Below are positions 1 through 64,000 of a stretch of 64,000 nucleotides of DNA, piece after piece. Under the pieces are notes generated by a model, which worked only from the letters and a program-made list of their open reading frames with translations, had not been told where the DNA came from and ran no database searches. The position numbers were made by a program, and so were the translations under genes. Source of the stretch: an uncultured Bacteroidales bacterium (lineage in GTDB: Bacteria; Bacteroidota; Bacteroidia; Bacteroidales; JAAYJT01); NCBI GenBank assembly GCA_964550455.1, contig CAZJZG010000016.1, forward strand, positions 4,960-68,959, read 5' to 3'. Each line of letters starts with the position of its first letter. The stretch's first letter is position 1.

Positions 1-359
1 ACGTATTCAGAAAGCTTTTTTATACCGGAAGGAAAACGCTCCGGGTCAGGAAAAAGAACATTACGTCTATCGCGTCCACCAACCCAGAAATCATCAATAA
101 TGATATACTCATAGCCGGCATCTTTCATTCCGTTAGCAACCATTGCATCCGCAATTTCCATTATGATAGTTTCACTCACCTGATATTCAAATGAATTCCA
201 GCTATTCCAGCCCATTGGTGGAGTAAGCGCCAGTGAATCCCACGAGTTTAATACAGGTTGGGCAGAAGTCCAAAATATAACTCCTGTAAAAAACAATGAA
301 AAAAAAGCTTTAAAAAATGATCTTCTGAGTTTTAAAATTTTTGCAGGATCTGATACCAT
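1..359 (-). CDS. alpha-galactosidase (GH27/melibiase family), N-terminal fragment; gene continues beyond window edge
   Basis: Manual minus-strand translation from ATG (359-357): MVSDPAKILKLRRSFFKAFFSLFFTGVIFWTSAQPVLNSWDSLALTPPMGWNSWNSFEYQVSETIIMEIADAMVANGMKDAGYEYIIIDDFWVGGRDRRNVLFPDPERFPSGIKKLSEY. It has a signal-like N-terminus followed by the GH27 blocks PPMGWNSWN and YxYxxIDDxW. It is absent from the ORF track because no stop codon lies inside the window. Confidence 0.75.
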   Translation of the reverse strand, partial: MVSDPAKILKLRRSFFKAFFSLFFTGVIFWTSAQPVLNSWDSLALTPPMGWNSWNSFEYQVSETIIMEIADAMVANGMKDAGYEYIIIDDFWVGGRDRRNVLFPDPERFPSGIKKLSEY

Positions 360-489
360 AATTATATTGGTTTTAATAGTGAATAATATTATCAGTGTTT
401 GTGGCAAAATTAAAGTTTTGTCTTACTCATTGATTTATGTATATCTAAAATTTGCAGAGGTATTATACAGGAAGCTACAGGATATAAAC

Positions 490-522
490 AAAAAAAGAGA
501 TATAGCTCAGTGCTATATCTCT
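490..522 (-). terminator. intrinsic terminator downstream of rplQ (end of the ribosomal protein array)
   Basis: Perfect 11-bp stem agagatatagc (496-506) / gctatatctct (512-522) with a 5-nt loop. On the minus strand it is followed by a 7-T run (plus-strand A run 490-496). It lies 27 nt after the rplQ stop. Confidence 0.8.
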
Positions 523-548
523 TAGTATCGCCATACAAAAAACCAAAC

Positions 549-1205
549 CTATTCTTTTATTTCTTCCGGGTCAGTAGTCGGTTCCTGAGGTTCTTCAGCC
601 TTTTCCGGTGTTTCACCTTCAGCAACTACGTCCTTAACTTCTTCAACAACTTCATCTGCTTTTACTTTTACTTCCTCCACTACATCTTTTACTTCCTCTA
701 CTACCTCTTTTGCTTCCTCTACAACCTCTTCAACTTTTGTTTGGGTTGCTGGTGCAGCAACAGCATCTTCAGCTTTTTTCTTTCCTGTTCCCCTTCTGCG
801 GCGTGTAGCTTTTGCTTTGGCAGCTTCTTTAGTGCCAAGCAGATTTTCATTATAATCAACCAGTTCGATCATACACATTTCAGCGCTATCGCCCAGACGC
901 GGACCTAATTTTAAAACTCTGGTATATCCTCCTGGTCTGTCAGCAACTTTCACTGAAACTTCTCTGAACAACTCAGCCACAGCTTCCTTATTTTGCAGAT
1001 AGCTAAAAACTGTTCTGCGTGAATGGGTTGAATCATCCTTTGATTTTGTAATCAGTGGTTCAACATAAACACGAAGAGCCTTACCTTTTGCAAGGGTTGT
1101 TGTTATACGTTTATGTATGATCAGCGACGATGCCATATTGGCGAACATGGCTTTACGGTGAGCGCTTTTTCGTCCCAGTTTACTTATTTTTTTACCGTGT
1201 CTCAT
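549..1205 (-). CDS. rplQ: 50S ribosomal protein L17 with long C-terminal basic/acidic repeat tail
   Basis: N-terminus [45 protein letters not shown] is the canonical bL17 start. The gene is last in the alpha operon, after rpoA. The tail is [36 protein letters not shown]. Confidence 0.95.
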
Positions 1206-1210
1206 CTCTG

Positions 1211-2203
1211 TTATTCTTTATCTAATTTATATTTAGCTATATTCATTCCGAACTCAAGACCTTTTGATGCCAGTAATTCTTCAAGTTCAGCAAGTGATTT
1301 TTTTCCAAAATTTCTGAATTTCAATAAATCATTTTTATTGTAAACTACCAGATCACCGAGGGTTTCAATATCAGCAGCTTTAAGGCAGTTAAACGCTCTG
1401 ACTGACAATCCCAAATCAGATAGCCTTGACTGAAGTACCTGGCGTACATGCAATGTGTTTTCATCAAATTCATCTCTTTCATGTTTTTCTTCAGTGACAA
1501 TAGAAATCTTTTCGTCGCTCAGAAGCATGAAATGATAAATAAGGATCTGTGCTGCTTCTTTTATGGCATCTTTTGGAAAAATTGAACCATCAGTGATTAC
1601 TGTAAGAATAAGATTTTCGAAGTCTGTTTTTTGTTCTACCCTATAGTCTTCGACAATATATTTTACATTTTTTATCGGTGTGTGTATTGAGTCTATTGAA
1701 ATAGTTCCCAGATGGGCGTTAGGGTCTTTGTTTTCATCGGCAGTAACATAACCACGTCCCTTTCTGATAATAATCTCAAACACAAGCTTCACAGTGGGTT
1801 CCATACGACAAATAACCAGGTCAGTATTCAGTACCTGAAACACTGTTAAGTATTTGTTCATATCACCAGCTGTAAATGTATCCTGTCCGGTAATTGTAAA
1901 GTTTATTTTTTCTTTTTCTTCGCTTTCATTTATACGTTTAAAGCGTACTTGTTTAAGATTAAGCACAATCTCTGTTACATCTTCCATTACTCCTTTAATG
2001 GTAGAAAATTCCTGTTCAACGCCTTCAATGCGAACAGATACAATAGCATAACCTTCAAGTGATGAAAGTAATACTCTTCGCAGGGCGTTGCCTATAGTTA
2101 AACCAAAACCTGGTTCTAACGGACGAAATTCAAACGAGCCTTCATACTCGCTCAATTCATTCATGATAACCTTGTCAGGTTGCTGAAATGGTAATATAGC
2201 CAT
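1211..2203 (-). CDS. rpoA: DNA-directed RNA polymerase subunit alpha
   Basis: 330 aa. It has the N-terminal assembly-domain motif [20 protein letters not shown] and a C-terminal domain [21 protein letters not shown] (helix-hairpin-helix alpha-CTD). It sits between rpsD and rplQ. Confidence 0.97.
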
Positions 2204-2248
2204 GATTACGCTGGATTGTGTTGATAAAGATAAAACAAAAACAAAACG

Positions 2249-2857
2249 CTATTTTGAATACAACTCAACAATAAGTTGTTCTTTAATATTTTCAGGAATT
2301 TCTTCACGTTCAGGGTAATTAACAAATTTTCCTGCCATCAGGCTGCTGTCCCATTCAAGCCATGAATACGGATTTCCACGTCCTGACAACGAATTCTGTA
2401 TTACTTCAAGTGATTTTGAACGCTCTCTGACAGCTACAATATCTCCCGGTCTCAATTGATACGAAGGTATGTTTACAACCTTGTTATTTACTGTGATATG
2501 TTTATGAGTAACCAGTTGACGTGCTGCATTGCGTGTGGGTGCAATACCAAAGCGAAAAACAGTGTTGTCGAGCCTTGCTTCAATCAACTGAAGTAATACT
2601 TCACCAAGTACGCCACCTTTTTTACCGGCAGCTTTTCTAAAAGTATTTTTAAACTGGCGTTCGAGGATGCCATAGGTATATTTAGCCTTTTGTTTTTCCA
2701 TTAACTGAAGGCCATATTCTGATGTTTTACCCCTGCGGCGGCTGTTTCCATGCATTCCTGGGGGATAATTCTTTTTTTCAAACGAGCGATCAGGACCATA
2801 AATAGGTTCTCTGAATCTGCGGGCTACTTTTGTTTTCGGACCAATATATCTTGCCAT
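2249..2857 (-). CDS. rpsD: 30S ribosomal protein S4
   Basis: [21 protein letters not shown]... and the S4 RNA-binding domain [45 protein letters not shown]. Position fits the alpha operon order. Confidence 0.97.
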
Positions 2858-2912
2858 GTTATGATTTGGTTTATACTATTCAACTTAAAAAAATAAGACT
2901 CTGGATAATTGA

Positions 2913-3302
2913 TTACACCCTCCTGCGTTTTGGGGGACGACATCCATTATGTGGCAATGGAGTTACGTCAATAATTTCAATTACCTCAATACCGGATGAA
3001 TGTATGGTACGTATTGCCGATTCACGTCCGGAGCCGGGTCCTTTTACATATACTTTTACTTTTCTCAATCCCAGGTCGTAAGCTGTTTTTGAACAATCGC
3101 TGGCTGCCATTTGTGCGGCATAAGGAGTATTCTTTTTCGATCCTCTGAATCCCATTTTTCCGGCTGATGACCAGGATATAACCTGACCGCTATCGTTGGT
3201 TAAAGTAACAATCACATTGTTAAATGAAGCACTTACAAATGCTTTTCCAACGGGATCAATTCTTACGACTCTTTTTTTCGACGATTTGGTACTTTTTGCC
3301 AT
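2913..3302 (-). CDS. rpsK: 30S ribosomal protein S11
   Basis: [22 protein letters not shown]...[14 protein letters not shown]...[18 protein letters not shown] is a canonical uS11 sequence. Confidence 0.97.
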
Positions 3303-3356
3303 ATCAGTTATTTTTCTGTCTTCTTGATTTACTAATTATACGAGCAATAAAAACTA

Positions 3357-3737
3357 TTATCCTTTAGGAGCCTTCTTTTTATTAGCTACGGTTTTTTTCC
3401 TGCCTTTACGGGTTCGGGCATTATTTTTTGTGCTCTGACCACGGACAGGCAATCCGATACGATGACGAATACCACGATATGAGCCAATATCCATCAGACG
3501 CTTGATATTCATCTGCACTTCTGAACGTAAGGCTCCTTCCACTTTTATTTTTTCGCCAATAATGGTACGAATACGATTTTGTTCATCATCGTCCCAGTCC
3601 TGTACTTTCTTATTCCAATCCACTCCGGCTTCAGTGAGAATTTTCTGGGCACTACTACGCCCTATACCGTAAATATAGGTTAGCCCTATCTCACCTCTTT
3701 TGTTCTTTGGTAAATCAATACCTGCAATTCTAGCCAT
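3357..3737 (-). CDS. rpsM: 30S ribosomal protein S13
   Basis: [34 protein letters not shown]...[26 protein letters not shown] is a canonical uS13 sequence. Confidence 0.97.
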
Positions 3738-3776
3738 AGAACTTTATTATTTAATATCAGTTAATTAATTAATTTC

Positions 3777-3893
3777 TTATCCCTGTCGCTGTTTGTACTT
3801 GGGTTCTTTTTTATTTATTATATAAACCTTACCTTTTCGGCGTACAATTTTACAGTTGGGTGTCCTTTTCTTAATACTGGCTCTGATTTTCAT
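3777..3893 (-). CDS. rpmJ: 50S ribosomal protein L36
   Basis: Not in the ORF track (38 codons). I translated the first 12 codons by hand from ATG (3893-3891): [12 protein letters not shown]. The frame is 117 nt (39 codons including the stop). The gene sits between infA and rpsM, as expected. Confidence 0.9.
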
Positions 3894-3933
3894 TCTGTTA
3901 ATCTTTTTTAATATTCACTCTGCAAGCTAGTCT

Positions 3934-4152
3934 TTATTTATAACGATAAATTATTCTGCCTTTTGTAAGGTCATAAACTGACATTTCAACTTTTACTTTA
4001 TCGCCAGGCAGAATTTTTATATAATGCATTCTCATTTTACCTGAAATATGAGTTGTAATAATGTGTCCATTTTCCAATTCAACACGAAACATAGCATTTC
4101 CCAGAGATTCCAGTACTACACCATCCTGTTCAATTGCTTGTTGTTTTGCCAT
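3934..4152 (-). CDS. infA: translation initiation factor IF-1
   Basis: 72 aa with an S1-like fold sequence: [62 protein letters not shown]. Confidence 0.97.
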
Positions 4153-4174
4153 ATTAACTCAGGTTCCTTTTTAT

Positions 4175-4948
4175 TTAATTATTGATTACTTTTTCGATTT
4201 CCTCAAAACTTGATAAGATATCAGCTTTATCTTTTCTTACTGCTATTGTATGTTCGTAATGTGCTGAAGGTTTACGATCAAGGGTGCGAATTGTCCAGCC
4301 ATCATCTTCCTGAACAATATGCCGTTTTCCCAGATTTATCATCGGTTCAATGGCAATCACCATCCCTTCTGAAAGCAATACTCCATGTCCTTTTTTTCCA
4401 TAGTTCGGTACATCAGGCGATTCGTGAAGATGCTTACCTACTCCATGTCCTATAAGTTCCCTTACTATTCCATAACCCATGGGGTTTACATGCTGTTGTA
4501 TTGCATTTCCAATATCTCCAATACGTTTACCTGCAACCGCCTGCTCAATTCCTTTATACAGTGCCTCTTTAGTAGCTTTCATAAGCGCAAGAACTTCAGG
4601 TTTTACGTTTCCCACAGCAAATGTATAAGCCGAATCGCCATAATACCCATTTTTCAGAACCCCGCAATCAATTGAAACAATATCTCCTTCCCTGAGCTCA
4701 TATTTATCAGGAATCCCATGAACAACGTTTTCGTTTACTGAAACACAAAGTGTTGCAGGGAATCCCCTATACCCTTTAAAACCCGGTTTTGCACCATGAT
4801 CGCGGATAAACTCCTCAGCAATCTGATCCAACTCCATTGTAGTTATCCCCGGTTTTATATGCCTGGCTACTTCGGCTATTGTTTTACCAACAAGCAAAGA
4901 ACTATGTTGAATAAGCTGTATCTCTTCTTCTGTTTTGAGATATATCAT
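4175..4948 (-). CDS. map: type I methionine aminopeptidase
   Basis: Metal-ligand blocks are present: VVHGIP, VSIDCGVLKNGYYGDSAYTF, GHGVGKHLHE, VIAIEPMI and HYEHT. It lies between secY and infA. Confidence 0.95.
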   Translation of the reverse strand: MIYLKTEEEIQLIQHSSLLVGKTIAEVARHIKPGITTMELDQIAEEFIRDHGAKPGFKGYRGFPATLCVSVNENVVHGIPDKYELREGDIVSIDCGVLKNGYYGDSAYTFAVGNVKPEVLALMKATKEALYKGIEQAVAGKRIGDIGNAIQQHVNPMGYGIVRELIGHGVGKHLHESPDVPNYGKKGHGVLLSEGMVIAIEPMINLGKRHIVQEDDGWTIRTLDRKPSAHYEHTIAVRKDKADILSSFEEIEKVINN

Positions 4949-4962
4949 TATTTATTTATTCA

Positions 4963-6324
4963 TTATCCACTTACACTAAACGATGATCTTCCCTTAATAC
5001 GACCCGATTTGGTCAATCCATCATAGTGTCGCATAAGCAGATGACTTTCAATCTGCTGCAATGTGTCGAGCACAACACCAACTAAGATCAGCAATGAAGT
5101 ACCACCGTAAAACTGAGCAAATTGTCTGCTTACGCCCATTAATCCAACAAGGGAAGGCATAATCGCTACAAAAGCCAGAAATATTGATCCCGGCAAAGTA
5201 ATTCTTGACATTATGGTATCCAGAAACTCTGCTGTTTTCTTACCTGGTTTAACGCCAGGAATAAAGCCGCCATTCTTTTTCATATCTTCTGCCATCTGGT
5301 TTGGATTAATGGTAATAGCAGTATAAAAATATGTAAAAGCTATGATCATAAGGGCAAACACAAAGTTATACCAGAATCCGTTCATATTTGAAAATGCTGC
5401 AAGGAATCCGCTGAGTGATTCTGACTGAGCAAATCCTCCAATTGTAATAGGCAGAAACATAAGTGCCTGAGCAAAAATTATAGGCATTACACCGGCAGCA
5501 TTAACTTTAAGAGGAATATACTGGCGAACTCCACCATACTGTTTATTTCCAACAATACGCTTTGCGTACTGAACCGGAACTCTGCGCGTACCCTGAACAA
5601 GCATGATACATAACAGAATTACTATTATAAGAATCACAATTTCTATTAGGAACATTACCAGCCCGCCTCCCTGCTGCTCCATACGTGAGAAAAACTCAGA
5701 CGCAAGTGCAAAAGGCAAACGAGCAATAATTCCAATCATGATTATCAACGATATACCATTTCCAAGTCCTTTATCCGTGATTTTTTCACCAAGCCACATT
5801 ATGAAAAGGGTTCCTGAAATAAGGATTACTATTGTTGAAACCCAGAAAAATGTAGAAGGAGTGGTAATAGCAGGATTAAAAGGGGTTATGGCTTCAGGAG
5901 GCAACTGAGAAATCATATTACCAATGTATGCTGGACCCTGAAATCCTGTAATTATTACTGTAAGATATCGTGTTATCTGATTTATTTTACGACGTCCGCT
6001 TTCACCTTCTTTTTGAAGTTTCTGGAAATACGGAACTGCCATTCCCAGAAGCTGGATTACAATGGATGCGGAAATATAAGGCATGATACCCAGTGCAAAA
6101 ATTGATGCTTTTGAAAAAGCACCACCTGAGAACATGTCAAGTAATCCAAGTAACCCACTTTCGGTTTGGTGTTTGAGATTTGCCAGTTGGTTCGGATCAA
6201 CACCGGGCAACACCACATAACTACCTAATCTGTAGATCAATATTATCCCGAGAGTGTAGAGAATTCGCTGACGAAGTTCTTCTATCTTATAAATGTTGCG
6301 TATTGTTTCAATAAACCTTTTCAT
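4963..6324 (-). CDS. secY: preprotein translocase subunit SecY
   Basis: 453-aa polytopic protein containing FSGGAFSKASIFALGIMPYISASIVIQLL and GTSLLILVGVVLDTLQQIESHL. It follows rplO. Confidence 0.97.
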   Translation of the reverse strand: MKRFIETIRNIYKIEELRQRILYTLGIILIYRLGSYVVLPGVDPNQLANLKHQTESGLLGLLDMFSGGAFSKASIFALGIMPYISASIVIQLLGMAVPYFQKLQKEGESGRRKINQITRYLTVIITGFQGPAYIGNMISQLPPEAITPFNPAITTPSTFFWVSTIVILISGTLFIMWLGEKITDKGLGNGISLIIMIGIIARLPFALASEFFSRMEQQGGGLVMFLIEIVILIIVILLCIMLVQGTRRVPVQYAKRIVGNKQYGGVRQYIPLKVNAAGVMPIIFAQALMFLPITIGGFAQSESLSGFLAAFSNMNGFWYNFVFALMIIAFTYFYTAITINPNQMAEDMKKNGGFIPGVKPGKKTAEFLDTIMSRITLPGSIFLAFVAIMPSLVGLMGVSRQFAQFYGGTSLLILVGVVLDTLQQIESHLLMRHYDGLTKSGRIKGRSSFSVSG

Positions 6325-6330
6325 CCAGAT

Positions 6331-6780
6331 TTAGATTTTGGTGGCTGTACCACCCAGTGATTCAATAGCTTTTATTGCAGAGGCTGAAAAACCATGTGCT
6401 GTAACAGTGAGTTTGGTTTTGAGTTCGCCGCGTCCAAGTATTTTATAAAGATCTGATTTCCCCACAATACCATTTTCTATCAATATTTCGGGAGTTATCT
6501 CTTCAAAATTGTTCTTTTCGGCTAATTTCTGCAAAGTATCAAGATTGATGCCTCTGTACTCAACTCTGTTATGGTTTTTAAAGCCAAATTTAGGCAAGCG
6601 CCTGTAAATAGGCATCTGCCCTCCTTCGTGGCCAAATCTTTTGCTGTAACCGCTGCGCGACTGCTGACCTTTATGTCCGCGACCAGCTGTATCGCCGCTG
6701 CCACTACCTTCGCCACGACCTATTCTTTTTCTTTTTTTTACCGAACCTTTTGCTGGTTTGAGATTGCTTAAATCTATCAT
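6331..6780 (-). CDS. rplO: 50S ribosomal protein L15
   Basis: LSNLKPAKGSVKKRKRIGRGEGSGSGDTAGRGHKGQQSRSG...MPIYRRLPKFGF is a canonical uL15 sequence. Confidence 0.96.
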   Translation of the reverse strand: MIDLSNLKPAKGSVKKRKRIGRGEGSGSGDTAGRGHKGQQSRSGYSKRFGHEGGQMPIYRRLPKFGFKNHNRVEYRGINLDTLQKLAEKNNFEEITPEILIENGIVGKSDLYKILGRGELKTKLTVTAHGFSASAIKAIESLGGTATKI

Positions 6781-6811
6781 TATTCAGTTTTTTCGTTGTT
6801 TCTTGATAGCG

Positions 6812-6991
6812 TTATATTTCTTCCACTTTTAACAAATGGCTTACTTTATTGACCATACCCACTATCTGTGGAGTTGCTTCCACTTCAATGGTTTGATGCA
6901 TACGGCGAATACCCAGTGCTTCCAGAGTACGTTTCTGACGCTGAGGGTAACCTATACCGCTTTTTATCTGTGTTATTTTCAATTTTTTCAT
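6812..6991 (-). CDS. rpmD: 50S ribosomal protein L30
   Basis: MKKLKITQIKSGIGYPQRQKRTLEALGIRRMHQTIEVEATPQIVGMVNKVSHLLKVEEI is 59 aa, the typical uL30 length. The longest ORF starts 11 codons upstream at 7024 ([11 protein letters not shown]) and would overlap the rpsE stop by 8 nt. The start is ambiguous. Confidence 0.85.
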   Translation of the reverse strand: MKKLKITQIKSGIGYPQRQKRTLEALGIRRMHQTIEVEATPQIVGMVNKVSHLLKVEEI

Positions 6992-7016
6992 TTTCTGAAA
7001 TGTTTTACTTTTTTCA

Positions 7017-7535
7017 TCAGCCATTAAAAACCCTGCTCATGCTTATTCCTCGTTGTTTGGCAACAGTGTAGGGATCTCTCATTTCAAGAAGCGCATTGAT
7101 GGTGGCTTTTACAACCGAGTGGGGGTTTGGTGAACCTTTTGACTTAGCCAAAACATCAGTTACACCCACACTTTCAAGTACTGCACGCATTGCTCCACCT
7201 GCAATAACCCCTGTACCAGGTGCAGCAGGTTTCAAAAATACTCTGGCACCAGAATATTTTCCAATCTGCTCGTGAGGTACGGTATTTCTTATTACAGGAA
7301 CCCTGATAAGGTTCTTTTTAGCATCGTCAATTCCTTTTGATATAGCAGCAGTTACTTCTTTAGCTTTACCAAGGCCGTAGCCTACTACTCCGTTTTCGTC
7401 ACCTACTACTACTATGGCCGAAAAACTAAACGTTCTTCCTCCTTTGGTAACTTTGGTAACTCTTCGTATTGCAACCAGGCGATCCTTTAATTCAATTTCG
7501 CTGGATTTTACTCTTTGTATATTCAAGTTGGTCAT
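7017..7535 (-). CDS. rpsE: 30S ribosomal protein S5
   Basis: [37 protein letters not shown]...[15 protein letters not shown] is a canonical uS5 sequence. Confidence 0.97.
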
Positions 7536-7541
7536 AATTTT

Positions 7542-7904
7542 TTAAAATTTAAGGCCTGCTTGTCTGGCAGCTTCAGCCAGCGATTTGACCCGTCCATGAT
7601 ATAAATAACCATTTCTGTCGAACACTACATTATTAATACCGGCTTCAATAGCTTTTTCTGCAACAAGCTTTCCTACCATTCCGGCCTGTTCTGACTTTGT
7701 AACTTTCTTATCAGACTCAGCAATAGCCTTTGAAGATGCTGCCACAAGTGTATTGCCTACGGTATCATCAATAATCTGAGCATAAATTTCTTTGTTACTG
7801 CGAAAAACAGTAAGCCGTGGTTGTTCAGGCGTACCTTTTACAACCTTACGAATTCTCATTTTAATTCGCTTTCTTCTGAACTCTTTGAAATTTTTTGTAG
7901 CCAT
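7542..7904 (-). CDS. rplR: 50S ribosomal protein L18
   Basis: [19 protein letters not shown]...[28 protein letters not shown] is a canonical uL18 sequence. Confidence 0.96.
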
Positions 7905-7955
7905 TTCTAATTCTTCATTTATTGATCGGATTTTACCACGATTCCGTTAACTTAT

Positions 7956-8510
7956 TTATTTGGCTGCTGTTTTCCCAGCTTTTTTACGTATTTCTTCACC
8001 GGCAAAGAGTATTCCCTTACCCTTATAGGGTTCAGGCTTTCTTAATGAACGGATTTTAGCCGCAACCTGACCTATCAACTGCTTGTCAGCACATTCCATA
8101 ATAATGGTGGGATTCTTACCTCTTTCAGTAATAGTCTGAACCTTAATTTCTTCAGGCAATTCAAGTAAAATATTATGTGAATAACCCAATGAAAATTCCA
8201 GTAAATTACCGGTATTTGATACTTTAAAGCCCACACCCACAAGTTCCTGAGTAACCTTAAATCCTTCTGAAACACCTTTTACCATATTGGCAATAAGTGC
8301 ACGATAAAGTCCGTGCAACGATTTATGCCTTTTTTGTTCTGTGTGTCTTTTCACAACAATATTTCCGTCTTCAACCGCAACAGTTATTGCGGGATCAATA
8401 GCTTGTTTCAGGGTTCCGAGTTTACCTTTTACTGTAACAATATTACTACTCGAAACATCAATTTCTACACCTGCTGGTATTGCGATAGGCAATTTTCCAA
8501 TTCTTGACAT
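7956..8510 (-). CDS. rplF: 50S ribosomal protein L6
   Basis: MSRIGKLPIAIPAGVEIDVSS... is the canonical uL6 start (ATG at 8510-8508). The 11-codon upstream extension in the ORF track (start 8543) would overlap the rpsH stop and looks spurious. Confidence 0.93.
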   Translation of the reverse strand: MSRIGKLPIAIPAGVEIDVSSSNIVTVKGKLGTLKQAIDPAITVAVEDGNIVVKRHTEQKRHKSLHGLYRALIANMVKGVSEGFKVTQELVGVGFKVSNTGNLLEFSLGYSHNILLELPEEIKVQTITERGKNPTIIMECADKQLIGQVAAKIRSLRKPEPYKGKGILFAGEEIRKKAGKTAAK

Positions 8511-8527
8511 ATTCAGGTCTCCTTCCA

Positions 8528-8926
8528 TTAACTTACATAACACAATACTTCGCCACCAATCTTTTTCACTCTGGCTTCCTTATCAGACATAACACCCTGA
8601 GATGTTGTGAGAATAGCTATGCCCATTCCGTTCAAAACCCTTGGAAGGTTATGTGAATCAGAATATACACGCAAACCAGGAGTGCTTATTCTTTCTAATT
8701 TTTTGATAGCGGGTATTTTTGTAACCGGATCATATTTCAAAGCAATTTTTATAATGCCCTGACGATCGTCGTCTTCAAATTTATAATTTAAAACATACCC
8801 TTTTTCATAAAGGATTTTAGTCATCTCCTTTTTAATATTCGATGCAGGAACTTCAACAATCCTGTGATTGGCCATTATGGCGTTCCTTATTCGGGTTAAA
8901 TAATCTGCAATAGGATCGGTAATCAT
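8528..8926 (-). CDS. rpsH: 30S ribosomal protein S8
   Basis: MITDPIADYLTRIRNAIMANHRIVEVPASNIKKEMTKILYEKGYV...GGEVLCYV is a canonical uS8 sequence. Confidence 0.97.
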   Translation of the reverse strand: MITDPIADYLTRIRNAIMANHRIVEVPASNIKKEMTKILYEKGYVLNYKFEDDDRQGIIKIALKYDPVTKIPAIKKLERISTPGLRVYSDSHNLPRVLNGMGIAILTTSQGVMSDKEARVKKIGGEVLCYVS

Positions 8927-8959
8927 GAGATTTTAATTATTTTTTATTTTTATTATATT

Positions 8960-9229
8960 CTACCAACTAGCCTTTCTTACTCCCGGAATTAATCCATTAA
9001 GTGCCATTTCTCTGAAATTAATACGGGAAATCCCAAACTGGCGCATATAACCTTTAGGTCTGCCGGTAATTTTACAACGATTGTGTAAACGAACTGGTGA
9101 TGCATTACGGGGTAGTTTTTGCAAACCAATATAATCGCCCGAAGCTTTCAGTGCAGCACGCTTTTCGGCGTACTTTTCAACCATTCGACGCCTTTTTAAT
9201 TCTCTAGCTTTTATTGATTCTTTTGCCAT
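8960..9229 (-). CDS. rpsN: 30S ribosomal protein S14 (long form)
   Basis: [28 protein letters not shown]...[42 protein letters not shown]. Confidence 0.96.
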
Positions 9230-9232
9230 ATT

Positions 9233-9787
9233 CTATTTTTGATTTTTAAAGGGTAAGCCAAATTCTTTTAATAAAGCCAGACATTCACTATCTGTTTTGG
9301 CAGTAGTTACGAAAGTAATATCCATACCATTGATTTTATTTATCTTATCAATATTGATTTCAGGAAAAATAATCTGTTCAGGAACACCAAAAGTGTAATT
9401 ACCTCTACCATCAAATCCCTTATCGTTAATTCCACGAAAGTCGCGGATACGAGGGATCGAAACAGAAATAAGCCTGTCAAGAAATTCATACATTCTTTCT
9501 CTTCGCAGTGTAACACGTACACCAATAGGATTATTGCGCCTAAGTTTGAAGTTTGAAATGTCTTTCTTTGACTTGGTAGGAACAGCTTTTTGCCCGGCTA
9601 TCATTGTCATTTCACTAACTCCAAAATCAATAAGTTTTTTATCAGCAACAGCTGCTCCAAGTCCCTGGTTCAAACAAATTTTCACCAATCGTGGAACTTC
9701 CATCGAGCTTTTATAATTGAATTGTTCCTGCATGACAGGAATAATTTCATCATGATATTTCTTTTTTAATCGTGCGGTATAGTTCAT
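9233..9787 (-). CDS. rplE: 50S ribosomal protein L5
   Basis: [13 protein letters not shown]...[43 protein letters not shown] is a canonical uL5 sequence. Confidence 0.97.
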
Positions 9788-10113
9788 TACTTAATCACCT
9801 CCCCGGATTTTTTTGAAATTCTGACTGATTTACCTGTTTTTTCATCTTTTTTACGGGTAATACGTGTAGCTTTCCCCGAACCATCAATTACCATCAGGTT
9901 TGAAATGTTAATAAATGATTCTTTTTTAATAATACCACCTTTAGGATTATTGGCATCGGGTCGTGTATGTTTTGATACCAGGGAAATTCCTTCTACTATT
10001 GCCTTATATTTGGCATTATCTACGTTAAGAACCTTGCCCTGGCTCCCTTTATCGTCGCCCGCAATAACCATTACGGTATCACCTTTTTTAATATGAAGCT
10101 TTTTCTTTGTCAT
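9787..10113 (-). CDS. rplX: 50S ribosomal protein L24
   Basis: [25 protein letters not shown] is the KOW motif. It lies between rplN and rplE, and its stop shares 1 nt (9787) with the rplE start. Confidence 0.95.
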
Positions 10114-10129
10114 AATCTGCTCAAAAAAA

Positions 10130-10498
10130 TTACAGCACTTCTGGTGCTAATGATATAATTTTCATGTATTGTTTTTCACGAAGTTCACGTGCTACAGGTC
10201 CAAAAATACGTGTACCGGTCATTTCGCCCACATTATTAAGGATAACCACTGCATTATCGTCAAAACGTATATATGAACCGTCGCTACGGCGGATTTCCTT
10301 TTTAGTACGAACCACAACAGCTTTGGCTACAGTTCCTTTTTTAATATTGCCCGATGGTAAAGCATGTTTAACGGTAACAATAATTTTATCACCAATTGAT
10401 GCATAACGTCTTCCTGTGCCGCCTAATACCTTAATGCACAATACTTCTTTTGCGCCGCTGTTATCAGCAACATTCAATCTTGTTTCCTGCTGTATCAT
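10130..10498 (-). CDS. rplN: 50S ribosomal protein L14
   Basis: [27 protein letters not shown]...[12 protein letters not shown]...[13 protein letters not shown] is a canonical uL14 sequence. Confidence 0.98.
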
Positions 10499-10500
10499 AA

Positions 10501-10758
10501 TTATTTAGCTCTTTCAATAATTTCAACTAATCTCCAGCATTTATCCTTACTCAGAGGGCGGGTTTCCATAATACGAACTGTATCGCCAATCTGGCATTCG
10601 TTATTTTCGTCATGAGTTTTAAAACGCGAGGACTTTTTAACATATTTACCATATTTAGGATGATTAAGCCTGCGCTCAACGAGCACCACAATGGTCTTTT
10701 CCATTTTATTACTGACCACCAGACCTATCTTTTCTTTTCTTAATTTCCTTTTTTCCAT
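10501..10758 (-). CDS. rpsQ: 30S ribosomal protein S17
   Basis: [72 protein letters not shown]. Confidence 0.96.
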
Positions 10759-10783
10759 TGTTTAATAATTAAACATTTATGAT

Positions 10784-10984
10784 TTATCCCTGCTGGGCAA
10801 GTTGTCTTTTTCTTAATTCGGTTTCAAGCCTTGCAATAGTTCTTCTATAATCCTTAATTTTATTAGGATTTTCAAGCGGAGAAACCGCATGATTTAATTT
10901 GAGCTTTACAAGTTGTTTACGTTCTTCTTCCAGCCTTTCAATAATATCAGGTGTGGAAAGCTCTCTAACTACTGATTGTTTCAT
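10784..10984 (-). CDS. rpmC: 50S ribosomal protein L29
   Basis: 66 aa with helical-hairpin sequence LSTPDIIERLEEERKQLVKLKLNHAVSPLENPNKIKDYRRTIARLETEL. It lies between rplP and rpsQ. Confidence 0.93.
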   Translation of the reverse strand: MKQSVVRELSTPDIIERLEEERKQLVKLKLNHAVSPLENPNKIKDYRRTIARLETELRKRQLAQQG

Positions 10985-11016
10985 AATTTTATATCTTTAA
11001 TTCCCGCAAAGGTTAA

Positions 11017-11442
11017 TTAAATTTCTTCAACATAGTCACGTCTGACAACAAATTTGGTAGTTACCGGCAGTTTTTGTGCTGCAAGCCTTAAAGCTTCTTT
11101 GGCAACTTCCAGAGGAACTCCTTCTGCTTCAAAAATAATACGTCCGGGAGTAACCGGTGCAACAAAATATTCAGGAGCACCTTTACCTTTACCCATACGC
11201 ACTTCAGCAGGTTTCTTTGTTACCGGCTTATCCGGAAATATCCTGATCCATATTTGTCCTTCACGTTTCATATAACGTGTCACTGCCTGACGGGCAGCTT
11301 CAATCTGCCGTCCGGTGATCCAGGCTTCTTCCAGTGTTTTTATTCCAAAAGAACCAAAAGCCAATTGATTACCACGCATGGCATTACCCTTCATCTTGCC
11401 TTTCTGCCTTCTTCTGTATTTAGTCTTTTTTGGCTGTAACAT
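11017..11442 (-). CDS. rplP: 50S ribosomal protein L16
   Basis: [38 protein letters not shown]...[24 protein letters not shown] is a canonical uL16 sequence. Confidence 0.97.
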
Positions 11443-11477
11443 TATTGTAAAAAGTTAAAGTTGTACACAATTTTATA

Positions 11478-12221
11478 TTATCTGTTCCTGCGACGTCCGC
11501 CACCTCTTTCACCAGCAGGACGGCCGCCTCCTTTAGGTCTCGCAGCTGATGTCTTAGGTTTTTGAGCACCTTCAACAGAGGGCGACAAATCAGGCTTACC
11601 ATAAATTTCGCCTTTACATATCCATACCTTAAGTCCAATACGACCAAAAGTTGTATGGGCTTCAGCTGTGGCATAATCAATATCAGCCCTCAGAGTATGC
11701 AAAGGAACACGACCTTCCATATAAATTTCGCGGCGTGCCATTTCAGCCCCGCCCAAGCGTCCGCCAATCAACACCTTAATACCCTCTGCTCCAATTCGCA
11801 TAGCCGAAGCTATTGCCGTTTTTATAGCACGGCGGTGAGACACCCTTCCTTCAATCTGACGTGCAATGGTTTGCGCAACAATAAGGGCATCAATTTCCGG
11901 ACGTTTAATTTCTGAAATATTGATCTGTATTTCTTTTCCTGTGAGCTTCTTTAATTCTTCTCTGAGCTTATCAACTTCTTGTCCGCCTTTACCAATTATT
12001 ATACCGGGACGTGCGGTATTTATGGTAACTGTAACAAGTTTTAATGTACGCTCAATGATAATCCTTGAAACACCTGCTTTTGACAAACGGACATTCAGAT
12101 ATTTGCGGATTTTATCATCTTCAACCAGCTTTCCTTCAAAGCTCTTTCCACCATACCAATTGGAATCCCATCCTTTGATGATTCCTAATCTAAGACCTAT
12201 CGGATTAGTTTTTTGTCCCAT
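11478..12221 (-). CDS. rpsC: 30S ribosomal protein S3 with Gly/Arg-rich C-terminal tail
   Basis: [23 protein letters not shown]..., the KH domain [18 protein letters not shown], and the tail [19 protein letters not shown]. Confidence 0.97.
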
Positions 12222-12264
12222 TCAATATTGGTTTTATTTATTCTGCTTTTTTGCAATTAAATTT

Positions 12265-12702
12265 TTATTCTTTAGTTTCCTGATTTTCTTCTTCTAAATT
12301 TATATTTTCATTTCTGCTACCCAAAACAAGAGTAACATGATTTGAACGCTTACGAATACGATGCGCACGACCCTGAGGAGCAGGTCTGATTCTTTTAAGA
12401 ACACGTCCGCCATCAACCTGAATGGTTTTAACGTACAACTGACTATCTTCAATTCTTATTCCTTCGTTCTTCAGTTGCCAGTTCGACATTGCCGACATGA
12501 GCAGTTTACGAAGCCTGATAGCAGGTTCTTTCGGGCAGGTTTTAAGAATGTATAATGCCTTTTCCACATCTTCACCGCGAATAAGATCGGCTACCAACCG
12601 CATTTTTCTTGGCGAGGTAGGTACATTGCCTAATCGTGCAAAAGCAATTGATTTTTTTTCTTCCTTCCTGCGCTCAGCGCTGTTATGTTTTCTTGATCCC
12701 AT
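12265..12702 (-). CDS. rplV: 50S ribosomal protein L22
   Basis: [24 protein letters not shown]...[27 protein letters not shown], with N- and C-terminal extensions that I recall as typical of Bacteroidota uL22. Confidence 0.95.
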
Positions 12703-12714
12703 TATTTTAATTCT

Positions 12715-12993
12715 TTATTTTTTGCCTTTATCCTTACTTCCCGCATGGCCTCTGAATATGCGTGTAGGAGCAAATTCTCCCAGCCTGTGGCCAATCATAT
12801 TTTCTGTAATATAAACAGGAATAAATTTATTCCCGTTATGAACAGCTATTGTTTGTCCGACAAAGTCAGGAATAATAACTGAACTTCTTGACCATGTTTT
12901 GATCACAGTTTTCTTTTTACTCTCGAGTAAGCCCAATACTTTTTTCTCGAGTTTATAATTTACATAGGGGCCCTTTTTTAACGATCGGCTCAT
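12715..12993 (-). CDS. rpsS: 30S ribosomal protein S19
   Basis: [19 protein letters not shown]...[35 protein letters not shown] is a canonical uS19 sequence. Confidence 0.97.
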
Positions 12994-13033
12994 TTGAAAC
13001 TGTATTTAATATTATTGAGTAATATTCAATGAA

Positions 13034-13858
13034 TTACTTTTTCCTTCTTTCTATTATATATTTATTCGATGCCTTTTTATTTGAACGGGTTTTATAACCT
13101 TTTGCAGGCAATCCTTTACGCGATCTGGGGTGTCCGCCCGATGCCTTACCTTCACCACCACCCATAGGGTGATCAACCGGGTTCATAGCAACTCCGCGGG
13201 TACGTGGTCTGCGTCCAAGCCAACGACTTCTTCCTGCTTTACCTGATTTTTCAAGAACGTTATCAACATTTGATGCCATTCCTACGGTTGCTTTACAGGT
13301 TTGAAGTATCATTCTACTTTCACCTGATGGAAGTTTTATTATTGCAAACTTTCCATCACGCGACATTAACTGAGCAGATGATCCTGCACTGCGAGCCATT
13401 TTTGCACCCTGACCAGGACGTAACTCAATATTATGAATTATTGTACCAAAGGGTATCTCGCTCAGATACAAAGCGTTACCAATGTCAGGGCTAACACCAT
13501 TGCCTGAGGATACAGTTTGTCCTACTTTAAGGCCATGCGGTGCAACGATATAGCGTTTTTCACCATCGGCGTATACAAGCAGTGCAATGCGGGCAGTACG
13601 CATCGGATCGTATTCGATTGTTTTAACTACTGCCGGAATTCCATCCTTGTCGCGCTTAAAATCAATAACCCTAATTTTCTGTTTATGACCCCCTCCTATA
13701 TAACGCACTGTCGTTCTTCCCTGGTTATTTCTACCTCCTGATTTCTTACGGGGAATCAGTAAACTCTTTTCGGGTTTCATGGTCGTAATGTCATCAAACG
13801 CGCTGATGACCTTAAAGCGCTGACCTGGTGTTGTCGGTTTGAATTTCTTTAAAGCCAT
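13034..13858 (-). CDS. rplB: 50S ribosomal protein L2
   Basis: [28 protein letters not shown]...[24 protein letters not shown] is a canonical uL2 sequence. Confidence 0.98.
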
Positions 13859-13870
13859 TTATCCTGGTTT

Positions 13871-14161
13871 CTAAATATTGCTGTAAAAATCTATTGACTG
13901 TCCTTCGGCTAATGTTACTATAGCCTTCTTATATGCCGCTGTACGTCCGGTAACGAACCCACGCTTTGTAAAACGAGATTTGTTTTTCCCGCTATAATTC
14001 ATAGTGTTCACTTCCCTGACTTCGACATCATACAGATCCTCGACGGCTTTCTTGATCTGGATTTTGTTGGATTTTTTTTGCACAACAAAAGCATATCTTT
14101 GCAATTTCTCGCCAAGCTCTGTCATCTTTTCTGTTACTATCGGTTTTACTATAATGCTCAT
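13871..14161 (-). CDS. rplW: 50S ribosomal protein L23
   Basis: IIVKPIVTEKMTELGEKLQRYAFVVQKKSNKIQIKKAVEDLYDVEVREVNTM. It lies between rplD and rplB. Confidence 0.94.
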   Translation of the reverse strand: MSIIVKPIVTEKMTELGEKLQRYAFVVQKKSNKIQIKKAVEDLYDVEVREVNTMNYSGKNKSRFTKRGFVTGRTAAYKKAIVTLAEGQSIDFYSNI

Positions 14162-14197
14162 CGCAATATATATTAATGAGTTTTTAAAAATCTTAAA

Positions 14198-14824
14198 TTA
14201 AGCCAGAACCTGCTCTAACTTGCCCAGCGAACTTTCTAAAAAAACCATACTGTTTGCATTGAGGATCTCATAGGTATTAAGGCTACCAGCCATAGCTACC
14301 TTAGTATCAGGAAGATTTCTTGCTGAAAGAGTTAATCCTGGATTTGAGTCAGGAACTACAAATAATACCTTTCTGCCCAAATCCTTAAACTTGCTCAAAA
14401 GCTCAATAACGTTCTTTGTTTTGGGTTTTTCAAAGGTAAAATCCTCAATAACAATGATATTATTCCCCTGTGCTTTATATGTTAATGCGCTCTTACGGGC
14501 AACTTTCTTCAGTTTTTTGTTCAGCTTGAAGTGGTAATCACGTGGTTCAGGGCCAAATGTTCTCGCACCTCCACGAAACAATGGTGATTTTATACTTCCA
14601 GCTCTTGCCGTACCTGTTCCTTTCTGGCGTTTAATTTTACGTGTACTGTAAGTCATCATCGACCTTTCCAAAGTACTATGAGTGCCTTGTCTTTGATTTG
14701 CCAAATACTGTTTGGCATCAAGATACAGTGCGTGATCGTTGGGAGCAACATTGAAAATTTCATCATTCAATGCTACAGTCCTTCCGGTCTTTTCTCCGGT
14801 TATTTTATATACTTCTAGCTCCAT
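14198..14824 (-). CDS. rplD: 50S ribosomal protein L4
   Basis: [48 protein letters not shown] is a canonical uL4 sequence. It overlaps the rplC stop by 10 nt. Confidence 0.96.
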
Positions 14825-15444
14825 CTTTCAACAATTACATATGATCCTTTAGGTCCGGGAACTGCTCCTTTTACAAGTATCAGGTTCTTTTCCGGGTAAA
14901 TTTTTAATATTTGAAGGTTAATCATTTTAGTACGTTTACCGCCCATTTGGCCAGCCATACGTTTTCCTTTGAATACCCTTGATGGGTGAGAAGAAGCTCC
15001 TATAGAGCCGGGTGCTCTTACACGGTCGTGCTGACCATGAGAAGTGGGACCAACACCTGAATAATTATGACGTTTTACCACGCCCTGAAAACCTTTTCCT
15101 TTTGAAATACCAACAACGTCAATATATTCGCCTTCAACAAAAATGTCAACACCAACGGTTTCACCATAACCTTTTCTGTTGCCAACCTCAAAACGAGTAA
15201 ATTCTGCAACCTTCTTTTTGGGGGTTATTCCTGCTTTCTTGAAATGACCCATCAATGCTTTTGTAGTGTGCTTTTCCTTTTTTTCGTCAAAAGCTAACTG
15301 AACAGCGGCATAGCCATCAGTTCCCTTGACCTTTATCTGGGTAACCACACAAGGACCGGCTTCAATAACAGTGCATGGCACATTTTTACCGGAAGCATCA
15401 AAAATGCTTGTCATCCCTATTTTTTTTCCAATAATTCCTGACAT
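14815..15444 (-). CDS. rplC: 50S ribosomal protein L3
   Basis: [34 protein letters not shown]...[19 protein letters not shown]...[15 protein letters not shown] is a canonical uL3 sequence. Confidence 0.97.
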
Positions 15445-15482
15445 CTCTTCTTTTATTTAGATTAGCGAAGCCTTAACACTTA

Positions 15483-15788
15483 TCAAACTTTAATCTCAAC
15501 TTCCACACCACTTGGCAATTCAAGCTTCATAAGCGCATCAATGGTTTTTGAAGTTGTACTGTAAATATCCAATAAACGCTTATAAGTGCATAATTGAAAC
15601 TGCTCTCTTGATTTTTTATTAACGAAAGTGGCCCTGTTAACCGTAAAAATCTTTTTATTGGTTGGCAAAGGTATAGGACCATTAACAACAGCTCCTGTTG
15701 ATTTAACAGTTTTTACAATCTTTTCGGCTGATTTATCTACCAGATTGTAATCATAAGATTTTAATTTAATTCTGATCTTTTGGCTCAC
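15483..15788 (-). CDS. rpsJ: 30S ribosomal protein S10
   Basis: [43 protein letters not shown]...[18 protein letters not shown] is a canonical uS10 sequence. Confidence 0.97.
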
Positions 15789-15821
15789 GTTTGTATATTT
15801 ATTTATTTGAGTTCTGATTAA

Positions 15822-17927
15822 TTATGCTTTTAATAAATATCCTTTGGTTTTATAAATTATATCTTCGGTTAAATTAGCCGGGGTTTCGCTGTAATGCGAA
15901 AATTCCATTGTTGAGGTGCCACGCCCTGACGTCAGGCTACGCAAAGTAGTTACATAACCAAACATTTCAGAAAGTGGAACCAAGGCTTTCACCGCCTGCA
16001 TATTTCCCTTTGCTTCAATACGCTCGAGGTTTGCACGACGACGATTTAAGTCGCCAGTAACTTCACCTATATATTCTTCCGGGCAAACTACTTCAAGGTT
16101 CATAATGGGTTCCAGCAAAACAGCATGTGCCTTACGTGCAGCTTCCTTAAATGCCACACGTGCAGCAATTTCAAAAGATAACTGATCACTGTCAACTGAG
16201 TGATATGAACCATCAAGAAGGGTTACTTTTAGATTGTCAACAGGAAAACCGGCAAGAATACCGTTTTGCATTGCCTGCCTGAAACCATTTTCAACTGAGG
16301 GGATGAATTCTTTTGGAATATTACCGCCCGTAACTTTATTAATAAACTGAAATCCACGAACATTCTGATCAGCCGGACCCATTTCAAAAACAATATCAGC
16401 AAATTTCCCACGTCCGCCTGTTTGCTTTTTATATATTTCGTGATGTTCAATAGTTGAAACAAATGCTTCTTTATAAGCAACCTGAGGTGCGCCTTTGCTT
16501 ACCTCAATGCGATATTCTCTTTTTAATCTGTCAGTAATAACATCAAGATGCAACTCGCCCATTCCGCTTATAATAGTCTGGCCTGTTTCAGAGTCAACCT
16601 TAACGACAAACGTTGGATCTTCCTTAGTAAGCTTTTGTAATGCAATATCGAGCTTATCAATATCGTCCTGGGTTTTAGGTTCTATTGCCATGCTGATAAC
16701 CGGATCAGGAAAACTGATTGCTTCAAGTACAATAGGATGCTTTTCGTCGCTAAGGGTATCGCCAGTACGAATTTCTTTAAATCCAACAGCAGCACAAATA
16801 TCCCCGGCTTCAACAACATCAATAGGATTTTGCTTGTTGGCGTGCATCTGAAAAATACGGGAAATTCGTTCTTTTTTACCTGTATTGGTATTCAGAACCA
16901 AAGCTCCTGATTTGAGTTCTCCGCTGTAAACCCTAAAAAAAGCCACACGTCCCACAAAAGGATCTGTTGTTATTTTAAAAGCCAGAGCGCAAAACGGATC
17001 ATTAATATCCGGATTGCGTAATTCTTCTTTTTCTGAATATGGGTTCGTACCTTTTACAGCTTCTACATCATAGGGATTAGGAAGATAAGCCACAATATCA
17101 TCGAGTAAATGCTGAACACCCTTGTTTTTAAATGAAGCTCCACATATAACGGGAGTTATCCTCAATTCAAGTGTAGCCTTACGAATTGCCGCAATCATTT
17201 CCTCTTTGGTAATACTGTTGCTATCAGTAAGAAATTTTTCAAAAAGCTCTTCACTTTCTTCAGCAACTCCTTCTATTAGTTTAGCACGATATTCTGCTGC
17301 CAGCTCAAGCATGTCTTCCGGTATGGGACCTTCTTCATAATTGGCTCCTAAACTTTCATCGTCCCATACATAGGCTTTATTGGTGATAAGGTCAACAACG
17401 CCAATAAAATCCTCTTCACTGCCGATGGGAAGTTGCAGAGGAACAGGATTGGCACCAAGGCGTTCTCTGATTTGATTTACTACGTTGAAAAAATCAGCTC
17501 CCGACCTGTCCATTTTATTAATGAAGCTAATACGCGGTACTTTATATTTATTGGCTTGTTTCCACACAGTTTCTGATTGTGGCTCAACACCGCCAACAGC
17601 ACAAAACAATGCAACAGCACCATCAAGCACTCTTAGTGAACGTTCTACTTCAACAGTAAAATCAACATGACCCGGGGTGTCAATAATGTTAATCTTATAT
17701 TTCTGGTTATGATAATCCCAGAAAACTGTTGTAGCAGCCGATGAAATAGTAATTCCGCGTTCCTGCTCCTGAACCATAAAATCCATGGTAGCTGCGCCAT
17801 CATGAACTTCACCCATACGATAATTCACTCCGGTATAATACAATATACGCTCAGTAGTTGTGGTTTTACCAGCATCTATGTGAGCCATAATGCCAATATT
17901 GCGCGTATATTTTAGCTTGTCTGACAT
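15822..17927 (-). CDS. fusA: elongation factor G
   Basis: 701 aa with the G-domain motifs [23 protein letters not shown] and NKMDR. It lies between rpsG and rpsJ. Confidence 0.97.
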
Positions 17928-17967
17928 TGTATTATATTGTATATCCGGTTTTATTCCTTAGTAAATA

Positions 17968-18435
17968 TTAAAACCTGAAATGGCTAAAAGCCTTATTGGC
18001 TTCAGCCATACGGTGAGTATCTTCTTTTTTCTTAAATGCACCGCCTTCTTCTTTTGCAGCAGCCATGATTTCAGCGGCTAATTTTTGTCCCATTGATTTT
18101 TCATGGCGCTTACGGGAAAATCCAATGAGGTTTTTCATTCCGATTGACTGCTTACGTGAAGGACGGATTTCGGATGGTATCTGAAAAGTAGCACCTCCAA
18201 CACGACGGCTGCGAACTTCTACAGAAGGTGTAACATTGGCAAGAGCTGTTTTGAATACTTCCAGCCCATCTTCCTGTGTTTTTGCAGAAACAAGATCAAT
18301 GGCTTCGTAAAAAATATCAAATGCTATGCTTTTTTTACCACTAAACATGATATTGTTCACAAATTTTGTGACCATAGGATCATTGTATTTTGGATCGGGC
18401 AGAATAATTCTTTTTTTTGGTTTAGTCTTCCTCAT
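17968..18435 (-). CDS. rpsG: 30S ribosomal protein S7
   Basis: [34 protein letters not shown]...[16 protein letters not shown]...AFSHFRF is a canonical uS7 sequence. Confidence 0.97.
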
Positions 18436-18473
18436 TATTGAAACTACCTTATATTATTATAACTGTCGTTTGT

Positions 18474-18854
18474 TTATTTCTTTGCCTTTGGCTTTTTGGT
18501 ACCATATTTTGATCTGCGCTGTGTGCGACCATCAACTCCGGCTGTATCAAGAGCTCCGCGAATAATATGATATCTTACACCAGGAAGGTCTTTTACCCTG
18601 CCGCCACGTATCATAACTATGGAGTGTTCCTGCAGATTATGTCCTTCTCCGGGAATATAAGCATTTACTTCCTTATTATTAGTGAGCCTTACTCTGGCCA
18701 CTTTACGCATGGCTGAGTTAGGTTTTTTCGGAGTTGTTGTGTAAACCCTCACGCAAACACCACGCCTTTGAGGGCATGAATCCAATGCAGGAGATTTACT
18801 TTTATCAACCAGTACCTTACGTCCTTTTCTTACCAATTGCTGTATTGTAGGCAT
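18474..18854 (-). CDS. rpsL: 30S ribosomal protein S12
   Basis: [13 protein letters not shown]...[33 protein letters not shown]...[25 protein letters not shown] is a canonical uS12 sequence. Confidence 0.98.
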
Positions 18855-19187
18855 ATAATCATTTTTGTTTTACATGATCCTTAAAATTTTTCGGATCTTA
18901 AAATCATTTTAATTAATTCAATAAACTAAGGCAAAAAAGTTCAGGATTTCCTGATTCCGGAAAACTGATTTGCTTTTTCAATGTAAGACAGGAATTGAGA
19001 GAAGAATAGCGTTCCAGACACCACAGGTATCATAATTATCTCAGTGTCAGGGGCTTTTATCTTTGATATGATACCGTTGAAACCTATATTTGTCTGCTCT
19101 TCTCAGGTTTCCTGTTAATCTTACTAAGCTTTAAAGCTTGTCAGTCAGGGACTTTTTACCCTGGTCCGGCCCCATTTTTTGCGGGTG

Positions 19188-19216
19188 CAAAGATAGAAAT
19201 ATTTTTCAATACCAAA
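19188..19216 (-). promoter_or_regulatory. candidate Bacteroidota-type promoter for the rpsL-rplQ array (-33 TTTG / -7 TATCTTTG)
   Basis: The minus strand reads TTTG (19216-19213), then 17 nt, then TATCTTTG (19195-19188), which matches the TAnnTTTG -7 consensus. It implies a leader of about 325 nt before the rpsL ATG (18854). Confidence 0.4.
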
Positions 19217-19468
19217 ATCAATTGCCTCACTATTTTTTTAAAAAATCTTCTAAAAATTTACCATTCAAAAGGATATTATTAGCTAATATGCTGATTTTAT
19301 GTTTATTACAAATTAATGAGGCATTAATAAAAAATGCTTATTCAATTAAAAAAGTGCTTTTTAAGAAAAATCCTTCAAAAAAGTTTTGTGAAATCTAATT
19401 ATAAGGGAGCTAAAACCTGGTTCTAAGCAATGATTTTAACAAAATTTAAAGCCTAAAAGGCTCTAAAA

Positions 19469-19894
19469 TCATTTATCATAATTAATTTCTTTTTCAAGCT
19501 GTCCGTCTTCATCCCAGAATCTCCAGATTTCAACACGCTCATCCATTTTATAGGTTCCTTCAAAATATTTTTTCCCATTTTCATGCCAAACAATACTTTT
19601 TCCATTTCGCTGACCCCTGGAGAAATGTCCTTCGCTCCATTGATTGCCGTTCTCAAACCAATAATTCCATTTACCATGACGCTCACTATCTTTATAACTT
19701 CCTTCAATGCGTTTTATGCCGTTCTGATAATATCCTGTTTCTTTAACCAGAATGGAATCATTGTTTTTAATAATGAAATACTTCTCAAGTTCAACACTTC
19801 CATCCGGGTAGGTTTGTACCACAACACGCTCAATATTGGAAGTACAAGCAAAAAGTAAGCTCAGCACGAAGCCTAAAAGAATTATTTTTTTCAT
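19469..19894 (-). CDS. MORN-variant repeat lipoprotein (YwqK-like family)
   Basis: Lipoprotein signal MKKIILLGFVLSLLFAC. Repeated G-x-W-x-x-(W/Y)-x-x-NG units follow (HGKWNYWFENGNQWSEGHFSRGQRNGKSIVWHENGKKYFEGTY). Confidence 0.7.
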   Translation of the reverse strand: MKKIILLGFVLSLLFACTSNIERVVVQTYPDGSVELEKYFIIKNNDSILVKETGYYQNGIKRIEGSYKDSERHGKWNYWFENGNQWSEGHFSRGQRNGKSIVWHENGKKYFEGTYKMDERVEIWRFWDEDGQLEKEINYDK

Positions 19895-19938
19895 GGTTTA
19901 AAGATTTATGAGTTCATGTGGATATGCAAAAATAAAAA

Positions 19939-21291
19939 TCACCGGTTAAATAATAACCTCATTCCTTTATATGAATCATTAATTATACCGTTCTCAAAAA
20001 CAAGATTCCCGTTAACAAAAGTGTGAGTGATTGTTGAGTGAAAAGTATGAGTCTCAAATGGCGACCATCCACATTTATACAATATGTTTTCTTTGTTTAC
20101 GGTGAAAAGCCTGTTGGGTTCAATTAAAACGAGATCAGCATAATAGCCTTTATGTATAAAACCTCTGTTCTTAATTTTAAAGCAAATAGCTGGTGCGTGG
20201 CACATTTTCTCAACTATTTTCTCAAGGCTTATTTTTTTTTGATGCCAAAATTCAAGCATTACCTGCAATGAATGTTGAACAAGAGGACCACCTGACGGAG
20301 CTTTAAAATACGTATTATTCTTTTCTTCGATGGTATGCGGAGCATGGTCAGTGGCAACAACATCAAGTTTATCATTTATCAGCGCTTCCATGAGTTCTTG
20401 ACGATCATTTGCAGTTTTAACTGCAGGGTTCCATTTGATCTTTGTACCCAGTTTCTGATAATCCTCGTCAGAAAACCAAAGATGATGTACGCACACCTCT
20501 GCAGTTATCTGCTTGTCTTTCAGCGGTATACTATTATCAAACAATTGCATTTCCTGAGCTGTGGAAAGATGAAGTACATGTAGGCGAGTGCCATATTTTT
20601 TTGCCATATTTACGGCATACTCGCTCGAACGGTAACAGGCTTCACTGCTTCGGATAGTAGGGTGCATATTAATGAGAACATTCTCGCCATATTTTTGTAA
20701 AAAAGCTGCTGAATTTTGTTTTATTATGGTTTCATCTTCACAATGGGTGGCAATCAGCAATTTACATTCTGAGAATAATCGTTCAAGAGTTTGTGGATCA
20801 TCAACCAGAAGATTGCCGGTGGAAGCACCAAGAAAAATTTTCACGCCACAAACTGTTGCAGGATCAGTTTTTAATACTTCATCAACATTATAATTGGAAG
20901 TACCCATGTAAAATGAATAATTTGCCACTGAGGTTTTTGCAGCGATCTGATATTTTTCTTCAAGCAGTTCCTGTGTAAGGGTTGGAGGCAGAGTATTTGG
21001 CATTTCCATAAACGATGTAACACCTCCGGCAACTGCGGCACGACTTTCTGATTCAATATCTGCCTTATGTGTAAGACCCGGCTCCCTGAAATGAACCTGA
21101 TCGTCAATTACACCTGGAATAAGCAGTTTGCCTTCAGCATCAAGGATATCAATGTTTTCAGGGATCTGTTCATTTGAGGTGCCCCCTCTGAATATTTCTG
21201 TGATTAAATCATCACAAATAAGGACTGAACCTTTAAATAACTCTTCTTCATTAACGATCTGAGCATTTCTGATGAGTAATGGCTTTTTCAT
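19939..21291 (-). CDS. pyrC: dihydroorotase (cyclic amidohydrolase superfamily)
   Basis: 450 aa with LIPGVIDDQVHFREPG (metal-binding HxH-type block), a second block HCED, and VVATDHAPH near the C-terminus. Allantoinase or dihydropyrimidinase cannot be fully excluded. Confidence 0.7.
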   Translation of the reverse strand: MKKPLLIRNAQIVNEEELFKGSVLICDDLITEIFRGGTSNEQIPENIDILDAEGKLLIPGVIDDQVHFREPGLTHKADIESESRAAVAGGVTSFMEMPNTLPPTLTQELLEEKYQIAAKTSVANYSFYMGTSNYNVDEVLKTDPATVCGVKIFLGASTGNLLVDDPQTLERLFSECKLLIATHCEDETIIKQNSAAFLQKYGENVLINMHPTIRSSEACYRSSEYAVNMAKKYGTRLHVLHLSTAQEMQLFDNSIPLKDKQITAEVCVHHLWFSDEDYQKLGTKIKWNPAVKTANDRQELMEALINDKLDVVATDHAPHTIEEKNNTYFKAPSGGPLVQHSLQVMLEFWHQKKISLEKIVEKMCHAPAICFKIKNRGFIHKGYYADLVLIEPNRLFTVNKENILYKCGWSPFETHTFHSTITHTFVNGNLVFENGIINDSYKGMRLLFNR

Positions 21292-21500
21292 AATTCAAAA
21301 CTCTTATTTCTGTTTAATCACAAATCTGTAATGTTTTGTTAAAACACATTAATACCAGATATCTGTTTGCACATAAAACTTTCGTAGGTGCAACTACAGC
21401 TAAGACCGGCTAATAAGAAAACTCTGTTAAACCCAATTATTTCAATAAATCGAAAATAATATGTTGTGCTACTTTAACAAACCCGGTTGTTTTCATTTAT

Positions 21501-22232
21501 CTAAGCATCGTACTTTTTAAAAAGGCTTTTCCATTTCATTGTCAATACTCCAAACACAGCCTCTTTAATGATACCTTTCGACATTTTCGACTGTCCTTCA
21601 GCCCTGTCGGTAAAAATAATAGGCACCTCCACTATTTTAAAACCATGTTTCCAGGCATTAAATTTCATTTCAATCTGAAATGCATAACCAACAAAACGGA
21701 TACTATCAAGGTCAATGGTTTCCAACACTTTGCGTGTATAACACTTAAATCCCGCAGTTGGATCTTTAATTTTCATCCTTGTAATCAAACGCACATAACA
21801 TGAAGCAAAATATGAGATCAGAATCCGGCTCATAGGCCAATTCACTACATTAATACCTTTTATATAGCGCGACCCTATTGAAAGATCAGCTCCTTTTAAA
21901 GCACATGCCTCATAAAGACGAATAAGATCATCGGGGTTATGTGAAAAATCGGCATCCATCTCAAAAACATACTGGTAATCATGTTTTAATGCCCAGCGAA
22001 AACCATGAATATAAGCCGTACCCAGACCCAGCTTCCCTTTTCTTTCTTCAATAAAAAGCCTTTCAGGAAATTCAGGTATAAGAGATTTCACAATATCAGC
22101 CGTACCATCAGGCGAATTATCTTCAATTATTAAAATATGAAACCCTTTAGGAAACGAAAACACCTTTCTAATGATCTTTTCAATGTTTTCTTTCTCGTTA
22201 TAGGTTGGAATAATTACAAGGCTGTCAGACAT
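21501..22232 (-). CDS. polyprenol-phosphate mannosyl/glycosyl transferase (GT2, Dpm1-like, soluble)
   Basis: LVIIPTYNEKENI, IIEDNSPDGT, GLGTAYIHGF, EMDADFSHNPDD and AGFKCY match the Dpm1/Ppm1-type GT2 pattern. No TM helix is present. Confidence 0.75.
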   Translation of the reverse strand: MSDSLVIIPTYNEKENIEKIIRKVFSFPKGFHILIIEDNSPDGTADIVKSLIPEFPERLFIEERKGKLGLGTAYIHGFRWALKHDYQYVFEMDADFSHNPDDLIRLYEACALKGADLSIGSRYIKGINVVNWPMSRILISYFASCYVRLITRMKIKDPTAGFKCYTRKVLETIDLDSIRFVGYAFQIEMKFNAWKHGFKIVEVPIIFTDRAEGQSKMSKGIIKEAVFGVLTMKWKSLFKKYDA

Positions 22233-22431
22233 TAATTTATATTTTAAAGGATTATTAAATCACTAAGCACTCAGGTAATGAATAAGTTATAACTTACTGA
22301 CAAGGGAATATCCGTGCAAATATCCATATTTTTTTACTTAATCCTGCCGCTATTTCCAAATTTTCAATTTTTATTCTGTTGTTGTCTGATCTTTTATGGT
22401 TTTCAAATAACAAAACAAGGCTATAACATTG

Positions 22432-23643
22432 TCATACCTTTAATACTTCGCCCTCGGTTTTTGCAATTATAACTGCGCCACAGGTATCACTCCATACATT
22501 TACGGTTGTACGAAACATATCAAGCAATGGATCAACGGCAAGTATCAAACCTACACCCTCAAGAGGTAACCCAACAGCAGTAAGTACTATAGTAATCATA
22601 ACCAGCCCTGCCATCGGAATTCCGGCAGCACCTATGGATGCCAGCAAAGCGGTTATCACAACTACCAGCTGCTGAGCAAAGGTAAGCTCTACACCATAAA
22701 CCTGAGAAATAAAAATTACCGCTGCACATTCATAAAGTGCTGTTCCGTCCATATTAACTGTTGCACCAAGTGGTAAAACAAAACTTGTTATTTTATTCGA
22801 AACACCGACATTCTTTTCAGTGGCTTCCATTGTCAATGGCAAGGTAGCATTTGATGATGCAGTGGAAAAAGCAGTAATCAATGGTACTTGTAAAGCTTTT
22901 AAATGCTTCAGCGGATTAACTTTTCCTACCAGCTTTAACAGCAATGGCAAAGTAATTCCTGCATGGATAAGCAATCCAAAAATAACCACCAACATATACA
23001 ATCCCATACTTTGAATAAGAGCAATCAAATCACTTTGTTGTGAAACTTTTGTTGCAACCAGACCAAGAATTCCAAGGGGTGTAAAACGAATGATAAAAAG
23101 TGTGAGCTTCATCATTACTTCAAACATTGAATTGAAAAAATCTTTCAATCGCTGGCTATGTTCATTTTCAACCTGAGTGATAAAAAACCCGAATAGCAAT
23201 GAAAAAAGTATTACAGAAAGCAACTGTGAATTTTCTGTAAAAGCCAAAAATATATTTTCAGGAATCACTTTTATCAAAATATCTCCAAGACTGTCTTTAG
23301 CAAGTCCGGAATCAACAGTTTGAGTAAAATTTAATTCGGCTCCAACACCCGGTTTGAATAAATTCATAAGCAATAAGCCTGTAAGAATTGCCAAAATGCT
23401 GGTTACAATGTAATATGACATGGTTTTTAAACCAAGTCTTCCCAAATTTCTTGAACCGCCAATATTGGTTACTCCTGAAATAAGCGAACTCAGAACCAAT
23501 GGAATAATAAGCATTTTCAGCAAGCGGAGAAAAACATCTCCCATCCAGGAAATATATTTAACCTGAGTCGGAAAATAAATACCAAAAATAACAGCAACAA
23601 CCAGTGAAATTAGTATCTGCCAATGAAATGCTATTTTTTTCAT
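22432..23643 (-). CDS. dicarboxylate/amino acid:cation symporter (DAACS family)
   Basis: 403-aa polytopic protein with FSTASSNATLPLTME, VNMDGTALYE and IGAAGIPMAG, which are hairpin HP1/HP2-type motifs of GltP/GltT-like carriers. Confidence 0.85.
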   Translation of the reverse strand: MKKIAFHWQILISLVVAVIFGIYFPTQVKYISWMGDVFLRLLKMLIIPLVLSSLISGVTNIGGSRNLGRLGLKTMSYYIVTSILAILTGLLLMNLFKPGVGAELNFTQTVDSGLAKDSLGDILIKVIPENIFLAFTENSQLLSVILFSLLFGFFITQVENEHSQRLKDFFNSMFEVMMKLTLFIIRFTPLGILGLVATKVSQQSDLIALIQSMGLYMLVVIFGLLIHAGITLPLLLKLVGKVNPLKHLKALQVPLITAFSTASSNATLPLTMEATEKNVGVSNKITSFVLPLGATVNMDGTALYECAAVIFISQVYGVELTFAQQLVVVITALLASIGAAGIPMAGLVMITIVLTAVGLPLEGVGLILAVDPLLDMFRTTVNVWSDTCGAVIIAKTEGEVLKV

Positions 23644-23840
23644 AGTGCTTATCTCAGTTTGTAACTTCTGTAAAAGGCGCTAAAAGTAGAAAAATTTGAC
23701 AAAAGAGAGGCTAACCCGGTGAATTTAAGATTTAAACTAACCACAGATTAAATTAATATCCAGAGATCTTTTTCTAACATTCTCAAAATCACAAATCACC
23801 GAATTACATCAAAAACTACCTGATATTTTGACAATTACAC

Positions 23841-23848
23841 TAATTTTG
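23841..23848 (+). promoter_or_regulatory. candidate -7 box (TAATTTTG) upstream of the HAD hydrolase gene
   Basis: Exact TAnnTTTG match 24 nt upstream of the ATG at 23872. No well-spaced -33 TTTG is present. Confidence 0.3.
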
Positions 23849-23871
23849 CACGTCAATACTTTATAAAAAAC

Positions 23872-24735
23872 ATGAATTATTCAAACACAACTGTTGCCAT
23901 CTGTTACGATTTCGACGGAACTCTTGCTCCCGGCAACATGCAGGAACATTCGTATATTCCTAATCTTGGAATTGCAAATGCCGATTTCTGGAATCAGGCT
24001 AACCAGTTTGCCAAACAAAATGATATGAACGAAATTCTGGCATACATGTGGCTGATCCTTGAAAAATCAAGACAAAAGAATCTTCCGATCAGAAAGGTTG
24101 ATTTTGTTAATCACGGTAAAAATATTCCGCTTTATCCGGGAGTTGAAGGATGGTTTGAACGTATTAATAATTATGGTAAAACCCTGGGACTTGATATAAA
24201 GCATTTTATAATCTCTTCGGGATTAAGGGAAATGGTAGAGGGGACTATAATAGCGCATAATTTTTCTTTCGTTTTTGCATCAGGATATTATTACAACGAA
24301 GATGGTATTGCTGAATGGCCCTCAGTTGGCATTGATTATACAGGCAAAACCCAGTTTCTTTTCAGGGTTAATAAAGGTATTTTTAATTTTTGGGACAGCT
24401 CAATCATTAATAAATATATGCCTGAAAACCTAAAGCCTTTCCCTTTTGAAAGGTTCATATACATTGGCGATGGCGAAACTGATGTTCCGGCAATGAAAAT
24501 GGTAAATTATCAGGGTGGATATACAATAGCTGTTTTTGATTCACAAAAATCGGTAAACCGTGAGGGGCGTCTTGCAAAAGATGTTAGTCTGGAATTGCTC
24601 AGACAGGGTCGTGCCAGATACGTAGCACCCGCTGATTACCGTGACAACAGCGATCTTGATAAACTTCTGACCAATATCCTGAATGATATTCGTTTTGGTC
24701 AAAACCTTAAAGAACATAATGGAAAGTTCTTGTAA
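23872..24735 (+). CDS. HAD-superfamily hydrolase (phosphatase-like)
   Basis: Motif I is CYDFDGTLA, and the ISSG block is a motif II-like Ser. Motif IV is YIGDGETDVPAM. The substrate is unknown. Confidence 0.7.
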   Translation: MNYSNTTVAICYDFDGTLAPGNMQEHSYIPNLGIANADFWNQANQFAKQNDMNEILAYMWLILEKSRQKNLPIRKVDFVNHGKNIPLYPGVEGWFERINNYGKTLGLDIKHFIISSGLREMVEGTIIAHNFSFVFASGYYYNEDGIAEWPSVGIDYTGKTQFLFRVNKGIFNFWDSSIINKYMPENLKPFPFERFIYIGDGETDVPAMKMVNYQGGYTIAVFDSQKSVNREGRLAKDVSLELLRQGRARYVAPADYRDNSDLDKLLTNILNDIRFGQNLKEHNGKFL

Positions 24736-24829
24736 TTGAACCTGATATTCAGCAGTTTACAGGTTTCATATTCTTAAACCTATTCTGAAATTTTCAATTC
24801 TATTATCTTTTTCGCAATTTAGAGGCTTT

Positions 24830-26650
24830 TTATTGTTCCGGCTCATTGAAATACCGATAAACAATTTCTCCCTTACTTTTCCCAACACATTGCTGCAATT
24901 CGTCAAGGCTGGCGTTTTTAATATTTTTAACTGATTGAAACCTGCTAAGTAATTTATCAGCCAGCGCATTTCCAATACCATCAATCTCAGTAAGTTCTGT
25001 TTTTATTGTACTTTTTTCACGTTTTTTACGATGATGGGTAATGGCAAAACGATGAGCTTCATCGCGAAGATACTGAATAACCTTTAGTGTTTCCGATTTT
25101 TTATCTAAATATAATGGAAGGGGGTCTCCGGGTTTGTAGATTTCTTCGAGGCGCTTTGCAATACCAATTATTTCCAATCTATGATAAATGCCTAGGTCGC
25201 TTAAACTTTTACAGGCTGCATTAAGCTGTCCTTTCCCTCCGTCAATGATAACAAGCTGTGGCAATGGCTTTTCTTCATCAAGTATTCTTTTATAACGCCG
25301 GGTTACTATTTCATACATTGATGCAAAATCATCAGGACCCTCAACTGTACGGATGTTAAAATGCCGGTATTCCTTTTTGTCAGGCTTTGCATTTGAAAAT
25401 ACAACTACAGCCGCTACCGGGTTAGTGCCCTGAGTATTTGAATTATCAAAACATTCAATTCTCTCAGGCAGCTCTTTAAGGTTCAGATCTTTCTGGATCT
25501 GGTTTAGAATACGCCTGGTACGTCTTTCAGGATCAACCAGATCGCGTTGCTTCTGCCGTTCAAGACGGAAAAAAGCAGCGTTGCGTTCTGACAGTTCAAG
25601 AAGTTGTTTTTTATCTCCGCGTTTTGGTACAGTGAATTTCACGCCGGGTATTTCAAAATCAGGACGCATGGGAACAATTATCTCCATAGCATCACTGGCA
25701 TATCTTTGCCTGAATTCAGTTATAGCAACCTCAAGTACGTCGCTCTCAGTTTCATCAAGTCTGGTTTGAATCTCAATGGTATGTGACTGAATTATAGCCC
25801 CGTCAACGACTTTAATGAAGTTTACATACATCAAAGCCCCTGATTTCACAAGAGAAAACACATCAACATTGCTTATATTGGGATTGACAACCGTTGATTT
25901 ACTTCGATAACGCTCAAGAGTTTCAAGCTTCTCCTTTATGATTTGTGCTTTTTCAAATTCAAGGTTTTTTGCATGTTCGTTCATTAGCTCCTGAAGCCTG
26001 AGTTTTACTGTATGCAGATTGCCCTTGATAATATCCCGTACCGATGATATATTTTTCATGTAATCCTCTTCGCTCTGAAAATTTTCACATGGTCCCAGGC
26101 AATTCCCGATATGATATTGCAAACAAACTTTAAATTTCCCTTTTCTGATATTTTCCTGTGTTAATTTCAGATTACATGTGCGAATAGGATATAATTGGCG
26201 GATCAGGTCGAGAAGGGTATGCATTATTTTACCTGAAGCATAAGGTCCATAATATTCTGAACCGTCATTTACAAGATTGCGGGTTGGGAAAACGCGGGGG
26301 AAGGATTCATTTTTAATACATATCCACGGAAATGATTTATCATCTTTCAGCAGAATATTGTACCGTGGTTTATAAGTTTTTATCAGATTATTCTCCAGTA
26401 ATAATGCATCCAACTCAGTATCAACAACAATATGTCGGATGTCGGCAATCTTTTTTACCATTACCCTCACTTTTCCAGTAAGGCTGCTATCACGGGTAAA
26501 ATATGAAGAAACCCGTTTCTTCAGGTTTTTTGCTTTCCCAACATAAATAATCTGCCCTTCTTTATCAAGAAACTGGTATATACCCGGATTCTCGGGAAGG
26601 GTTCGGAGTATGGGGTCAATAAAAGAAGTTTCAGTTGAAAACATAATCAT
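24830..26650 (-). CDS. uvrC: excinuclease ABC subunit C
   Basis: GIY-YIG block PGIYQFLDKEGQIIYVGKAKNLKKRVSSY, UVR-domain helix region, and a C-terminal (HhH)2 region IDGIGNALADKLLSRFQSVKNIKNASLDEL. Confidence 0.95.
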   Translation of the reverse strand: MIMFSTETSFIDPILRTLPENPGIYQFLDKEGQIIYVGKAKNLKKRVSSYFTRDSSLTGKVRVMVKKIADIRHIVVDTELDALLLENNLIKTYKPRYNILLKDDKSFPWICIKNESFPRVFPTRNLVNDGSEYYGPYASGKIMHTLLDLIRQLYPIRTCNLKLTQENIRKGKFKVCLQYHIGNCLGPCENFQSEEDYMKNISSVRDIIKGNLHTVKLRLQELMNEHAKNLEFEKAQIIKEKLETLERYRSKSTVVNPNISNVDVFSLVKSGALMYVNFIKVVDGAIIQSHTIEIQTRLDETESDVLEVAITEFRQRYASDAMEIIVPMRPDFEIPGVKFTVPKRGDKKQLLELSERNAAFFRLERQKQRDLVDPERRTRRILNQIQKDLNLKELPERIECFDNSNTQGTNPVAAVVVFSNAKPDKKEYRHFNIRTVEGPDDFASMYEIVTRRYKRILDEEKPLPQLVIIDGGKGQLNAACKSLSDLGIYHRLEIIGIAKRLEEIYKPGDPLPLYLDKKSETLKVIQYLRDEAHRFAITHHRKKREKSTIKTELTEIDGIGNALADKLLSRFQSVKNIKNASLDELQQCVGKSKGEIVYRYFNEPEQ

Positions 26651-26727
26651 TTAAGGATTTAATCATTTAACCCCGTGGTTTATTGCTTGTGTGGCTTATT
26701 TTGGATTTTTTTGTTTTTAAATTTAAT

Positions 26728-27780
26728 TCAATTTTTCTGTCGTAAATGTTCCCAGCCCTGTGCTTGTATTTGAACTGCTGTTCCATTGCGTGTAATAAGA
26801 TTTACTCCGGAGCTTTCATCGGTAATGTGACCTATTACAGTTACTCCCTTAATATTTTTAATTTTATCATGATCGGAAAGTGAAATAGTAAACAAAAGCT
26901 CATAATCTTCGCCGCCATTCATTGCTGCTGTAACCGGCTGAATATTAAACTCTTCAGCTATCATAGCAGTAGCGGTATCAATTGGGATCTTATCTTCGTA
27001 AATATTACAACCGGTTTTTGAATTCTTACAAATATGCAGTATTTCAGAAGCAAGACCATCGCTGATATCAATCATTGCTGTAGGTTTAACATCAGCTTTC
27101 TTTAATTCGGCAAGTATATCAAATCTAGGTTCAGGCTTTAACTGACGCTCAAGTATATAATCATGCCCTCTAAGGTCAGGTTGCATTGTAGGATCGTTTT
27201 TGAACACTGATTTTTCTCTTTCAAGTACTAACAAACCCATATAAGCACCACCCAGATCACCGCTCACACAAACCAGATCATTCACTTTTGAGGTGCTGCG
27301 ATAAACAACTTTATCCTTATCAACCCTGCCCAAAGCGGTAATGGATAAGAACATACCCGACGGACTTGAGGTAGTATCGCCTCCCACCATATCAACTTTA
27401 TAGCGCTCGCAGGCATAATATATTCCTTCGTAAAGTTCGGAAAGAGCTTCCACCGAATAACGGTTCGAAACTGCCAAACCTATAAGAATTTGCTCAGGAG
27501 TACCGTTCATTGCAGCTATATCGCTTAGGTTCATTACTACCGCTTTGTACCCAAGATGTTTTAAAGGAGAATATGTCAAATCAAAATGAATACCCTCAAT
27601 CAACAGGTCTTTTGTAGCAAGCAAATAACTTTCGCCGATATCAATCACGGCTGTATCGTCACCAACCCCTTTAATAACAGCAGGATTTTTGGGTTTTAAA
27701 TTTCCGGTAAGATGATCTATCAAACCAAACTCACCCAATTCAGAAAGTTCTGTTCTATTATGCGATTTGCTCATTTTCAA
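26728..27780 (-). CDS. thiL: thiamine-monophosphate kinase
   Basis: PurM-like/AIR-synthase-related pattern: GVGDDTAVI, KAVVMNLSDIAAMG-type block (NLSDIAAMNG) and GGDTTSS. Confidence 0.85.
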   Translation of the reverse strand: MKMSKSHNRTELSELGEFGLIDHLTGNLKPKNPAVIKGVGDDTAVIDIGESYLLATKDLLIEGIHFDLTYSPLKHLGYKAVVMNLSDIAAMNGTPEQILIGLAVSNRYSVEALSELYEGIYYACERYKVDMVGGDTTSSPSGMFLSITALGRVDKDKVVYRSTSKVNDLVCVSGDLGGAYMGLLVLEREKSVFKNDPTMQPDLRGHDYILERQLKPEPRFDILAELKKADVKPTAMIDISDGLASEILHICKNSKTGCNIYEDKIPIDTATAMIAEEFNIQPVTAAMNGGEDYELLFTISLSDHDKIKNIKGVTVIGHITDESSGVNLITRNGTAVQIQAQGWEHLRQKN

Positions 27781-27818
27781 ACAATTATTATTACAGAATT
27801 AAAAACATCCATACGATG

Positions 27819-27826
27819 CAAAGGTA
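27819..27826 (-). promoter_or_regulatory. candidate -7 box (TACCTTTG) for thiL
   Basis: Plus-strand CAAAGGTA equals minus-strand TACCTTTG (TAnnTTTG). It lies 38 nt upstream of the thiL ATG (27780) and is divergent from the nhaC promoter candidate. Confidence 0.35.
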
Positions 27827-27869
27827 TTGATTTCAGTCCGAAGGAATAGTTGACATTAAGTTTTTCCTT

Positions 27870-27877
27870 TATTTTTG
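27870..27877 (+). promoter_or_regulatory. candidate -7 box (TATTTTTG) for the NhaC-family gene
   Basis: Exact TAnnTTTG match 26 nt upstream of the ATG at 27904. It lies inside the TTG-started ORF extension (27850), which argues against that start. Confidence 0.35.
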
Positions 27878-27903
27878 CCATTCAAAAATCCCAAGCTGTA
27901 TAT

Positions 27904-29844
27904 ATGTCGAGAGCTTTATCCTTTAGTAGTCTTATTTTACTGGCATTCCTATGGTTTAGCTCTGAAGCACTGGCGACAATTACAGAAGGATCCTCCTTAG
28001 AACTACCTGAAAATGCATCTATTAACATACATCTTCCAGGCATTATTGTCAGCAATGTTGAAACAAGCTTGGAGCTTGAAATAGTTACAGACCTGATTTC
28101 TCATCCTGAAGAACAATCCCTTTCTGTTAAAATAAACAATGAAACCTATGATTTGATTTTCCGTTCGGGAAAAGCTTCAATTCCCTATTCTTTTAATGAA
28201 CCAACGATTTTGGTTGTCGAAACCGGAAATATCAGATCTGAACTCCCGGTTCGCCCTATACCATTATGGATGTCGGTCCTGCCACCTTTGCTTGCTATTA
28301 TTATTGCCTTAACGTTTCGGGAAGTAATTTCTGCTTTGTTTCTGGGGTTATTTGCCGGAACGTTAATTATATGGTTTTACAGAGGTGTTGGCGTTTTTGG
28401 AGCTATATTCAATGGTTTATTCATGATCATTGACACCTATATTCCTGAAGCCCTGATGGACAGGGGGCATATTTCCATTATTGTTTTTTCAATGCTTATT
28501 GGTGGAATGGTAAGCCTGGTAACTAATAACGGCGGAATGAAAGGGATCGTTGATATTCTGTCGCGTTATGCCTCTACTCCCCGTTCAGGTCAGATAGCAA
28601 CATGGCTGCTTGGGATAGCCATTTTTTTTGATGACTATGCCAATACTCTTGTAGTCGGTAAAACTATGCAGCCTATAACCGATCGTTTGAGAATATCCAG
28701 GGAAAAACTTGCATATATTGTTGACAGCACTGCTGCACCTGTTGCAGCCGTTGCTTTTGTAACTACGTGGATAGGGGCTCAGCTCAGTTATATTTCTGAT
28801 GGTATCCGAACTCTTAATCTTGATGAAGCTCCATATCAGGTTTTTCTTTATTCGCTTCAATATGCTTTTTATCCTTTTCTTACTTTGGCTTTTGTAGGAA
28901 TTATTATATACAGTCAGCGTGATTTTGGTCCTATGTTTCATGCCGAAGTAAAAGCACGTAAACAACCTTTAAGCAATATTGAACCTGATTCTATCATTAC
29001 CGAAGGTAAAGTTAAGGCACGCTGGTTTAATGCTGCCATACCGGTTTTGATCATAGTGTTTGGAACAATAACGGGTTTAATTATTACCGGACTTGAAGCT
29101 GTTGATTGGGACAAAAACCTGGGTTTTTCAAGGAATCTGTCAAAAATTATTGGCGATGCTGATGCTTATCGTGCTTTATTATGGTCATCACTGGCAGCAA
29201 TACTTACTGCCGTTATTCTTACTCTAATGCAAAGGTTGCTTTCGCTCAGGGATTCTGTGGAAAGTATAATTGAAGGTTTTAAAACTATGCTTCCCGCAAT
29301 TTTGATTCTTACAATGGCATGGGGAATAGCTCTTATTACCCAGCATCTTCACACTGCCGATTATATTTCACATATTCTGATGAATTTAAAGGTTAGCCCT
29401 TTTATGATCCCGGCAATAACCTTTTTGTTTGCTGCCGGAGTTTCATTTTCAACAGGAACATCATGGGGAACGATGGCTATTTTATATCCTCTGATATTAC
29501 CTGCATCATGGATGATTTGCGAAGCAAATATGATGGATTACAATGCAACCCTAAGTATATTTCACAACGTTGTTTCGTGTGTACTGGCTGGCAGTGTACT
29601 TGGCGATCATATTTCGCCTATTTCTGATACCACTATCATGAGTTCACTGGCAAGTTCATGTAATCACATCGAGCATGTACGAACGCAAATGCCTTATGCT
29701 CTTATAGTTGCAATAGTTGGTATAATAGTTGGTACAATACCCACAGCTTACGGACTTCCGTGGTTTATTAGCTACCCTCTTGCACTTGCATTATTGTATG
29801 GAATTATCCTGTTGTTTGGTCGAAAAGTGAGTAAAATTCAATAA
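27904..29844 (+). CDS. Na+/H+ antiporter NhaC-family membrane protein with extra N-terminal extracytoplasmic domain
   Basis: Polytopic C-terminal part of about 520 aa (FFDDYANTLVVG, STAAPVA, SFSTGTSWGT, GDHISPISDTT are NhaC-like blocks). It is preceded by a signal/anchor MSRALSFSSLILLAFLWFSSEALA and a non-membrane segment of about 90 aa. The start was moved to ATG 27904. Confidence 0.75.
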   Translation: MSRALSFSSLILLAFLWFSSEALATITEGSSLELPENASINIHLPGIIVSNVETSLELEIVTDLISHPEEQSLSVKINNETYDLIFRSGKASIPYSFNEPTILVVETGNIRSELPVRPIPLWMSVLPPLLAIIIALTFREVISALFLGLFAGTLIIWFYRGVGVFGAIFNGLFMIIDTYIPEALMDRGHISIIVFSMLIGGMVSLVTNNGGMKGIVDILSRYASTPRSGQIATWLLGIAIFFDDYANTLVVGKTMQPITDRLRISREKLAYIVDSTAAPVAAVAFVTTWIGAQLSYISDGIRTLNLDEAPYQVFLYSLQYAFYPFLTLAFVGIIIYSQRDFGPMFHAEVKARKQPLSNIEPDSIITEGKVKARWFNAAIPVLIIVFGTITGLIITGLEAVDWDKNLGFSRNLSKIIGDADAYRALLWSSLAAILTAVILTLMQRLLSLRDSVESIIEGFKTMLPAILILTMAWGIALITQHLHTADYISHILMNLKVSPFMIPAITFLFAAGVSFSTGTSWGTMAILYPLILPASWMICEANMMDYNATLSIFHNVVSCVLAGSVLGDHISPISDTTIMSSLASSCNHIEHVRTQMPYALIVAIVGIIVGTIPTAYGLPWFISYPLALALLYGIILLFGRKVSKIQ

Positions 29845-29855
29845 TTGAATAAGCC

Positions 29856-30632
29856 ATGAGCTGGTATCTGATTGTTTTACTTATTATTTCCGGGATATTA
29901 ACCGGCTTTATCAACACTCTTGCGGGAGGAGGCTCGGTTATTTCATTATCGGTATTTATGATGCTTGGTCTTCCTCCTCAGATTGCCAATGGTACAAACC
30001 GGATAGGTATTTTGTTTCAGACTCTTTTTGCTTCCGGCTCGTTCCGGCATTATAAAGTATTCAGTCTCAACGAAGGAACAAGACTCGCCATACCTGCTGT
30101 AATTGGTTCAATTATCGGAGCGCAACTGGCTGTAGATATTGACAAGGAAGTTTTTAACTACGTAATAGCCTTTTTGCTCTTATTCATTATGGTTATGATG
30201 TTTATAAAACCAGCCCAATGGATTAAAGGTAATGAAAATCTTGCAGTTAAAAAACCCGGATGGGTGCAGATGCTTGTATTTTTTGGAATTGGTTTTTATG
30301 GAGGCTTTATTCAGGTTGGAGTAGGATATTTTTTAATTGCAGGAATTGTTTTGGGTGCCGGATACAATCTTGTTAAAGCCAATGCAATAAAAGGATGGAT
30401 AATGCTTTTATTTACTGCCTTTGCACTTATTATATTTGTTATCAACAAACAGGTGATCTGGTCTTACGGACTTATTCACGCTATTGGCAACGTTATTGGA
30501 GCATTGGTGGGATCGCGCCTTGCAGTAAAAAAAGGTGCAAAATTTGTTAGGTGGGTTATCGTTGTATTTATTGTAATAACAGCAGCCGATTTATTTGGCT
30601 TAATAAACTTAAAAGATTGGTTACACATTTAA
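29856..30632 (+). CDS. TauE/SafE-family anion exporter membrane protein
   Basis: 258 aa with about 8 TM helices. The duplicated GGG/GxG motif is present (LAGGGSVISL ... FFGIGFYGGFIQVGVG). It starts 11 nt after the nhaC-family stop. Confidence 0.75.
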   Translation: MSWYLIVLLIISGILTGFINTLAGGGSVISLSVFMMLGLPPQIANGTNRIGILFQTLFASGSFRHYKVFSLNEGTRLAIPAVIGSIIGAQLAVDIDKEVFNYVIAFLLLFIMVMMFIKPAQWIKGNENLAVKKPGWVQMLVFFGIGFYGGFIQVGVGYFLIAGIVLGAGYNLVKANAIKGWIMLLFTAFALIIFVINKQVIWSYGLIHAIGNVIGALVGSRLAVKKGAKFVRWVIVVFIVITAADLFGLINLKDWLHI

Positions 30633-30643
30633 TACGTATTCTT

Positions 30644-31630
30644 ATGAAAAAGTTCAGTTTTGTAAAATTACTGGTTCTTCTGGTGGCTATTATTAGCCTT
30701 CCACAGGTTGTTTCAGCTCAAAAACCTAAATATGTACTGGTCATTCATGGCGGAGCAGGATATCTTTCGCCTGAGAACACCTCAGAAAATGAATTAACTA
30801 TTGTAAAAAACGGACTTCAGCGTTCGCTCAATGCCGGTGAAGCTGTTTTAAGAGCCGGTGGTTCAGCTTTGGATGCTGTAGAAGCCAGTATCAGAGTGCT
30901 GGAAGATCATCCGGCGTTCAATGCAGGCAGAGGTGCTGTAATTAATGCTGATGGTAATATAGAACTTGATGCTTCAATTATGGATGGCAGTAATACTATG
31001 GCAGGCGCCATTGCCGGTGTTCACACAATTAAAAATCCAATAACCGCTGCCCGTAAGGTTATGGAAGCTTCACCCCATGTTTTGCTTATTGGCGAAGGTG
31101 CTGAGAAATTTGCAGAAGAACAGGGTATTGAAATAGTTGATCCTTCGTATTTTTTTACTGAAGGAAGCTGGAATGAATATTTAAGGATAAAAGAAACTCA
31201 GGAAAAAGATGGGCGTAAAGGTACTGTTGGCGCCGTTGCACTGGATAAACACGGTAATCTTGCAGCAGGAACCTCTACCGGAGGAATGGTGATGAAACAA
31301 TATGGCCGTGTGGGCGATGTTCCGATAATTGGTGCAGGAACTTATGCAAATAATGAAACATGTGCTGTTTCAGCAACCGGACATGGTGAGTATTTTATAA
31401 GAAATGTAGTAAGTTACGATATTTCGGCACTTATGCTTTATAAAAATATGAGCCTGGAAGACGCTGCACATTCTGTTGTGATGGAAAAACTGGCAAAACA
31501 AAAAGGAAACGGAGGAATCATAGCAGTAGATAAAGACGGGAATATTACAATGCAGTGTAATACCTCATCAATGTACAGAGGCTATGTGAAATCAACAGGA
31601 GAAACCAATGTACTGATATTCAGCAAATAA
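30644..31630 (+). CDS. isoaspartyl peptidase / L-asparaginase (Ntn-hydrolase, plant-type asparaginase family), secreted
   Basis: Signal peptide MKKFSFVKLLVLLVAIISLPQVVSAQ, HGGAG, the autocleavage nucleophile block GTVGAVALD, and GAGTYA. The ORF-track start (30551) overlaps the TauE gene and is rejected. Confidence 0.85.
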   Translation: MKKFSFVKLLVLLVAIISLPQVVSAQKPKYVLVIHGGAGYLSPENTSENELTIVKNGLQRSLNAGEAVLRAGGSALDAVEASIRVLEDHPAFNAGRGAVINADGNIELDASIMDGSNTMAGAIAGVHTIKNPITAARKVMEASPHVLLIGEGAEKFAEEQGIEIVDPSYFFTEGSWNEYLRIKETQEKDGRKGTVGAVALDKHGNLAAGTSTGGMVMKQYGRVGDVPIIGAGTYANNETCAVSATGHGEYFIRNVVSYDISALMLYKNMSLEDAAHSVVMEKLAKQKGNGGIIAVDKDGNITMQCNTSSMYRGYVKSTGETNVLIFSK

Positions 31631-31718
31631 TTATTATATTTACCGGTTGTATCAAAAATAATACAAAAGAAGTTTTTTATCCGATTCTGAAACAAGGTAT
31701 TTATACAAAACAGGCTAT

Positions 31719-32906
31719 ATGCAGGAAATGACCGATTTAACTAAAGAACCTGAAAAGGTGGTTTTGGTTGGTTTGATTACAAACCAAAATGATGAGATAT
31801 ATATTGACGAATACCTTGATGAGCTTGCATTTTTAGCTGAAACTGCTGGTGGAATATCTGTTAAACGTTTCGTTCAACGAATTGACAGACCCGATCCAAG
31901 AACTTTTGTGGGTAGTGGCAAACTATTGGAAATAAGCGAGTTCGTTAAGGAAAACAATATTGACGTTGTAGTGTTCGACGATGAGCTCAGCCCTTCGCAG
32001 ATCAGAAATATTGAAAACGAACTGGAATGTAAGATACTGGATCGTAATAACCTTATACTCGACATTTTTGCCAGCCGTGCACGTACAGCACATGCACGCA
32101 CTCAGGTTGAACTGGCTCAATACGAATATCTGCTCCCGCGTCTTACAAGGATGTGGACTCATCTTGAAAAACAAAGAGGTGGTATTGGAATGCGAGGACC
32201 TGGTGAAAAAGAAATTGAAACTGACCGCCGTATAATCCGCGATAAAATCGCATTGTTGAAAAAACAGCTTAAAACCATTGATAAACAAATGGCTACCCAG
32301 CGCGGAAACCGTAGCTCAATGGTAAGAGTTGCATTAATAGGCTATACAAACGTTGGCAAATCCACTCTTATGAATGTCATAAGCAAATCGGATGTATTTG
32401 CTGAAGATAAACTATTTGCCACGCTTGATACGACTGTTCGGAAAATAGTAATAGGAAACCTGCCTTTCCTGCTTTCCGATACCGTTGGGTTCATACGAAA
32501 ACTTCCACATTTACTTATAGAGTCATTCAAATCAACACTGGATGAAGTGCGTGAATCTGATATTCTCCTGCATGTTGTTGATATTTCTCATCCTGGATTT
32601 GAAGAACAAATTGAAGTGGTAAACCAGACTCTGGCTGAAATAAAAGCCAATGACAAGCCTATTATAATAGTTTTCAACAAGATAGATGCGTATAGTAAAC
32701 CTGCTGATCTGGTGGATAATAATGAAACACAGGAAGAACAAAATATCGAAGCTTTAAAAAAGCTATGGATAGCAAAAAATAATCCGCCGGCTATATTTAT
32801 TTCTGCAACCCAAAAATCCAATCTCGATGAACTCAGGGATATTCTTTATTATAATGTAAAAGCCATACACTCAAAGAGATATCCTTACGATAATTTCCTG
32901 TATTAA
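31719..32906 (+). CDS. hflX: GTPase HflX
   Basis: HflX N-terminal domain, coiled-coil linker, and G-domain motifs GYTNVGKSTLMN, DTVGF and NKID. Confidence 0.92.
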   Translation: MQEMTDLTKEPEKVVLVGLITNQNDEIYIDEYLDELAFLAETAGGISVKRFVQRIDRPDPRTFVGSGKLLEISEFVKENNIDVVVFDDELSPSQIRNIENELECKILDRNNLILDIFASRARTAHARTQVELAQYEYLLPRLTRMWTHLEKQRGGIGMRGPGEKEIETDRRIIRDKIALLKKQLKTIDKQMATQRGNRSSMVRVALIGYTNVGKSTLMNVISKSDVFAEDKLFATLDTTVRKIVIGNLPFLLSDTVGFIRKLPHLLIESFKSTLDEVRESDILLHVVDISHPGFEEQIEVVNQTLAEIKANDKPIIIVFNKIDAYSKPADLVDNNETQEEQNIEALKKLWIAKNNPPAIFISATQKSNLDELRDILYYNVKAIHSKRYPYDNFLY

Positions 32907-32908
32907 AT

Positions 32909-33457
32909 TTATCTTTTAACACATCGCACCGAAAAACCATTACCGCTGAAACTTTTAATACGGGTAACGGAAAACATGGTACTCCCTATCAGGTAAACCC
33001 AGGCAGGTTCATTATCAGCGTATATCTTACTCCAGAAATAAGCATTCTGGTTCAAATAATTAAAATCTCCATGTTCGTAGCGCATTCCAGCCATTAAAGC
33101 ATTGAATCCGATACTTCCACTCTCTTTTAATAAAGCCGCTGCATCTTCCTGACCTATTTCTTCAATAAGACGATCCCAATCTTTTGCTGAAGAAAGGTAC
33201 CAGCCTGAAGGGCAAGCCTGTGCTGCGCCGGTATAAGAATAAAGTCGTCCGTATTTATCGCAATTGGCGGGATCATTATTATAACACCATGAAGCAGTGT
33301 TTTTATAATTTAAATTTTGAGCCATCCATTCATTTTTCCCGATTATCACAGTTTTATATGTTTTTCCATCACGATTATCAGTCATAGTGCTGAAAATCTG
33401 GGCTGGAAGCGAAGAAAAATATAAAATCGATAGGAAAATTAAAAATATTTTACGCAT
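32909..33457 (-). CDS. secreted protein with Fibrobacter-succinogenes-major-paralogous (TIGR02145-like) domain
   Basis: Signal MRKIFLIFLSILYFSSLPAQ, then DGKTYKTVIIGKNEWMAQNLNY...CDKYGRLYS...CPSGWYLSSAKDWDRL...FNALMAGMRY...YFWS...GFSVRCVK. The start was moved to ATG 33457, because a -7 box sits within the longer ORF. Confidence 0.75.
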   Translation of the reverse strand: MRKIFLIFLSILYFSSLPAQIFSTMTDNRDGKTYKTVIIGKNEWMAQNLNYKNTASWCYNNDPANCDKYGRLYSYTGAAQACPSGWYLSSAKDWDRLIEEIGQEDAAALLKESGSIGFNALMAGMRYEHGDFNYLNQNAYFWSKIYADNEPAWVYLIGSTMFSVTRIKSFSGNGFSVRCVKR

Positions 33458-33499
33458 GTGACGATCGCTTATGTAATGTTGATAGCTTAATGTAAAAGA

Positions 33500-33507
33500 C
33501 AAAAATA
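33500..33507 (-). promoter_or_regulatory. candidate -7 box (TATTTTTG) for the Fib_succ-domain gene
   Basis: Plus-strand CAAAAATA equals minus-strand TATTTTTG. It lies 42 nt upstream of the ATG at 33457. Confidence 0.3.
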
Positions 33508-33678
33508 ATAAATTTCGGCTTGATCTGATATTTGTTATGATAAGGATGGTAAGAGTTACAAATTATTTACTTATCATACATTACTGGTTAACAGATAATT
33601 AATAGTTATTTTAATTAATTTTTGTGTTTCTGCAAATAAGATGATGTTAAAGTTTATCCTTAGGAATTAAACTTTTTA

Positions 33679-33686
33679 TACTTTTG
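33679..33686 (+). promoter_or_regulatory. candidate -7 box (TACTTTTG) for the tRNA trio
   Basis: Exact TAnnTTTG match about 67 nt upstream of tRNA-Lys. A 7-bp hairpin cactgcc/ggcagtg (33706-33730) lies in the predicted leader. Confidence 0.35.
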
Positions 33687-33753
33687 CACTCCATTTTTTT
33701 AAAATCACTGCCACAGATTATCAGGCAGTGAAATCTTTGAAATAAAACAATGG

Positions 33754-33826
33754 CTCTCCGTAGCTCAGGTGGTAGAGCAGATGACTCTTAATCATCGGGT
33801 CGAAGGTTCGAGTCCTTCCGGGGAGA
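33754..33826 (+). tRNA. tRNA-Lys (anticodon CTT)
   Basis: Hand-folded cloverleaf: ctctccg|ta|gctc|aggtggta|gagc|a|gatga|ctCTTaa|tcatc|gggtc|gaagg|ttcgagt|ccttc|cggggag|a. CCA is not encoded. Confidence 0.9.
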
Positions 33827-33844
33827 CATTATCTTAAACAGGTT

Positions 33845-33918
33845 CGGGGTGTGGCGCAGTTGGCTAGCGCGCTACGTTCGGGACGTAGAGGTCGCGAGTT
33901 CGAGTCTCGCCACCCCGA
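33845..33918 (+). tRNA. tRNA-Pro (anticodon CGG)
   Basis: Hand-folded cloverleaf: cggggtg|tg|gcgc|agttggcta|gcgc|g|ctacg|ttCGGga|cgtag|aggtc|gcgag|ttcgagt|ctcgc|caccccg|a. Confidence 0.9.
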
Positions 33919-33927
33919 CTTTTTCCA

Positions 33928-34000
33928 GCCACTTTAGCTCAGTTGGTAGAGCAGCGCATTCGTAATGCGCGGGTCGTGGGTTCGAGTCCCATGAGTGGCT
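33928..34000 (+). tRNA. tRNA-Thr (anticodon CGT)
   Basis: Hand-folded cloverleaf: gccactt|ta|gctc|agttggta|gagc|a|gcgca|ttCGTaa|tgcgc|gggtc|gtggg|ttcgagt|cccat|gagtggc|t. Confidence 0.9.
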
Positions 34001-34232
34001 CGTATTCAGTGAATTACTATAAATCAACTGTTAAAAAAACAACCTGAGTTTTTTAAAAATACAAGTATTTTTATTTCTTATCAATATCCATCTTATCCAA
34101 TCAATTCTAATCCATTTTCATTGCTGAGGTATTCCTTCATTGTTAATATGTTTATTAATGACTCAAGATGAATTAACAGGTTGGAATAATTACTTTATTT
34201 AAGTCCCTCATTGCCATCACACTAGAAAAACA

Positions 34233-34240
34233 TAACTTTG
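34233..34240 (+). promoter_or_regulatory. candidate -7 box (TAACTTTG) for the aminotransferase/amidase pair
   Basis: Exact TAnnTTTG match 21 nt upstream of the ATG at 34262. The TTG start proposed by the ORF track (34238) is part of this box. Confidence 0.35.
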
Positions 34241-34261
34241 CGCCTCGAAAATTTCAAAATC

Positions 34262-35419
34262 ATGGATAATCATCAGTGGCAATTACTATCAAAATTACCT
34301 AATGTTGGGAATTCAATCTTTGCGGTAATGACCCAATTGGCAAATGAAAACAATGCTATAAATCTATCGCAGGGATTCCCTGATTTTCCAATTTCAGAAA
34401 AGCTTATTTCGCTAGTTAACAAATACATGAATATGGGGTATAACCAATATTCGCCCATGCCGGGTGTATTGAAACTGCGTGAAGTTATTTCTGAAATAGT
34501 TAATAAAACTTACTCAGCACATTACGATCCGGTTACTGAAATAACAATTACTGCCGGTGCAACACAGGCTATCTATACCATTATTTCGGCAATTGTAAGG
34601 GCTGATGATGAAGTAATAATTTTTGAACCTGCTTACGATTCTTATGCACCTGCGGTAAAAGTAAACGGTGGTCTGGTGAAATATGCCACTTTGAAGCAGC
34701 CGGATTTCAGCATTGACTGGGAAAAATTCCCGGCTCTGATATCAAGCCGTACACGAATGATTATTATCAACTCACCTCATAATCCATCCGGTACAGTACT
34801 GAGACACAACGATATAAACCAGTTAATAAGGATTACTCGAAACCGTGATATCCTTATTTTAAGTGATGAGGTTTACGAACACCTTATTTTTGACGGGCTG
34901 AAGCATGAAAGTTTGTGTCGCTATCCTGAACTGGCTTCAAAAAGCTTTGTTGTAGGTTCATTTGGTAAAACATTTCATGCTACCGGATGGAAAACGGGTT
35001 TTGTACTTGCTCCGGCAAATCTTACCGCTGAACTTAGAAAAATTCATCAGTTCCTTGTATTTTCTGCAAACACACCAATTCAATATGCTTTTGCTGAATT
35101 TCTTGAAGATGAAGCTAATTACATACATCTGCCGGATTTTTATCAGAAAAAGCGGGATACTTTTCTGAAACTGATAAAAAAATCAAGGTTCAAACCTCTG
35201 AAATGCAGCGGAACTTATTTCTTAACACTTGATTATGGCGACATTTCTGACGAAAATGAAATGGATTTTGCGGTAAGACTTACACGTGAACATAAAATAG
35301 CATCAATACCTTTTTCTGCTTTCTATAATAAAAACAACAATAATAATCTCCTGCGTTTTTGTTTTGCAAAAACCGATGAAACTCTTGAAAAAGCTGCTAA
35401 AATACTATGCAAGATTTAA
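34262..35419 (+). CDS. class I/II pyridoxal-phosphate aminotransferase (methionine/glutamine transaminase, YbdL-like)
   Basis: INLSQGFPDF, INSPHNPSG, and the PLP-lysine block GSFGKTFHATGWKTG. It overlaps the downstream omega-amidase gene by 13 nt. Confidence 0.8.
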   Translation: MDNHQWQLLSKLPNVGNSIFAVMTQLANENNAINLSQGFPDFPISEKLISLVNKYMNMGYNQYSPMPGVLKLREVISEIVNKTYSAHYDPVTEITITAGATQAIYTIISAIVRADDEVIIFEPAYDSYAPAVKVNGGLVKYATLKQPDFSIDWEKFPALISSRTRMIIINSPHNPSGTVLRHNDINQLIRITRNRDILILSDEVYEHLIFDGLKHESLCRYPELASKSFVVGSFGKTFHATGWKTGFVLAPANLTAELRKIHQFLVFSANTPIQYAFAEFLEDEANYIHLPDFYQKKRDTFLKLIKKSRFKPLKCSGTYFLTLDYGDISDENEMDFAVRLTREHKIASIPFSAFYNKNNNNNLLRFCFAKTDETLEKAAKILCKI

Positions 35420-36198
35420 AAGTTACACTTATTCAGTCCGATCTGGCCTGGCACAATCCTGAAAAAAACTTAGCTCATTTTGAACATTTGATTGACAGTA
35501 TCAATGAACCCTCTGATCTGATCGTTTTACCTGAAATGTTTACAACGGGCTTTACCATGCACCCACACGATGTGGCTGAAAAGCTTAATGGAAGAACACC
35601 TGAATGGATGCTGGAAATGGCAGTGAAGAAAAACAGTGTTGTTGCCGGAAGCTATATTGCAGAAGATAATGGAAAGTTCATAAACCGTTTGGTTGTTATG
35701 TATCCTGATGGAAGTAATTATCACTACGATAAAAGACATCTTTTCAGGATGGCAGAAGAAAACAAATACTTCACACCAGGAAGCAAACATTTGATATTCA
35801 ATGTAAAAGGCTGGAAAATAAGTGCTTTCATATGTTACGATCTGCGATTCCCGGTTTGGAGCCGCAATACCTATAACAATGGTAAATTTGCTTATGATTG
35901 CATGATTAATGTTGCAAGCTGGCCTGAAGTACGTAATTACATTTGGCAGGCTTTACTCATTGCACGGGCTATTGAAAACCAATCTTATGTTGTTGGTGTG
36001 AACCGTATTGGTTCTGACGGAAACGGAATACCTCACAGCGGTGATTCAATGGTTATTGACCCGCTGGGAAAACCTTTGAAACAGCTTGAACCGCATAAGG
36101 AATTAGTTGAAACTCTTACAATTTCTGCTGAAAAGCTTGTTAATTTTAGAAACAAGGTAAACTATGGCTTAGATTGGGAAAAGTTTAAGATTTTATAA
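35407..36198 (+). CDS. nitrilase-superfamily C-N hydrolase (omega-amidase, YafV-like)
   Basis: The Glu-Lys-Cys triad context is present: LPEMFTTGF, HYDKRHLF and FICYDLRFP. 263 aa. Confidence 0.8.
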   Translation: MQDLKVTLIQSDLAWHNPEKNLAHFEHLIDSINEPSDLIVLPEMFTTGFTMHPHDVAEKLNGRTPEWMLEMAVKKNSVVAGSYIAEDNGKFINRLVVMYPDGSNYHYDKRHLFRMAEENKYFTPGSKHLIFNVKGWKISAFICYDLRFPVWSRNTYNNGKFAYDCMINVASWPEVRNYIWQALLIARAIENQSYVVGVNRIGSDGNGIPHSGDSMVIDPLGKPLKQLEPHKELVETLTISAEKLVNFRNKVNYGLDWEKFKIL

Positions 36199-36241
36199 TC
36201 TAAATACCTGGCAAAACTCTGTCATAAATAATTTCAGAAAA

Positions 36242-36736
36242 ATGAATGGAGATCCAAATCTGTACCGTATTCTTAAAGAATTAAACATTGAATTTGATTA
36301 TTATGAGCATCCTCCAGCTCCTACAGTTGAAATAGCTGCTGTTTACTGGAAAGATCTTAAAGCGACACATTGTAAAAACCTGTTTTTTCGCAACCATAAA
36401 GGTAACAGGCATTATCTGGTCATTCTTGAATATTCAAATTCACTTGCCATACGTGATCTGGAAATAAGCCTGAAACAAGGAAAGCTGACTTTTGCTTCAC
36501 CAAAACGTTTAATGAAATATCTGGGTGTTACACCGGGTTCTGTAACTCCATTCGGACTGATAAACGATGCTGAACACCATGTTCATTTATTTCTTGACGA
36601 AAACCTTCAGAATTCTTCAACTATCAGTTTTCATCCATGTATAAATACAGCTTCTCTTATAATAAAATACAGCGATTTCATAAAATTTCTCGCATATACA
36701 GGCAATACTTACGAGTACGTTAAACTATATAGTTAA
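36242..36736 (+). CDS. YbaK/ProX-like aminoacyl-tRNA deacylase domain protein
   Basis: 164 aa with THCKNLFFRN (conserved Lys block), GVTPGSVTPFG and SFHPC. This is the pattern of prolyl-tRNA-synthetase-associated editing domains. Confidence 0.7.
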   Translation: MNGDPNLYRILKELNIEFDYYEHPPAPTVEIAAVYWKDLKATHCKNLFFRNHKGNRHYLVILEYSNSLAIRDLEISLKQGKLTFASPKRLMKYLGVTPGSVTPFGLINDAEHHVHLFLDENLQNSSTISFHPCINTASLIIKYSDFIKFLAYTGNTYEYVKLYS

Positions 36737-36928
36737 AAATCACGTTTCCATAGCAGGATTGCAATTTTTCAAAAAATCGGGGCAAACTATATTTAAAAAA
36801 TATTATCTATCCTGAAGCCGGTTTAAAAAAGTCCTGTATTGAAATTAACGAATTCGGAAAATATATTTTTCTTATACCAAAATTTGATTTTAATCATCAA
36901 AGATTGGTTAAAATCGTTTAGTGGGCGC

Positions 36929-36936
36929 TATCTTTG
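36929..36936 (+). promoter_or_regulatory. candidate -7 box (TATCTTTG) for pdxA
   Basis: Exact TAnnTTTG match 40 nt upstream of the ATG at 36977. The same octamer occurs at the rpsL and 42419 candidates. Confidence 0.35.
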
Positions 36937-36976
36937 CAATTCAATAATGTGTTAATATTTTTATCTTTAAGGTATT

Positions 36977-38062
36977 ATGAATAAATTTCTCGATGAAGAT
37001 TTCAGAATAAAAGCGGGTATTACCTGTGGCGATCTCAATGGAATAGGTTATGAAATAATTATTAAAACTCTGTCGGATAGCCGGATAAATGAGTTGTTCA
37101 CTCCTATAGTTTACGGTTCTTCAAAAGCAGCTTCTTACCATCGTAAAACAGTTAATATCAACGATTTTAATTTTAATATTATCCGTAAAGCTGATCAGGC
37201 AAATTCAAAGAAACCCAATTTGGTCAACATTAAGGATGAAGAAATAAAAATAGAGCTTGGTATTGCTACACCTGAATCCGGTGCATTGGCATTTCAATCG
37301 CTTGAAGCAGCAGTTGAAGACCTTAAGCGCAATCAGATCAATGTTTTAGTGACCGCACCAATCAATAAATATGCTATAAAACAGGCAGGATTTAATTTCC
37401 CCGGGCACACGGAATATCTGGCAACTCATTTTGAAAGTAAAAATTACCTTATGCTCATGATAAGTAAGAATTTGCGTGTGGGAATTGTTACCGGCCATAT
37501 TCCATTGCGTCAGGTAGCTGAAAAACTGACAAAACAACTGGTAATGGCTAAAGCCAAAACTCTTCATGATTCCCTGGTTCGTGATTTCAATATCGGTAAA
37601 CCCAGAATTGCCGTATTGGGACTTAATCCACACTCAGGAGAAGGCGGTCTGATAGGAGAAGAAGAACAAACCATGATAATTCCGGTAATCAAAGAATTAA
37701 GCAATCAGGGAATGTTGATCTTTGGTCCGTTTCCTGCCGATGGATTTTTTGGTTCATCTGCCTATAAAGATTTTGATGCTGTTCTTGCCATGTATCATGA
37801 TCAGGGAATGCTTCCATTCAAGAGCCTGTCATTTGATACCGGCGTGAATTATACTGCAGGTTTACCAATTGTAAGAACCTCGCCCGCCCATGGAACAGCA
37901 TATGAAATAGCAGGAAAAAATCAGGCATCGCCCGATTCGTTCAGAGAAGCCATTTATCTTGCCTGCGATATCTTTAGAAACAGAATGATATACGAAGAAG
38001 TGACAAGTAACCCATTGATCCCATTTGCAACTGAAGATTCAAACGAAACACCTGAAACCTGA
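36977..38062 (+). CDS. pdxA: 4-hydroxythreonine-4-phosphate dehydrogenase
   Basis: TCGDLNGIGYEI, VTAPINK, PGHTEYLA, GLNPHSGEGG, AMYHDQG and RTSPAHGTA are PdxA family blocks. Confidence 0.92.
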   Translation: MNKFLDEDFRIKAGITCGDLNGIGYEIIIKTLSDSRINELFTPIVYGSSKAASYHRKTVNINDFNFNIIRKADQANSKKPNLVNIKDEEIKIELGIATPESGALAFQSLEAAVEDLKRNQINVLVTAPINKYAIKQAGFNFPGHTEYLATHFESKNYLMLMISKNLRVGIVTGHIPLRQVAEKLTKQLVMAKAKTLHDSLVRDFNIGKPRIAVLGLNPHSGEGGLIGEEEQTMIIPVIKELSNQGMLIFGPFPADGFFGSSAYKDFDAVLAMYHDQGMLPFKSLSFDTGVNYTAGLPIVRTSPAHGTAYEIAGKNQASPDSFREAIYLACDIFRNRMIYEEVTSNPLIPFATEDSNETPET

Positions 38063-38131
38063 TCTTAGGGTTTGAAATGTCAACAGTACAAACATCAAAC
38101 ATAATTATTCGATAACACATTGTGTCTCTGA

Positions 38132-40618
38132 ATGTTGGATCAAAGATATACAGCCCGGTCAATTGCAAGAACATTAAATGCTAAACTCATTGAAGGAAAT
38201 AATCCTGATACCGGAATTTATCATTTGATAGTTGACAGCCGTAAACCTGTTTCAATTCAGAACGATTTGTTTTTTTCACTCGTAACCCGGCGCAATGATG
38301 GGCATCGCTACATTCAGGAACTTATTGACAAGGGATTACGAAACTTTGTTATAAGTAATTTTGACCCGGCCTGGTCAAAAAGTAATGCATCATTCATTAT
38401 TGTTGATGATACTTTTGAGGCACTCAGGCATCTAACTGAATGGCACAGGCAGCAATTCAATTTTCCTGTCATAGGAATTACCGGCAGTAATGGAAAAACC
38501 ATAATCAAAGAATGGTTGTCGCAACTTATTGGTTCGGACAAACATGTGGTTCGAAGCCCAAAAAGTTATAATTCACAGATCGGTGTACCACTATCTGTCT
38601 GGAAAATTGAATCAATACATGATCTGGGAATTTTTGAAGCCGGAATATCAATGCCTGGTGAAATGGAAAACCTCGAAAATATCATTAAACCAACTCTGGG
38701 TATTTTTGCGAACCTTGGCGCAGCTCATGATGAAAACTTTGAGGATTCAACCCAAAAAGCCAGAGAAAAAATAAAGCTGTTCAGAAATTGTAAAGAACTT
38801 ATCTGTTGCGCTGACCACAGGGAGATCATAAATGTTTACAATCAGCTTGAATGGCCAGAGAAACCAAAATTAATTTCATGGGGGCGATATTCAAAAGCTG
38901 ATCTTAAGATCACGAAATGCGAAAAACATACGGAAAGCACCATTATAAAAGCAGTTTTTAAGAAGAAAAACATCAGTATTGAGGTACCTTTCACTGACGA
39001 GGCTTCACTTGAAAACATCATTCATTGCTGGTTAACCCTGCTTCATCTGGGATATAAAAATGAACTTATCGCTGCACGTATGCTTATGCTGCATACTGTA
39101 GCAATGCGCCTAACACTAAAGGAAGGAATTAATAACTGCTCATTGATTGATGACAGCTACAGTTCCGACCTTTCATCACTTGCAATAGCACTTGATTTTT
39201 TACAACAGCAGAATCAGCACCGCCATAAAACCATAATCCTGTCTGACATATTGCAAAGTGGTCGCAACGAAGAGGATCTATACCTGGAAATAGGGAATCT
39301 GATCAAAAACAAAGATATTGATCGTTTTATAGGAGTTGGAGCTGCATTGCAACGCCAGAAAATCAATTTCCCCAAAGATTCGGTGTTCTATCTGTCAACT
39401 GATGAACTTATAAAAGCATTGCCATCACTAAATTTAATCAACGAGAGTATTCTTGTGAAAGGAGCGCGCGTATTTGGGTTCGAAAAAATAATTGCGTTCC
39501 TGCAGCAGAAAAATCATGAAACCGTTTTAGAAGTCAATCTTGATGCACTGGTCCATAATCTGAACTTCTACCGAAGTAAAATTAAGCCCGGTGTTAAGCT
39601 TATGACTATGGTAAAAGCTTTTTCGTATGGTAGCGGAAGTTTTGAAATTGCCAATGCGTTACAGTTCCATCATGTTGATTATCTGGCAGTTGCTTATGCC
39701 GACGAAGGTGTTGAACTACGAAAAGCAGGTATCAGGCTCCCAGTTATGGTGATGAATCCTGAAGAACAGGGTTATGAGGGCATTTTTAAATATGATCTTG
39801 AACCCGAAATTTACAATCTGCGTACTTTAAGTTTACTGGAACAGGCAGCAAAACAATATTCCGGACATAATCAGGAGGTTCTTAAAATTCATATTAAGCT
39901 TGATACAGGTATGAACCGGCTTGGTTTTGATGAAAACGACCTGCCTGCATTACTTACACGATTAAAGGGATCACGTTTTAAAATTGCTTCGGTATTTTCG
40001 CATCTTGCAGCCAGCGATGATCCAAACCATGATAAATTTACATATGAGCAGATAAATGCTTTCAGCAGAATGACTGAGGAGCTGGAACATAAGCTGGGTT
40101 ATGGTTTTCTGAAACACATCCTGAACACAGCAGGAATAAGTCGTTTTCCTGAAGCACAATATGATATGGTCAGACTTGGAATTGGTCTTTACGGGATCAG
40201 TAATCTTGCTGATGAACAGCCTTTACTGCAGAGTGTCAGTACCCTGAAAAGCAAAATATCACAGATTAAAAATATTCCGGCAGGTTCTACAATTGGTTAT
40301 AATCGCGAATTCAAAGCTGAAAAAAACATACGTATTGCAATTGTACCTGTAGGATATGCCGATGGACTTAAACGAAGCCTCAGCAATGGGAAGTACAGTT
40401 TGCTTGTAAATGGAAAACCCGCACCTATAACAGGAAATATCTGCATGGATATGTGTATGGTTGATATTACCGAAATCAAAGCTGAAGAAGGTGATGAGGT
40501 GATCATTTTTTCACCATCTTATCCCATTAATCAATTGGCTCAGGCTATGCAAACCATTCCCTACGAAGTACTTACAGGAATTTCGCAAAGAGTGAAACGG
40601 GTTTATTATCAGGAATAA
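38132..40618 (+). CDS. murF: bifunctional UDP-MurNAc-tripeptide--D-Ala-D-Ala ligase (MurF) / alanine racemase (Alr) fusion
   Basis: 828 aa. The N-terminal half is Mur ligase (P-loop GITGSNGKTIIKEW, then DDSYSSD). The C-terminal half is alanine racemase (PLP-Lys MVKAFSYGSG, then VRLGIGLYG and GYADG). Confidence 0.9.
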   Translation: MLDQRYTARSIARTLNAKLIEGNNPDTGIYHLIVDSRKPVSIQNDLFFSLVTRRNDGHRYIQELIDKGLRNFVISNFDPAWSKSNASFIIVDDTFEALRHLTEWHRQQFNFPVIGITGSNGKTIIKEWLSQLIGSDKHVVRSPKSYNSQIGVPLSVWKIESIHDLGIFEAGISMPGEMENLENIIKPTLGIFANLGAAHDENFEDSTQKAREKIKLFRNCKELICCADHREIINVYNQLEWPEKPKLISWGRYSKADLKITKCEKHTESTIIKAVFKKKNISIEVPFTDEASLENIIHCWLTLLHLGYKNELIAARMLMLHTVAMRLTLKEGINNCSLIDDSYSSDLSSLAIALDFLQQQNQHRHKTIILSDILQSGRNEEDLYLEIGNLIKNKDIDRFIGVGAALQRQKINFPKDSVFYLSTDELIKALPSLNLINESILVKGARVFGFEKIIAFLQQKNHETVLEVNLDALVHNLNFYRSKIKPGVKLMTMVKAFSYGSGSFEIANALQFHHVDYLAVAYADEGVELRKAGIRLPVMVMNPEEQGYEGIFKYDLEPEIYNLRTLSLLEQAAKQYSGHNQEVLKIHIKLDTGMNRLGFDENDLPALLTRLKGSRFKIASVFSHLAASDDPNHDKFTYEQINAFSRMTEELEHKLGYGFLKHILNTAGISRFPEAQYDMVRLGIGLYGISNLADEQPLLQSVSTLKSKISQIKNIPAGSTIGYNREFKAEKNIRIAIVPVGYADGLKRSLSNGKYSLLVNGKPAPITGNICMDMCMVDITEIKAEEGDEVIIFSPSYPINQLAQAMQTIPYEVLTGISQRVKRVYYQE

Positions 40619-40695
40619 GCGGACAAAATCTAACAATAAACCATTAATAAAAAGCTTTTATAATTCTGAGGGTTCGAACCAAATCAGAAACCTCC

Positions 40696-42372
40696 TTATT
40701 GCAGTAAATCAGTTGCACTATCAGGTTTTCCCAAATCCATACTTCTAATTTCATTAATGTTTACTCCGTTTAGCGAATCGGAATAAATCAGGTTTACTTC
40801 AGCCAAACCTGTTGAAATAAAAACATCTTTGAGCAGTTCAGAAGAATTTTCATCGTGATGTTTGATTATTGCATGTATGACAGGGTAATCATTAACTAAT
40901 TCAGTAGCAGTATGGGGCTTATCAAACCAACTGAAAAAAAGTGCTTCCTGTTCTTTGAACAGATATGTATCAGGATATATCGAATTGAGTTGTTTGCCAA
41001 ATTTTTTACCTCCTGCCGGAGTCATCAGCATGCCAAACATCAATCCGCCCTCTTTCCTTATATTCCAATTGTCAACAACTATCACCAGAGCATCGGCTTT
41101 GGGCAGCCTGTTCACCTCTTCAGCAACAGCTTTGTTATGGCTTCTGATTTGCTTTCTTATTTCAAGATATTCTTCATGCTGTTTTAGGCTTTTGGGATTT
41201 AATAGCATAACCAAAGCAATTATGCCGTATATAATTGCTTCAGCCCATTTTTTCCTGAACTGAAAAATTTCAAACAAAACATTAACCGAAAGATAGAATA
41301 AAAATACTGTTATCAATGAATAAGGGATCAGATAATAAGGTTCATAATGTTTGGAGATAGCAAGAACTCCAACTACCAGAGCTGTTAAAAATCCGGCAAG
41401 TGAATTTATGAACCTCTTATTGGCAATCCTTTTTCTTATAAAGGGCAATAATGAACAAAGAAGAATGAAAATGGCAATTAATGCAGCATACACCAAATGT
41501 TTTTCTGATTGAATTATAGTTTTTAGATGCAAAACAAATTGCTGTGGATCAATAACTGATGCTTTTCCGCTCCCATGTTTTCCGCTATGTAATACTATTG
41601 AATTTATCCAATTAAAAAACACCTTGCCTCTTTTGATCAAAGGAAATGTAAAAACCAGAAAAGAAATAATTGCTGATGCCAGATAGAAAAGCTTTTTCTT
41701 CATCCCCCTGATTATGAACAGGGGAGCAATAATAAAAGGGAAAAAAGTAAATTTCAGTGAAATCCCTGCACCAATGATGATTCCATATATCAGCGGGCGC
41801 TTGTTTTTAGTTTTGCTATGGTCAAACACTCCATGTATATCAAGTAAAGTGGTTCCACACAGAATAACAACAAGTGCAATAAACCATGGCTCAGGCATGT
41901 ATCGTTCTATTACAGAAAAAACATATTCAGCTACAAAAGGAGAAAACTGTATAAAAATCGCAGCAGGTAAGTTCCCGGTTTTACGGTAAATCCATAAACC
42001 TACAAGAAACACCACAATGGTTATTAAAATTATCATGCTGATATTCAGAGCGCTAAGATATTGATCAGGATTTTGAAGTACATCTTCAGAGTAAGAATAT
42101 GAAGGTCTGAATAAATAAACAATTCGTGTAACAATAGCGGCAAAAATTATCAATGGCGTTCCGGGATGATCAATAAAAAGATTAAAACTCCCCTTACCGA
42201 GCAATATCCCACTTAGTAGATAGCTAAATTCTGGATCAATAGCAAATAATGAGTACTCCTGATTTATTACTCTAAGTGCATAACCAATGAAAAAGATAAA
42301 AAAGGGTATTACTAATAATGAGATCAGGGAAAATATAGTTTTTGCAGGTGGTATTACCCGTTTGAAAAACAT
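40696..42372 (-). CDS. polytopic membrane protein, predicted GT-C-fold glycosyltransferase (ArnT/PMT_2-like) with C-terminal soluble domain
   Basis: 558 aa with about 11-12 TM helices. The first loop has an acidic motif and an HP motif typical of ArnT/PMT-type GT-C enzymes (AIDPEFSYLLSG...FIDHPGTPL). A non-membrane tail of about 170 aa follows. It is divergent from the GT2 gene at 42552. Confidence 0.55.
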   Translation of the reverse strand: MFFKRVIPPAKTIFSLISLLVIPFFIFFIGYALRVINQEYSLFAIDPEFSYLLSGILLGKGSFNLFIDHPGTPLIIFAAIVTRIVYLFRPSYSYSEDVLQNPDQYLSALNISMIILITIVVFLVGLWIYRKTGNLPAAIFIQFSPFVAEYVFSVIERYMPEPWFIALVVILCGTTLLDIHGVFDHSKTKNKRPLIYGIIIGAGISLKFTFFPFIIAPLFIIRGMKKKLFYLASAIISFLVFTFPLIKRGKVFFNWINSIVLHSGKHGSGKASVIDPQQFVLHLKTIIQSEKHLVYAALIAIFILLCSLLPFIRKRIANKRFINSLAGFLTALVVGVLAISKHYEPYYLIPYSLITVFLFYLSVNVLFEIFQFRKKWAEAIIYGIIALVMLLNPKSLKQHEEYLEIRKQIRSHNKAVAEEVNRLPKADALVIVVDNWNIRKEGGLMFGMLMTPAGGKKFGKQLNSIYPDTYLFKEQEALFFSWFDKPHTATELVNDYPVIHAIIKHHDENSSELLKDVFISTGLAEVNLIYSDSLNGVNINEIRSMDLGKPDSATDLLQ

Positions 42373-42418
42373 AGGATGAGTATTATTTTCATAGGTTACG
42401 GCTGATAGATTAAAAGTC

Positions 42419-42426
42419 CAAAGATA
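42419..42426 (-). promoter_or_regulatory. candidate -7 box (TATCTTTG) for the 558-aa GT-C-like gene
   Basis: Plus-strand CAAAGATA equals minus-strand TATCTTTG. It lies 46 nt upstream of the ATG at 42372. Confidence 0.35.
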
Positions 42427-42524
42427 TGTATTAATATAATCAGTTTATGGTATTTAAAAATGTTATTGCAGGTATTATTTCGATAGTATTCGTTTTTGTT
42501 TGATCATACTTCAATTAATCATGC

Positions 42525-42532
42525 TATTTTTG
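42525..42532 (+). promoter_or_regulatory. candidate -7 box (TATTTTTG) for the GT2 / 477-aa membrane protein pair
   Basis: Exact TAnnTTTG match 19 nt upstream of the ATG at 42552. A TTTG lies about 22 nt further upstream (gtTTTGtTTGatc). Confidence 0.4.
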
Positions 42533-42551
42533 CCTTAAATAAACTAATTAT

Positions 42552-43268
42552 ATGCCACTTAAAAAGCTCTCTGTCATTATTCCGGTTTATAACGAAGCCG
42601 CTACTGTTCAGGAATTGTTAAAACGCGTAGTAGAAGTTCAATTACCTCAAAATATCACAAAAGAGCTTGTTGTTGTAAACGACAGCTCTACTGACAACAC
42701 TCTGGAAAAAGTAAATGAGTTCGCACAAAATAACCCAAACGCTGAAATCCATATTTTCAGCCAACAGCCAAATCAAGGAAAAGGAGCAGCATTACACAGA
42801 GGAATTAAGGAGGCCACAGGAGATTATCTGGTTATTCAGGATGCAGATCTTGAATATGATCCGGAAGATTATCTGCTGCTATTAAAGCCGGTTCTTGAAA
42901 AAAATGCCGATGTAGTTTATGGTTCACGATTTCTTCGAGGGAGTCCTCATCGGATTGTAAGATATTGGCATTCAATGGGTAACAAATTCCTGACCTGGCT
43001 TTCAAATATGTTTTCAAACCTTAGTTTAACCGATATGGAAACTTGTTACAAGCTTTTCAGATCGGATATAATTAAGCAAATTCAATTAAAAGAAAAACGT
43101 TTTGGATTTGAACCTGAAGTAACCGCAAAACTGGCAAAAATTAAAAATTTAAAAATTTATGAGACCGGTATTAATTATCATGGCAGATCGTACGAAAGCG
43201 GAAAAAAGATTAACTGGAAAGACGGAGTAAGGGCTATTTATTGTATTCTGAAATATAATCTTTTTTAG
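42552..43268 (+). CDS. GT2 glycosyltransferase, polyprenyl-phosphate sugar synthase type (DPM1/ArnC-like catalytic domain, no TM segment)
   Basis: LSVIIPVYNEAATV, VVVNDSSTDNT, NQGKGAALHRG, VIQDADLEYDPED and METCYKLF. 238 aa. Confidence 0.75.
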   Translation: MPLKKLSVIIPVYNEAATVQELLKRVVEVQLPQNITKELVVVNDSSTDNTLEKVNEFAQNNPNAEIHIFSQQPNQGKGAALHRGIKEATGDYLVIQDADLEYDPEDYLLLLKPVLEKNADVVYGSRFLRGSPHRIVRYWHSMGNKFLTWLSNMFSNLSLTDMETCYKLFRSDIIKQIQLKEKRFGFEPEVTAKLAKIKNLKIYETGINYHGRSYESGKKINWKDGVRAIYCILKYNLF

Positions 43269-43272
43269 ATAT

Positions 43273-44706
43273 ATGTCTTTTTCAGGCAAAAACTACTTTT
43301 CAGGAAATATTGTTGGCATAACCATAGGCATCATTCTTGTTGTAATAGCCTTCACTAATTACAAACATTCCTATTATAATAATTCTGAACGCGTAATTGA
43401 ATGGGATGTTAAATCGTATTATGCCTATCTGCCGGTATTTTTTATTTACCATGATCCCATGCTGAAATTCAGGGACGAAGATCCTGAAAAGTTTGGTAAT
43501 CTGATATGGCCAATTTATCTTGAAACAGGAAAGCCAACAATGGTTTACTCAATAGGAATGTCAGTTTTGTACAGTCCATTCTTTTTTGCAGCCCACGCAG
43601 TAGCCTTATTAACTGATTATGAAGCAGACGGATATAGTACGCCGTATCGTTTTGCCTTAACATTCAGCGCTTTTTTTTATTTATGGATAGGTTTGATATT
43701 TCTTACCAGAATATTACGCAAATACTTTAAGGATAAAATTATCAGCATTGTTTTATTCGTTCTGGTTTTTGGAACCAATATGTATTATTACTCCACTTAC
43801 GAGGCTCCTATGACACATATTGGAAATTTTGCGATGATTACTGCTTTTATATGGCTAACAATCAGATTTTATGAAAAACCTTCGCTAAAAGCTATTATTT
43901 TACCGGGCTTATTAGCCGGACTTATTGTACTGGTACGTCCGAGCAATATCATTGTGCTGGTTTTGTTTTTTTTATGGGATATTAAAAGCTTCAACGAATT
44001 CAAAAATCGTATCTTATTTTTTCTGAATCGCTCTCACTGGGTGGCATTAATGGCATTTTTGTTTATATTGGTTTGGGTTCCTCAGTTTGTTTATTGGCAT
44101 TGGGTATCGGGAAAAATATTTTTCAATGCATATACTCTTCGTAATGAAACCTTCTCATTTGACAATCCGCAGATATTCAATATTTTATTCAGTTACCGCA
44201 AAGGATGGCTTATTTATACACCTTTGATGATACTATCAATTGCCGGAATTTTTCTTTTACCCCGCCGAATTCCCGGATTATTGTTTTCGCTGGTGCTATT
44301 TAGTGTTCTGAACATTTATATTCTATCTTCATGGTGGTCGTGGTGGTATGGAGGAAGTTTCGGATTGCGTTCATTCATTGATTCATACGGATTAATGGCT
44401 ATACCGTTAGCATGTCTTACCGAATTTGTACTTCAAAAAAAGAAACTTTTCAAATATGCTTATTTAACCCTTATTATATTGATACTTTCGCTTAATCAGT
44501 TTCAAACATGGCAATATAAGAATGGATTAATACACTTTGATGCCATGAATAAAGCAACATACTGGGAGATCTTTCTCAGAACCCATGGAACTGAACGTTA
44601 TTGGAATATACTTGAAGAATCAAAAGCTGAATATCTTAAAACTGATACTGAAAATGCTGAAAAAACCAGAATGAAACGGGAAGCAAAAAATAACGCAAAA
44701 ATCTGA
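43273..44706 (+). CDS. polytopic membrane protein, unassigned family (GT-C-like candidate), paralogue of 48550-50400
   Basis: 477 aa with about 11 TM helices. The first loop is EWDVKSYYAYLPVFFIYHD. Blocks shared with the 616-aa protein are GYSTPY, LVRPSN, FSYRKGWLIYTP and SSWWSWWYGGSFGLRSFID. It starts 4 nt after the GT2 stop. Confidence 0.5.
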   Translation: MSFSGKNYFSGNIVGITIGIILVVIAFTNYKHSYYNNSERVIEWDVKSYYAYLPVFFIYHDPMLKFRDEDPEKFGNLIWPIYLETGKPTMVYSIGMSVLYSPFFFAAHAVALLTDYEADGYSTPYRFALTFSAFFYLWIGLIFLTRILRKYFKDKIISIVLFVLVFGTNMYYYSTYEAPMTHIGNFAMITAFIWLTIRFYEKPSLKAIILPGLLAGLIVLVRPSNIIVLVLFFLWDIKSFNEFKNRILFFLNRSHWVALMAFLFILVWVPQFVYWHWVSGKIFFNAYTLRNETFSFDNPQIFNILFSYRKGWLIYTPLMILSIAGIFLLPRRIPGLLFSLVLFSVLNIYILSSWWSWWYGGSFGLRSFIDSYGLMAIPLACLTEFVLQKKKLFKYAYLTLIILILSLNQFQTWQYKNGLIHFDAMNKATYWEIFLRTHGTERYWNILEESKAEYLKTDTENAEKTRMKREAKNNAKI

Positions 44707-44746
44707 TTATCAATTTATTATTAAAATATATACAACTAATATTATT

Positions 44747-45907
44747 TTACTCGCTTTTATTCATAAAAAGGTTGACCATTTCTCTGCCAACATTATCCCA
44801 ACCCAGATTATTCAGCACAAAATCCTTACCTGCCAGCCCTATACTTTTTCTTAAAGAAATATCTGATAATACAGTAGAAACCTTTTCTGTAACCTCAGTA
44901 ACGTTTTTACCTGCAAAAATGAAATTCTGCATATCTTTCAGCAATGTTTTTCCAAAAAGGTTTTCAGGAACGTTTGAAATGCACGGAATACCCAGGGTCA
45001 TTGCTTCAATGGTGGCGGTACCCAACCCAACATATTCGCCTGAAAGCATCATCCAGTGTATTACTGATTTTTTTAATTCTTCAATTACTGTTTCGTGCGG
45101 CGCTTCACCAATAAAATCAACTTTATCCCTGATACCCAATTGTTGGGCTAATTTTAGAGGCGACTGGATATAAACATGACCGATTATTTTCAAGCGAAGA
45201 TTTGGAAACCTGTCAAGCAGTTCTTTGAAAACTTTAAGATTAAAAAGGTAATCACGCTGACTGATTATCGCACCAATACCAATGATTTGATCAATTTTTG
45301 AATAATCGTGATTGTAATTTTTAGTTTGTGATTCATTTACATTGCTGCCAAAAGGAATGATAACCGATTTTTCTGATATTTTTTTTCTTTGAACCTCCCT
45401 GATATAGCGGTCAATCTCAATATCCCATGAAATAATATTCTTACTGAAAGGGAAAATAAGCCGCCCGCATATAAGCCTATCCATTAAGCGTAAAACTTTG
45501 TTTTTAAACGGATTCAGCGATTGCATCTGAGTTCCCACTGAAATATAAAGTGGTTTTTTAGTTTTAACTGATGCATAAATTGCAGGAAATGCAATGTCGA
45601 GATAATGATTGACCAACAGTATAACATCTGCATTACATTCATTTGCAAGTTTTATCATTTTCAAATAATTTCCCGGAAAAACCGAACTGAAACGCAGATG
45701 CTTGAAAAAATTCTTAAGGTTAATATGTATAGCATTAAGCCGATGAACAGTAAAAGGGAAATCTTCAGTTAATTTATCTTTGTTTTTAACTGTTGCCACC
45801 ACTACATTATGCCCCTGTTTGTGTAATATTCCGGCAAGATTTTTTGAATAAAATGATGTTCCGGTTCTGATAGGCGGGAACATAGCAGTAACAATTAAGA
45901 TATTCAT
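44747..45907 (-). CDS. GT4 (GT-B fold, group 1) glycosyltransferase
   Basis: N-terminus MNILIVTAMFPPIRTGTSFYSKNLAGILHKQGHNVVV. The C-terminal EX7E-type block is SGEYVGLGTATIEAMTLGIPCIS. Confidence 0.8.
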   Translation of the reverse strand: MNILIVTAMFPPIRTGTSFYSKNLAGILHKQGHNVVVATVKNKDKLTEDFPFTVHRLNAIHINLKNFFKHLRFSSVFPGNYLKMIKLANECNADVILLVNHYLDIAFPAIYASVKTKKPLYISVGTQMQSLNPFKNKVLRLMDRLICGRLIFPFSKNIISWDIEIDRYIREVQRKKISEKSVIIPFGSNVNESQTKNYNHDYSKIDQIIGIGAIISQRDYLFNLKVFKELLDRFPNLRLKIIGHVYIQSPLKLAQQLGIRDKVDFIGEAPHETVIEELKKSVIHWMMLSGEYVGLGTATIEAMTLGIPCISNVPENLFGKTLLKDMQNFIFAGKNVTEVTEKVSTVLSDISLRKSIGLAGKDFVLNNLGWDNVGREMVNLFMNKSE

Positions 45908-45909
45908 TG

Positions 45910-46428
45910 TTATTTTCTGATTTTTATAGTTTTAGCAGGTACTCCGGCTACCACATGATAATCCGGAACATCAGAAGTTACTACTGCACCTGCACCAATC
46001 TGAACACCTTTTCCAATATGAACCCCCGGTAAAATAACAGCGCCGGTTCCAATATCAGCATCATCATCAATAATTACCTTTTTGAAAACCAGCTTACTGT
46101 GAAGTATTGGTATATTAATACCCTCTTCGTCATGCATTGATGTAATAATTTTAACTCCAGGGCCAATTCCTACGTTTTTGCCAATATTTATACCACCGGC
46201 ACTATGAAAAAAGCATTGCTGCCCTATCCATGTTCCATCGCCAATGATAAATTCATTTTTATAATATGCCTTCAAAATTGTTTGATGCCCTATATAAATA
46301 TTATTTCCAAGAGAAATATTTTCAGGATGAAATACCATTACTCCATTTTCGAATATTACATTCTCGCCTATTTTCTTAAATTGGTTTTTTGCAAACGAGC
46401 CATCACCATGTGATTTATAAATTTTCAT
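45910..46428 (-). CDS. left-handed beta-helix (hexapeptide repeat) acyl/acetyltransferase
   Basis: Hexapeptide repeats are visible (IGKNVGIGPGVKI..., IDDDADIGTGAVILPGVHIGKGVQIGAGAVVTSDVP). It overlaps the upstream aminotransferase gene by 14 nt. N- versus O-acyl specificity cannot be decided from sequence. Confidence 0.8.
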   Translation of the reverse strand: MKIYKSHGDGSFAKNQFKKIGENVIFENGVMVFHPENISLGNNIYIGHQTILKAYYKNEFIIGDGTWIGQQCFFHSAGGINIGKNVGIGPGVKIITSMHDEEGINIPILHSKLVFKKVIIDDDADIGTGAVILPGVHIGKGVQIGAGAVVTSDVPDYHVVAGVPAKTIKIRK

Positions 46429-47539
46429 TTCCCAGTATCTTTATAAGTTTTTCTGAAACTCTTTTTAAATCTTCAGCATCAAGCTGATTGTATAATGGCA
46501 AAACCAGACCCTGATTATAGGCTTTCATAGCATTAGGAAACAATTTCTGACAATCAAGCCTGTATTTTTTCTGGAAATATTCCTGAAAAGGCATACACTG
46601 TGCGCCCAGGTTTGTTACAATATTTTCCGCTTTAAGCTTTTTAATTATCTGATCACGATTTGCAGGAACCAGAATATGATAAGACTGCCAGGTATGATTT
46701 TTCTTGTCTGGCAGGAATGGCAACTGAATTGCAGGAACATTTTTCAGTTGTTCAAAATAAATGTCGGCTAACATATTCCTATACCCCAGAATCTGTTCAA
46801 ACCGCTGAAACTGGCTATTTACAAATGCAGCCTGAAAATCAGTCATTCTGTAATTAAAACCAGCTTCCACGAATTCAGTTTTCTCATTACTAAAACTTAT
46901 ACCATGATTTCGCAGAATCCTGAACTTTTCAGCAAGCTTATCATTATTTGTAACCAGCATACCACCTTCGCCGCTTGTTATAGCCTTTCGCGGATGAAAT
47001 GAGAATGAAGCAATCTCTCCAAAAGAGCCTGCATATTTTCCGTTTTCTTTAGCCCCCAACGCACAGGCAGCATCTTCTATCACAATCAGATTATATTTTG
47101 ATGCAATTTCACATATTTCAGTAATGTTGCATGCCATCCCAAATTCATGAACAGGCATTATTGCTCTGGTTTTTCGTGTTATTGCCTCCTCAATTTTACT
47201 TACATCTATGTTTAATGTTTTAATATCTATATCCACAAATACTGGTCTGGCTCCTGTCAGTTCAATCACATTGGCAGTTGCCATGAATGAAAATGCCGGT
47301 ACTATAACCTCATCGCCTGTTCCTATACCTGATGCAAGCAAAGCAATATGTAGTGTTGCTGTTCCACTTGAAGCTGCAACAGCATGTTTCACTCCAAGAT
47401 ATCCGGCAATATTTTTTTCAAGTTCTTCGACTTTTTGTCCCTGAACAAGCATACCTGTTTTTAATACCTCAACCACAGCATCAATATCCTGCTGCTGAAT
47501 ATCGGGGATCATCAAAGGTATAAAACCGGATCTTTTCAT
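46415..47539 (-). CDS. DegT/DnrJ/EryC1/StrS-family sugar aminotransferase (ArnB-like)
   Basis: The PLP-lysine block is SFSFHPRKAITSGEGG (E. coli ArnB, as I recall it, has SFHAIKNITCAEGG). Also present are SGTATLHIAL and DEVIVPAFSF. Confidence 0.85.
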   Translation of the reverse strand: MKRSGFIPLMIPDIQQQDIDAVVEVLKTGMLVQGQKVEELEKNIAGYLGVKHAVAASSGTATLHIALLASGIGTGDEVIVPAFSFMATANVIELTGARPVFVDIDIKTLNIDVSKIEEAITRKTRAIMPVHEFGMACNITEICEIASKYNLIVIEDAACALGAKENGKYAGSFGEIASFSFHPRKAITSGEGGMLVTNNDKLAEKFRILRNHGISFSNEKTEFVEAGFNYRMTDFQAAFVNSQFQRFEQILGYRNMLADIYFEQLKNVPAIQLPFLPDKKNHTWQSYHILVPANRDQIIKKLKAENIVTNLGAQCMPFQEYFQKKYRLDCQKLFPNAMKAYNQGLVLPLYNQLDAEDLKRVSEKLIKILGNENL

Positions 47540-48496
47540 TTAATAATCAATGGATTTAAAATATTCTGCAGTTTTTAATATTCCTTCATCCAGGTCAATT
47601 TTGGCTTTGAATCCAAGGATTTTTTCAGCTTTTTGTACTGATGGAATTCGCAATTCAATATCGGCTGAAAGCTGGGGTCGAAACAGGATTTTTGATTTTG
47701 AATTTAACACTCGGCAAACGGTTTGCGCTAATCCAAGGGTTGTAATTACGGCTCTTGCATTGCCAAGGTTAAAGCTTTCACCTATAGCTTTAGGATCTTC
47801 GATACAATGGATCAAACAATCAACAAAATCATCAACGTAACACCAGGCACGAATTTGTGTACCATCGCCATTGATATATATATCCTGATCTTTAAGGGCT
47901 CTTTTTATAAAAACCTGTATAGCTCCTTCACCGGTTTGTCCTGGTCCGTAAACATTAAAAGGGCGTACCGTAACCGCAGGAAGCTTATATTGCTTATAAT
48001 ATGCATGGGTGAGATGCTCGCCGGCAAGTTTGCTTACAGCATAAACCCAGCGTGCCTCACCGGCAGAACCTGCAACCGTATTGCTTTCTTCAGTTGATTT
48101 ATATGCCATTGAACCAAAAATTTCAGAAGTGGAAAAATCAACAAAACGGTCTTTTACCTGATTGATCATTGCAGCTTCAAGAGCATTGGCAGTGCCAATC
48201 ATATTTACAGTCATGGTTTTTACCGGATTTATTATCACTGTGTCAATCCCTGCAATGCCTGCAGCATGTACCACTATATCAGCACCTTTCATTGATGCTA
48301 TTAAAAGCTCTTTGTCGAGCACATCACCCCTGATTATTTTCAGATTGGGATGGCTGGCATAATTACTTCCTGACAAAGTATCGCGGTGAAAATTATCATA
48401 AGCAGTGATCTTGTTATTCTCAATCATATGCATAATGATTGAATTGGCTATAAACCCTGCCCCGCCGGTAATAAAAACATTTTTGTTTTTTATCAT
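47540..48496 (-). CDS. extended SDR, ArnA-C-terminal/UDP-glucuronate decarboxylase-like NAD-dependent enzyme
   Basis: Rossmann motif [12 protein letters not shown]. The catalytic blocks are FSTSEIFG and [15 protein letters not shown]. The E. coli ArnA decarboxylase domain, recalled from memory, has PSTSEVYG and [21 protein letters not shown] compares with RPFNWMGP. Confidence 0.65.
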
Positions 48497-48549
48497 ATAT
48501 TTTAACTATTCTGAAATATCATTAAATAACTAACCTGAATAATTACGTT

Positions 48550-50400
48550 TTAGTTTTCACAAAACAGATACAAAGTAAAATCATCCAGATAAACAGTGTT
48601 CTGAAAAGGGTTGTAAAGGTAGAAAAAAACGGTATCACCGGACATGAAATAAAAACCTTCAGTATGAACAAGATAAAGTCTGTTCCATTGATCTGCAAAA
48701 TGATTATATGTTCTGGAAGTTGATTGCTGGCTATGAACCACTTGCCCATCTCTCCATATCTCAAGTACAAATAAAAGTTCTTTTTTTATCGGGTTTGACA
48801 CTGGGCGGACAAAAACCTGAGACAATAAGGCTATTTTCTGCATTGAAAGCGAATCGGGAATTTGAAAACGAATCAAAGTACTGTATTCCTGTTCTGCCGG
48901 AATACTTGCCGAGAAAATCCCTGTATGCGCCATGCCACGGGCTGGTATAATATTTTCCCTTTCGTTTTGCTCCTCAAAACCAATATTATAACTGGCTTTG
49001 GTTACTGGAAATTCGTTGTTAAGGTTTGTAAGGGTGTACTGATATTTTTCTTCTTCCCAAAAAAGACCCATATAAGGTTCTGTGGTATGGAGAAAAACAC
49101 GCCAATACTTGTCTTTATCCATTTTCCAATAAAAAATGTAGTTTTTATACTGTTTCATGTAAATATGGTTCAAACCAATACACATGAGAGCAACAACCAT
49201 TAAAAAATTAAGGGCAAAATTATTTCTGATATGCTGTATGCCAAAAGCAATAGAAATAAAAAACAACGGGTAATAATCAATAAAAGCCCTATGTCCGAAC
49301 GACATTCCATACCACCAGTTCCACCAGGAAGCTATAACATATGTGGGCACTGCTATTGATATCAACAGCCAAAATAGAAAGTATCTGTTATTCTTAAATA
49401 GTGGCCAAATCCCGAAAATGAAAAAAATCAATATCGGTGCATAAATAAAAAGTCCTTTTTCGTAACTAAATAAAACATTTGTAATTTCAGGGTTTAAAAA
49501 ATTAAATGAACCGCCCTGATATGACCAGACAAAAAAGCTGCCTGTTTGTAAATAATAAATTAATGGCTGAAGAAACAGAACAAACAACATAATAAAGAGC
49601 GCAGGCAGTACTTTGAGAAAATTGATTACAAGCCATCTAAAAAATCTTATTGTTTCCTTTCCCGATCCTGCAATCATGGGTATAATAAATATCATTACTA
49701 CATTTGTAGGTCTTATCAAACCAAGCAATCCAAGTGTAATAAACCATATATAAAGATATTTCAATTGGTAGGTTTGAAAGAACCGCTGCACGTAAAGCAT
49801 GAAAACAGCAAAAAGAGACATAGTATAAACATGCGTAAACGAAGGCTCATCAACGGTATAATAAAAAGTGGAAGTAGCAAAGGTCATCAGCAACAAACAA
49901 ACTGAAATGATCCATGGTTTGATCTTCAGGTTCTCAAGAAACCTTCCAAAAGCCCATAAACCCAGTATAAGGTACGCAATTGCAGATATAAGGATAGCAA
50001 CCTGATATGGTGTTGAATAGCCGCTGGCTTCAGCCGGTCCAATCAATGCAATTATATGTGCTGTAAGAAATGCTGGCACCCAAAGGATAGAAACCCCCAA
50101 ATAAGCAATGTTTACAACACCCTTATCAGTATTTATCCTGAACTCATAAATATTTCCGGTATGCGGTGCTCCGCTGTTTTTTACTTCATCAATAAATGAG
50201 AATTGAAGATCTTTGTAGATAAAAACTGCCGGCAAATGTGCATAATATGCATGCCCATCGCTGGTAATATAAGTTTTTTTAAAAGGTTGACGATGAACTG
50301 AAGCAATTGCAAGGATAAAAAAAATCACAATTAGCATCCACCGCCAGTTCGATTTAAAAAAGGCAAAACCAAAAATTAAGGAACCCTTTTTGTCAGTCAT
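48550..50400 (-). CDS. polytopic membrane protein, unassigned family (GT-C-like candidate) with C-terminal beta-rich soluble domain; paralogue of 43273-44706
   Basis: 616 aa. Blocks shared with the 477-aa protein are YYAHLPAVFIYKD, GYSTPY, LIRPTN, FSYEKGLFIYAP and ASWWNWWYGMSFGHRAFID. An extra non-membrane tail of about 170 aa ends in NTVYLDDFTLYLF. Confidence 0.5.
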   Translation of the reverse strand: MTDKKGSLIFGFAFFKSNWRWMLIVIFFILAIASVHRQPFKKTYITSDGHAYYAHLPAVFIYKDLQFSFIDEVKNSGAPHTGNIYEFRINTDKGVVNIAYLGVSILWVPAFLTAHIIALIGPAEASGYSTPYQVAILISAIAYLILGLWAFGRFLENLKIKPWIISVCLLLMTFATSTFYYTVDEPSFTHVYTMSLFAVFMLYVQRFFQTYQLKYLYIWFITLGLLGLIRPTNVVMIFIIPMIAGSGKETIRFFRWLVINFLKVLPALFIMLFVLFLQPLIYYLQTGSFFVWSYQGGSFNFLNPEITNVLFSYEKGLFIYAPILIFFIFGIWPLFKNNRYFLFWLLISIAVPTYVIASWWNWWYGMSFGHRAFIDYYPLFFISIAFGIQHIRNNFALNFLMVVALMCIGLNHIYMKQYKNYIFYWKMDKDKYWRVFLHTTEPYMGLFWEEEKYQYTLTNLNNEFPVTKASYNIGFEEQNERENIIPARGMAHTGIFSASIPAEQEYSTLIRFQIPDSLSMQKIALLSQVFVRPVSNPIKKELLFVLEIWRDGQVVHSQQSTSRTYNHFADQWNRLYLVHTEGFYFMSGDTVFFYLYNPFQNTVYLDDFTLYLFCEN

Positions 50401-50415
50401 TTTTTAGAATTAAAA

Positions 50416-53400
50416 TTACTGCAATCCTAACATTATTTTCTTCACACAGCTATGTTCTCCACTGATAATCCATATAAAATAAACACCTGACTTAAAATCA
50501 GTATTAATAATATTAGAAGAACTATTTAAATCAGTGCTTAAAATCAATCTGCCGGTCAGATCAAAAATATTTAATATCCCGGATGTACCATCAGGCATTT
50601 TAACAATTAACGAATTGCCGGATAAATAAACAGAAATAATTTCAGGCTCATCCTCTTTAACCAAACTGATAAAACTAAAACTTATATCATCAAGCCTTAT
50701 TTTAGGAGCCGAACCTGATTCACCACTAATGAAATAATACCTCCAGAGCAGTTGAACATATTCTTTGTCAAGCAATTCTTCAGGAAAAGCAATATCTTCA
50801 TATTGAGTTGTATGTCCGTTATATGAAGCTAAATACTCTACAGGCTGTCCATTTAACATAAAATCGCTGAAAGGTTCTTCAATATTTGTCCGGTATTGCA
50901 ATCGTAATACATATATTTTCTGATCCTGAGCAAGTGTTCCGGCAAGCCAGCTTATAGTAGCTGTTGTAATATCTCTTGTATCAACAGCAAACAAAACCCC
51001 GCCCAAATCACGATTACAACCTGCATTGATGAATGAGATACCATCATAACCAAGTCCGTTTATTCGTGTTCCGGCAGTATTTCTATACGGAAATCCGATA
51101 TTTTCATGATCATCAGGGTGATAATCATCATGAGAGATGAAATAGGGAAATAATAATGGGCTATCCAGATCGGGATCCTGGGAATCGCTCTGTAAAAACA
51201 TCATGTGAGGAGGATATGAATACTCTGGTTCGTCAGGACTCCATGAAGTAAATGTATAATTACCACGGCTATACTTAAAGGCTTCCGGATAAATAAGAAT
51301 TCTGAACGTATTTGAAACCACAGTGTTAAACCCATCAAAGGCGCTAAGGGTAATAATAGCTTCTCCACATTGCAAAGGTATTATATTGAGTTTATTATCT
51401 TCTAAAAAAAGATTGATAAACTGCTCATTATCAGCAGAAGCCATAAATATCAAAGAATCGTTGTCAGGATCTTCAAATACCTGATTGAAATCAATCAGCA
51501 AAGATTCTCCATTTTCAATAAGTGATTGAAACTCAACAGGATTAGCTACTACAGGGGGCAGATTAGGAGCTTGAATTGGTATCCCATCCAAACTAAAGTT
51601 ATTAAACGTAACTCTGTTACCCTGATTAGCCGACATATTTGAACCACCAAAACGAAATCGGATCTTAAAATCATGATTATCATTAATAGAATTAATCGCA
51701 CTTAAATTTATTTCAAAAAGCTGATACAAAGTGCTTAAAATCAGTGTGTCATAAGGTGGATTGAGCGGAAACCATTCAGGTTCGCCTGAATTTACTGAAT
51801 ATTCGGATAATAAATAATCTGCAGCGTTTTCATCTTTAGCAGCAAATCGGAAAATCAGGTTTTTATATCCCACTGATGGCAAATGGAAAGTTATGATATT
51901 TTCGCCGGCATCACCGGTAAATGGTTGCTTAATCTGCAATCCCCTCATATTTGAAGCAGGATACTGAACCCCGTTATTTCCCTCCGGACTATAATTTATG
52001 TCGGTAGGAGCATTTCGACGTTCCATCGAAGCTTTTCGCCAGTTGGGATGACCAGAATAAAACGGATAACCCTGTAGTGAAGAATGGTAACTGATTATTC
52101 CGTTTCCCGGAAGCTTATATCTTGGATTTACTACTTCCAAAGGATAATCATTAGGAAGAGTTGTATCAAAAACCCAGAAATATAAAAGCTGTGGTTCAAC
52201 GGCTTTAATAAAATGAGCTTTTACACTTATATTTCCTTCAGGAATGAGAATTGCAACAGCCGGAGTATTAGTTGGTAATCCTTCCCAATGACTAAAAGCA
52301 TATCCCGGCAAAGCAACTGCCTCAATCTCAATTGGGATATCTTTAAAATATATTCCTGTCCATGGATATGGAATTGAATCTACACCCGGTGTTTTATCTG
52401 TAATATTTATTGTGTTTATATGAACGTAACCGGCATTTGAATTATTTATATCCAGTGTAATATCAATATCGCTCTCAATATCAAAATACTCTCTGATATG
52501 CTGACGTTGAAAATCAGGTCTTAATATTGCAAAATCACGCATTTCATCTAAGAACCACCACCATGTTGAAATATCAGGATAAGTGTTCCAGCGCAAAAGA
52601 TGTTCCTGTATTTCAGGCGCAATTCTGTTGCTATTTTCATTAATGAATTCAACAACCCTTGCCGGCAAAAAGTAAGTATTCATTAAATCGGCAAAGCGAT
52701 TGATGAACCTGGTTTTGAACTCTTCATTCTCAAGAAATTTTCTTAATAGAAATGTTGACCAATCAGGATTCGGATAAGAGGTTCCTCCCACCAAGGTAGC
52801 ATGATCAAGCATATTATAACTTGCGTTCTGACTACCACTTGACAACCCGAAACTAAAATCCATATCATAAAGCATCCATCGCCATCTTCCATCATGTCCA
52901 ATAGGTGCGCCGGGTATATAATTCTGAGTTCTGAGCCTCCAATATTCAAGGTTAGCACCAGGCCAGTCAATATTATTGGCAAATATATTTGTTATCTGAT
53001 AATCAGTGAAGTTATCAACATCAATTCTTGTTTTAATATACTGATAATGAACATCTTCAATCAGTCCGTTAGCTTCAATATAATTAATAGTCTGACGATA
53101 ATGCACAGTATCACCTTCTTTAATTTCGTTGACAGAAAGAAAGTCAATATTTTCAGGATCAACACCGTAAACTCTTTCAAAATAATGCTTGTCGTAGCGT
53201 TCCCTGATATTATGAATTCCCCAGTATTCACCATTTATAAAGACTATAACAGGTTCATACTCTTGAATATCAAAGAGTAAGCCTTTTACAAGTGTTTGCA
53301 CAGTTGCATCGCGAAGCATAGTACTAAGAAAATCCTGCCCTGAGTTACGCAACAACAAGCGCTTGAAACTATTGTCATCAAGATTAGTAAAAAACTTGTG

Positions 53401-54702
53401 TTCAAGTTCTGATTTCCCATATTTCCCACGGGCGTATAATCTTAATGATTTCATGGGTCTGCGCCGGGCTTCACTGCCATGGATACGTATTCCTATTTCC
53501 TGAGATATTCTGGGTAAAGTAAAGTATGGATCATAAAATTCAATATGAGAAGGAATCTCCCATTCCTCTCCGCTGCGATCAAAATTACATTTTGTATACC
53601 ATGTATTGCTTACTGTAGGGTTAGCTGTCCTCCAGTTATCATAATCAATTCCGGCAACATAAATACCGTCTTCATAATCAAATAATTTCTGCTCGGGAAT
53701 ACTGATAGAAATAACCGGAAGACTGTAGCGATTCTGAGCTTCATCAGTGATAAAATAGGTATTTGTTTGAACCCTGCTCGATAATGCTCCGGGCTTCAAT
53801 GCCCGTGCCCTGACTACAGTACCTTTAAAAACCGGATTTTCAGGTAAATAATATGGAGACTGATGCCAGGTGGATGAAATCTGAGTGAGGCTGTCAGGGT
53901 ATGATGAGCGATCAGCAATCGTAATCGTTTCATCATTCAAAAATGACCGATATGAACCGGCTAACAGTTCCCCAAAAGGGTCTCCTGGATTCTCAGGATA
54001 TTGGTTTTTATAAGTATAAATGGTTCCTTCGAGGTTGTCAATATCAGGGTTAGAACCATCAAGGGTATAAACTATTACAACCGCTGTATCGGGATGACTT
54101 AAATCAAGTGTAAAACCGTCAGTATAAAATCCTCCGTGATGTGAAAAAGCGGGAGGCTCAAGAATTTCGTTATATGTTTGTGTGGTATTTGCTGTTCCTG
54201 GTGTTGGTTCATCAAAAAAATAATAAGCACCCGTTCCATCAGGTGATCTTCCGTATGAAACATCGGATTGTAGAGTTACAGGCTGAATAATGCTTATTGC
54301 TGAACCGGAAGGATTAGTTAATATAACCTGTTCGCCCTCAGCCTTAATACTAAAATTGGTATGTAAAGGAGCATCGGGGTTGGTGCGGTTCTTCCCGGAT
54401 GTCCACACTATAAGATATTCACCGGGCTGAATTATAATATCAGGAAAAACCCATTTAAAAGGCTGACCGGCTTTATCGGAAAGTCCAAAATCGTCCAGAC
54501 CAACAGTTGTTGTTCCAAAATTGTAAATTTCAATCCAGTCTTCATAATCACCATCTTCATCAGCAATAATTGAAGAATTGGACGACATTAATTCATTAAT
54601 TGTTATGCTTTGTGCATTAGCCTGATAAACAACAAAATATGCCAATATAATCAGGATAACAAAGAACAACTTGTAACCAAAGGACAAAATTATCTTTTTC
54701 AC
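50416..54702 (-). CDS. large secreted multidomain protein: lamin-tail domain + CHB_HEX_C-like + CotH kinase-like domain + beta-sandwich/cadherin-like modules + T9SS C-terminal sorting domain
   Basis: Signal peptide MKKIILSFGYKLFFVILIILAYFVVYQANAQ. LTD, about aa 32-165: ITINELMSSNS...DWIEIYNFG...GEYLIVW. CHB_HEX_C-like: GGFYTDGFTLDL...VIVYTLDGSNP. CotH-like, about aa 325-720: IEFYDP...GIRIHGSEARRRPMKSLRLYARGKYG...LLLRNSGQDF...VIVFINGEYWGIHNIRERYD. Cadherin-like: FEDPDNDSLIF. The last 74 aa or so (nt 50419-50640) are T9SS-CTD-like: ILNIFDLTGRLIL...SGVYFIWIISGEHSCVKKIML. Confidence 0.75.
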   Translation of the reverse strand: MKKIILSFGYKLFFVILIILAYFVVYQANAQSITINELMSSNSSIIADEDGDYEDWIEIYNFGTTTVGLDDFGLSDKAGQPFKWVFPDIIIQPGEYLIVWTSGKNRTNPDAPLHTNFSIKAEGEQVILTNPSGSAISIIQPVTLQSDVSYGRSPDGTGAYYFFDEPTPGTANTTQTYNEILEPPAFSHHGGFYTDGFTLDLSHPDTAVVIVYTLDGSNPDIDNLEGTIYTYKNQYPENPGDPFGELLAGSYRSFLNDETITIADRSSYPDSLTQISSTWHQSPYYLPENPVFKGTVVRARALKPGALSSRVQTNTYFITDEAQNRYSLPVISISIPEQKLFDYEDGIYVAGIDYDNWRTANPTVSNTWYTKCNFDRSGEEWEIPSHIEFYDPYFTLPRISQEIGIRIHGSEARRRPMKSLRLYARGKYGKSELEHKFFTNLDDNSFKRLLLRNSGQDFLSTMLRDATVQTLVKGLLFDIQEYEPVIVFINGEYWGIHNIRERYDKHYFERVYGVDPENIDFLSVNEIKEGDTVHYRQTINYIEANGLIEDVHYQYIKTRIDVDNFTDYQITNIFANNIDWPGANLEYWRLRTQNYIPGAPIGHDGRWRWMLYDMDFSFGLSSGSQNASYNMLDHATLVGGTSYPNPDWSTFLLRKFLENEEFKTRFINRFADLMNTYFLPARVVEFINENSNRIAPEIQEHLLRWNTYPDISTWWWFLDEMRDFAILRPDFQRQHIREYFDIESDIDITLDINNSNAGYVHINTINITDKTPGVDSIPYPWTGIYFKDIPIEIEAVALPGYAFSHWEGLPTNTPAVAILIPEGNISVKAHFIKAVEPQLLYFWVFDTTLPNDYPLEVVNPRYKLPGNGIISYHSSLQGYPFYSGHPNWRKASMERRNAPTDINYSPEGNNGVQYPASNMRGLQIKQPFTGDAGENIITFHLPSVGYKNLIFRFAAKDENAADYLLSEYSVNSGEPEWFPLNPPYDTLILSTLYQLFEINLSAINSINDNHDFKIRFRFGGSNMSANQGNRVTFNNFSLDGIPIQAPNLPPVVANPVEFQSLIENGESLLIDFNQVFEDPDNDSLIFMASADNEQFINLFLEDNKLNIIPLQCGEAIITLSAFDGFNTVVSNTFRILIYPEAFKYSRGNYTFTSWSPDEPEYSYPPHMMFLQSDSQDPDLDSPLLFPYFISHDDYHPDDHENIGFPYRNTAGTRINGLGYDGISFINAGCNRDLGGVLFAVDTRDITTATISWLAGTLAQDQKIYVLRLQYRTNIEEPFSDFMLNGQPVEYLASYNGHTTQYEDIAFPEELLDKEYVQLLWRYYFISGESGSAPKIRLDDISFSFISLVKEDEPEIISVYLSGNSLIVKMPDGTSGILNIFDLTGRLILSTDLNSSSNIINTDFKSGVYFIWIISGEHSCVKKIMLGLQ

Positions 54703-54736
54703 TTTTGTATGGATTGTATAATATGCTGGTATTCAG

Positions 54737-57088
54737 CTAAAAATGGTCATAAAAATCAAATTTCTGTTTTTTTGCCTGTTTCCTTTCAAATTCATTACAA
54801 TCCAGTTCAACATTGATTTCCTGTAAAGGAGGGTCAAAATTGCCCGTATTAATATGCAGACTGGTATCAGCATAAATTTTCTTCATATACATCGCCCATA
54901 TCGGAAGAGCCAGATTTGCACCCTGTCCCAGTGCCATACTACGGAATCTCACGCTACGATCTTCACCGCCAGCCCAGACCCCTGTGGTCAGATCAGGAGT
55001 AATTCCCATAAACCAGCCGTCAGAATTGCTTTGTGTAGTGCCCGTTTTGCCGGCTATTGGATTGGTTAACCCATATTTATATCTCAATCTGACCCCGGTT
55101 CCACTTTCCACAACTCCTTTCATCAGCTCAAGCATCAAAAAAGCTGTCTCCTCGCTCATAGCCTCCTGAGTACGTGGCAAAAACCTGCCAATAACATTTC
55201 CGTATTTATCTTCGATACGGGTTACGAACACCGGTTCAATATAAACTCCTTTATTGGCGTATGTATTCATTGCACTGGTCATTTCCATAAGCGATAAATC
55301 GGGTGTACCAAGACAAATTGCCGGAACCGGATCAATAGGAGCTTTAATGCCCATTTTACGTATCATTGTAATAACAGCCTGAGGAGGATAGCGCTTTATA
55401 AGAAATGCCGAAACCCAGTTAATTGAATTTGCAAGAGCTTCTTTAAGCGTAACTATCTCATTTTCTTTATATTTCGATGAGTTTTTAGGCTCCCAGTATT
55501 CTCCTGTAGGAAGCTCAATAGTTTGCTGTACATTGGGTACGCCACTGCACGGCGAAAAATCGCCTTCCTGCATGGCAAGGGTATAAACGAAGGGTTTAAA
55601 AGTGGATCCAACCTGCCTTCGTCCCATGCTAACCTGATCGTACTGAAAATGTTTGTAGTTAATTCCGCCAACATAGGCTCTTACAAAACCGGTTTGAGAT
55701 TCAACTGATAAAAGCCCGGCACGGATAAAAAACTTATAATACCGGATTGAATCCATCGGGCTCATAATAGTATCTATTTCACCATTCCAGCTAAAAATCC
55801 TCATCGGAACCGGTATATTGAAGTTCAGATCAATGGAATCGGCAGGCATTCCGCTTTTCTTTAATTCCCGGTAACGGTCAGAACGGCGCTTTGAAGCCTC
55901 CATAATTTTCTCAATCTCCTTGCCGGCAATATCGTAAGTAAAATCAAAAGGGGCAAAACGATTATTACCCCAATGTTTATAAAAAGCCGGCTGAATATCA
56001 AGTGAAAGATGCTCTGTAACAGCCTCTTCAGCATATTGCTGCATGGTGGAGTTAATAGTGGTATAAATCTTCAGTCCGTCTTTATACAGGTTATAGTATG
56101 AATCATCAGGCTTGGGATTTTTATAAATCCAGCCATAAAGAGGATTATCAGCCCAAAGAGTTGAATCTTCAACAAAAACCTCCCTGTTACTGTATCTTTC
56201 AGCATCAGGCTCGCGGGCATTTATTATCCTGCGCAAATATTCTCTGAGATATGGGGCTAATCCGGCAACATGATCCTGAATCTGATATTCCGAAGTATTG
56301 ATTGGCAACTGACTGTATTCTTCATACTCTTCCAGGGTAATGAATTTATTTTTCCGCATCTGGTTAAGTACCACATTTCTTCGTGCCAGAGCACGATCAG
56401 GATTTCTCACCGGACTAAACCAGGATGGAGCTTTAAGAATTCCTATCAAAACAGCAGCCTCATCAACTGTAAGCTCATTGGGTTCTTTATTGTAAAAAGT
56501 CTGAGCAGCACTCTTTATACCATATGAATGGCTTCCAAAATCAACGGTGTTCAAATACATGGCAATGATCTCTTCCTTACTGTAGTTCCGCTCCAGTTTA
56601 GCAGCCACAACCCATTCCTTGAACTTTATCAGCACCATTCCAATGAAAGTACGGTTCTGACCACGTGGAAACAGATTCTTAGCTAACTGTTGGGTAATTG
56701 TGGAGCCTCCACCACGGTTCTGACCTGTAAGTACTCCAAAAGCTACTCGTACAAATGCCTTTACGTCAATACCTGAGTGTTTTGTAAATCTTATGTCTTC
56801 AGTAGCTATCAGTGCATTTATCAAATTAGGCGACAGTTCGGAGAAATTAATATTGGTCCGGTTCTCAATAAAATATTTCCCGATTACTTTCTGATCGGCA
56901 GAAATGACTTCTGAAGCAAGATTGCTTTGAGGATTCTCAAGTTCTTCGAAGCTGGGCATAAACCCTAACCAGCCCTGAGAAATGAAAAAGAAAAGCAGGA
57001 ACAGAAAAGCAATGGTGCCGGCAAAAATTATCCAGAACCTTTTAATGTATTTGTCATAATTGCTTTTTGCAGAGGCTTTTTTAGCCAT
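54737..57088 (-). CDS. mrcA: penicillin-binding protein 1A (bifunctional transglycosylase/transpeptidase)
   Basis: GT51 motifs are ATEDIRFTKHSGID and GGSTITQQLAKN. Transpeptidase motifs are GSTFKP (SxxK), NSIN (SxN) and KTGTT. Confidence 0.93.
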   Translation of the reverse strand: MAKKASAKSNYDKYIKRFWIIFAGTIAFLFLLFFFISQGWLGFMPSFEELENPQSNLASEVISADQKVIGKYFIENRTNINFSELSPNLINALIATEDIRFTKHSGIDVKAFVRVAFGVLTGQNRGGGSTITQQLAKNLFPRGQNRTFIGMVLIKFKEWVVAAKLERNYSKEEIIAMYLNTVDFGSHSYGIKSAAQTFYNKEPNELTVDEAAVLIGILKAPSWFSPVRNPDRALARRNVVLNQMRKNKFITLEEYEEYSQLPINTSEYQIQDHVAGLAPYLREYLRRIINAREPDAERYSNREVFVEDSTLWADNPLYGWIYKNPKPDDSYYNLYKDGLKIYTTINSTMQQYAEEAVTEHLSLDIQPAFYKHWGNNRFAPFDFTYDIAGKEIEKIMEASKRRSDRYRELKKSGMPADSIDLNFNIPVPMRIFSWNGEIDTIMSPMDSIRYYKFFIRAGLLSVESQTGFVRAYVGGINYKHFQYDQVSMGRRQVGSTFKPFVYTLAMQEGDFSPCSGVPNVQQTIELPTGEYWEPKNSSKYKENEIVTLKEALANSINWVSAFLIKRYPPQAVITMIRKMGIKAPIDPVPAICLGTPDLSLMEMTSAMNTYANKGVYIEPVFVTRIEDKYGNVIGRFLPRTQEAMSEETAFLMLELMKGVVESGTGVRLRYKYGLTNPIAGKTGTTQSNSDGWFMGITPDLTTGVWAGGEDRSVRFRSMALGQGANLALPIWAMYMKKIYADTSLHINTGNFDPPLQEINVELDCNEFERKQAKKQKFDFYDHF

Positions 57089-57108
57089 ATCAGAATATTT
57101 TTGCTGTT

Positions 57109-57627
57109 TTAATAAGATAATTTCTCAATACGAAGTCCTACATCTGTAATACCCGAAAGTAATGTGTCGCGCATTGCCTGCTCAAGAGTTAAAACATAAT
57201 TCCCGGTATCGGCAAAACGAAATGAATCTTTTATCAAAAAACGATTCTCCCTGATCTTCCCAAAACCTTTTCCCAGCCAGTATCCATATTTATCGGCAAC
57301 AAGACATTCAATAGTATCACCTACATTTGTATGATCAGGCAAATGCATGTTTGTAAACAAAAACAAATTACTATAAGGGTAATCGGTAGTGTTTCGTACT
57401 ATAAAGATCATATTATAGCTTGTGGTAATATCATCAATCCTGAAATTGAACTCTTTGATATCGTTCATATCCCAGTTTTCCTGCTCCACAGTGCTGAATT
57501 TCTCAAAATAAGCGTTTTTGCCGCACCCTGAAAGCAGAAAAAGAAGCAAAAGCTGAATCAATACAGTTTTGAACAACAAAATCCGGATATCAGTTTTAAT
57601 TTTATATGCTGTATTCCCGTCCTTCAT
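57109..57627 (-). CDS. gldH: gliding-motility/T9SS-associated lipoprotein GldH
   Basis: Lipobox LLSGC. The blocks DYPYSNLFLF, DTIECLVADKYGYWLGKGFG and EQAMRDTLLSGITDVGLRIE match my recollection of GldH family sequences. The psp1-gldH-ponA context is, as I recall, typical of Bacteroidota. Confidence 0.75.
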   Translation of the reverse strand: MKDGNTAYKIKTDIRILLFKTVLIQLLLLFLLSGCGKNAYFEKFSTVEQENWDMNDIKEFNFRIDDITTSYNMIFIVRNTTDYPYSNLFLFTNMHLPDHTNVGDTIECLVADKYGYWLGKGFGKIRENRFLIKDSFRFADTGNYVLTLEQAMRDTLLSGITDVGLRIEKLSY

Positions 57628-57675
57628 GACCTGGATAAAACGAGTTTTACAAAAGAATAACGAAGTGTTAAAGAA

Positions 57676-58827
57676 TTAATTATCATTATCGAACCGGGTA
57701 AGGTCGTCCTGACCTGCCGAAGCCGAATATTCAATCTTTCTTTCCTTTATTTTGGCAAAATCTTCAAGCTTATCCGGCATTATTCCCTTATTGTTATTTT
57801 CAATTATTTGTTTGACATTCTCAATAGGAATAGCCAGAAGATTGGCAGAGTCGCTGACATAAGAGTACCACATAAGGTTTTTAAACACGTCAGATTTCTG
57901 ATAAACTGCTTCACCCTTCTTTGTTTTCAACTTTATCTGATTATCAGGAAAATGCTTCAGTGCATCCAGATAAACATCGTTTTCATAATTCAAACAACAT
58001 TTCAGCTTTGCACATTGTCCTGTAAGTTTCTGCGGATTTGGCGATAATTGCTGTACACGTGCTGAATTGGTAGAAACCGAATGAAATGCAGTAAGCCATG
58101 TTGAACAACATAATTCACGTCCGCACGAACCTATTCCTCCCAGGCGGCTTGCTTCCTGCCTCACTCCTATCTGACGCATTTCAATACGGATACGAAATTC
58201 TTCAGCAAGAAATTTAATGAGTTCGCGAAAATCAACCCTGTCTTCGGCAGTATAATAAAAAACAGCCTTGGTGCCATCAGCCTGATATTCAACATCATTG
58301 ATTTTCATCTTTAAACTCAAACGTGAAGCAATCTGACGGGTTCGCATCATAACATAATTTTCCTGTTCCACTACCAAAACCCATTTTTCAATATCGGCAG
58401 GTCTGGCTTTACGATATACTTTTTTAATTTCAGACAATTCAGGATCCACTTTTTTATTACGCATCTGCAAACGAACAAGCTCTCCTGTAAGCGTTACTAT
58501 GCCGATATCATGCCCGGGCGAAGCTTCCACAGCTACGAGATCACCTGTGTGTAATCCCATGTTGTAAGGTGTACGATAAAAATCCTTTCTATTGTGTTTC
58601 AGTCTTACCTCTATACAATCAAAAGGAAGCTGATCGGGGGGCAGTGGGATATTTCCAAGCCAGTCAGTAACGTCAAGTTTTGCACAGCCATGGCAAAATA
58701 CGCTCTTGTCTTTATTATACGGCTCGGGATTAGATGAACAACCCCGGCTTAAAAAATCATTCTTTTCTGGTTTTATATTATTGTATAATTCCATTGTTGC
58801 AACATTGTTTTTAAAGTTTACAGGCAT
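57676..58827 (-). CDS. PSP1 domain protein (RicT/YaaT-like)
   Basis: IVTLTGELVRLQM..., GTKAVFYYTAEDRVDFRELIKFLAEEFRIRIEMRQIGVRQEA, and the Cys clusters GSCGRELCCSTWL and GQCAKLKCCLNYE. Confidence 0.85.
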   Translation of the reverse strand: MPVNFKNNVATMELYNNIKPEKNDFLSRGCSSNPEPYNKDKSVFCHGCAKLDVTDWLGNIPLPPDQLPFDCIEVRLKHNRKDFYRTPYNMGLHTGDLVAVEASPGHDIGIVTLTGELVRLQMRNKKVDPELSEIKKVYRKARPADIEKWVLVVEQENYVMMRTRQIASRLSLKMKINDVEYQADGTKAVFYYTAEDRVDFRELIKFLAEEFRIRIEMRQIGVRQEASRLGGIGSCGRELCCSTWLTAFHSVSTNSARVQQLSPNPQKLTGQCAKLKCCLNYENDVYLDALKHFPDNQIKLKTKKGEAVYQKSDVFKNLMWYSYVSDSANLLAIPIENVKQIIENNNKGIMPDKLEDFAKIKERKIEYSASAGQDDLTRFDNDN

Positions 58828-58905
58828 CTGTAAATATATAACAGTGCCGAAAACAGTATTTTATTGTTAACCCTGCAAAAGTAACTAAATTTTACCGGCA
58901 ATTTT

Positions 58906-60069
58906 TTACCTGCCTTTACTAATTGATCTTGCTCTGGATTTTAACATTTTATTAATTTTCAGGGAAAGATCCATAAACAGGATGGAAGTATTGGCATTTC
59001 TTTCAATATGCATTGAAGCCCGGCTCAGTTCCCGGCTGATCTCTGATATGAATTCTTCTGAAATGGTATTTGAGAAATTTGTGATGAATTTTCTTTCATC
59101 ACCTTCATAATTCAGGAATTTATCGCCATGAATCTTTATTATCATTGCCTCTCTCAGGATATCAACGGCTGTTGAAAGAAAGATCTTTAACTTTTCTCTG
59201 CCAATTTTTGTTATTTCACCAATCCATGCCGAGACATTCTCAATATTAATATTGAAACATAGCCTCATCCATACTATAAACTGTTCAAAATAATTGTCAT
59301 TCTCTTCTGAATTAACATATTCCAGAGCATCAATAAAATTACCGCGTGCGTTCCTTGCAGCCATATTGGCTCTTGAAAGTTCAATGCCATAATTATTTAT
59401 CAAAGCAGTAATGATATCATTATTGCTTAACGGCTTGATCTTTACCAGTTGAGTACGGGATAAAATAGTGCTGATAATCTGTCCGGATTCTTCAGCAACA
59501 AGCAAAAACAGAGTATTATCAGGTGGTTCTTCAAGGATCTTCAGGATTTTAGGAGCTGCCGAGTGAAAAAGTTTTTCTACCATCCAGATAATCACTACTT
59601 TATATTTCGACTCATAAGACTTATAGCTTAAAGTCCTTATGATATCAGTACAATCGTTAACATTGATAATTCCCTGCTTGTTTTCAATTCCGATGGTATT
59701 ATACCACTGAATAAGTTTTATATAAGCACCCTCGTTATCAAGTAAAAGCGAACGCCAATTGCCAATGAAGTCTTTGCTCGAAGGTTTTTCAGGAACTTCT
59801 TTTGTAGTTGATGTAGGATATATGAAATGCAGATCGGGGTGTGCCAGTTTCTGATACTTACGGCATGAAGCACAAACACCACATGAATCATCGCTTTCGC
59901 TGTTACGTCCGGTACAATTTATAAACTGGGCATAAGCAATTGCAAGACCTAATTTACCGCAACCCTCAGGTCCAAGGAACAACTGAGCATGGCTTATCCG
60001 GTTATCTTTAACAGTCTGGATAAGTTTGTTCTTAATTGTTTGCTGCCCAATGATCTTTGAGAATTGCAT
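58906..60069 (-). CDS. holB: DNA polymerase III subunit delta prime
   Basis: AAA+ clamp-loader pattern: RISHAQLFLGPEGCGKLGLAIAYAQFINC, the Zn-module-like CGVCASCRK, and SRTQLVKIKPL (SRC-like motif). Confidence 0.88.
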   Translation of the reverse strand: MQFSKIIGQQTIKNKLIQTVKDNRISHAQLFLGPEGCGKLGLAIAYAQFINCTGRNSESDDSCGVCASCRKYQKLAHPDLHFIYPTSTTKEVPEKPSSKDFIGNWRSLLLDNEGAYIKLIQWYNTIGIENKQGIINVNDCTDIIRTLSYKSYESKYKVVIIWMVEKLFHSAAPKILKILEEPPDNTLFLLVAEESGQIISTILSRTQLVKIKPLSNNDIITALINNYGIELSRANMAARNARGNFIDALEYVNSEENDNYFEQFIVWMRLCFNINIENVSAWIGEITKIGREKLKIFLSTAVDILREAMIIKIHGDKFLNYEGDERKFITNFSNTISEEFISEISRELSRASMHIERNANTSILFMDLSLKINKMLKSRARSISKGR

Positions 60070-60089
60070 AGTTAAATCTTTTATAATGT

Positions 60090-60713
60090 TCAGGCATTTA
60101 AGAGTATAGCAAGTAAAATCCCAAATCCTGTTAAATAACCAAAAAATATCTGAGCGGGGTTATGTGCCGAAAGCTTTAACCGTGCAAAACCGGCAATACC
60201 ACTCAGCAGGATAAGAATAATGATAAGCATTGGCATATCAATCAACATGGTAAATGACAGTCCGATAAATACACCGGTTATACCGCCTAATCCAATCATA
60301 TGCGCACTTATTTTCCAGAAAAAATTAACAATCAAACCAATTACCAGCGAAACAAATGCTCCCAGCATAAAAAAAGAATATACAGCCGAAATTTCCAGTT
60401 GACCCAGCAAATAATAGGCAAGATAATAAAATAATGCTGTTACCATGAAAGGCCATAGGCGTTCTTCGCGCTGGTTCATCAGAAGATTACGTACCAACCC
60501 CGTGCGGGTCATTATAAAAGTAAAAAGCAATGGTAGCAATCCTGTGGTTAAAAACACCATGGAACCAATAAGCCATTTTGCTTTGATAGGTATAATAAGC
60601 GAAAAATAAGCCTGTAAATTAAAAAGTATGATAATGGTATATGTTGGCATCAGCAAAGGATGCAATACAACGGAAACAACTTTGGCAATATTTGTTTCGA
60701 TACGGTTAAACAT
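60090..60713 (-). CDS. integral membrane protein, unknown function (weak PAP2-like motif spacing)
   Basis: 207 aa with 6 predicted TM helices. NQREERLWP, KISAHM and RLKLSAHNPAQ loosely resemble PAP2 motifs C1-C3, which is not decisive. Confidence 0.4.
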   Translation of the reverse strand: MFNRIETNIAKVVSVVLHPLLMPTYTIIILFNLQAYFSLIIPIKAKWLIGSMVFLTTGLLPLLFTFIMTRTGLVRNLLMNQREERLWPFMVTALFYYLAYYLLGQLEISAVYSFFMLGAFVSLVIGLIVNFFWKISAHMIGLGGITGVFIGLSFTMLIDMPMLIIILILLSGIAGFARLKLSAHNPAQIFFGYLTGFGILLAILLNA

Positions 60714-60725
60714 CTTTCACAGTTG

Positions 60726-62201
60726 TTAGAGTTCTTTTCTTAACCGTGCAACGGAAATTTTCAACTGTTCCCTGTATTTCGCCACTGTTCGCCGCGCTAT
60801 GTTATAACCTTTTTCTTTAAGAATTTCGGTAAGCTGATCGTCAGTATAAGGTTTCGATTTGTTTTCTGAGTCAATACAATCAGATAGTATGCTTTTTATT
60901 TCGCGGGTCGAAACTTCTTCTCCGCTTTCGGTTTGCATTGATTCTGAGAAAAAGCTCTTCAGTAAGAACGTACCAAAAGGAGTTTGAACATATTTACTGT
61001 TAGCCACCCGCGACACTGTTGAAATATCAAGTGATACTATTTCGGCAATATCTTTCAGGATCATTGGTTTAAGCAATGTTTCATCCCCTTCAAGAAAATA
61101 ATCGCGCTGATAATCCATAATGGCTCTCATGGTTATGTAAAGAGTGTTTTCCCTTTGTTTTATGGCATCAATAAACCAACGGGCTGAATCAATCTTTTGT
61201 CTGATAAACGAAAGGGCTTCTTTTTGCTGCGTACTGTTTCCCTTGTTTTCCGAAAAAGATTCCATCATATTCAGATAGGTACGATTAATACGCAATTCAG
61301 GGGTGTTTCGGTTGTTAAGGCTTAGTTCAAGCTCGCCGTTTTTATTGTAAATAATGAAATCAGGGATTATGTACTGACTTATTCTTTCAGTTTCTCCCAC
61401 TGAGTTGCCCGGTTTGGGATTGAGCCTGATGATCTCGTCAACAGCAAGTTTAAGTTCTTCTTCCGTGATTTTTGCCCTTTTAATAATTTTATCATAATGC
61501 TTTTTGACAAACTCATCGAAATATTTTTCAAGAACCTCTGTGGCAAGCTTAACTGGATCAGTTTTTTCAAGTCGTTCAAGCTGTAATAAAAGACACTCTT
61601 TAAGGTTGCGGGCTCCCACTCCGGGAGGATCAAGCTCCTGAACCACCTTTAAAACCTCCAGAATTTCCTTTTTATCAGTTATCAGATTCTGTGAAAATGC
61701 AAAATCATCAATCATTGCATTAACATCCCGTTGCAGATATCCCGAATCATCAAGGTTTCCGATTATTGTCCGTGCAATTATCATTTGACGTTCGTCAAGA
61801 TTTTGCATTCCAAGCTGAGAGTTCAAAAATTCATGAAACGATATACCTGCAGCATAAGGCATCTGTACCTGATCATCGTCTCTGCTGGTATTATTTGCTG
61901 AAGTTTTGTAGGCAGGGATATATTCATCTTCATCAAAATAATCGCTCAGGTCAAATTCTTCATCAGCATCGTTACTATCTTCCTGGCTCTCATCCTCATT
62001 TTCGTTAATATTCTGTGGAATTTCTTCATCTGACTGATTTTCACCACTCTCTGACAAATCTTCAAGAGCAGGGTTTTCCTCTATTTCTTGTTTGATCCTT
62101 TGCTCAAGAGCCATAGTAGGTATTTGTAAAAGCTTCATCAGCATTATCTGCTGTGGCGATAATTTCTGTAAAAGCTTCTGTTGTAACTTCTGGTTAAGCA
62201 T
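60726..62201 (-). CDS. rpoN: RNA polymerase sigma-54 factor
   Basis: Gln/Leu-rich region I (MLNQKLQQKLLQKLSPQQIMLMKLLQ), an acidic region II, a C-terminal HTH, and the RpoN box ARRTVAKYR. Confidence 0.95.
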   Translation of the reverse strand: MLNQKLQQKLLQKLSPQQIMLMKLLQIPTMALEQRIKQEIEENPALEDLSESGENQSDEEIPQNINENEDESQEDSNDADEEFDLSDYFDEDEYIPAYKTSANNTSRDDDQVQMPYAAGISFHEFLNSQLGMQNLDERQMIIARTIIGNLDDSGYLQRDVNAMIDDFAFSQNLITDKKEILEVLKVVQELDPPGVGARNLKECLLLQLERLEKTDPVKLATEVLEKYFDEFVKKHYDKIIKRAKITEEELKLAVDEIIRLNPKPGNSVGETERISQYIIPDFIIYNKNGELELSLNNRNTPELRINRTYLNMMESFSENKGNSTQQKEALSFIRQKIDSARWFIDAIKQRENTLYITMRAIMDYQRDYFLEGDETLLKPMILKDIAEIVSLDISTVSRVANSKYVQTPFGTFLLKSFFSESMQTESGEEVSTREIKSILSDCIDSENKSKPYTDDQLTEILKEKGYNIARRTVAKYREQLKISVARLRKEL

Positions 62202-62312
62202 AGATCAGGGTTTGTAAAAATTTGTTTCTGGCAATTTTAAATAATGTCAAACAACAATTGTGCAAGATACAAAATATTTTACTTTTTTTTATTTTTATTC
62301 AGTTAAATTTTC

Positions 62313-63719
62313 TCAAAATTCAGCATTTTGCGGAGTTCTTGGAAACGGAATAACATCACGAATATTAGCCATTCCTGTAACAAAAAGCATAAGCCGTTCA
62401 AATCCCAGTCCAAAGCCACTATGCGGAGCTGTTCCATATTTGCGGGTTTCGAGGTACCACCATAATTCTTCTTCAGGGATCTGAAGTTCTTTGATACGTC
62501 TGTTAAGTTTATCGAAGTCTTCTTCTCTTTGCGATCCGCCAATGATCTCTCCAATTCTTGGAAATAAAACATCCATAGCCCGTACTGTTTTGCCATCCGG
62601 GTTTTGCTTCATATAAAATGCTTTGATCTCTGTAGGATAATCGGTAAGGATTACAGGTTTTTTAAAATGCTTTTCTACCAGATAGCGTTCGTGTTCTGCC
62701 TGCAGATCGCTGCCCCACGAAACAGGGAACTCCCATTTCTGCCCTGATTGTATCAGAATTTCAACTGCCTCGGTATATGTAAGCCGCTCAAATTTATTCT
62801 CAATAATTGATTTCAACCTTTCAATTAATTCCTTGTCGTACATATTGTTAAGAAATTCGAGGTCGTCAAAGCAATTATCAAGAGCATAACGGATAAGATA
62901 TTTCAGAAAATCCTCAGCCAGGTCCATATCATCGTGAATATCATAAAATGCTATTTCGGGTTCTATCATCCAGAATTCAGCCAGATGACGTGGTGTATTT
63001 GAGTTTTCAGCTCTGAAAGTAGGTCCGAAAGTATATACTTTTGATAACGCCATAGCGCCAAGCTCAGCTTCTAATTGTCCGGATACTGTCAGATTAGTTT
63101 GTTTTCCAAAAAAATCTTTACTGAAATCAACCGAACCATCTTCTTTCAGAGGTGGGTTCTTAGGATCAAGAATTGAAACCCTGAACATAGCTCCTGCACC
63201 TTCAGCATCCGATCCGGTAATTATTGGCGAATGTATATAATAAAAGCCATTGTCGTTAAAATACTTATGAATTGCAAATGCCATGGCATGACGCAAGCGA
63301 AGCACTGCTCCAAAAGTATTGGTACGTGGACGCAAATGAGCTATTTCGCGCAAAAATTCCATAGAGTGACCCTTTTTCTGCAAAGGAAAAGTCTCAGGAT
63401 CGGCACTTCCATATACCAGAATATTTTTTGCCTGAATTTCAACCTTTTGACCCTGCCCCAACGATTCTACAAGTATCCCGTCAACCGAGATACATGAACC
63501 GGTAGTAACAGGTTTTAGAGCTTCTTCGCCAAAATTCTCAACATCAGCAACAATCTGTATATTATGAATGATTGAACCATCATTCAACGCTATAAAAGCA
63601 ACTTTTTTATTTCCCCTTTTGGTTCTAACCCAGCCCTTTACATTTACCAATTGCCCAATTGGCAGCTCACCTGCGGGTCGGAGCAGATCTTTGATCATGG
63701 TTCTTTTTAATTCTTTCAT
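62313..63719 (-). CDS. asnS: asparagine--tRNA ligase
   Basis: 468-aa class IIb aaRS. It has an N-terminal OB fold ([25 protein letters not shown]), motif 2 [19 protein letters not shown], and motif 3 [15 protein letters not shown]. Confidence 0.9.
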
Positions 63720-64000
63720 TTTTATTAATCATTATATTTTTTGCAAAAAAACGATTTTTTTAGCTGACAGACAATTTTGAAGCACCTGAATCTGATAATT
63801 ACCATGATTTTATCCCTCATTATTCCAATCTCCTGATAAGCAAATCAAAGGATTAATATCTCAATATCACTGATTTTTAAAAAACCGGCTTTATAAAAAA
63901 AGTATAATTGAAACAGCGGCAAACTAAAACCTGAAATTATAAATTGGAAAAAAATTGTAACGAAAAAAATCAGGGCTGTTTTGCTTGTTTTTCAGTTTTT

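Follow-up and report, generated by a model that had tools for sequence, protein, structure and literature searches.

The locus described here is a conserved, uncharacterised island in which a predicted lipid-carrier sugar loader and three membrane glycosyltransferases are combined with a cassette, borrowed from elsewhere and predicted to make an unusual amino-pentose. The parts all belong to known classes, but neither their combination nor its target has been described before. The island was analysed within a 64-kb stretch of DNA from an uncultured Bacteroidales bacterium (64,000 nt, the window), and all eight open reading frames that a sequence-only reading had placed there were confirmed at their coordinates and strands, together with the motifs it had named (FSTSEIFG and RWVYAVSK in the SDR, DPEFSY...DHPGTP in loop 1 of protein A) and a 14-nt overlap between the LbH and DegT genes. 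The island and its flanks are arranged as follows.

38132..40618, plus strand, MurF-alanine racemase fusion (MurF-Alr; Pfam Mur_ligase_M, Ala_racemase_N, Ala_racemase_C), context anchor
40696..42372, minus strand, protein A, 558 aa, polytopic glycosyltransferase of GT-C fold, alpha/beta domain at the C terminus
42373..42551, no strand assigned, A / GT2-B intergenic region, 179 bp, AT-rich, divergent, with presumed promoters both ways
42552..43268, plus strand, short soluble GT2, 238 aa, predicted DPM1/GtrB/ArnC-like polyprenyl-phosphate sugar synthase
43273..44706, plus strand, protein B, 477 aa, GT-C-fold glycosyltransferase, paralogue of C
44747..45907, minus strand, GT4, 386 aa, soluble glycosyltransferase of the GT-B type, closing the minus-strand operon
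45910..46428, minus strand, LbH acyltransferase, 172 aa, candidate for 4-N-acetylation of the amino-pentose
46415..47539, minus strand, DegT-family PLP aminotransferase, 374 aa, candidate for C4 amination of a UDP-4-keto-pentose
47540..48496, minus strand, extended SDR, 318 aa, putative UDP-hexuronate C4-oxidase/decarboxylase using NAD
48550..50400, minus strand, protein C, 616 aa, GT-C protein paralogous to B, extended by a further C-terminal domain
50416..54702, minus strand, CotH/LTD protein, 1428 aa, with a T9SS C-terminal sorting domain, context
54737..57088, minus strand, PBP1a, class A penicillin-binding protein (Pfam Transgly, Transpeptidase), context anchor

Protein B starts 4 nt past the GT2 stop. 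On the opposite strand, C is the first gene of the cassette operon, starting 15 nt downstream of the CotH/LTD gene and lying 53 nt upstream of the SDR gene, the largest gap between C and the cassette genes. The families assigned earlier to the soluble enzymes were borne out by Pfam, with Glycos_transf_2 for the GT2 (E = 2.8e-33), Glycos_transf_1 for the GT4 (E = 7.3e-17), Hexapep for the LbH protein (E = 1.5e-12), DegT_DnrJ_EryC1 for the aminotransferase (E = 4.3e-117) and Epimerase for the SDR. Formyltransferase, ArnD, ArnE/F and ugd genes were absent from the locus; the locus had no spare small ORF able to encode a flippase, and no flippase, ugd or WbpA/B/D/E gene was found within the 64 kb.

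The short GT2, previously described as DPM1/ArnC-type, is predicted by its sequence relatives to act on a polyprenyl phosphate: its best nine solved relatives are all (9/9) polyprenyl-phosphate glycosyltransferases, the best being Dol-P-Man synthase 5MLZ (E = 1.4e-21, full length), GtrB 5EKP, PcManGT 6YV7 and ArnC 9HWJ/9BHC/8VXH. It has no TM segments. Orthologues with 58-64% identity occur in 15 loci without the cassette, and the GT2 is the conserved core gene of the island; its presence in cassette-less loci argues that it loads a common sugar and not the amino-pentose.

Proteins A, B and C modelled with confidence as GT-C folds, as had been proposed, and have an invariant Asp in the first loop; the models of A and B matched only GT-C enzymes at high probability. 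The AF2 model of A (pLDDT 87.8, pTM 0.87) gave ArnT 5F15 as the best Foldseek match (E = 1.5e-4, prob 1.0), followed by ALG9, ALG12, Pmt4, DPY19 and Pmt1/2. The description of A as ArnT/PMT_2-like thus holds at the level of fold but not of sequence, since A matched no model in Pfam or NCBIfam, PMT_2 and PMT included. Its family is large (2526 cluster representatives in a profile search at E <= 1e-3), is covered by neither Pfam nor NCBIfam, and has as its hallmark a loop-1 motif, D-P-x-x-x-Y-L ... P-G-T-P, with D46, P70 and G71 invariant. Some relatives showed marginal GT87 matches (20-26 bits), a similarity absent from A of this window, and a CBM_4_9 module present in some long members points to glycans as acceptors.

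The AF2 model of B (pLDDT 91.8, pTM 0.91) had GT-C enzymes as all of its best 29 Foldseek PDB matches, including PglB (7.7e-5), STT3, ALG12, AglB, ArnT, EmbA/B, Pmt4, AftA and ALG6. At least 1332 homologues of B were found, with D45, Y49, Y50, R222, W354, W357 and W358 invariant, so that a first-loop Asp is invariant in the families of both A (D46) and B (D45). B and C are true paralogues, as had been stated, with 34% identity over 434 aa (E = 2e-59). Both scored below threshold with NCBIfam LA_3751-type models (B with LA_3751/LA_3752, 46.7 bits against a cut-off of 200; C with the LA_3751 family, 24.9 bits). Protein C has at least 8 TM-like segments and an unannotated C-terminal domain of about 150 aa, for which Pfam gave nothing even at E <= 1.

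The SDR of the cassette scored 444 bits with 8VR2 (ABE74400.1), followed by UXS (125 bits), RmlB (95-115 bits) and ArnA (72 bits), and was 61% identical to the Psychrobacter cryohalolentis gene by tblastn. It carries the T-S-E motif of UXS/ArnA-type enzymes, not the T-D-E of RmlB-type dehydratases; in NCBIfam a dTDP-glucose dehydratase model scored above a UXS-type model, both below their cut-offs. The earlier comparison with the ArnA decarboxylase is upheld by this motif and by the 8VR2 orthologue, which is placed where a uronate decarboxylase is needed, but UXS is nearer than ArnA. The best PDB relatives of the DegT protein were 8VR3/8VR5 (293 bits), above ArnB (198 bits). In P. cryohalolentis K5, the 8VR2 SDR, the 8VR3/8VR5 aminotransferase and the 8VR6 acetyltransferase presumably carry out the late steps leading to 2,3,4-triacetamido-2,3,4-trideoxy-L-arabinose, and the O-antigen locus has the order WbpA-B-D-E-SDR(8VR2)-DegT-LbH. 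The window shares with it the order SDR-DegT-LbH, the T-S-E motif and a DegT protein of 44% identity. It differs in that its LbH is nearest to WcaF/maltose-O-acetyltransferase-type proteins, with a weak 8VR6 match (38 bits), that no Wbp genes adjoin the cassette, and that the neighbours are GT-C, GT2 and GT4 genes, not Wza/Wzb/Wzc/Wzx. The sugar itself is present in the P. cryohalolentis O-antigen (PMC8040287). Orthology to 8VR2 and this known product favour, from context alone, a decarboxylase and a 4-acetamido-pentose; the N-acylated 4-amino-pentose suggested by the sequence-only reading is the likely product.

The SDR is 73-92% identical across several phyla, and SDRs 79-82% identical to that of the window adjoin WbpB, WbpE or WbpA orthologues. 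DegT stands next to SDR in 74/80 loci, and LbH orthologues (56-81% identity) directly follow SDR-DegT in 13 other loci, some with full WbpB/E/D sets. The usual setting is an ordinary Wzx or ABC-transporter polysaccharide locus (Wzx-type Polysacc_synt in 28, Wzt in 20, Wzm in 17). Among the 42 long loci of the B/C family, a GT2 was nearby in 30, PBP1a adjoined B/C-family genes in 7 and the cassette was present in none; Tenuifilum and other distant relatives have the order B-GT2-LPG_synthase_TM. The locus of one relative (L090) has the identical eight genes in identical order at 54-92% protein identity, which rules out a chance arrangement. The complete set is kept only within a single clade of Bacteroidales, in which identity falls to about 55%, and does not co-occur across Bacteroidota in general; the cassette has been inserted, in this lineage specifically, into an island of GT2 and GT-C genes. 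PBP1a and MurF-Alr form the two flanks (MurF-Alr in L089, L090, L104, L121 and L149), and the interval between them is a hot spot in which gene content varies. The GT4, which has no TM segment and gave no match in a PDB sequence search, has counterparts that also close the cassette operon in L090 and L010, with 75% and 52% identity respectively; in L010 it is kept with the cassette although the N-acylation genes differ.

The order of the genes, their families and folds, their orthology and the synteny statistics are observed; from them we infer a route, including the enzymatic activities, the sugars, how the GT2 and the GT4 share the work, and the acceptor. In the Bacteroidales clade the island lies between PBP1a (plus CotH) and MurF-Alr. 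At the cytoplasmic face the short GT2 would transfer a common nucleotide sugar to polyprenyl (undecaprenyl) phosphate, the lipid-P-sugar would be flipped by a flippase encoded outside the locus, and B, C and A would pass the sugar to extracytoplasmic acceptors, most likely glycans. The SDR would convert a UDP-hexuronic acid, most likely UDP-2,3-diacetamido-2,3-dideoxy-glucuronic acid supplied by Wbp enzymes encoded elsewhere, to a UDP-4-keto-pentose by oxidative decarboxylation; C4 amination by DegT and N-acetylation by LbH may then yield a UDP-4-acetamido-4-deoxy-pentose of the triacetamido-L-arabinose type. Since the GT2 has orthologues in cassette-less loci, the GT4 is proposed, from its gene position, as the better candidate for using this product; it would add the sugar cytoplasmically to a lipid-linked or LPS-core glycan that may also receive periplasmic decoration. 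We consider it somewhat probable that this is one form of an envelope-glycosylation island of variable make-up, working on the principle of a lipid-linked monosaccharide donor plus GT-C transferase, with the cassette product used by the GT4.

The Arn-like route of the earlier model is possible but rather unlikely. In it the short GT2, or another loader, would charge undecaprenyl phosphate from the UDP-4-acetamido-pentose, and the sugar would be flipped and added periplasmically by A, B and/or C. Exactly this logic is seen in an independent lineage (L012), where SDR-DegT-LbH, an LPG_synthase_TM flippase-like gene and a GT2 ending in two TM helices form one operon with GT-C genes adjoining, separate from a short GT2-B pair; yet the window has neither this TM-anchored GT2 nor the flippase-like gene. 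In cassette-less relatives a membrane-anchored GT2 and a flippase-like gene fill the slot after the C-like gene, and C heads the cassette operon at a short distance on the same strand, so the cassette product could be a donor for C; in the window, however, the slot after the cassette is taken by the GT4. ArnC is among the solved relatives of the GT2, but this sole GT2 of the window has the cassette-less orthologues that imply a common donor sugar, and the usual role of the cassette is to supply cytoplasmic pathways of the Wzx/Wzy or ABC-transporter kind.

That last setting, together with the 0/42 count and the hot-spot interval, would also suit a conventional cytoplasmic LPS/capsule block (SDR-DegT-LbH-GT4) inserted by chance into the GT2/GT-C island and serving unrelated targets. 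This explanation is improbable, because the arrangement is kept to about 55% identity in L090 and outlasts the swap of acylation genes in L010, C and the cassette are closely spaced on one strand, and L012 provides a second, otherwise arranged tie to GT-C, GT2 and flippase-like genes. A true Arn-type lipid A modification giving cationic-peptide resistance is very improbable: ArnT leads the structural matches of A, and ArnB and ArnC appear among the sub-threshold NCBIfam matches, but the scores fall far short of the cut-offs (ArnB 288/631, ArnC 65/529, ArnA 81/777), there are three GT-C enzymes and not one, the CBM_4_9 modules suggest glycan acceptors, and without a deformylase or deacetylase the sugar would stay N-acetylated and uncharged, so that a cationic lipid A is not expected.

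Shared with the Arn pathway (PmrHFIJKLM) would be UDP-uronate decarboxylation, C4 amination, N-acylation and possibly the GT2 and GT-C steps; unlike it, the window has a GT4 and lacks formyltransferase, ArnD and ArnE/F, and since no protein reached any Arn or PMT_2 threshold, the label Arn-like was too specific. Also among the nearest known systems are the three-component periplasmic glycosylation systems GtrA/GtrB/Gtr*, Citrobacter ORF12-15/GT136, CsbB/GtcA/YfhO and PpgS/Rv3779 (PMC11127046). As in these, a GT2-type polyprenyl-phosphate sugar synthase adjoins GT-C-fold transferases, which are variable and may be several per locus, and relatives have flippase-like genes. Unlike these, the locus has no flippase gene, its GT2 is short and without a TM anchor, its three GT-C proteins come from two unrelated sequence families, neither in Pfam/NCBIfam, a nucleotide-sugar cassette and a GT4 are embedded, and it lies outside any recognisable O-antigen/capsule locus. 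In the mycobacterial decaprenyl-phosphate-sugar network (PimE/GT87, EmbA/B/C, AftA-D) polymer is assembled, for which there is no support here; the likeness is that several GT-C enzymes may draw on a single lipid-P-sugar synthase, that some A-family members are marginally GT87-like and that some GT-C members carry CBM modules.

In the 42373..42551 intergenic region, visual inspection picked out TAnnTTTG-like elements on both strands, and a sigma-70 consensus scan was uninformative (45 sites against 47.1 expected). The CotH/LTD gene upstream of C (Pfam CotH 2.8e-45, LTD 2.9e-15, Por_Secre_tail 8.5e-5) is probably co-transcribed with it; CotH adjoins C also in L009, L010 and L090, whereas in L167 its neighbour is the GT2.

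The conserved general unit of the locus is a soluble GT2 (238-aa DPM1/GtrB/ArnC-like enzyme) with GT-C membrane proteins, in line with the three-component principle already known for periplasmic glycosylation, and the amino-pentose cassette (SDR-DegT-LbH) with a GT4 is an addition specific to the lineage of the window. The eight ORFs claimed by the sequence-only reading, together with the 14-nt overlap of the LbH and DegT genes, were all found in place, and the families proposed for the five soluble enzymes were borne out by Pfam:

40696-42372, minus strand: ORF, A, polytopic membrane protein of 558 aa
42552-43268, plus strand: ORF, GT2, Pfam GT2
43273-44706, plus strand: ORF, B, polytopic membrane protein of 477 aa
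44747-45907, minus strand: ORF, GT4, soluble GT-B enzyme of 386 aa, Pfam GT4
45910-46428, minus strand: ORF, LbH, hexapeptide acyltransferase, Pfam Hexapep
46415-47539, minus strand: ORF, DegT, PLP aminotransferase, Pfam DegT
47540-48496, minus strand: ORF, SDR, Pfam Epimerase
48550-50400, minus strand: ORF, C, polytopic membrane protein of 616 aa

GT2 and B are separated by 4 nt, C and the SDR gene by 53 nt, and C and the CotH gene upstream of it by 15 nt. The motifs quoted earlier (FSTSEIFG and RWVYAVSK in the SDR, DPEFSY...DHPGTP in A) were all present. The flanks are housekeeping genes, with a MurF-alanine racemase fusion (MurF-Alr) on one side and a CotH/LTD/T9SS-tail protein, PBP1a, and GldH on the other. 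The DNA comes from an uncultured Bacteroidales bacterium, to which MAG JBASHR01 is a 99% match, and the organism is present in many metagenomes. Scans for sigma-70 promoters and intrinsic terminators gave counts equal to the shuffled expectation and were uninformative; Bacteroidota use other promoters.

The fusion is one 828-aa ORF (38132-40618, plus strand) encoding both a MurF-type Mur ligase and a complete alanine racemase, and it is kept as the island flank in the relatives' loci L089, L090, L104, L121, and L149. The 1428-aa CotH kinase-like/lamin-tail/T9SS C-terminal sorting protein (50416-54702, minus strand) is probably co-transcribed with C; it adjoins the island again in L010 and L090, and in L167 its neighbour is the short GT2. 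A functional link between this protein and the island, e.g. as glycosylated T9SS cargo, is possible. Many short ORFs in a long run at 549-19894 (minus strand), with a 701-aa ORF (15822-17927), look like a ribosomal-protein/EF-G operon.

A, B, and C gave no match to any Pfam family, PMT_2 (PF13231), PMT, and YfhO included, and the assignment of A as PMT_2-like by sequence was accordingly dropped. At E <= 0.01, PMT_2 was matched by 4 of 50 B/C-family members and by none of 21 A-family members; marginal matches to GT87 were obtained for some A-family members, and the C-terminal domains of C and A had no credible Pfam match at E <= 1. Against the NCBIfam LA_3751/LA_3752 putative glycosyltransferase family (NF047440, cut-off 200), B and C scored below threshold (46.7 and 24.9 bits, respectively) and are only distant relatives. 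The proposed paralogy of B and C was confirmed by BLAST (34% identity across 434 aa, E = 2e-59). A was rejected as a remote paralogue of B/C (BLAST E > 0.07; hhalign probability 1%).

When the AlphaFold2 model of B (pLDDT 91.8, pTM 0.91) was compared with the PDB using Foldseek, the first 29 matches were GT-C proteins without exception, at 10-15% sequence identity, and included PglB, STT3, AglB, ALG12, ArnT, EmbA/B, Pmt4, AftA, and ALG6. The model of A (pLDDT 87.8, pTM 0.87), which has an additional C-terminal alpha/beta domain, likewise matched GT-C enzymes alone, first ArnT with bound undecaprenyl phosphate, and then ALG9, ALG12, Pmt4, DPY19, and Pmt1/2. An invariant Asp directly follows TM1 in both families (D45 in B/C, D46 in A), and the PGTP motif of A is invariant or almost so. 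With the fold and this residue, the suggestion of GT-C proteins with a conserved first-loop acidic residue held, and the loop after TM1 would be extracytoplasmic, as in GT-C topology. Crude hydropathy gave about 10 TM-like segments in A, at least 7 in B, at least 8 in C, and none in GT2 and GT4.

The B/C family comprises at least 1332 proteins, almost all labelled hypothetical. Family A had seemed extremely rare (25 proteins in a word-indexed search), a view overturned by an exhaustive profile search, which returned 2526 cluster representatives at E <= 1e-3 and 1368 at E <= 1e-30. A-family forms of about 695 aa carry a CBM_4_9 module, a hint of glycan acceptors. The A-family homologue P0272 (607 aa, 2.1-kb JGI contig) has a precomputed match to Por_Secre_tail, a T9SS sorting domain. 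Such a domain is odd on a polytopic protein of the inner membrane, and the gene call may be a fusion.

The nine best solved relatives of GT2 are polyprenyl-phosphate glycosyltransferases throughout, including Pyrococcus Dol-P-Man synthase (full-length alignment), GtrB, PcManGT, and three ArnC structures. Their TM anchor is absent from the window GT2, which in that respect is similar to the short DPM1 and PpgS-type enzymes. Of 79 metagenome loci with B/C-family genes, 15 have an orthologue of the short GT2 (58-64% identity). GT4 had no match among solved structures. The three-component system of periplasmic glycosylation (PMC11127046) consists of a lipid-P-sugar synthase, a flippase, and a GT-C transferase. 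Judged by homology only, GT2 would be the enzyme that charges polyprenyl phosphate with a sugar, and the models of A and B, with invariant D46 and D45, correspond to the GT-C component; the encoded flippase has no counterpart in the window locus, in which no GtrA, SMR, MATE, or LPG_synthase_TM gene was found.

The cassette proteins matched consecutive PDB entries, SDR to 8VR2, DegT to 8VR3/8VR5, and LbH weakly to 8VR6, and 8VR2 was traced via cluster membership to ABE74400.1 of Psychrobacter cryohalolentis K5. In gene order, the 8VR2 locus has Wza-Wzb-Wzc, a PglF-like gene, a UDP-sugar 6-dehydrogenase, a Gfo/Idh/MocA oxidoreductase, LbH, and DegT, and continues with SDR (8VR2), DegT, LbH, and then Wzx and others; it is a WbpA/B/D/E route to UDP-2,3-diacetamido-glucuronic acid followed by SDR, DegT, and LbH. 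PMC8040287, citing Kondakova 2012, places 2,3,4-triacetamido-2,3,4-trideoxy-L-arabinose in the O-antigen of this strain. The sole path from the uronic acid to the triacetamido-pentose would be C4 oxidation and decarboxylation, then C4 amination and N-acetylation. Because the 8VR2 gene follows WbpA/B/D/E in a locus whose O-antigen has the triacetamido-pentose, we infer that the SDR catalyzes oxidative decarboxylation. Compared with this P. cryohalolentis-type triacetamido-arabinose cassette, the window SDR and DegT are orthologous (61% and 44% identity, respectively), whereas the window LbH and 8VR6 fall into different subfamilies.

STSE and YAVSK of the window SDR align with STSE and YDEGK of human UXS, and its T-S-E motif is that of UXS and ArnA, not the T-D-E of RmlB-type dehydratases, T-S-E also being found in GDP-mannose dehydratases. 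The best match was 8VR2, followed by human UXS (125 bits), RmlB enzymes (95-115), and ArnA (72); NCBIfam placed an RmlB model first, though sub-threshold. With T-S-E, Y-x-x-x-K, and decarboxylases as nearest relatives, the SDR has the features of a decarboxylase SDR. A search for Wbp genes within the 64-kb window gave none. SDRs 79-82% identical to that of the window directly adjoin WbpB, WbpE, or WbpA orthologues in L016, L017, L018, L021, and L024, which makes the same diacetamido-uronic acid the probable substrate.

LbH orthologues hold the same place after DegT in 13 loci, some with complete Wbp sets. The N-acyl group is a variable feature, since formyltransferases adjoin the cassette in 9 loci and LbH is replaced in L010 by a larger LbH, an AMP-binding ligase, and a FabG-like reductase. 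The acetyltransferase slot of L010, the closest different relative, spans 12065-16269 and also holds an unknown 337-aa protein next to the larger LbH (295 aa); its content suggests that the amino-pentose there bears a longer or hydroxylated N-acyl group. Across L009-L088, in Bacteroidota, Acidobacteriota (Pyrinomonadaceae, Chloracidobacterium), Desulfobacteraceae, Verrucomicrobiales, and Armatimonadetes, the SDR is unusually well conserved (73-92% identity) and the adjacent DegT far less so (43-74%), a pattern suggestive of a cassette that has spread horizontally or of an SDR under very strong constraint.

Synteny was surveyed from both sides. On the SDR side, 80 reference-genome loci with SDRs 73-99% identical were covered (Bacteroidota, Acidobacteriota, Desulfobacterota, Verrucomicrobiota, and Armatimonadota). 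DegT was adjacent in 74, and relatives of GT2, B, C, GT4, and A were found in 6, 3, 3, 2, and 1, respectively. The usual neighbours were Wzx-type flippases (28 loci), Gfo/Idh/MocA (30), Wzt (20), Wzm (17), sugar dehydrogenases, and formyltransferases, and these are ordinary polysaccharide loci. On the GT-C side, 79 metagenome loci with B/C-family genes were covered; among the 42 of at least 10 kb, GT2 was nearby in 30, two or more B/C copies were present in 10, PBP1a in 7, and MurF-Alr and an A-like gene in 4 each, and SDR, DegT, LbH, or GT4 was found in none (0/42). In Tenuifilum thalassicum and two further genomes, remote homologues of B adjoin a TM-anchored GT2 and an LPG_synthase_TM gene. 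The interval from PBP1a to MurF-Alr is a variable island that always holds the short GT2 and several GT-C genes, with varying accessory genes. Synteny of the eight genes was kept in L009 (same species as the window), in L010 (SDR 91%, C 71%, GT4 52% identity), and, in identical order, in L090 (A 54%, B 56%, C 62%, GT2 79%, GT4 75%, LbH 81%, DegT 63%, SDR 92%), the full set occurring in few places only. In L012, a single tight operon carries SDR-DegT-LbH and, after it, a bona fide LPG_synthase_TM gene (143 bits) and a GT2 of 314 aa bearing two C-terminal TM helices. Flanking this operon are two A-like genes and, separate from it, a short GT2-B pair, and this is a second, independent association of the cassette with GT-C genes.

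The most likely consumer of the UDP-acetamido-pentose in the window is GT4 and not the short GT2, because the latter is about 60% conserved in loci without the cassette, because the L012 cassette has its own GT2 and flippase-like gene apart from the GT2-B pair, and because GT4 remains with the cassette while the acylation genes change. B, and probably also C and A, would receive a common lipid-P-sugar from the short GT2. The sequence-only reading had the amino-pentose loaded on a lipid carrier and then transferred by a GT-C enzyme. This is possible; the architecture of L012 is good support for such a route in L012 itself, and some support comes from the window, where the first gene of the cassette operon is C, in a position that a membrane GT2 and a flippase-like gene occupy in cassette-less relatives. 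That the cassette and GT-C genes stand side by side purely by chance is less likely, as the arrangement lasts to about 55% identity and the association in L012 is of independent origin. A true Arn lipid A system is ruled out by each threshold tested, the SDR scoring 81 bits against the ArnA model (NF005998, cut-off 777; PDB ArnA 72 vs UXS 125), DegT 288 against ArnB (NF008658, cut-off 631), and GT2 65 against ArnC (NF007986, cut-off 529), and is further disfavoured because no deacylase is present. ArnA is a bifunctional formyltransferase and UDP-GlcA decarboxylase, whereas the window SDR is single-domain and no Formyl_trans gene was found in the locus; the noted lack of an ArnD deformylase or ArnE/F flippase was confirmed in and next to the locus.

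The principle of periplasmic glycosylation is already established, the Arn analogy fails in detail, and all components are of known kinds (polyprenyl-P GT2, GT-C transferases, Psychrobacter-type cassette, and GT4). Undescribed so far are both GT-C sequence families and the acceptor, the clustering of three GT-C genes per locus in the variable island, and the wiring of the Psychrobacter-type cassette to the GT-C families. The island supplies genomic context and a testable donor hypothesis for two large families (A, at least 2500 cluster representatives; B/C, at least 1300 proteins) with no Pfam/NCBIfam model or characterised member. The rare 4-acylamido-pentose cassette is widespread and highly conserved (73-92% identity over five phyla), and in at least two lineages it is wired to lipid-carrier and GT-C machinery instead of Wzx/Wzy or ABC-transporter pathways. 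If identified, the acceptor would give Bacteroidota biology a new envelope modification, not a new principle. It is conceivable, but in our estimate improbable, that the island of this Bacteroidales clade is a periplasmic multi-GT-C line for assembly or decoration, into which the triacylamido-pentose pathway was recruited in the window lineage. Several GT-C enzymes of two families would be fed by one polyprenyl-P-sugar synthase, analogous to mycobacterial arabinan/LAM synthesis or glycan extension in the ER lumen; its output would be an envelope glycan or glycoconjugate not described so far, perhaps attached to T9SS cargo, e.g. the CotH protein co-transcribed with C, or to peptidoglycan-associated structures.

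In L104, five successive ORFs of 478-543 aa (6663-14359) lie between a B homologue and a short GT2; none matched A, B, or C by BLAST, the one checked against Pfam had no hit there, and they may be additional divergent polytopic transferases. LPG_synthase_TM (PF03706) genes adjoin GT2 and GT-C genes in the Bacteroidota loci L006, L007, L008, L012, L089, and L100, a recurrence consistent with a role as lipid-P-sugar flippase in such systems. Beside the LPG_synthase_TM and GT2 genes of L089, an Epimerase-family gene (2842-3844) is broken into three short ORFs of 76, 145, and 122 aa, either as a pseudogene or through a frameshift in the assembly.

Follow-up and report, generated by a model that had tools for sequence, protein, structure and literature searches.

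A predicted surface LTD-CotH protein with a conserved kinase-fold active site, encoded beside a GT-C/aminosugar island in an uncultured Bacteroidales bacterium

The gene and its modular product

The gene under study is a single open reading frame on the minus strand of the window (the whole 64,000-nt stretch of DNA analysed), running from a GTG start to a TAA stop at 50416-50418 and encoding 1428 amino acids (Table 1). The next gene, specifying a 616-aa GT-C-like protein whose sole match is a weak one to the LA_3751/LA_3752 putative glycosyltransferase family, begins on the same strand with an ATG at 50400. The reading frame and its distance from this neighbor had been proposed in an initial annotation and are confirmed by the sequence. 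Because the gap is short, has no terminator-like site within or beside it, and is of similar length in two relatives (15 nt in L005, 20 nt in L006), co-transcription of the two genes is plausible. Short gaps are found all along the 13-gene string that contains the CotH gene; expression of the latter may therefore be coupled to the GT-C island even if the two have no function in common.

The initial annotation described a signal peptide, a lamin-tail domain (LTD), a chitobiase-C-like module, a CotH domain and a type-A sorting domain. This architecture is borne out by Pfam, TIGR and AF2, with the chitobiase-C-like part falling below cut-off. Pfam PF08757 recognizes CotH over residues 405-730 with 155.7 bits (gathering cut-off 23.8); the matches to CHB_HEX_C, Fn3_assoc and Flg_new_2 are weak and all below their cut-offs. 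The module originally called cadherin-like forms an Ig-like sandwich in the AF2 model (about 1059-1138), and the equivalent stretch of a stand-alone orthologous protein matches Big_9 (2.7e-5) and, weakly, Cadherin_4. It is flanked by what had been listed as two large unassigned beta-rich modules. These are real, and correspond to two CBM-like jelly-roll sandwiches, M1 (838-1042) and M2 (1149-1345), in an AF2 model with a pLDDT of 88.4; among PDB structures, CBM51, CBM22, CBM4 and MAM-type domains match them best. M1 is also found C-terminal to the CotH domain in paralogues, one of which (on contig C40) carries a copy 64% identical, and in a split, two-gene form of the protein (see below). M2 is found alone in other proteins.

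Table 1. Features of the CotH gene, its product and the adjoining gene (positions counted in the window)
Feature	Position	Strand	Basis
Whole ORF, LTD-CotH multi-module T9SS cargo	50416..54702	(-)	Translation; full-length orthologues 82%, 65%, about 50-56% identity
Sec signal peptide, residues 1-30	54613..54702	(-)	Translation by inspection: KK n-region, hydrophobic core, ANA/Q cleavage-type site
Lamin-tail domain (LTD), residues 28-139	54286..54621	(-)	PF00932, 57 bits, cut-off 34.3
Ig-like beta modules, residues about 185-320	53743..54150	(-)	CHB_HEX_C / Fn3_assoc below cut-off; AF2 beta-strands, pLDDT >90
CotH kinase-fold domain, residues about 384-750	52453..53553	(-)	PF08757 2.8e-45; Foldseek 5JDA/5JD9; profile match 5jd9_A 3.3e-13
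Catalytic segment, residues 577-615	52858..52974	(-)	D579, N584, Y612, D613; conserved in alignments A2, A3
InlB B-repeat-like beta domain, residues about 751-837	52192..52452	(-)	PF18998 weak; AF2 model strands 596-684
Jelly-roll M1, residues 838-1042	51577..52191	(-)	AF2 model and PDB fold matches
Ig/cadherin-like domain with FEDPDNDSLIF, residues about 1059-1138	51289..51528	(-)	AF2 model; Big_9/Cadherin_4 in stand-alone orthologue
Jelly-roll M2, residues about 1149-1345	50668..51258	(-)	AF2 model and PDB fold matches
T9SS type-A C-terminal sorting domain, residues about 1357-1428	50419..50634	(-)	TIGR04183; 8glk_D; 7-strand sandwich in model
A/T-rich spacer, CotH stop to GT-C-like start, 15 nt	50401..50415	(-)	
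616-aa GT-C-like polytopic membrane protein, neighbor gene	48550..50400	(-)	

Kinase fold and export signals

The AF2 model of the CotH domain (pLDDT 93.8, pTM 0.90) matches B. cereus CotH (5JDA) in Foldseek with an E value of 1.1e-11 and a TM score, normalized to the target, of 0.74. In a profile alignment to 5jd9_A, D579, N584 and D613 are the equivalents of PKA D166, N171 and D184, respectively; the catalytic residues of B. subtilis CotH are D228 and D251 (residue roles in PMC12189002, PMC7821199). Adenine is sandwiched in CotH by two aromatics, Tyr142 and Trp245 (PMC12189002). Here, Y512 aligns with the former and Y612 with the latter, the aromatic character being kept with Tyr instead of Trp. 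Homologues (alignments A2 and A3) keep all five residues without exception or with at least 90% conservation; K418, part of the N-lobe motif PMKSLRLYAR, does not vary in alignment A2. Compared with Bacillus CotH, 11 residues are inserted between the catalytic loop and the metal-binding Asp. The integrity of the active site had been left as a question in the initial annotation; D579, N584 and D613 are intact and the site is not degenerate. Across phyla, homologues retain the catalytic Asp/Asn/Asp set, the invariant Lys and the nucleotide-stacking aromatics, and the domain looks catalytically competent. An exported CotH protein would not be expected to encounter ATP, and its kinase activity is accordingly putative.

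Inspection of the translation places a signal peptide, VKKIILSFGYKLFFVILIILAYFVVYQANA/QS, at the N terminus. At the opposite end, the type-A sorting domain scores 29.5 bits with TIGR04183 (cut-off 23) and 23.2 with PF18962, under the cut-off of 27 of the latter, and the profile matches the F. johnsoniae CTD chain 8glk_D (E 3.6e-4). The genome encodes the T9SS proteins SprA (2663 bits) and GldM (342 bits), and gldH is encoded within the window. The TIGR04183 and 8glk_D matches and the presence of T9SS genes support the earlier designation of the protein as a T9SS cargo. Most likely, it is exported through Sec and then T9SS and anchored at the cell surface.

Family, gene neighborhood and alternative readings

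The protein adds a member to an already known, uncharacterized family of exported LTD-CotH proteins from many phyla. Homologues number more than 1000, orthologues carry the name "CotH kinase family protein", and the full architecture also occurs in loci labelled Planctomycetota, Verrucomicrobiota, Cloacimonadota, Fibrobacterota, Chloroflexota and others. We know of no member whose substrate has been established. The genome has four CotH genes, on contigs C1, C4, C16 and C40, the gene studied here being that on C16.

About 1000 of the 1428 residues belong to binding-type beta modules, and the gene is the most divergent of its block between close relatives (81.5% identity in L005 versus 92-99% for its neighbors), as would fit surface exposure. 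These features could suit a non-catalytic adhesin or structural surface protein using the CotH fold as a binding scaffold, a role proposed for the CotH invasins of Mucorales. A structural role is also one of the two suggested for cellulosomal CotH (PMC12484212). However, the CotH domain is conserved about as well as the other large modules in L005 (84% versus 72-89%) and is the best conserved of them at greater distance. This, like the retention across phyla of the catalytic and nucleotide-stacking residues, would be unexpected for a pseudoenzyme, and we consider such a role very improbable. The position of the gene invites another reading. The initial annotation offered a speculative analogy between the CotH, GT-C-like and Dpm1-like proteins and the POMK system of O-mannosylation, with the CotH protein alternatively a substrate of the glycosylation machinery or a surface enzyme acting on the same polymer. 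Phosphorylation of the island's aminosugar glycan or glycolipid by a dedicated CotH partner, or glycosylation of this partner, would be in keeping with the short same-strand junction and with its preservation in two close relatives (82% and 65% protein identity). In a third locus (L007), a 55%-identity orthologue with a different upstream context again precedes GT-C-like, GT2 and PMT_2 genes; moreover, on contig C4 the paralogue CotH1767 has genes for Wzt, a sulfotransferase and two CgeB-like glycosyltransferases on its flanks, and deletion of a secreted CotH beside the pel operon of S. intermedius leads to less Pel-dependent aggregation (PMC12345266). Against this stands the rarity of the arrangement: of the approximately 67 loci, only 3 (L005, L006 and L007, representing two independent arrangements) have a GT-C-like gene no more than 10 kb from CotH, and the 124 neighbors of 45 further loci show no enrichment of any glycosyltransferase family. 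The CotH gene is absent from three same-genus genomes that keep asnS-rpoN-holB-PSP1-gldH-ponA, and same-genus genomes have GT-C-like genes with no adjoining CotH. The genome G210, which belongs to a different family of the order, has a GT-C-like gene after ponA without an intervening CotH; its CotH orthologue is on another contig. Nor did the co-occurrence survey envisaged at the outset yield an association, the CotH and GT-C families being distributed independently in 301 genomes of the order (counts 74/106/42/79, OR 1.3, p=0.28). Bacteroidota O-glycosylation sequons are not enriched in the protein (7 observed, 4.6 expected, p=0.18); the C-terminal beta domain of the 616-aa protein has no similarity to M1 or M2, and POMK is absent from the best 50 structural matches. 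A dedicated partnership is thus unlikely in our view, and the gene's place beside the sugar-transferase operon seems to be a chance feature of the local gene order. A link between the CotH family and surface glycans is nonetheless possible, since the adjacency recurs in L007 and CotH1767 adjoins glycan genes.

A further lead comes from polyphosphate. The genome contains a tightly packed operon (C2:4224-6746) composed of a weakly HlyD-like first gene, a VTC gene (C2:5306-6055, 1.7e-34) and a DUF4956 gene (C2:6060-6746, 1.4e-12). Among the 301 genomes, 117 have both CotH and VTC, 63 CotH only, 27 VTC only and 94 neither (OR 6.5, p=2.8e-13), as against an OR of 1.4 for the control pair VTC and GT-C. 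In 14 control genomes, the three non-Bacillus carriers of CotH are exactly those that carry VTC and DUF4956, and three genomes (G048, G070 and G127) have CotH genes no more than about 3 kb from VTC. Where the protein is encoded as two genes, these are often 3' of phosphate genes: 8 loci have them immediately after CYTH, 4 have PHO4/PhoU, 2 have Porin_O_P and 2 have phytase-like genes. A set comprising cotH, a VTC-type polyphosphate polymerase and DUF4956, adjoining exopolysaccharide synthesis genes, has already been described (PMC7112168, PMC12345266). It is conceivable that the protein acts, regardless of the neighboring operon, as a polyphosphate-linked extracytoplasmic phosphotransferase or as a phosphorus-economy enzyme, with the unlinked VTC cassette providing phosphate chains as an extracytoplasmic donor or with phosphate scavenging as its task. 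To our knowledge, however, no kinase of the CotH fold uses polyphosphate, and VTC is missing from 63 of the 180 CotH-positive genomes, including all three same-genus relatives. Furthermore, the cassette and the CotH gene are on different contigs, none of the four CotH genes being on C2; no CotH gene is present in the Pho-like locus that this genome has on C4; and the CYTH and PHO4 loci may share ancestry and so not be independent observations. On balance, we regard a polyphosphate-based role as rather improbable.

Proposed function and relation to known systems

We favor, with a probability of roughly 0.6, the view that the gene encodes an exported surface LTD-CotH protein with a likely active core and an array of binding modules, whose proximity to the island is lineage-specific and reflects no conserved unit. 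The protein, roughly 160 kDa by length, would pass through Sec and then T9SS to become anchored at the surface. Its core would be a CotH-type atypical kinase domain with putative phosphotransfer activity, which the LTD, the Ig-like domains and the two CBM-like jelly-rolls would presumably keep on a polymeric target, whether a protein or a glycan of the surface or the environment. The gene, located between ponA and the GT-C/aminosugar island, would be a lineage-specific insertion into a long co-directional string of envelope genes. One may speculate, though the odds are long, that the surface CotH is an ATP-independent phosphotransferase that takes phosphate chains made and exported by the HlyD-like/VTC/DUF4956 cassette as donor and, guided by the jelly-rolls, phosphorylates a surface glycan, possibly the aminosugar glycan of the GT-C island. 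If true, this would give bacteria an extracytoplasmic equivalent of POMK and other glycan kinases.

Bacillus CotH (5JD9, 5JDA) has the same fold (TM 0.74), the equivalents of PKA D166/N171/D184 and both adenine-stacking aromatic positions (PMC12189002), but is only about 12-13% identical in sequence, has Trp245 in place of the Tyr and lacks the 11-residue insertion. It is a 42-kDa single-domain enzyme that acts on CotB and CotG in the ATP-containing mother cell, whereas the protein described here is a 1428-aa exported multi-domain product of a non-sporulating Bacteroidales bacterium. With the POMK (SGK196)/POMT1/2/DPM1 system, our locus shares only the general idea of a kinase fold in the same compartment as GT-C enzymes and a Dpm1-like donor synthase; there is no sequence similarity to POMK, which is not among the best 50 structural matches, and CotH has no conserved linkage to, or co-occurrence with, the GT-C family. 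These results do not support the analogy offered initially.

Parallels also exist among secreted CotH proteins. S. intermedius SIR_1592-1594, from the Gram-positive pel loci, include a secreted CotH with a C-terminal beta module, and the VTC and DUF4956 accessory genes found there are also present in our genome, CotH and VTC co-occurring across the order. Here, however, VTC and DUF4956 are on another contig with an HlyD-like first gene, the neighboring glycan genes are of the GT-C/aminosugar type and not pel, and the cell is a diderm that exports by T9SS. In the cellulosomal LTD-CotH proteins (Cthe_0239; CseP/Cthe_0044; those of anaerobic fungi), anchoring is by dockerin to scaffoldin and not by a T9SS sorting domain, and no block resembling M1-Ig-M2 has been reported. 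Yet they too combine an extracellular CotH domain with LTD, Fn3/Ig and a C-terminal anchor (PMC6083626, PMC12484212), and C. thermocellum Cthe_0239, arranged as LTD, LTD, Fn3, CotH, provides a precedent for an extracellular LTD-CotH protein (PMC6083626).

Domain architecture and kinase core

The initial annotation had read the CotH protein as a 1428-aa combination of lamin-tail (LTD), CotH, cadherin-like and type-A sorting (CTD) modules with two large beta-rich modules. Pfam/NCBIfam searches and two AlphaFold2 models built with homologue alignments bear this out, the beta-rich modules appearing in the model as jelly-rolls, M1 and M2. Domain boundaries are taken from these predicted models, which cover residues 150-840 (pLDDT 93.8, pTM 0.90) and 838-1428 (pLDDT 88.4; four domains resolved). 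The whole protein now has a clean, high-confidence structural parse, revealing a recurrent M1-Ig-M2 jelly-roll block that elsewhere is also a separate gene. The PDB structures that Foldseek matches to M1 and M2 are all sandwiches of a generic carbohydrate-binding or MAM type (CBM51, CBM22, CBM4, PTP-mu MAM-Ig) and have low TM scores, so both modules are CBM-like in their predicted fold, without assignment to any named CBM family.

Features of the CotH protein, its gene and related loci of the same genome
Feature	Position	Basis or content
CotH gene	50416-54702, minus strand	single uninterrupted ORF; 1428 codons, GTG start, TAA stop
GT-C-like gene	48550-50400, minus strand	616-aa polytopic membrane protein
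13-gene run		asnS, rpoN, 207-aa gene, holB, PSP1/RicT-like, gldH, ponA, CotH, GT-C-like, SDR, DegT aminotransferase, hexapeptide acyltransferase, GT4
Sec signal	N-terminus	KK, hydrophobic core, then ANA/Q; typical form
LTD	residues 28-139	Pfam/NCBIfam
CHB_HEX_C + Fn3_assoc	residues ~190-316	Pfam/NCBIfam, weak matches
CotH	residues 405-730	Pfam/NCBIfam, 2.8e-45
InlB B-repeat	residues 791-831	Pfam/NCBIfam, weak match
Jelly-roll M1	residues 838-1042	AlphaFold2 model
Ig-like domain	residues ~1059-1138	AlphaFold2 model; holds FEDPDNDSLIF motif
Jelly-roll M2	residues ~1149-1345	AlphaFold2 model
T9SS type-A sorting domain	residues ~1357-1425	TIGR04183, above its cut-off; seven-stranded in model
Tyr	Y512	aligned with Tyr142 of 5jd9_A (profile alignment)
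Catalytic Asp	D579	profile alignment to 5jd9_A; PKA D166 equivalent, B. subtilis D228
Asn five residues on	N584	profile alignment to 5jd9_A; N171 equivalent
Tyr	Y612	aligned with Trp245 of 5jd9_A (profile alignment)
Metal-binding Asp	D613	profile alignment to 5jd9_A; D184 equivalent, B. subtilis D251
Pho-like locus	C4:95300-107600 (L083:5337-17580)	PhoU_div, PHO4, Porin_O_P, 816-aa five-LTD protein, 213-aa gene, CYTH (155 aa), Na/sulfate-type symporter, 502-aa gene, phytase-like T9SS protein
VTC operon	C2:4224-6746 (L089)	weakly HlyD-like 359 aa; VTC-domain 249 aa; DUF4956/MgtC-like membrane protein 228 aa
CotH1767 paralogue	C4:18900-31800 (L084:937-13740)	LTD-CotH-...-CTD
1136-aa CotH paralogue	C40:23892-27302 (L085:6892-10302)	LTD-PA14-CHB-CotH-M1

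The N-terminal model matches Bacillus cereus CotH (5JDA/5JD9) at an E value of 1e-11 and a target-normalised TM score of 0.74; no non-CotH structure in the PDB was matched by Foldseek at E below 0.03. CotH was not reached by sequence searches of the PDB that used the full protein, the isolated CotH segment or a full-length profile of 43 sequences; it took a domain-only profile, built from the protein itself, nine homologues and two paralogues, to do so (5jd9_A, 3.3e-13). The residue map, with roles assigned from PMC12189002 and PMC7821199, rests on this profile alignment at ~13% identity and is consistent with the structural match and the canonical D-x4-N spacing. All five mapped residues, like K418 in PMKSLRLYAR, are invariant or at least 90% conserved among homologues from several phyla. 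The sole notable difference from B. cereus CotH is an insertion here of 11 residues between the catalytic loop and the metal-binding Asp. As the key residues, D579, N584 and D613 among them, are present and conserved and nothing else of note has changed, the active site is not degenerate, and the map makes mutational tests straightforward.

The protein is predicted to be exported by type IX secretion and anchored at the surface, since SprA and GldM are both encoded in the genome, gldH is the second gene upstream of CotH, and the profile of the sorting domain also hits 8glk_D, a Flavobacterium CTD chain. Our literature search found no paper that connects CotH to the T9SS of Bacteroidota. Between the window and its closest relative (L005:10001-14287), CotH has diverged further than any other gene of the block, with 81.5% identity where the neighbours keep 92-99%; conservation is lowest in the signal peptide, the B-repeat, the Ig domain and the CTD. 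Diversifying pressure acting on a surface protein may explain this divergence. The CotH protein shows no enrichment of O-glycosylation sequons, D(S/T)(A/I/L/V/M/T).

The GT-C neighbourhood

The GT-C-like gene follows CotH on the same strand after a spacer of 15 nt (TTTTAATTCTAAAAA), as the initial annotation had it. Both belong to a co-directional run of 13 genes in which every gap is 111 nt or less. Sites resembling sigma-70 promoters or terminators are as frequent as chance predicts, and so is the Bacteroidota -7 motif TAnnTTTG, with one copy 169 nt upstream of the GT-C start. Placed beside the GT-C operon, the CotH gene is probably co-transcribed with it.

Two homologous loci, L005 (82% identity) and L006 (65%), retain the full ponA-CotH-GT-C-SDR-DegT-acyltransferase-GT4 order, through divergent GT-C and GT2 genes, with CotH/GT-C spacers of 15 and 20 nt respectively. 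In a third, L007 (55% identity), the upstream context differs (adk, PhoU, PHO4, phosphate porin and a second CotH gene), and downstream a 614-aa GT-C-like gene in convergent orientation is succeeded by GT2, GT-C-like and PMT_2 genes. No GT-C-like neighbour was present within the fetched flanks of the other loci, which include orthologues L008-L012 and L020 (44-53% identity) and 61 loci with the C-terminal module, taken from one-genome-per-species contigs under at least 10 phylum-level labels. GT-C adjacency at 3 of ~67 loci represents two independent arrangements. When the two nearest genes on each side were tallied by Pfam at 45 further loci (124 proteins), no family exceeded three members and the top 25 contained no glycosyltransferase family. 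These counts speak against the proposal that the adjacency reflects a conserved unit.

The 633-645-aa genes upstream of the L008 and L010 orthologues, suspected of being GT-C homologues, proved to be stand-alone copies of residues ~838-1425. The beta domain at the C-terminus of the 616-aa GT-C-like protein showed no detectable similarity to M1 or M2.

Three genomes of the same genus keep asnS-rpoN-holB-PSP1-gldH-ponA (the 207-aa gene was detected in two) and carry neither the window's CotH gene nor a copy of its C-terminal module. In one of them, G185, the annotated genes beyond ponA are unrelated; the GT-C-like genes of these three genomes lie elsewhere, and for G049 and G185 no CotH gene was detected in the stretches fetched around them. 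In G210, a genome from another family of the order, a GT-C-like gene with 43% identity to the window's 477-aa paralogue lies ~1.1 kb beyond gldH-ponA, together with a GT2 gene (L082 = G210:C28:112000-131000); the CotH orthologue of this genome is on a different contig, as is a stand-alone module gene. The ponA/GT-C neighbourhood therefore also occurs with no CotH in it. The simplest interpretation is that CotH was inserted, or moved, into the envelope-gene string in the window's lineage.

Split forms, paralogues and phosphate genes

The window's CotH protein corresponds, in fused form, to a gene pair common elsewhere, in which an LTD-CotH-M1 protein (~1040-1120 aa) is encoded next to an M1-Ig-M2-CTD protein (600-690 aa). 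Stand-alone T9SS proteins of 600-690 aa, corresponding roughly to residues 838-1425, adjoin CotH genes at L008:8011-9948, L010:8048-9949, L020:9467-11233 and ~12 further loci; at the three named, the module gene lies directly upstream of a full-length 1423-aa orthologue, in what looks like a tandem partial duplication. In several Bacteroidales MAGs the split pair stands directly behind phosphate-related genes, preceded by a 155-aa CYTH (triphosphate-tunnel) gene at eight loci, PHO4 at four (three with PhoU), Porin_O_P at two and phytase-like genes at two, loci that possibly share ancestry and so are not independent observations.

The Pho-like locus of the window's own genome, on one strand throughout, contains no CotH gene; the same locus in other Bacteroidales MAGs runs on into the M1-Ig-M2 and LTD-CotH pair. 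The VTC operon, named for its polyphosphate-polymerase family domain, is tightly packed (three genes, gaps of 2 and 4 nt), and none of the four CotH genes in the genome is linked to it. The three CotH genes besides the window's each have a different context. CotH1767 (49% identity across residues 11-1042) has as its neighbours Wzt, a LamG protein, a sulfotransferase and two glycosyltransferases of the CgeB-like type (DUF3880 + Glyco_trans_1_2); it is the genome's second CotH gene adjoining glycan-synthesis genes. Another paralogue is preceded by a C10 peptidase and another by an arylsulfotransferase-like protein, both themselves T9SS cargo. The 1136-aa paralogue ends in a weak match of dockerin type (PF00404, 2.8e-4) in place of the T9SS sorting domain expected there; a gene upstream of asnS in L005 likewise has a weak dockerin match.

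Across 301 genomes sampled evenly from the order (~150 families), exported CotH proteins are abundant and frequently multi-copy; of these genomes, 180 have CotH, 116 the GT-C-like family and 144 the VTC domain. The co-occurrence survey suggested by the initial annotation revealed no association between CotH and GT-C (74/106/42/79 for both, CotH only, GT-C only and neither; OR 1.3, p=0.28). CotH and VTC, compared in the same sample, are strongly associated (117/63/27/94; OR 6.5, p=2.8e-13). VTC against GT-C, serving as a rough control for genome size, gave an OR of 1.4 (p=0.2); none of these statistics takes account of phylogeny. Among 14 control genomes, the three CotH carriers other than Bacillus are exactly those carrying VTC and DUF4956. 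The quantitative answer is that GT-C adjacency is local and the VTC association order-wide. CotH and VTC-domain genes stand within ~3 kb of each other in three genomes, drawn from three further families of the order (G048:C20, G070:C22, G127:C2).

Function and relation to known CotH systems

We favor, with a probability of about 0.6, a catalytically competent CotH-type enzyme that would be exported by the T9SS, anchored at the surface and targeted by its binding modules, its GT-C neighbourhood being lineage-specific and probably co-transcribed without a dedicated shared function. What the initial annotation observed stands; its interpretation is supported in part, the suggested tie of a kinase-fold protein to the GT-C/Dpm1-like island mostly not. 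To our knowledge, neither substrate nor phosphate donor is known for any exported CotH protein.

That the protein acts on the island's glycan is suggested by the L007 arrangement and by the placement of CotH1767 in a glycan cluster; we nevertheless consider such a tie unlikely. A role linked to polyphosphate or phosphorus, which if true would explain phosphorylation outside the cytoplasm of a diderm bacterium, draws on the CotH-VTC association and the phosphate-gene contexts of CotH loci. However, 63 CotH-positive genomes, all three same-genus relatives among them, have no VTC domain, and we judge this role quite improbable. The conserved active site argues against a non-catalytic adhesin, and makes one very unlikely.

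Exported CotH proteins recur in cellulosomes and beside exopolysaccharide loci. Among cultured organisms, Marinimicrobium alkaliphilum carries a full-length homologue (P0034) with 49% identity over 71% of the query. Extracellular LTD-CotH proteins are cellulosome components of unknown role (PMC6083626, PMC12484212), and Gram-positive pel loci are accompanied by a gene set of secreted CotH, polyphosphate polymerase and DUF4956 (PMC7112168); in S. intermedius, deletion of CotH from the pel-associated set reduces Pel-dependent aggregation (PMC12345266). The window's CotH protein belongs to this known family and adds no new kind of system.
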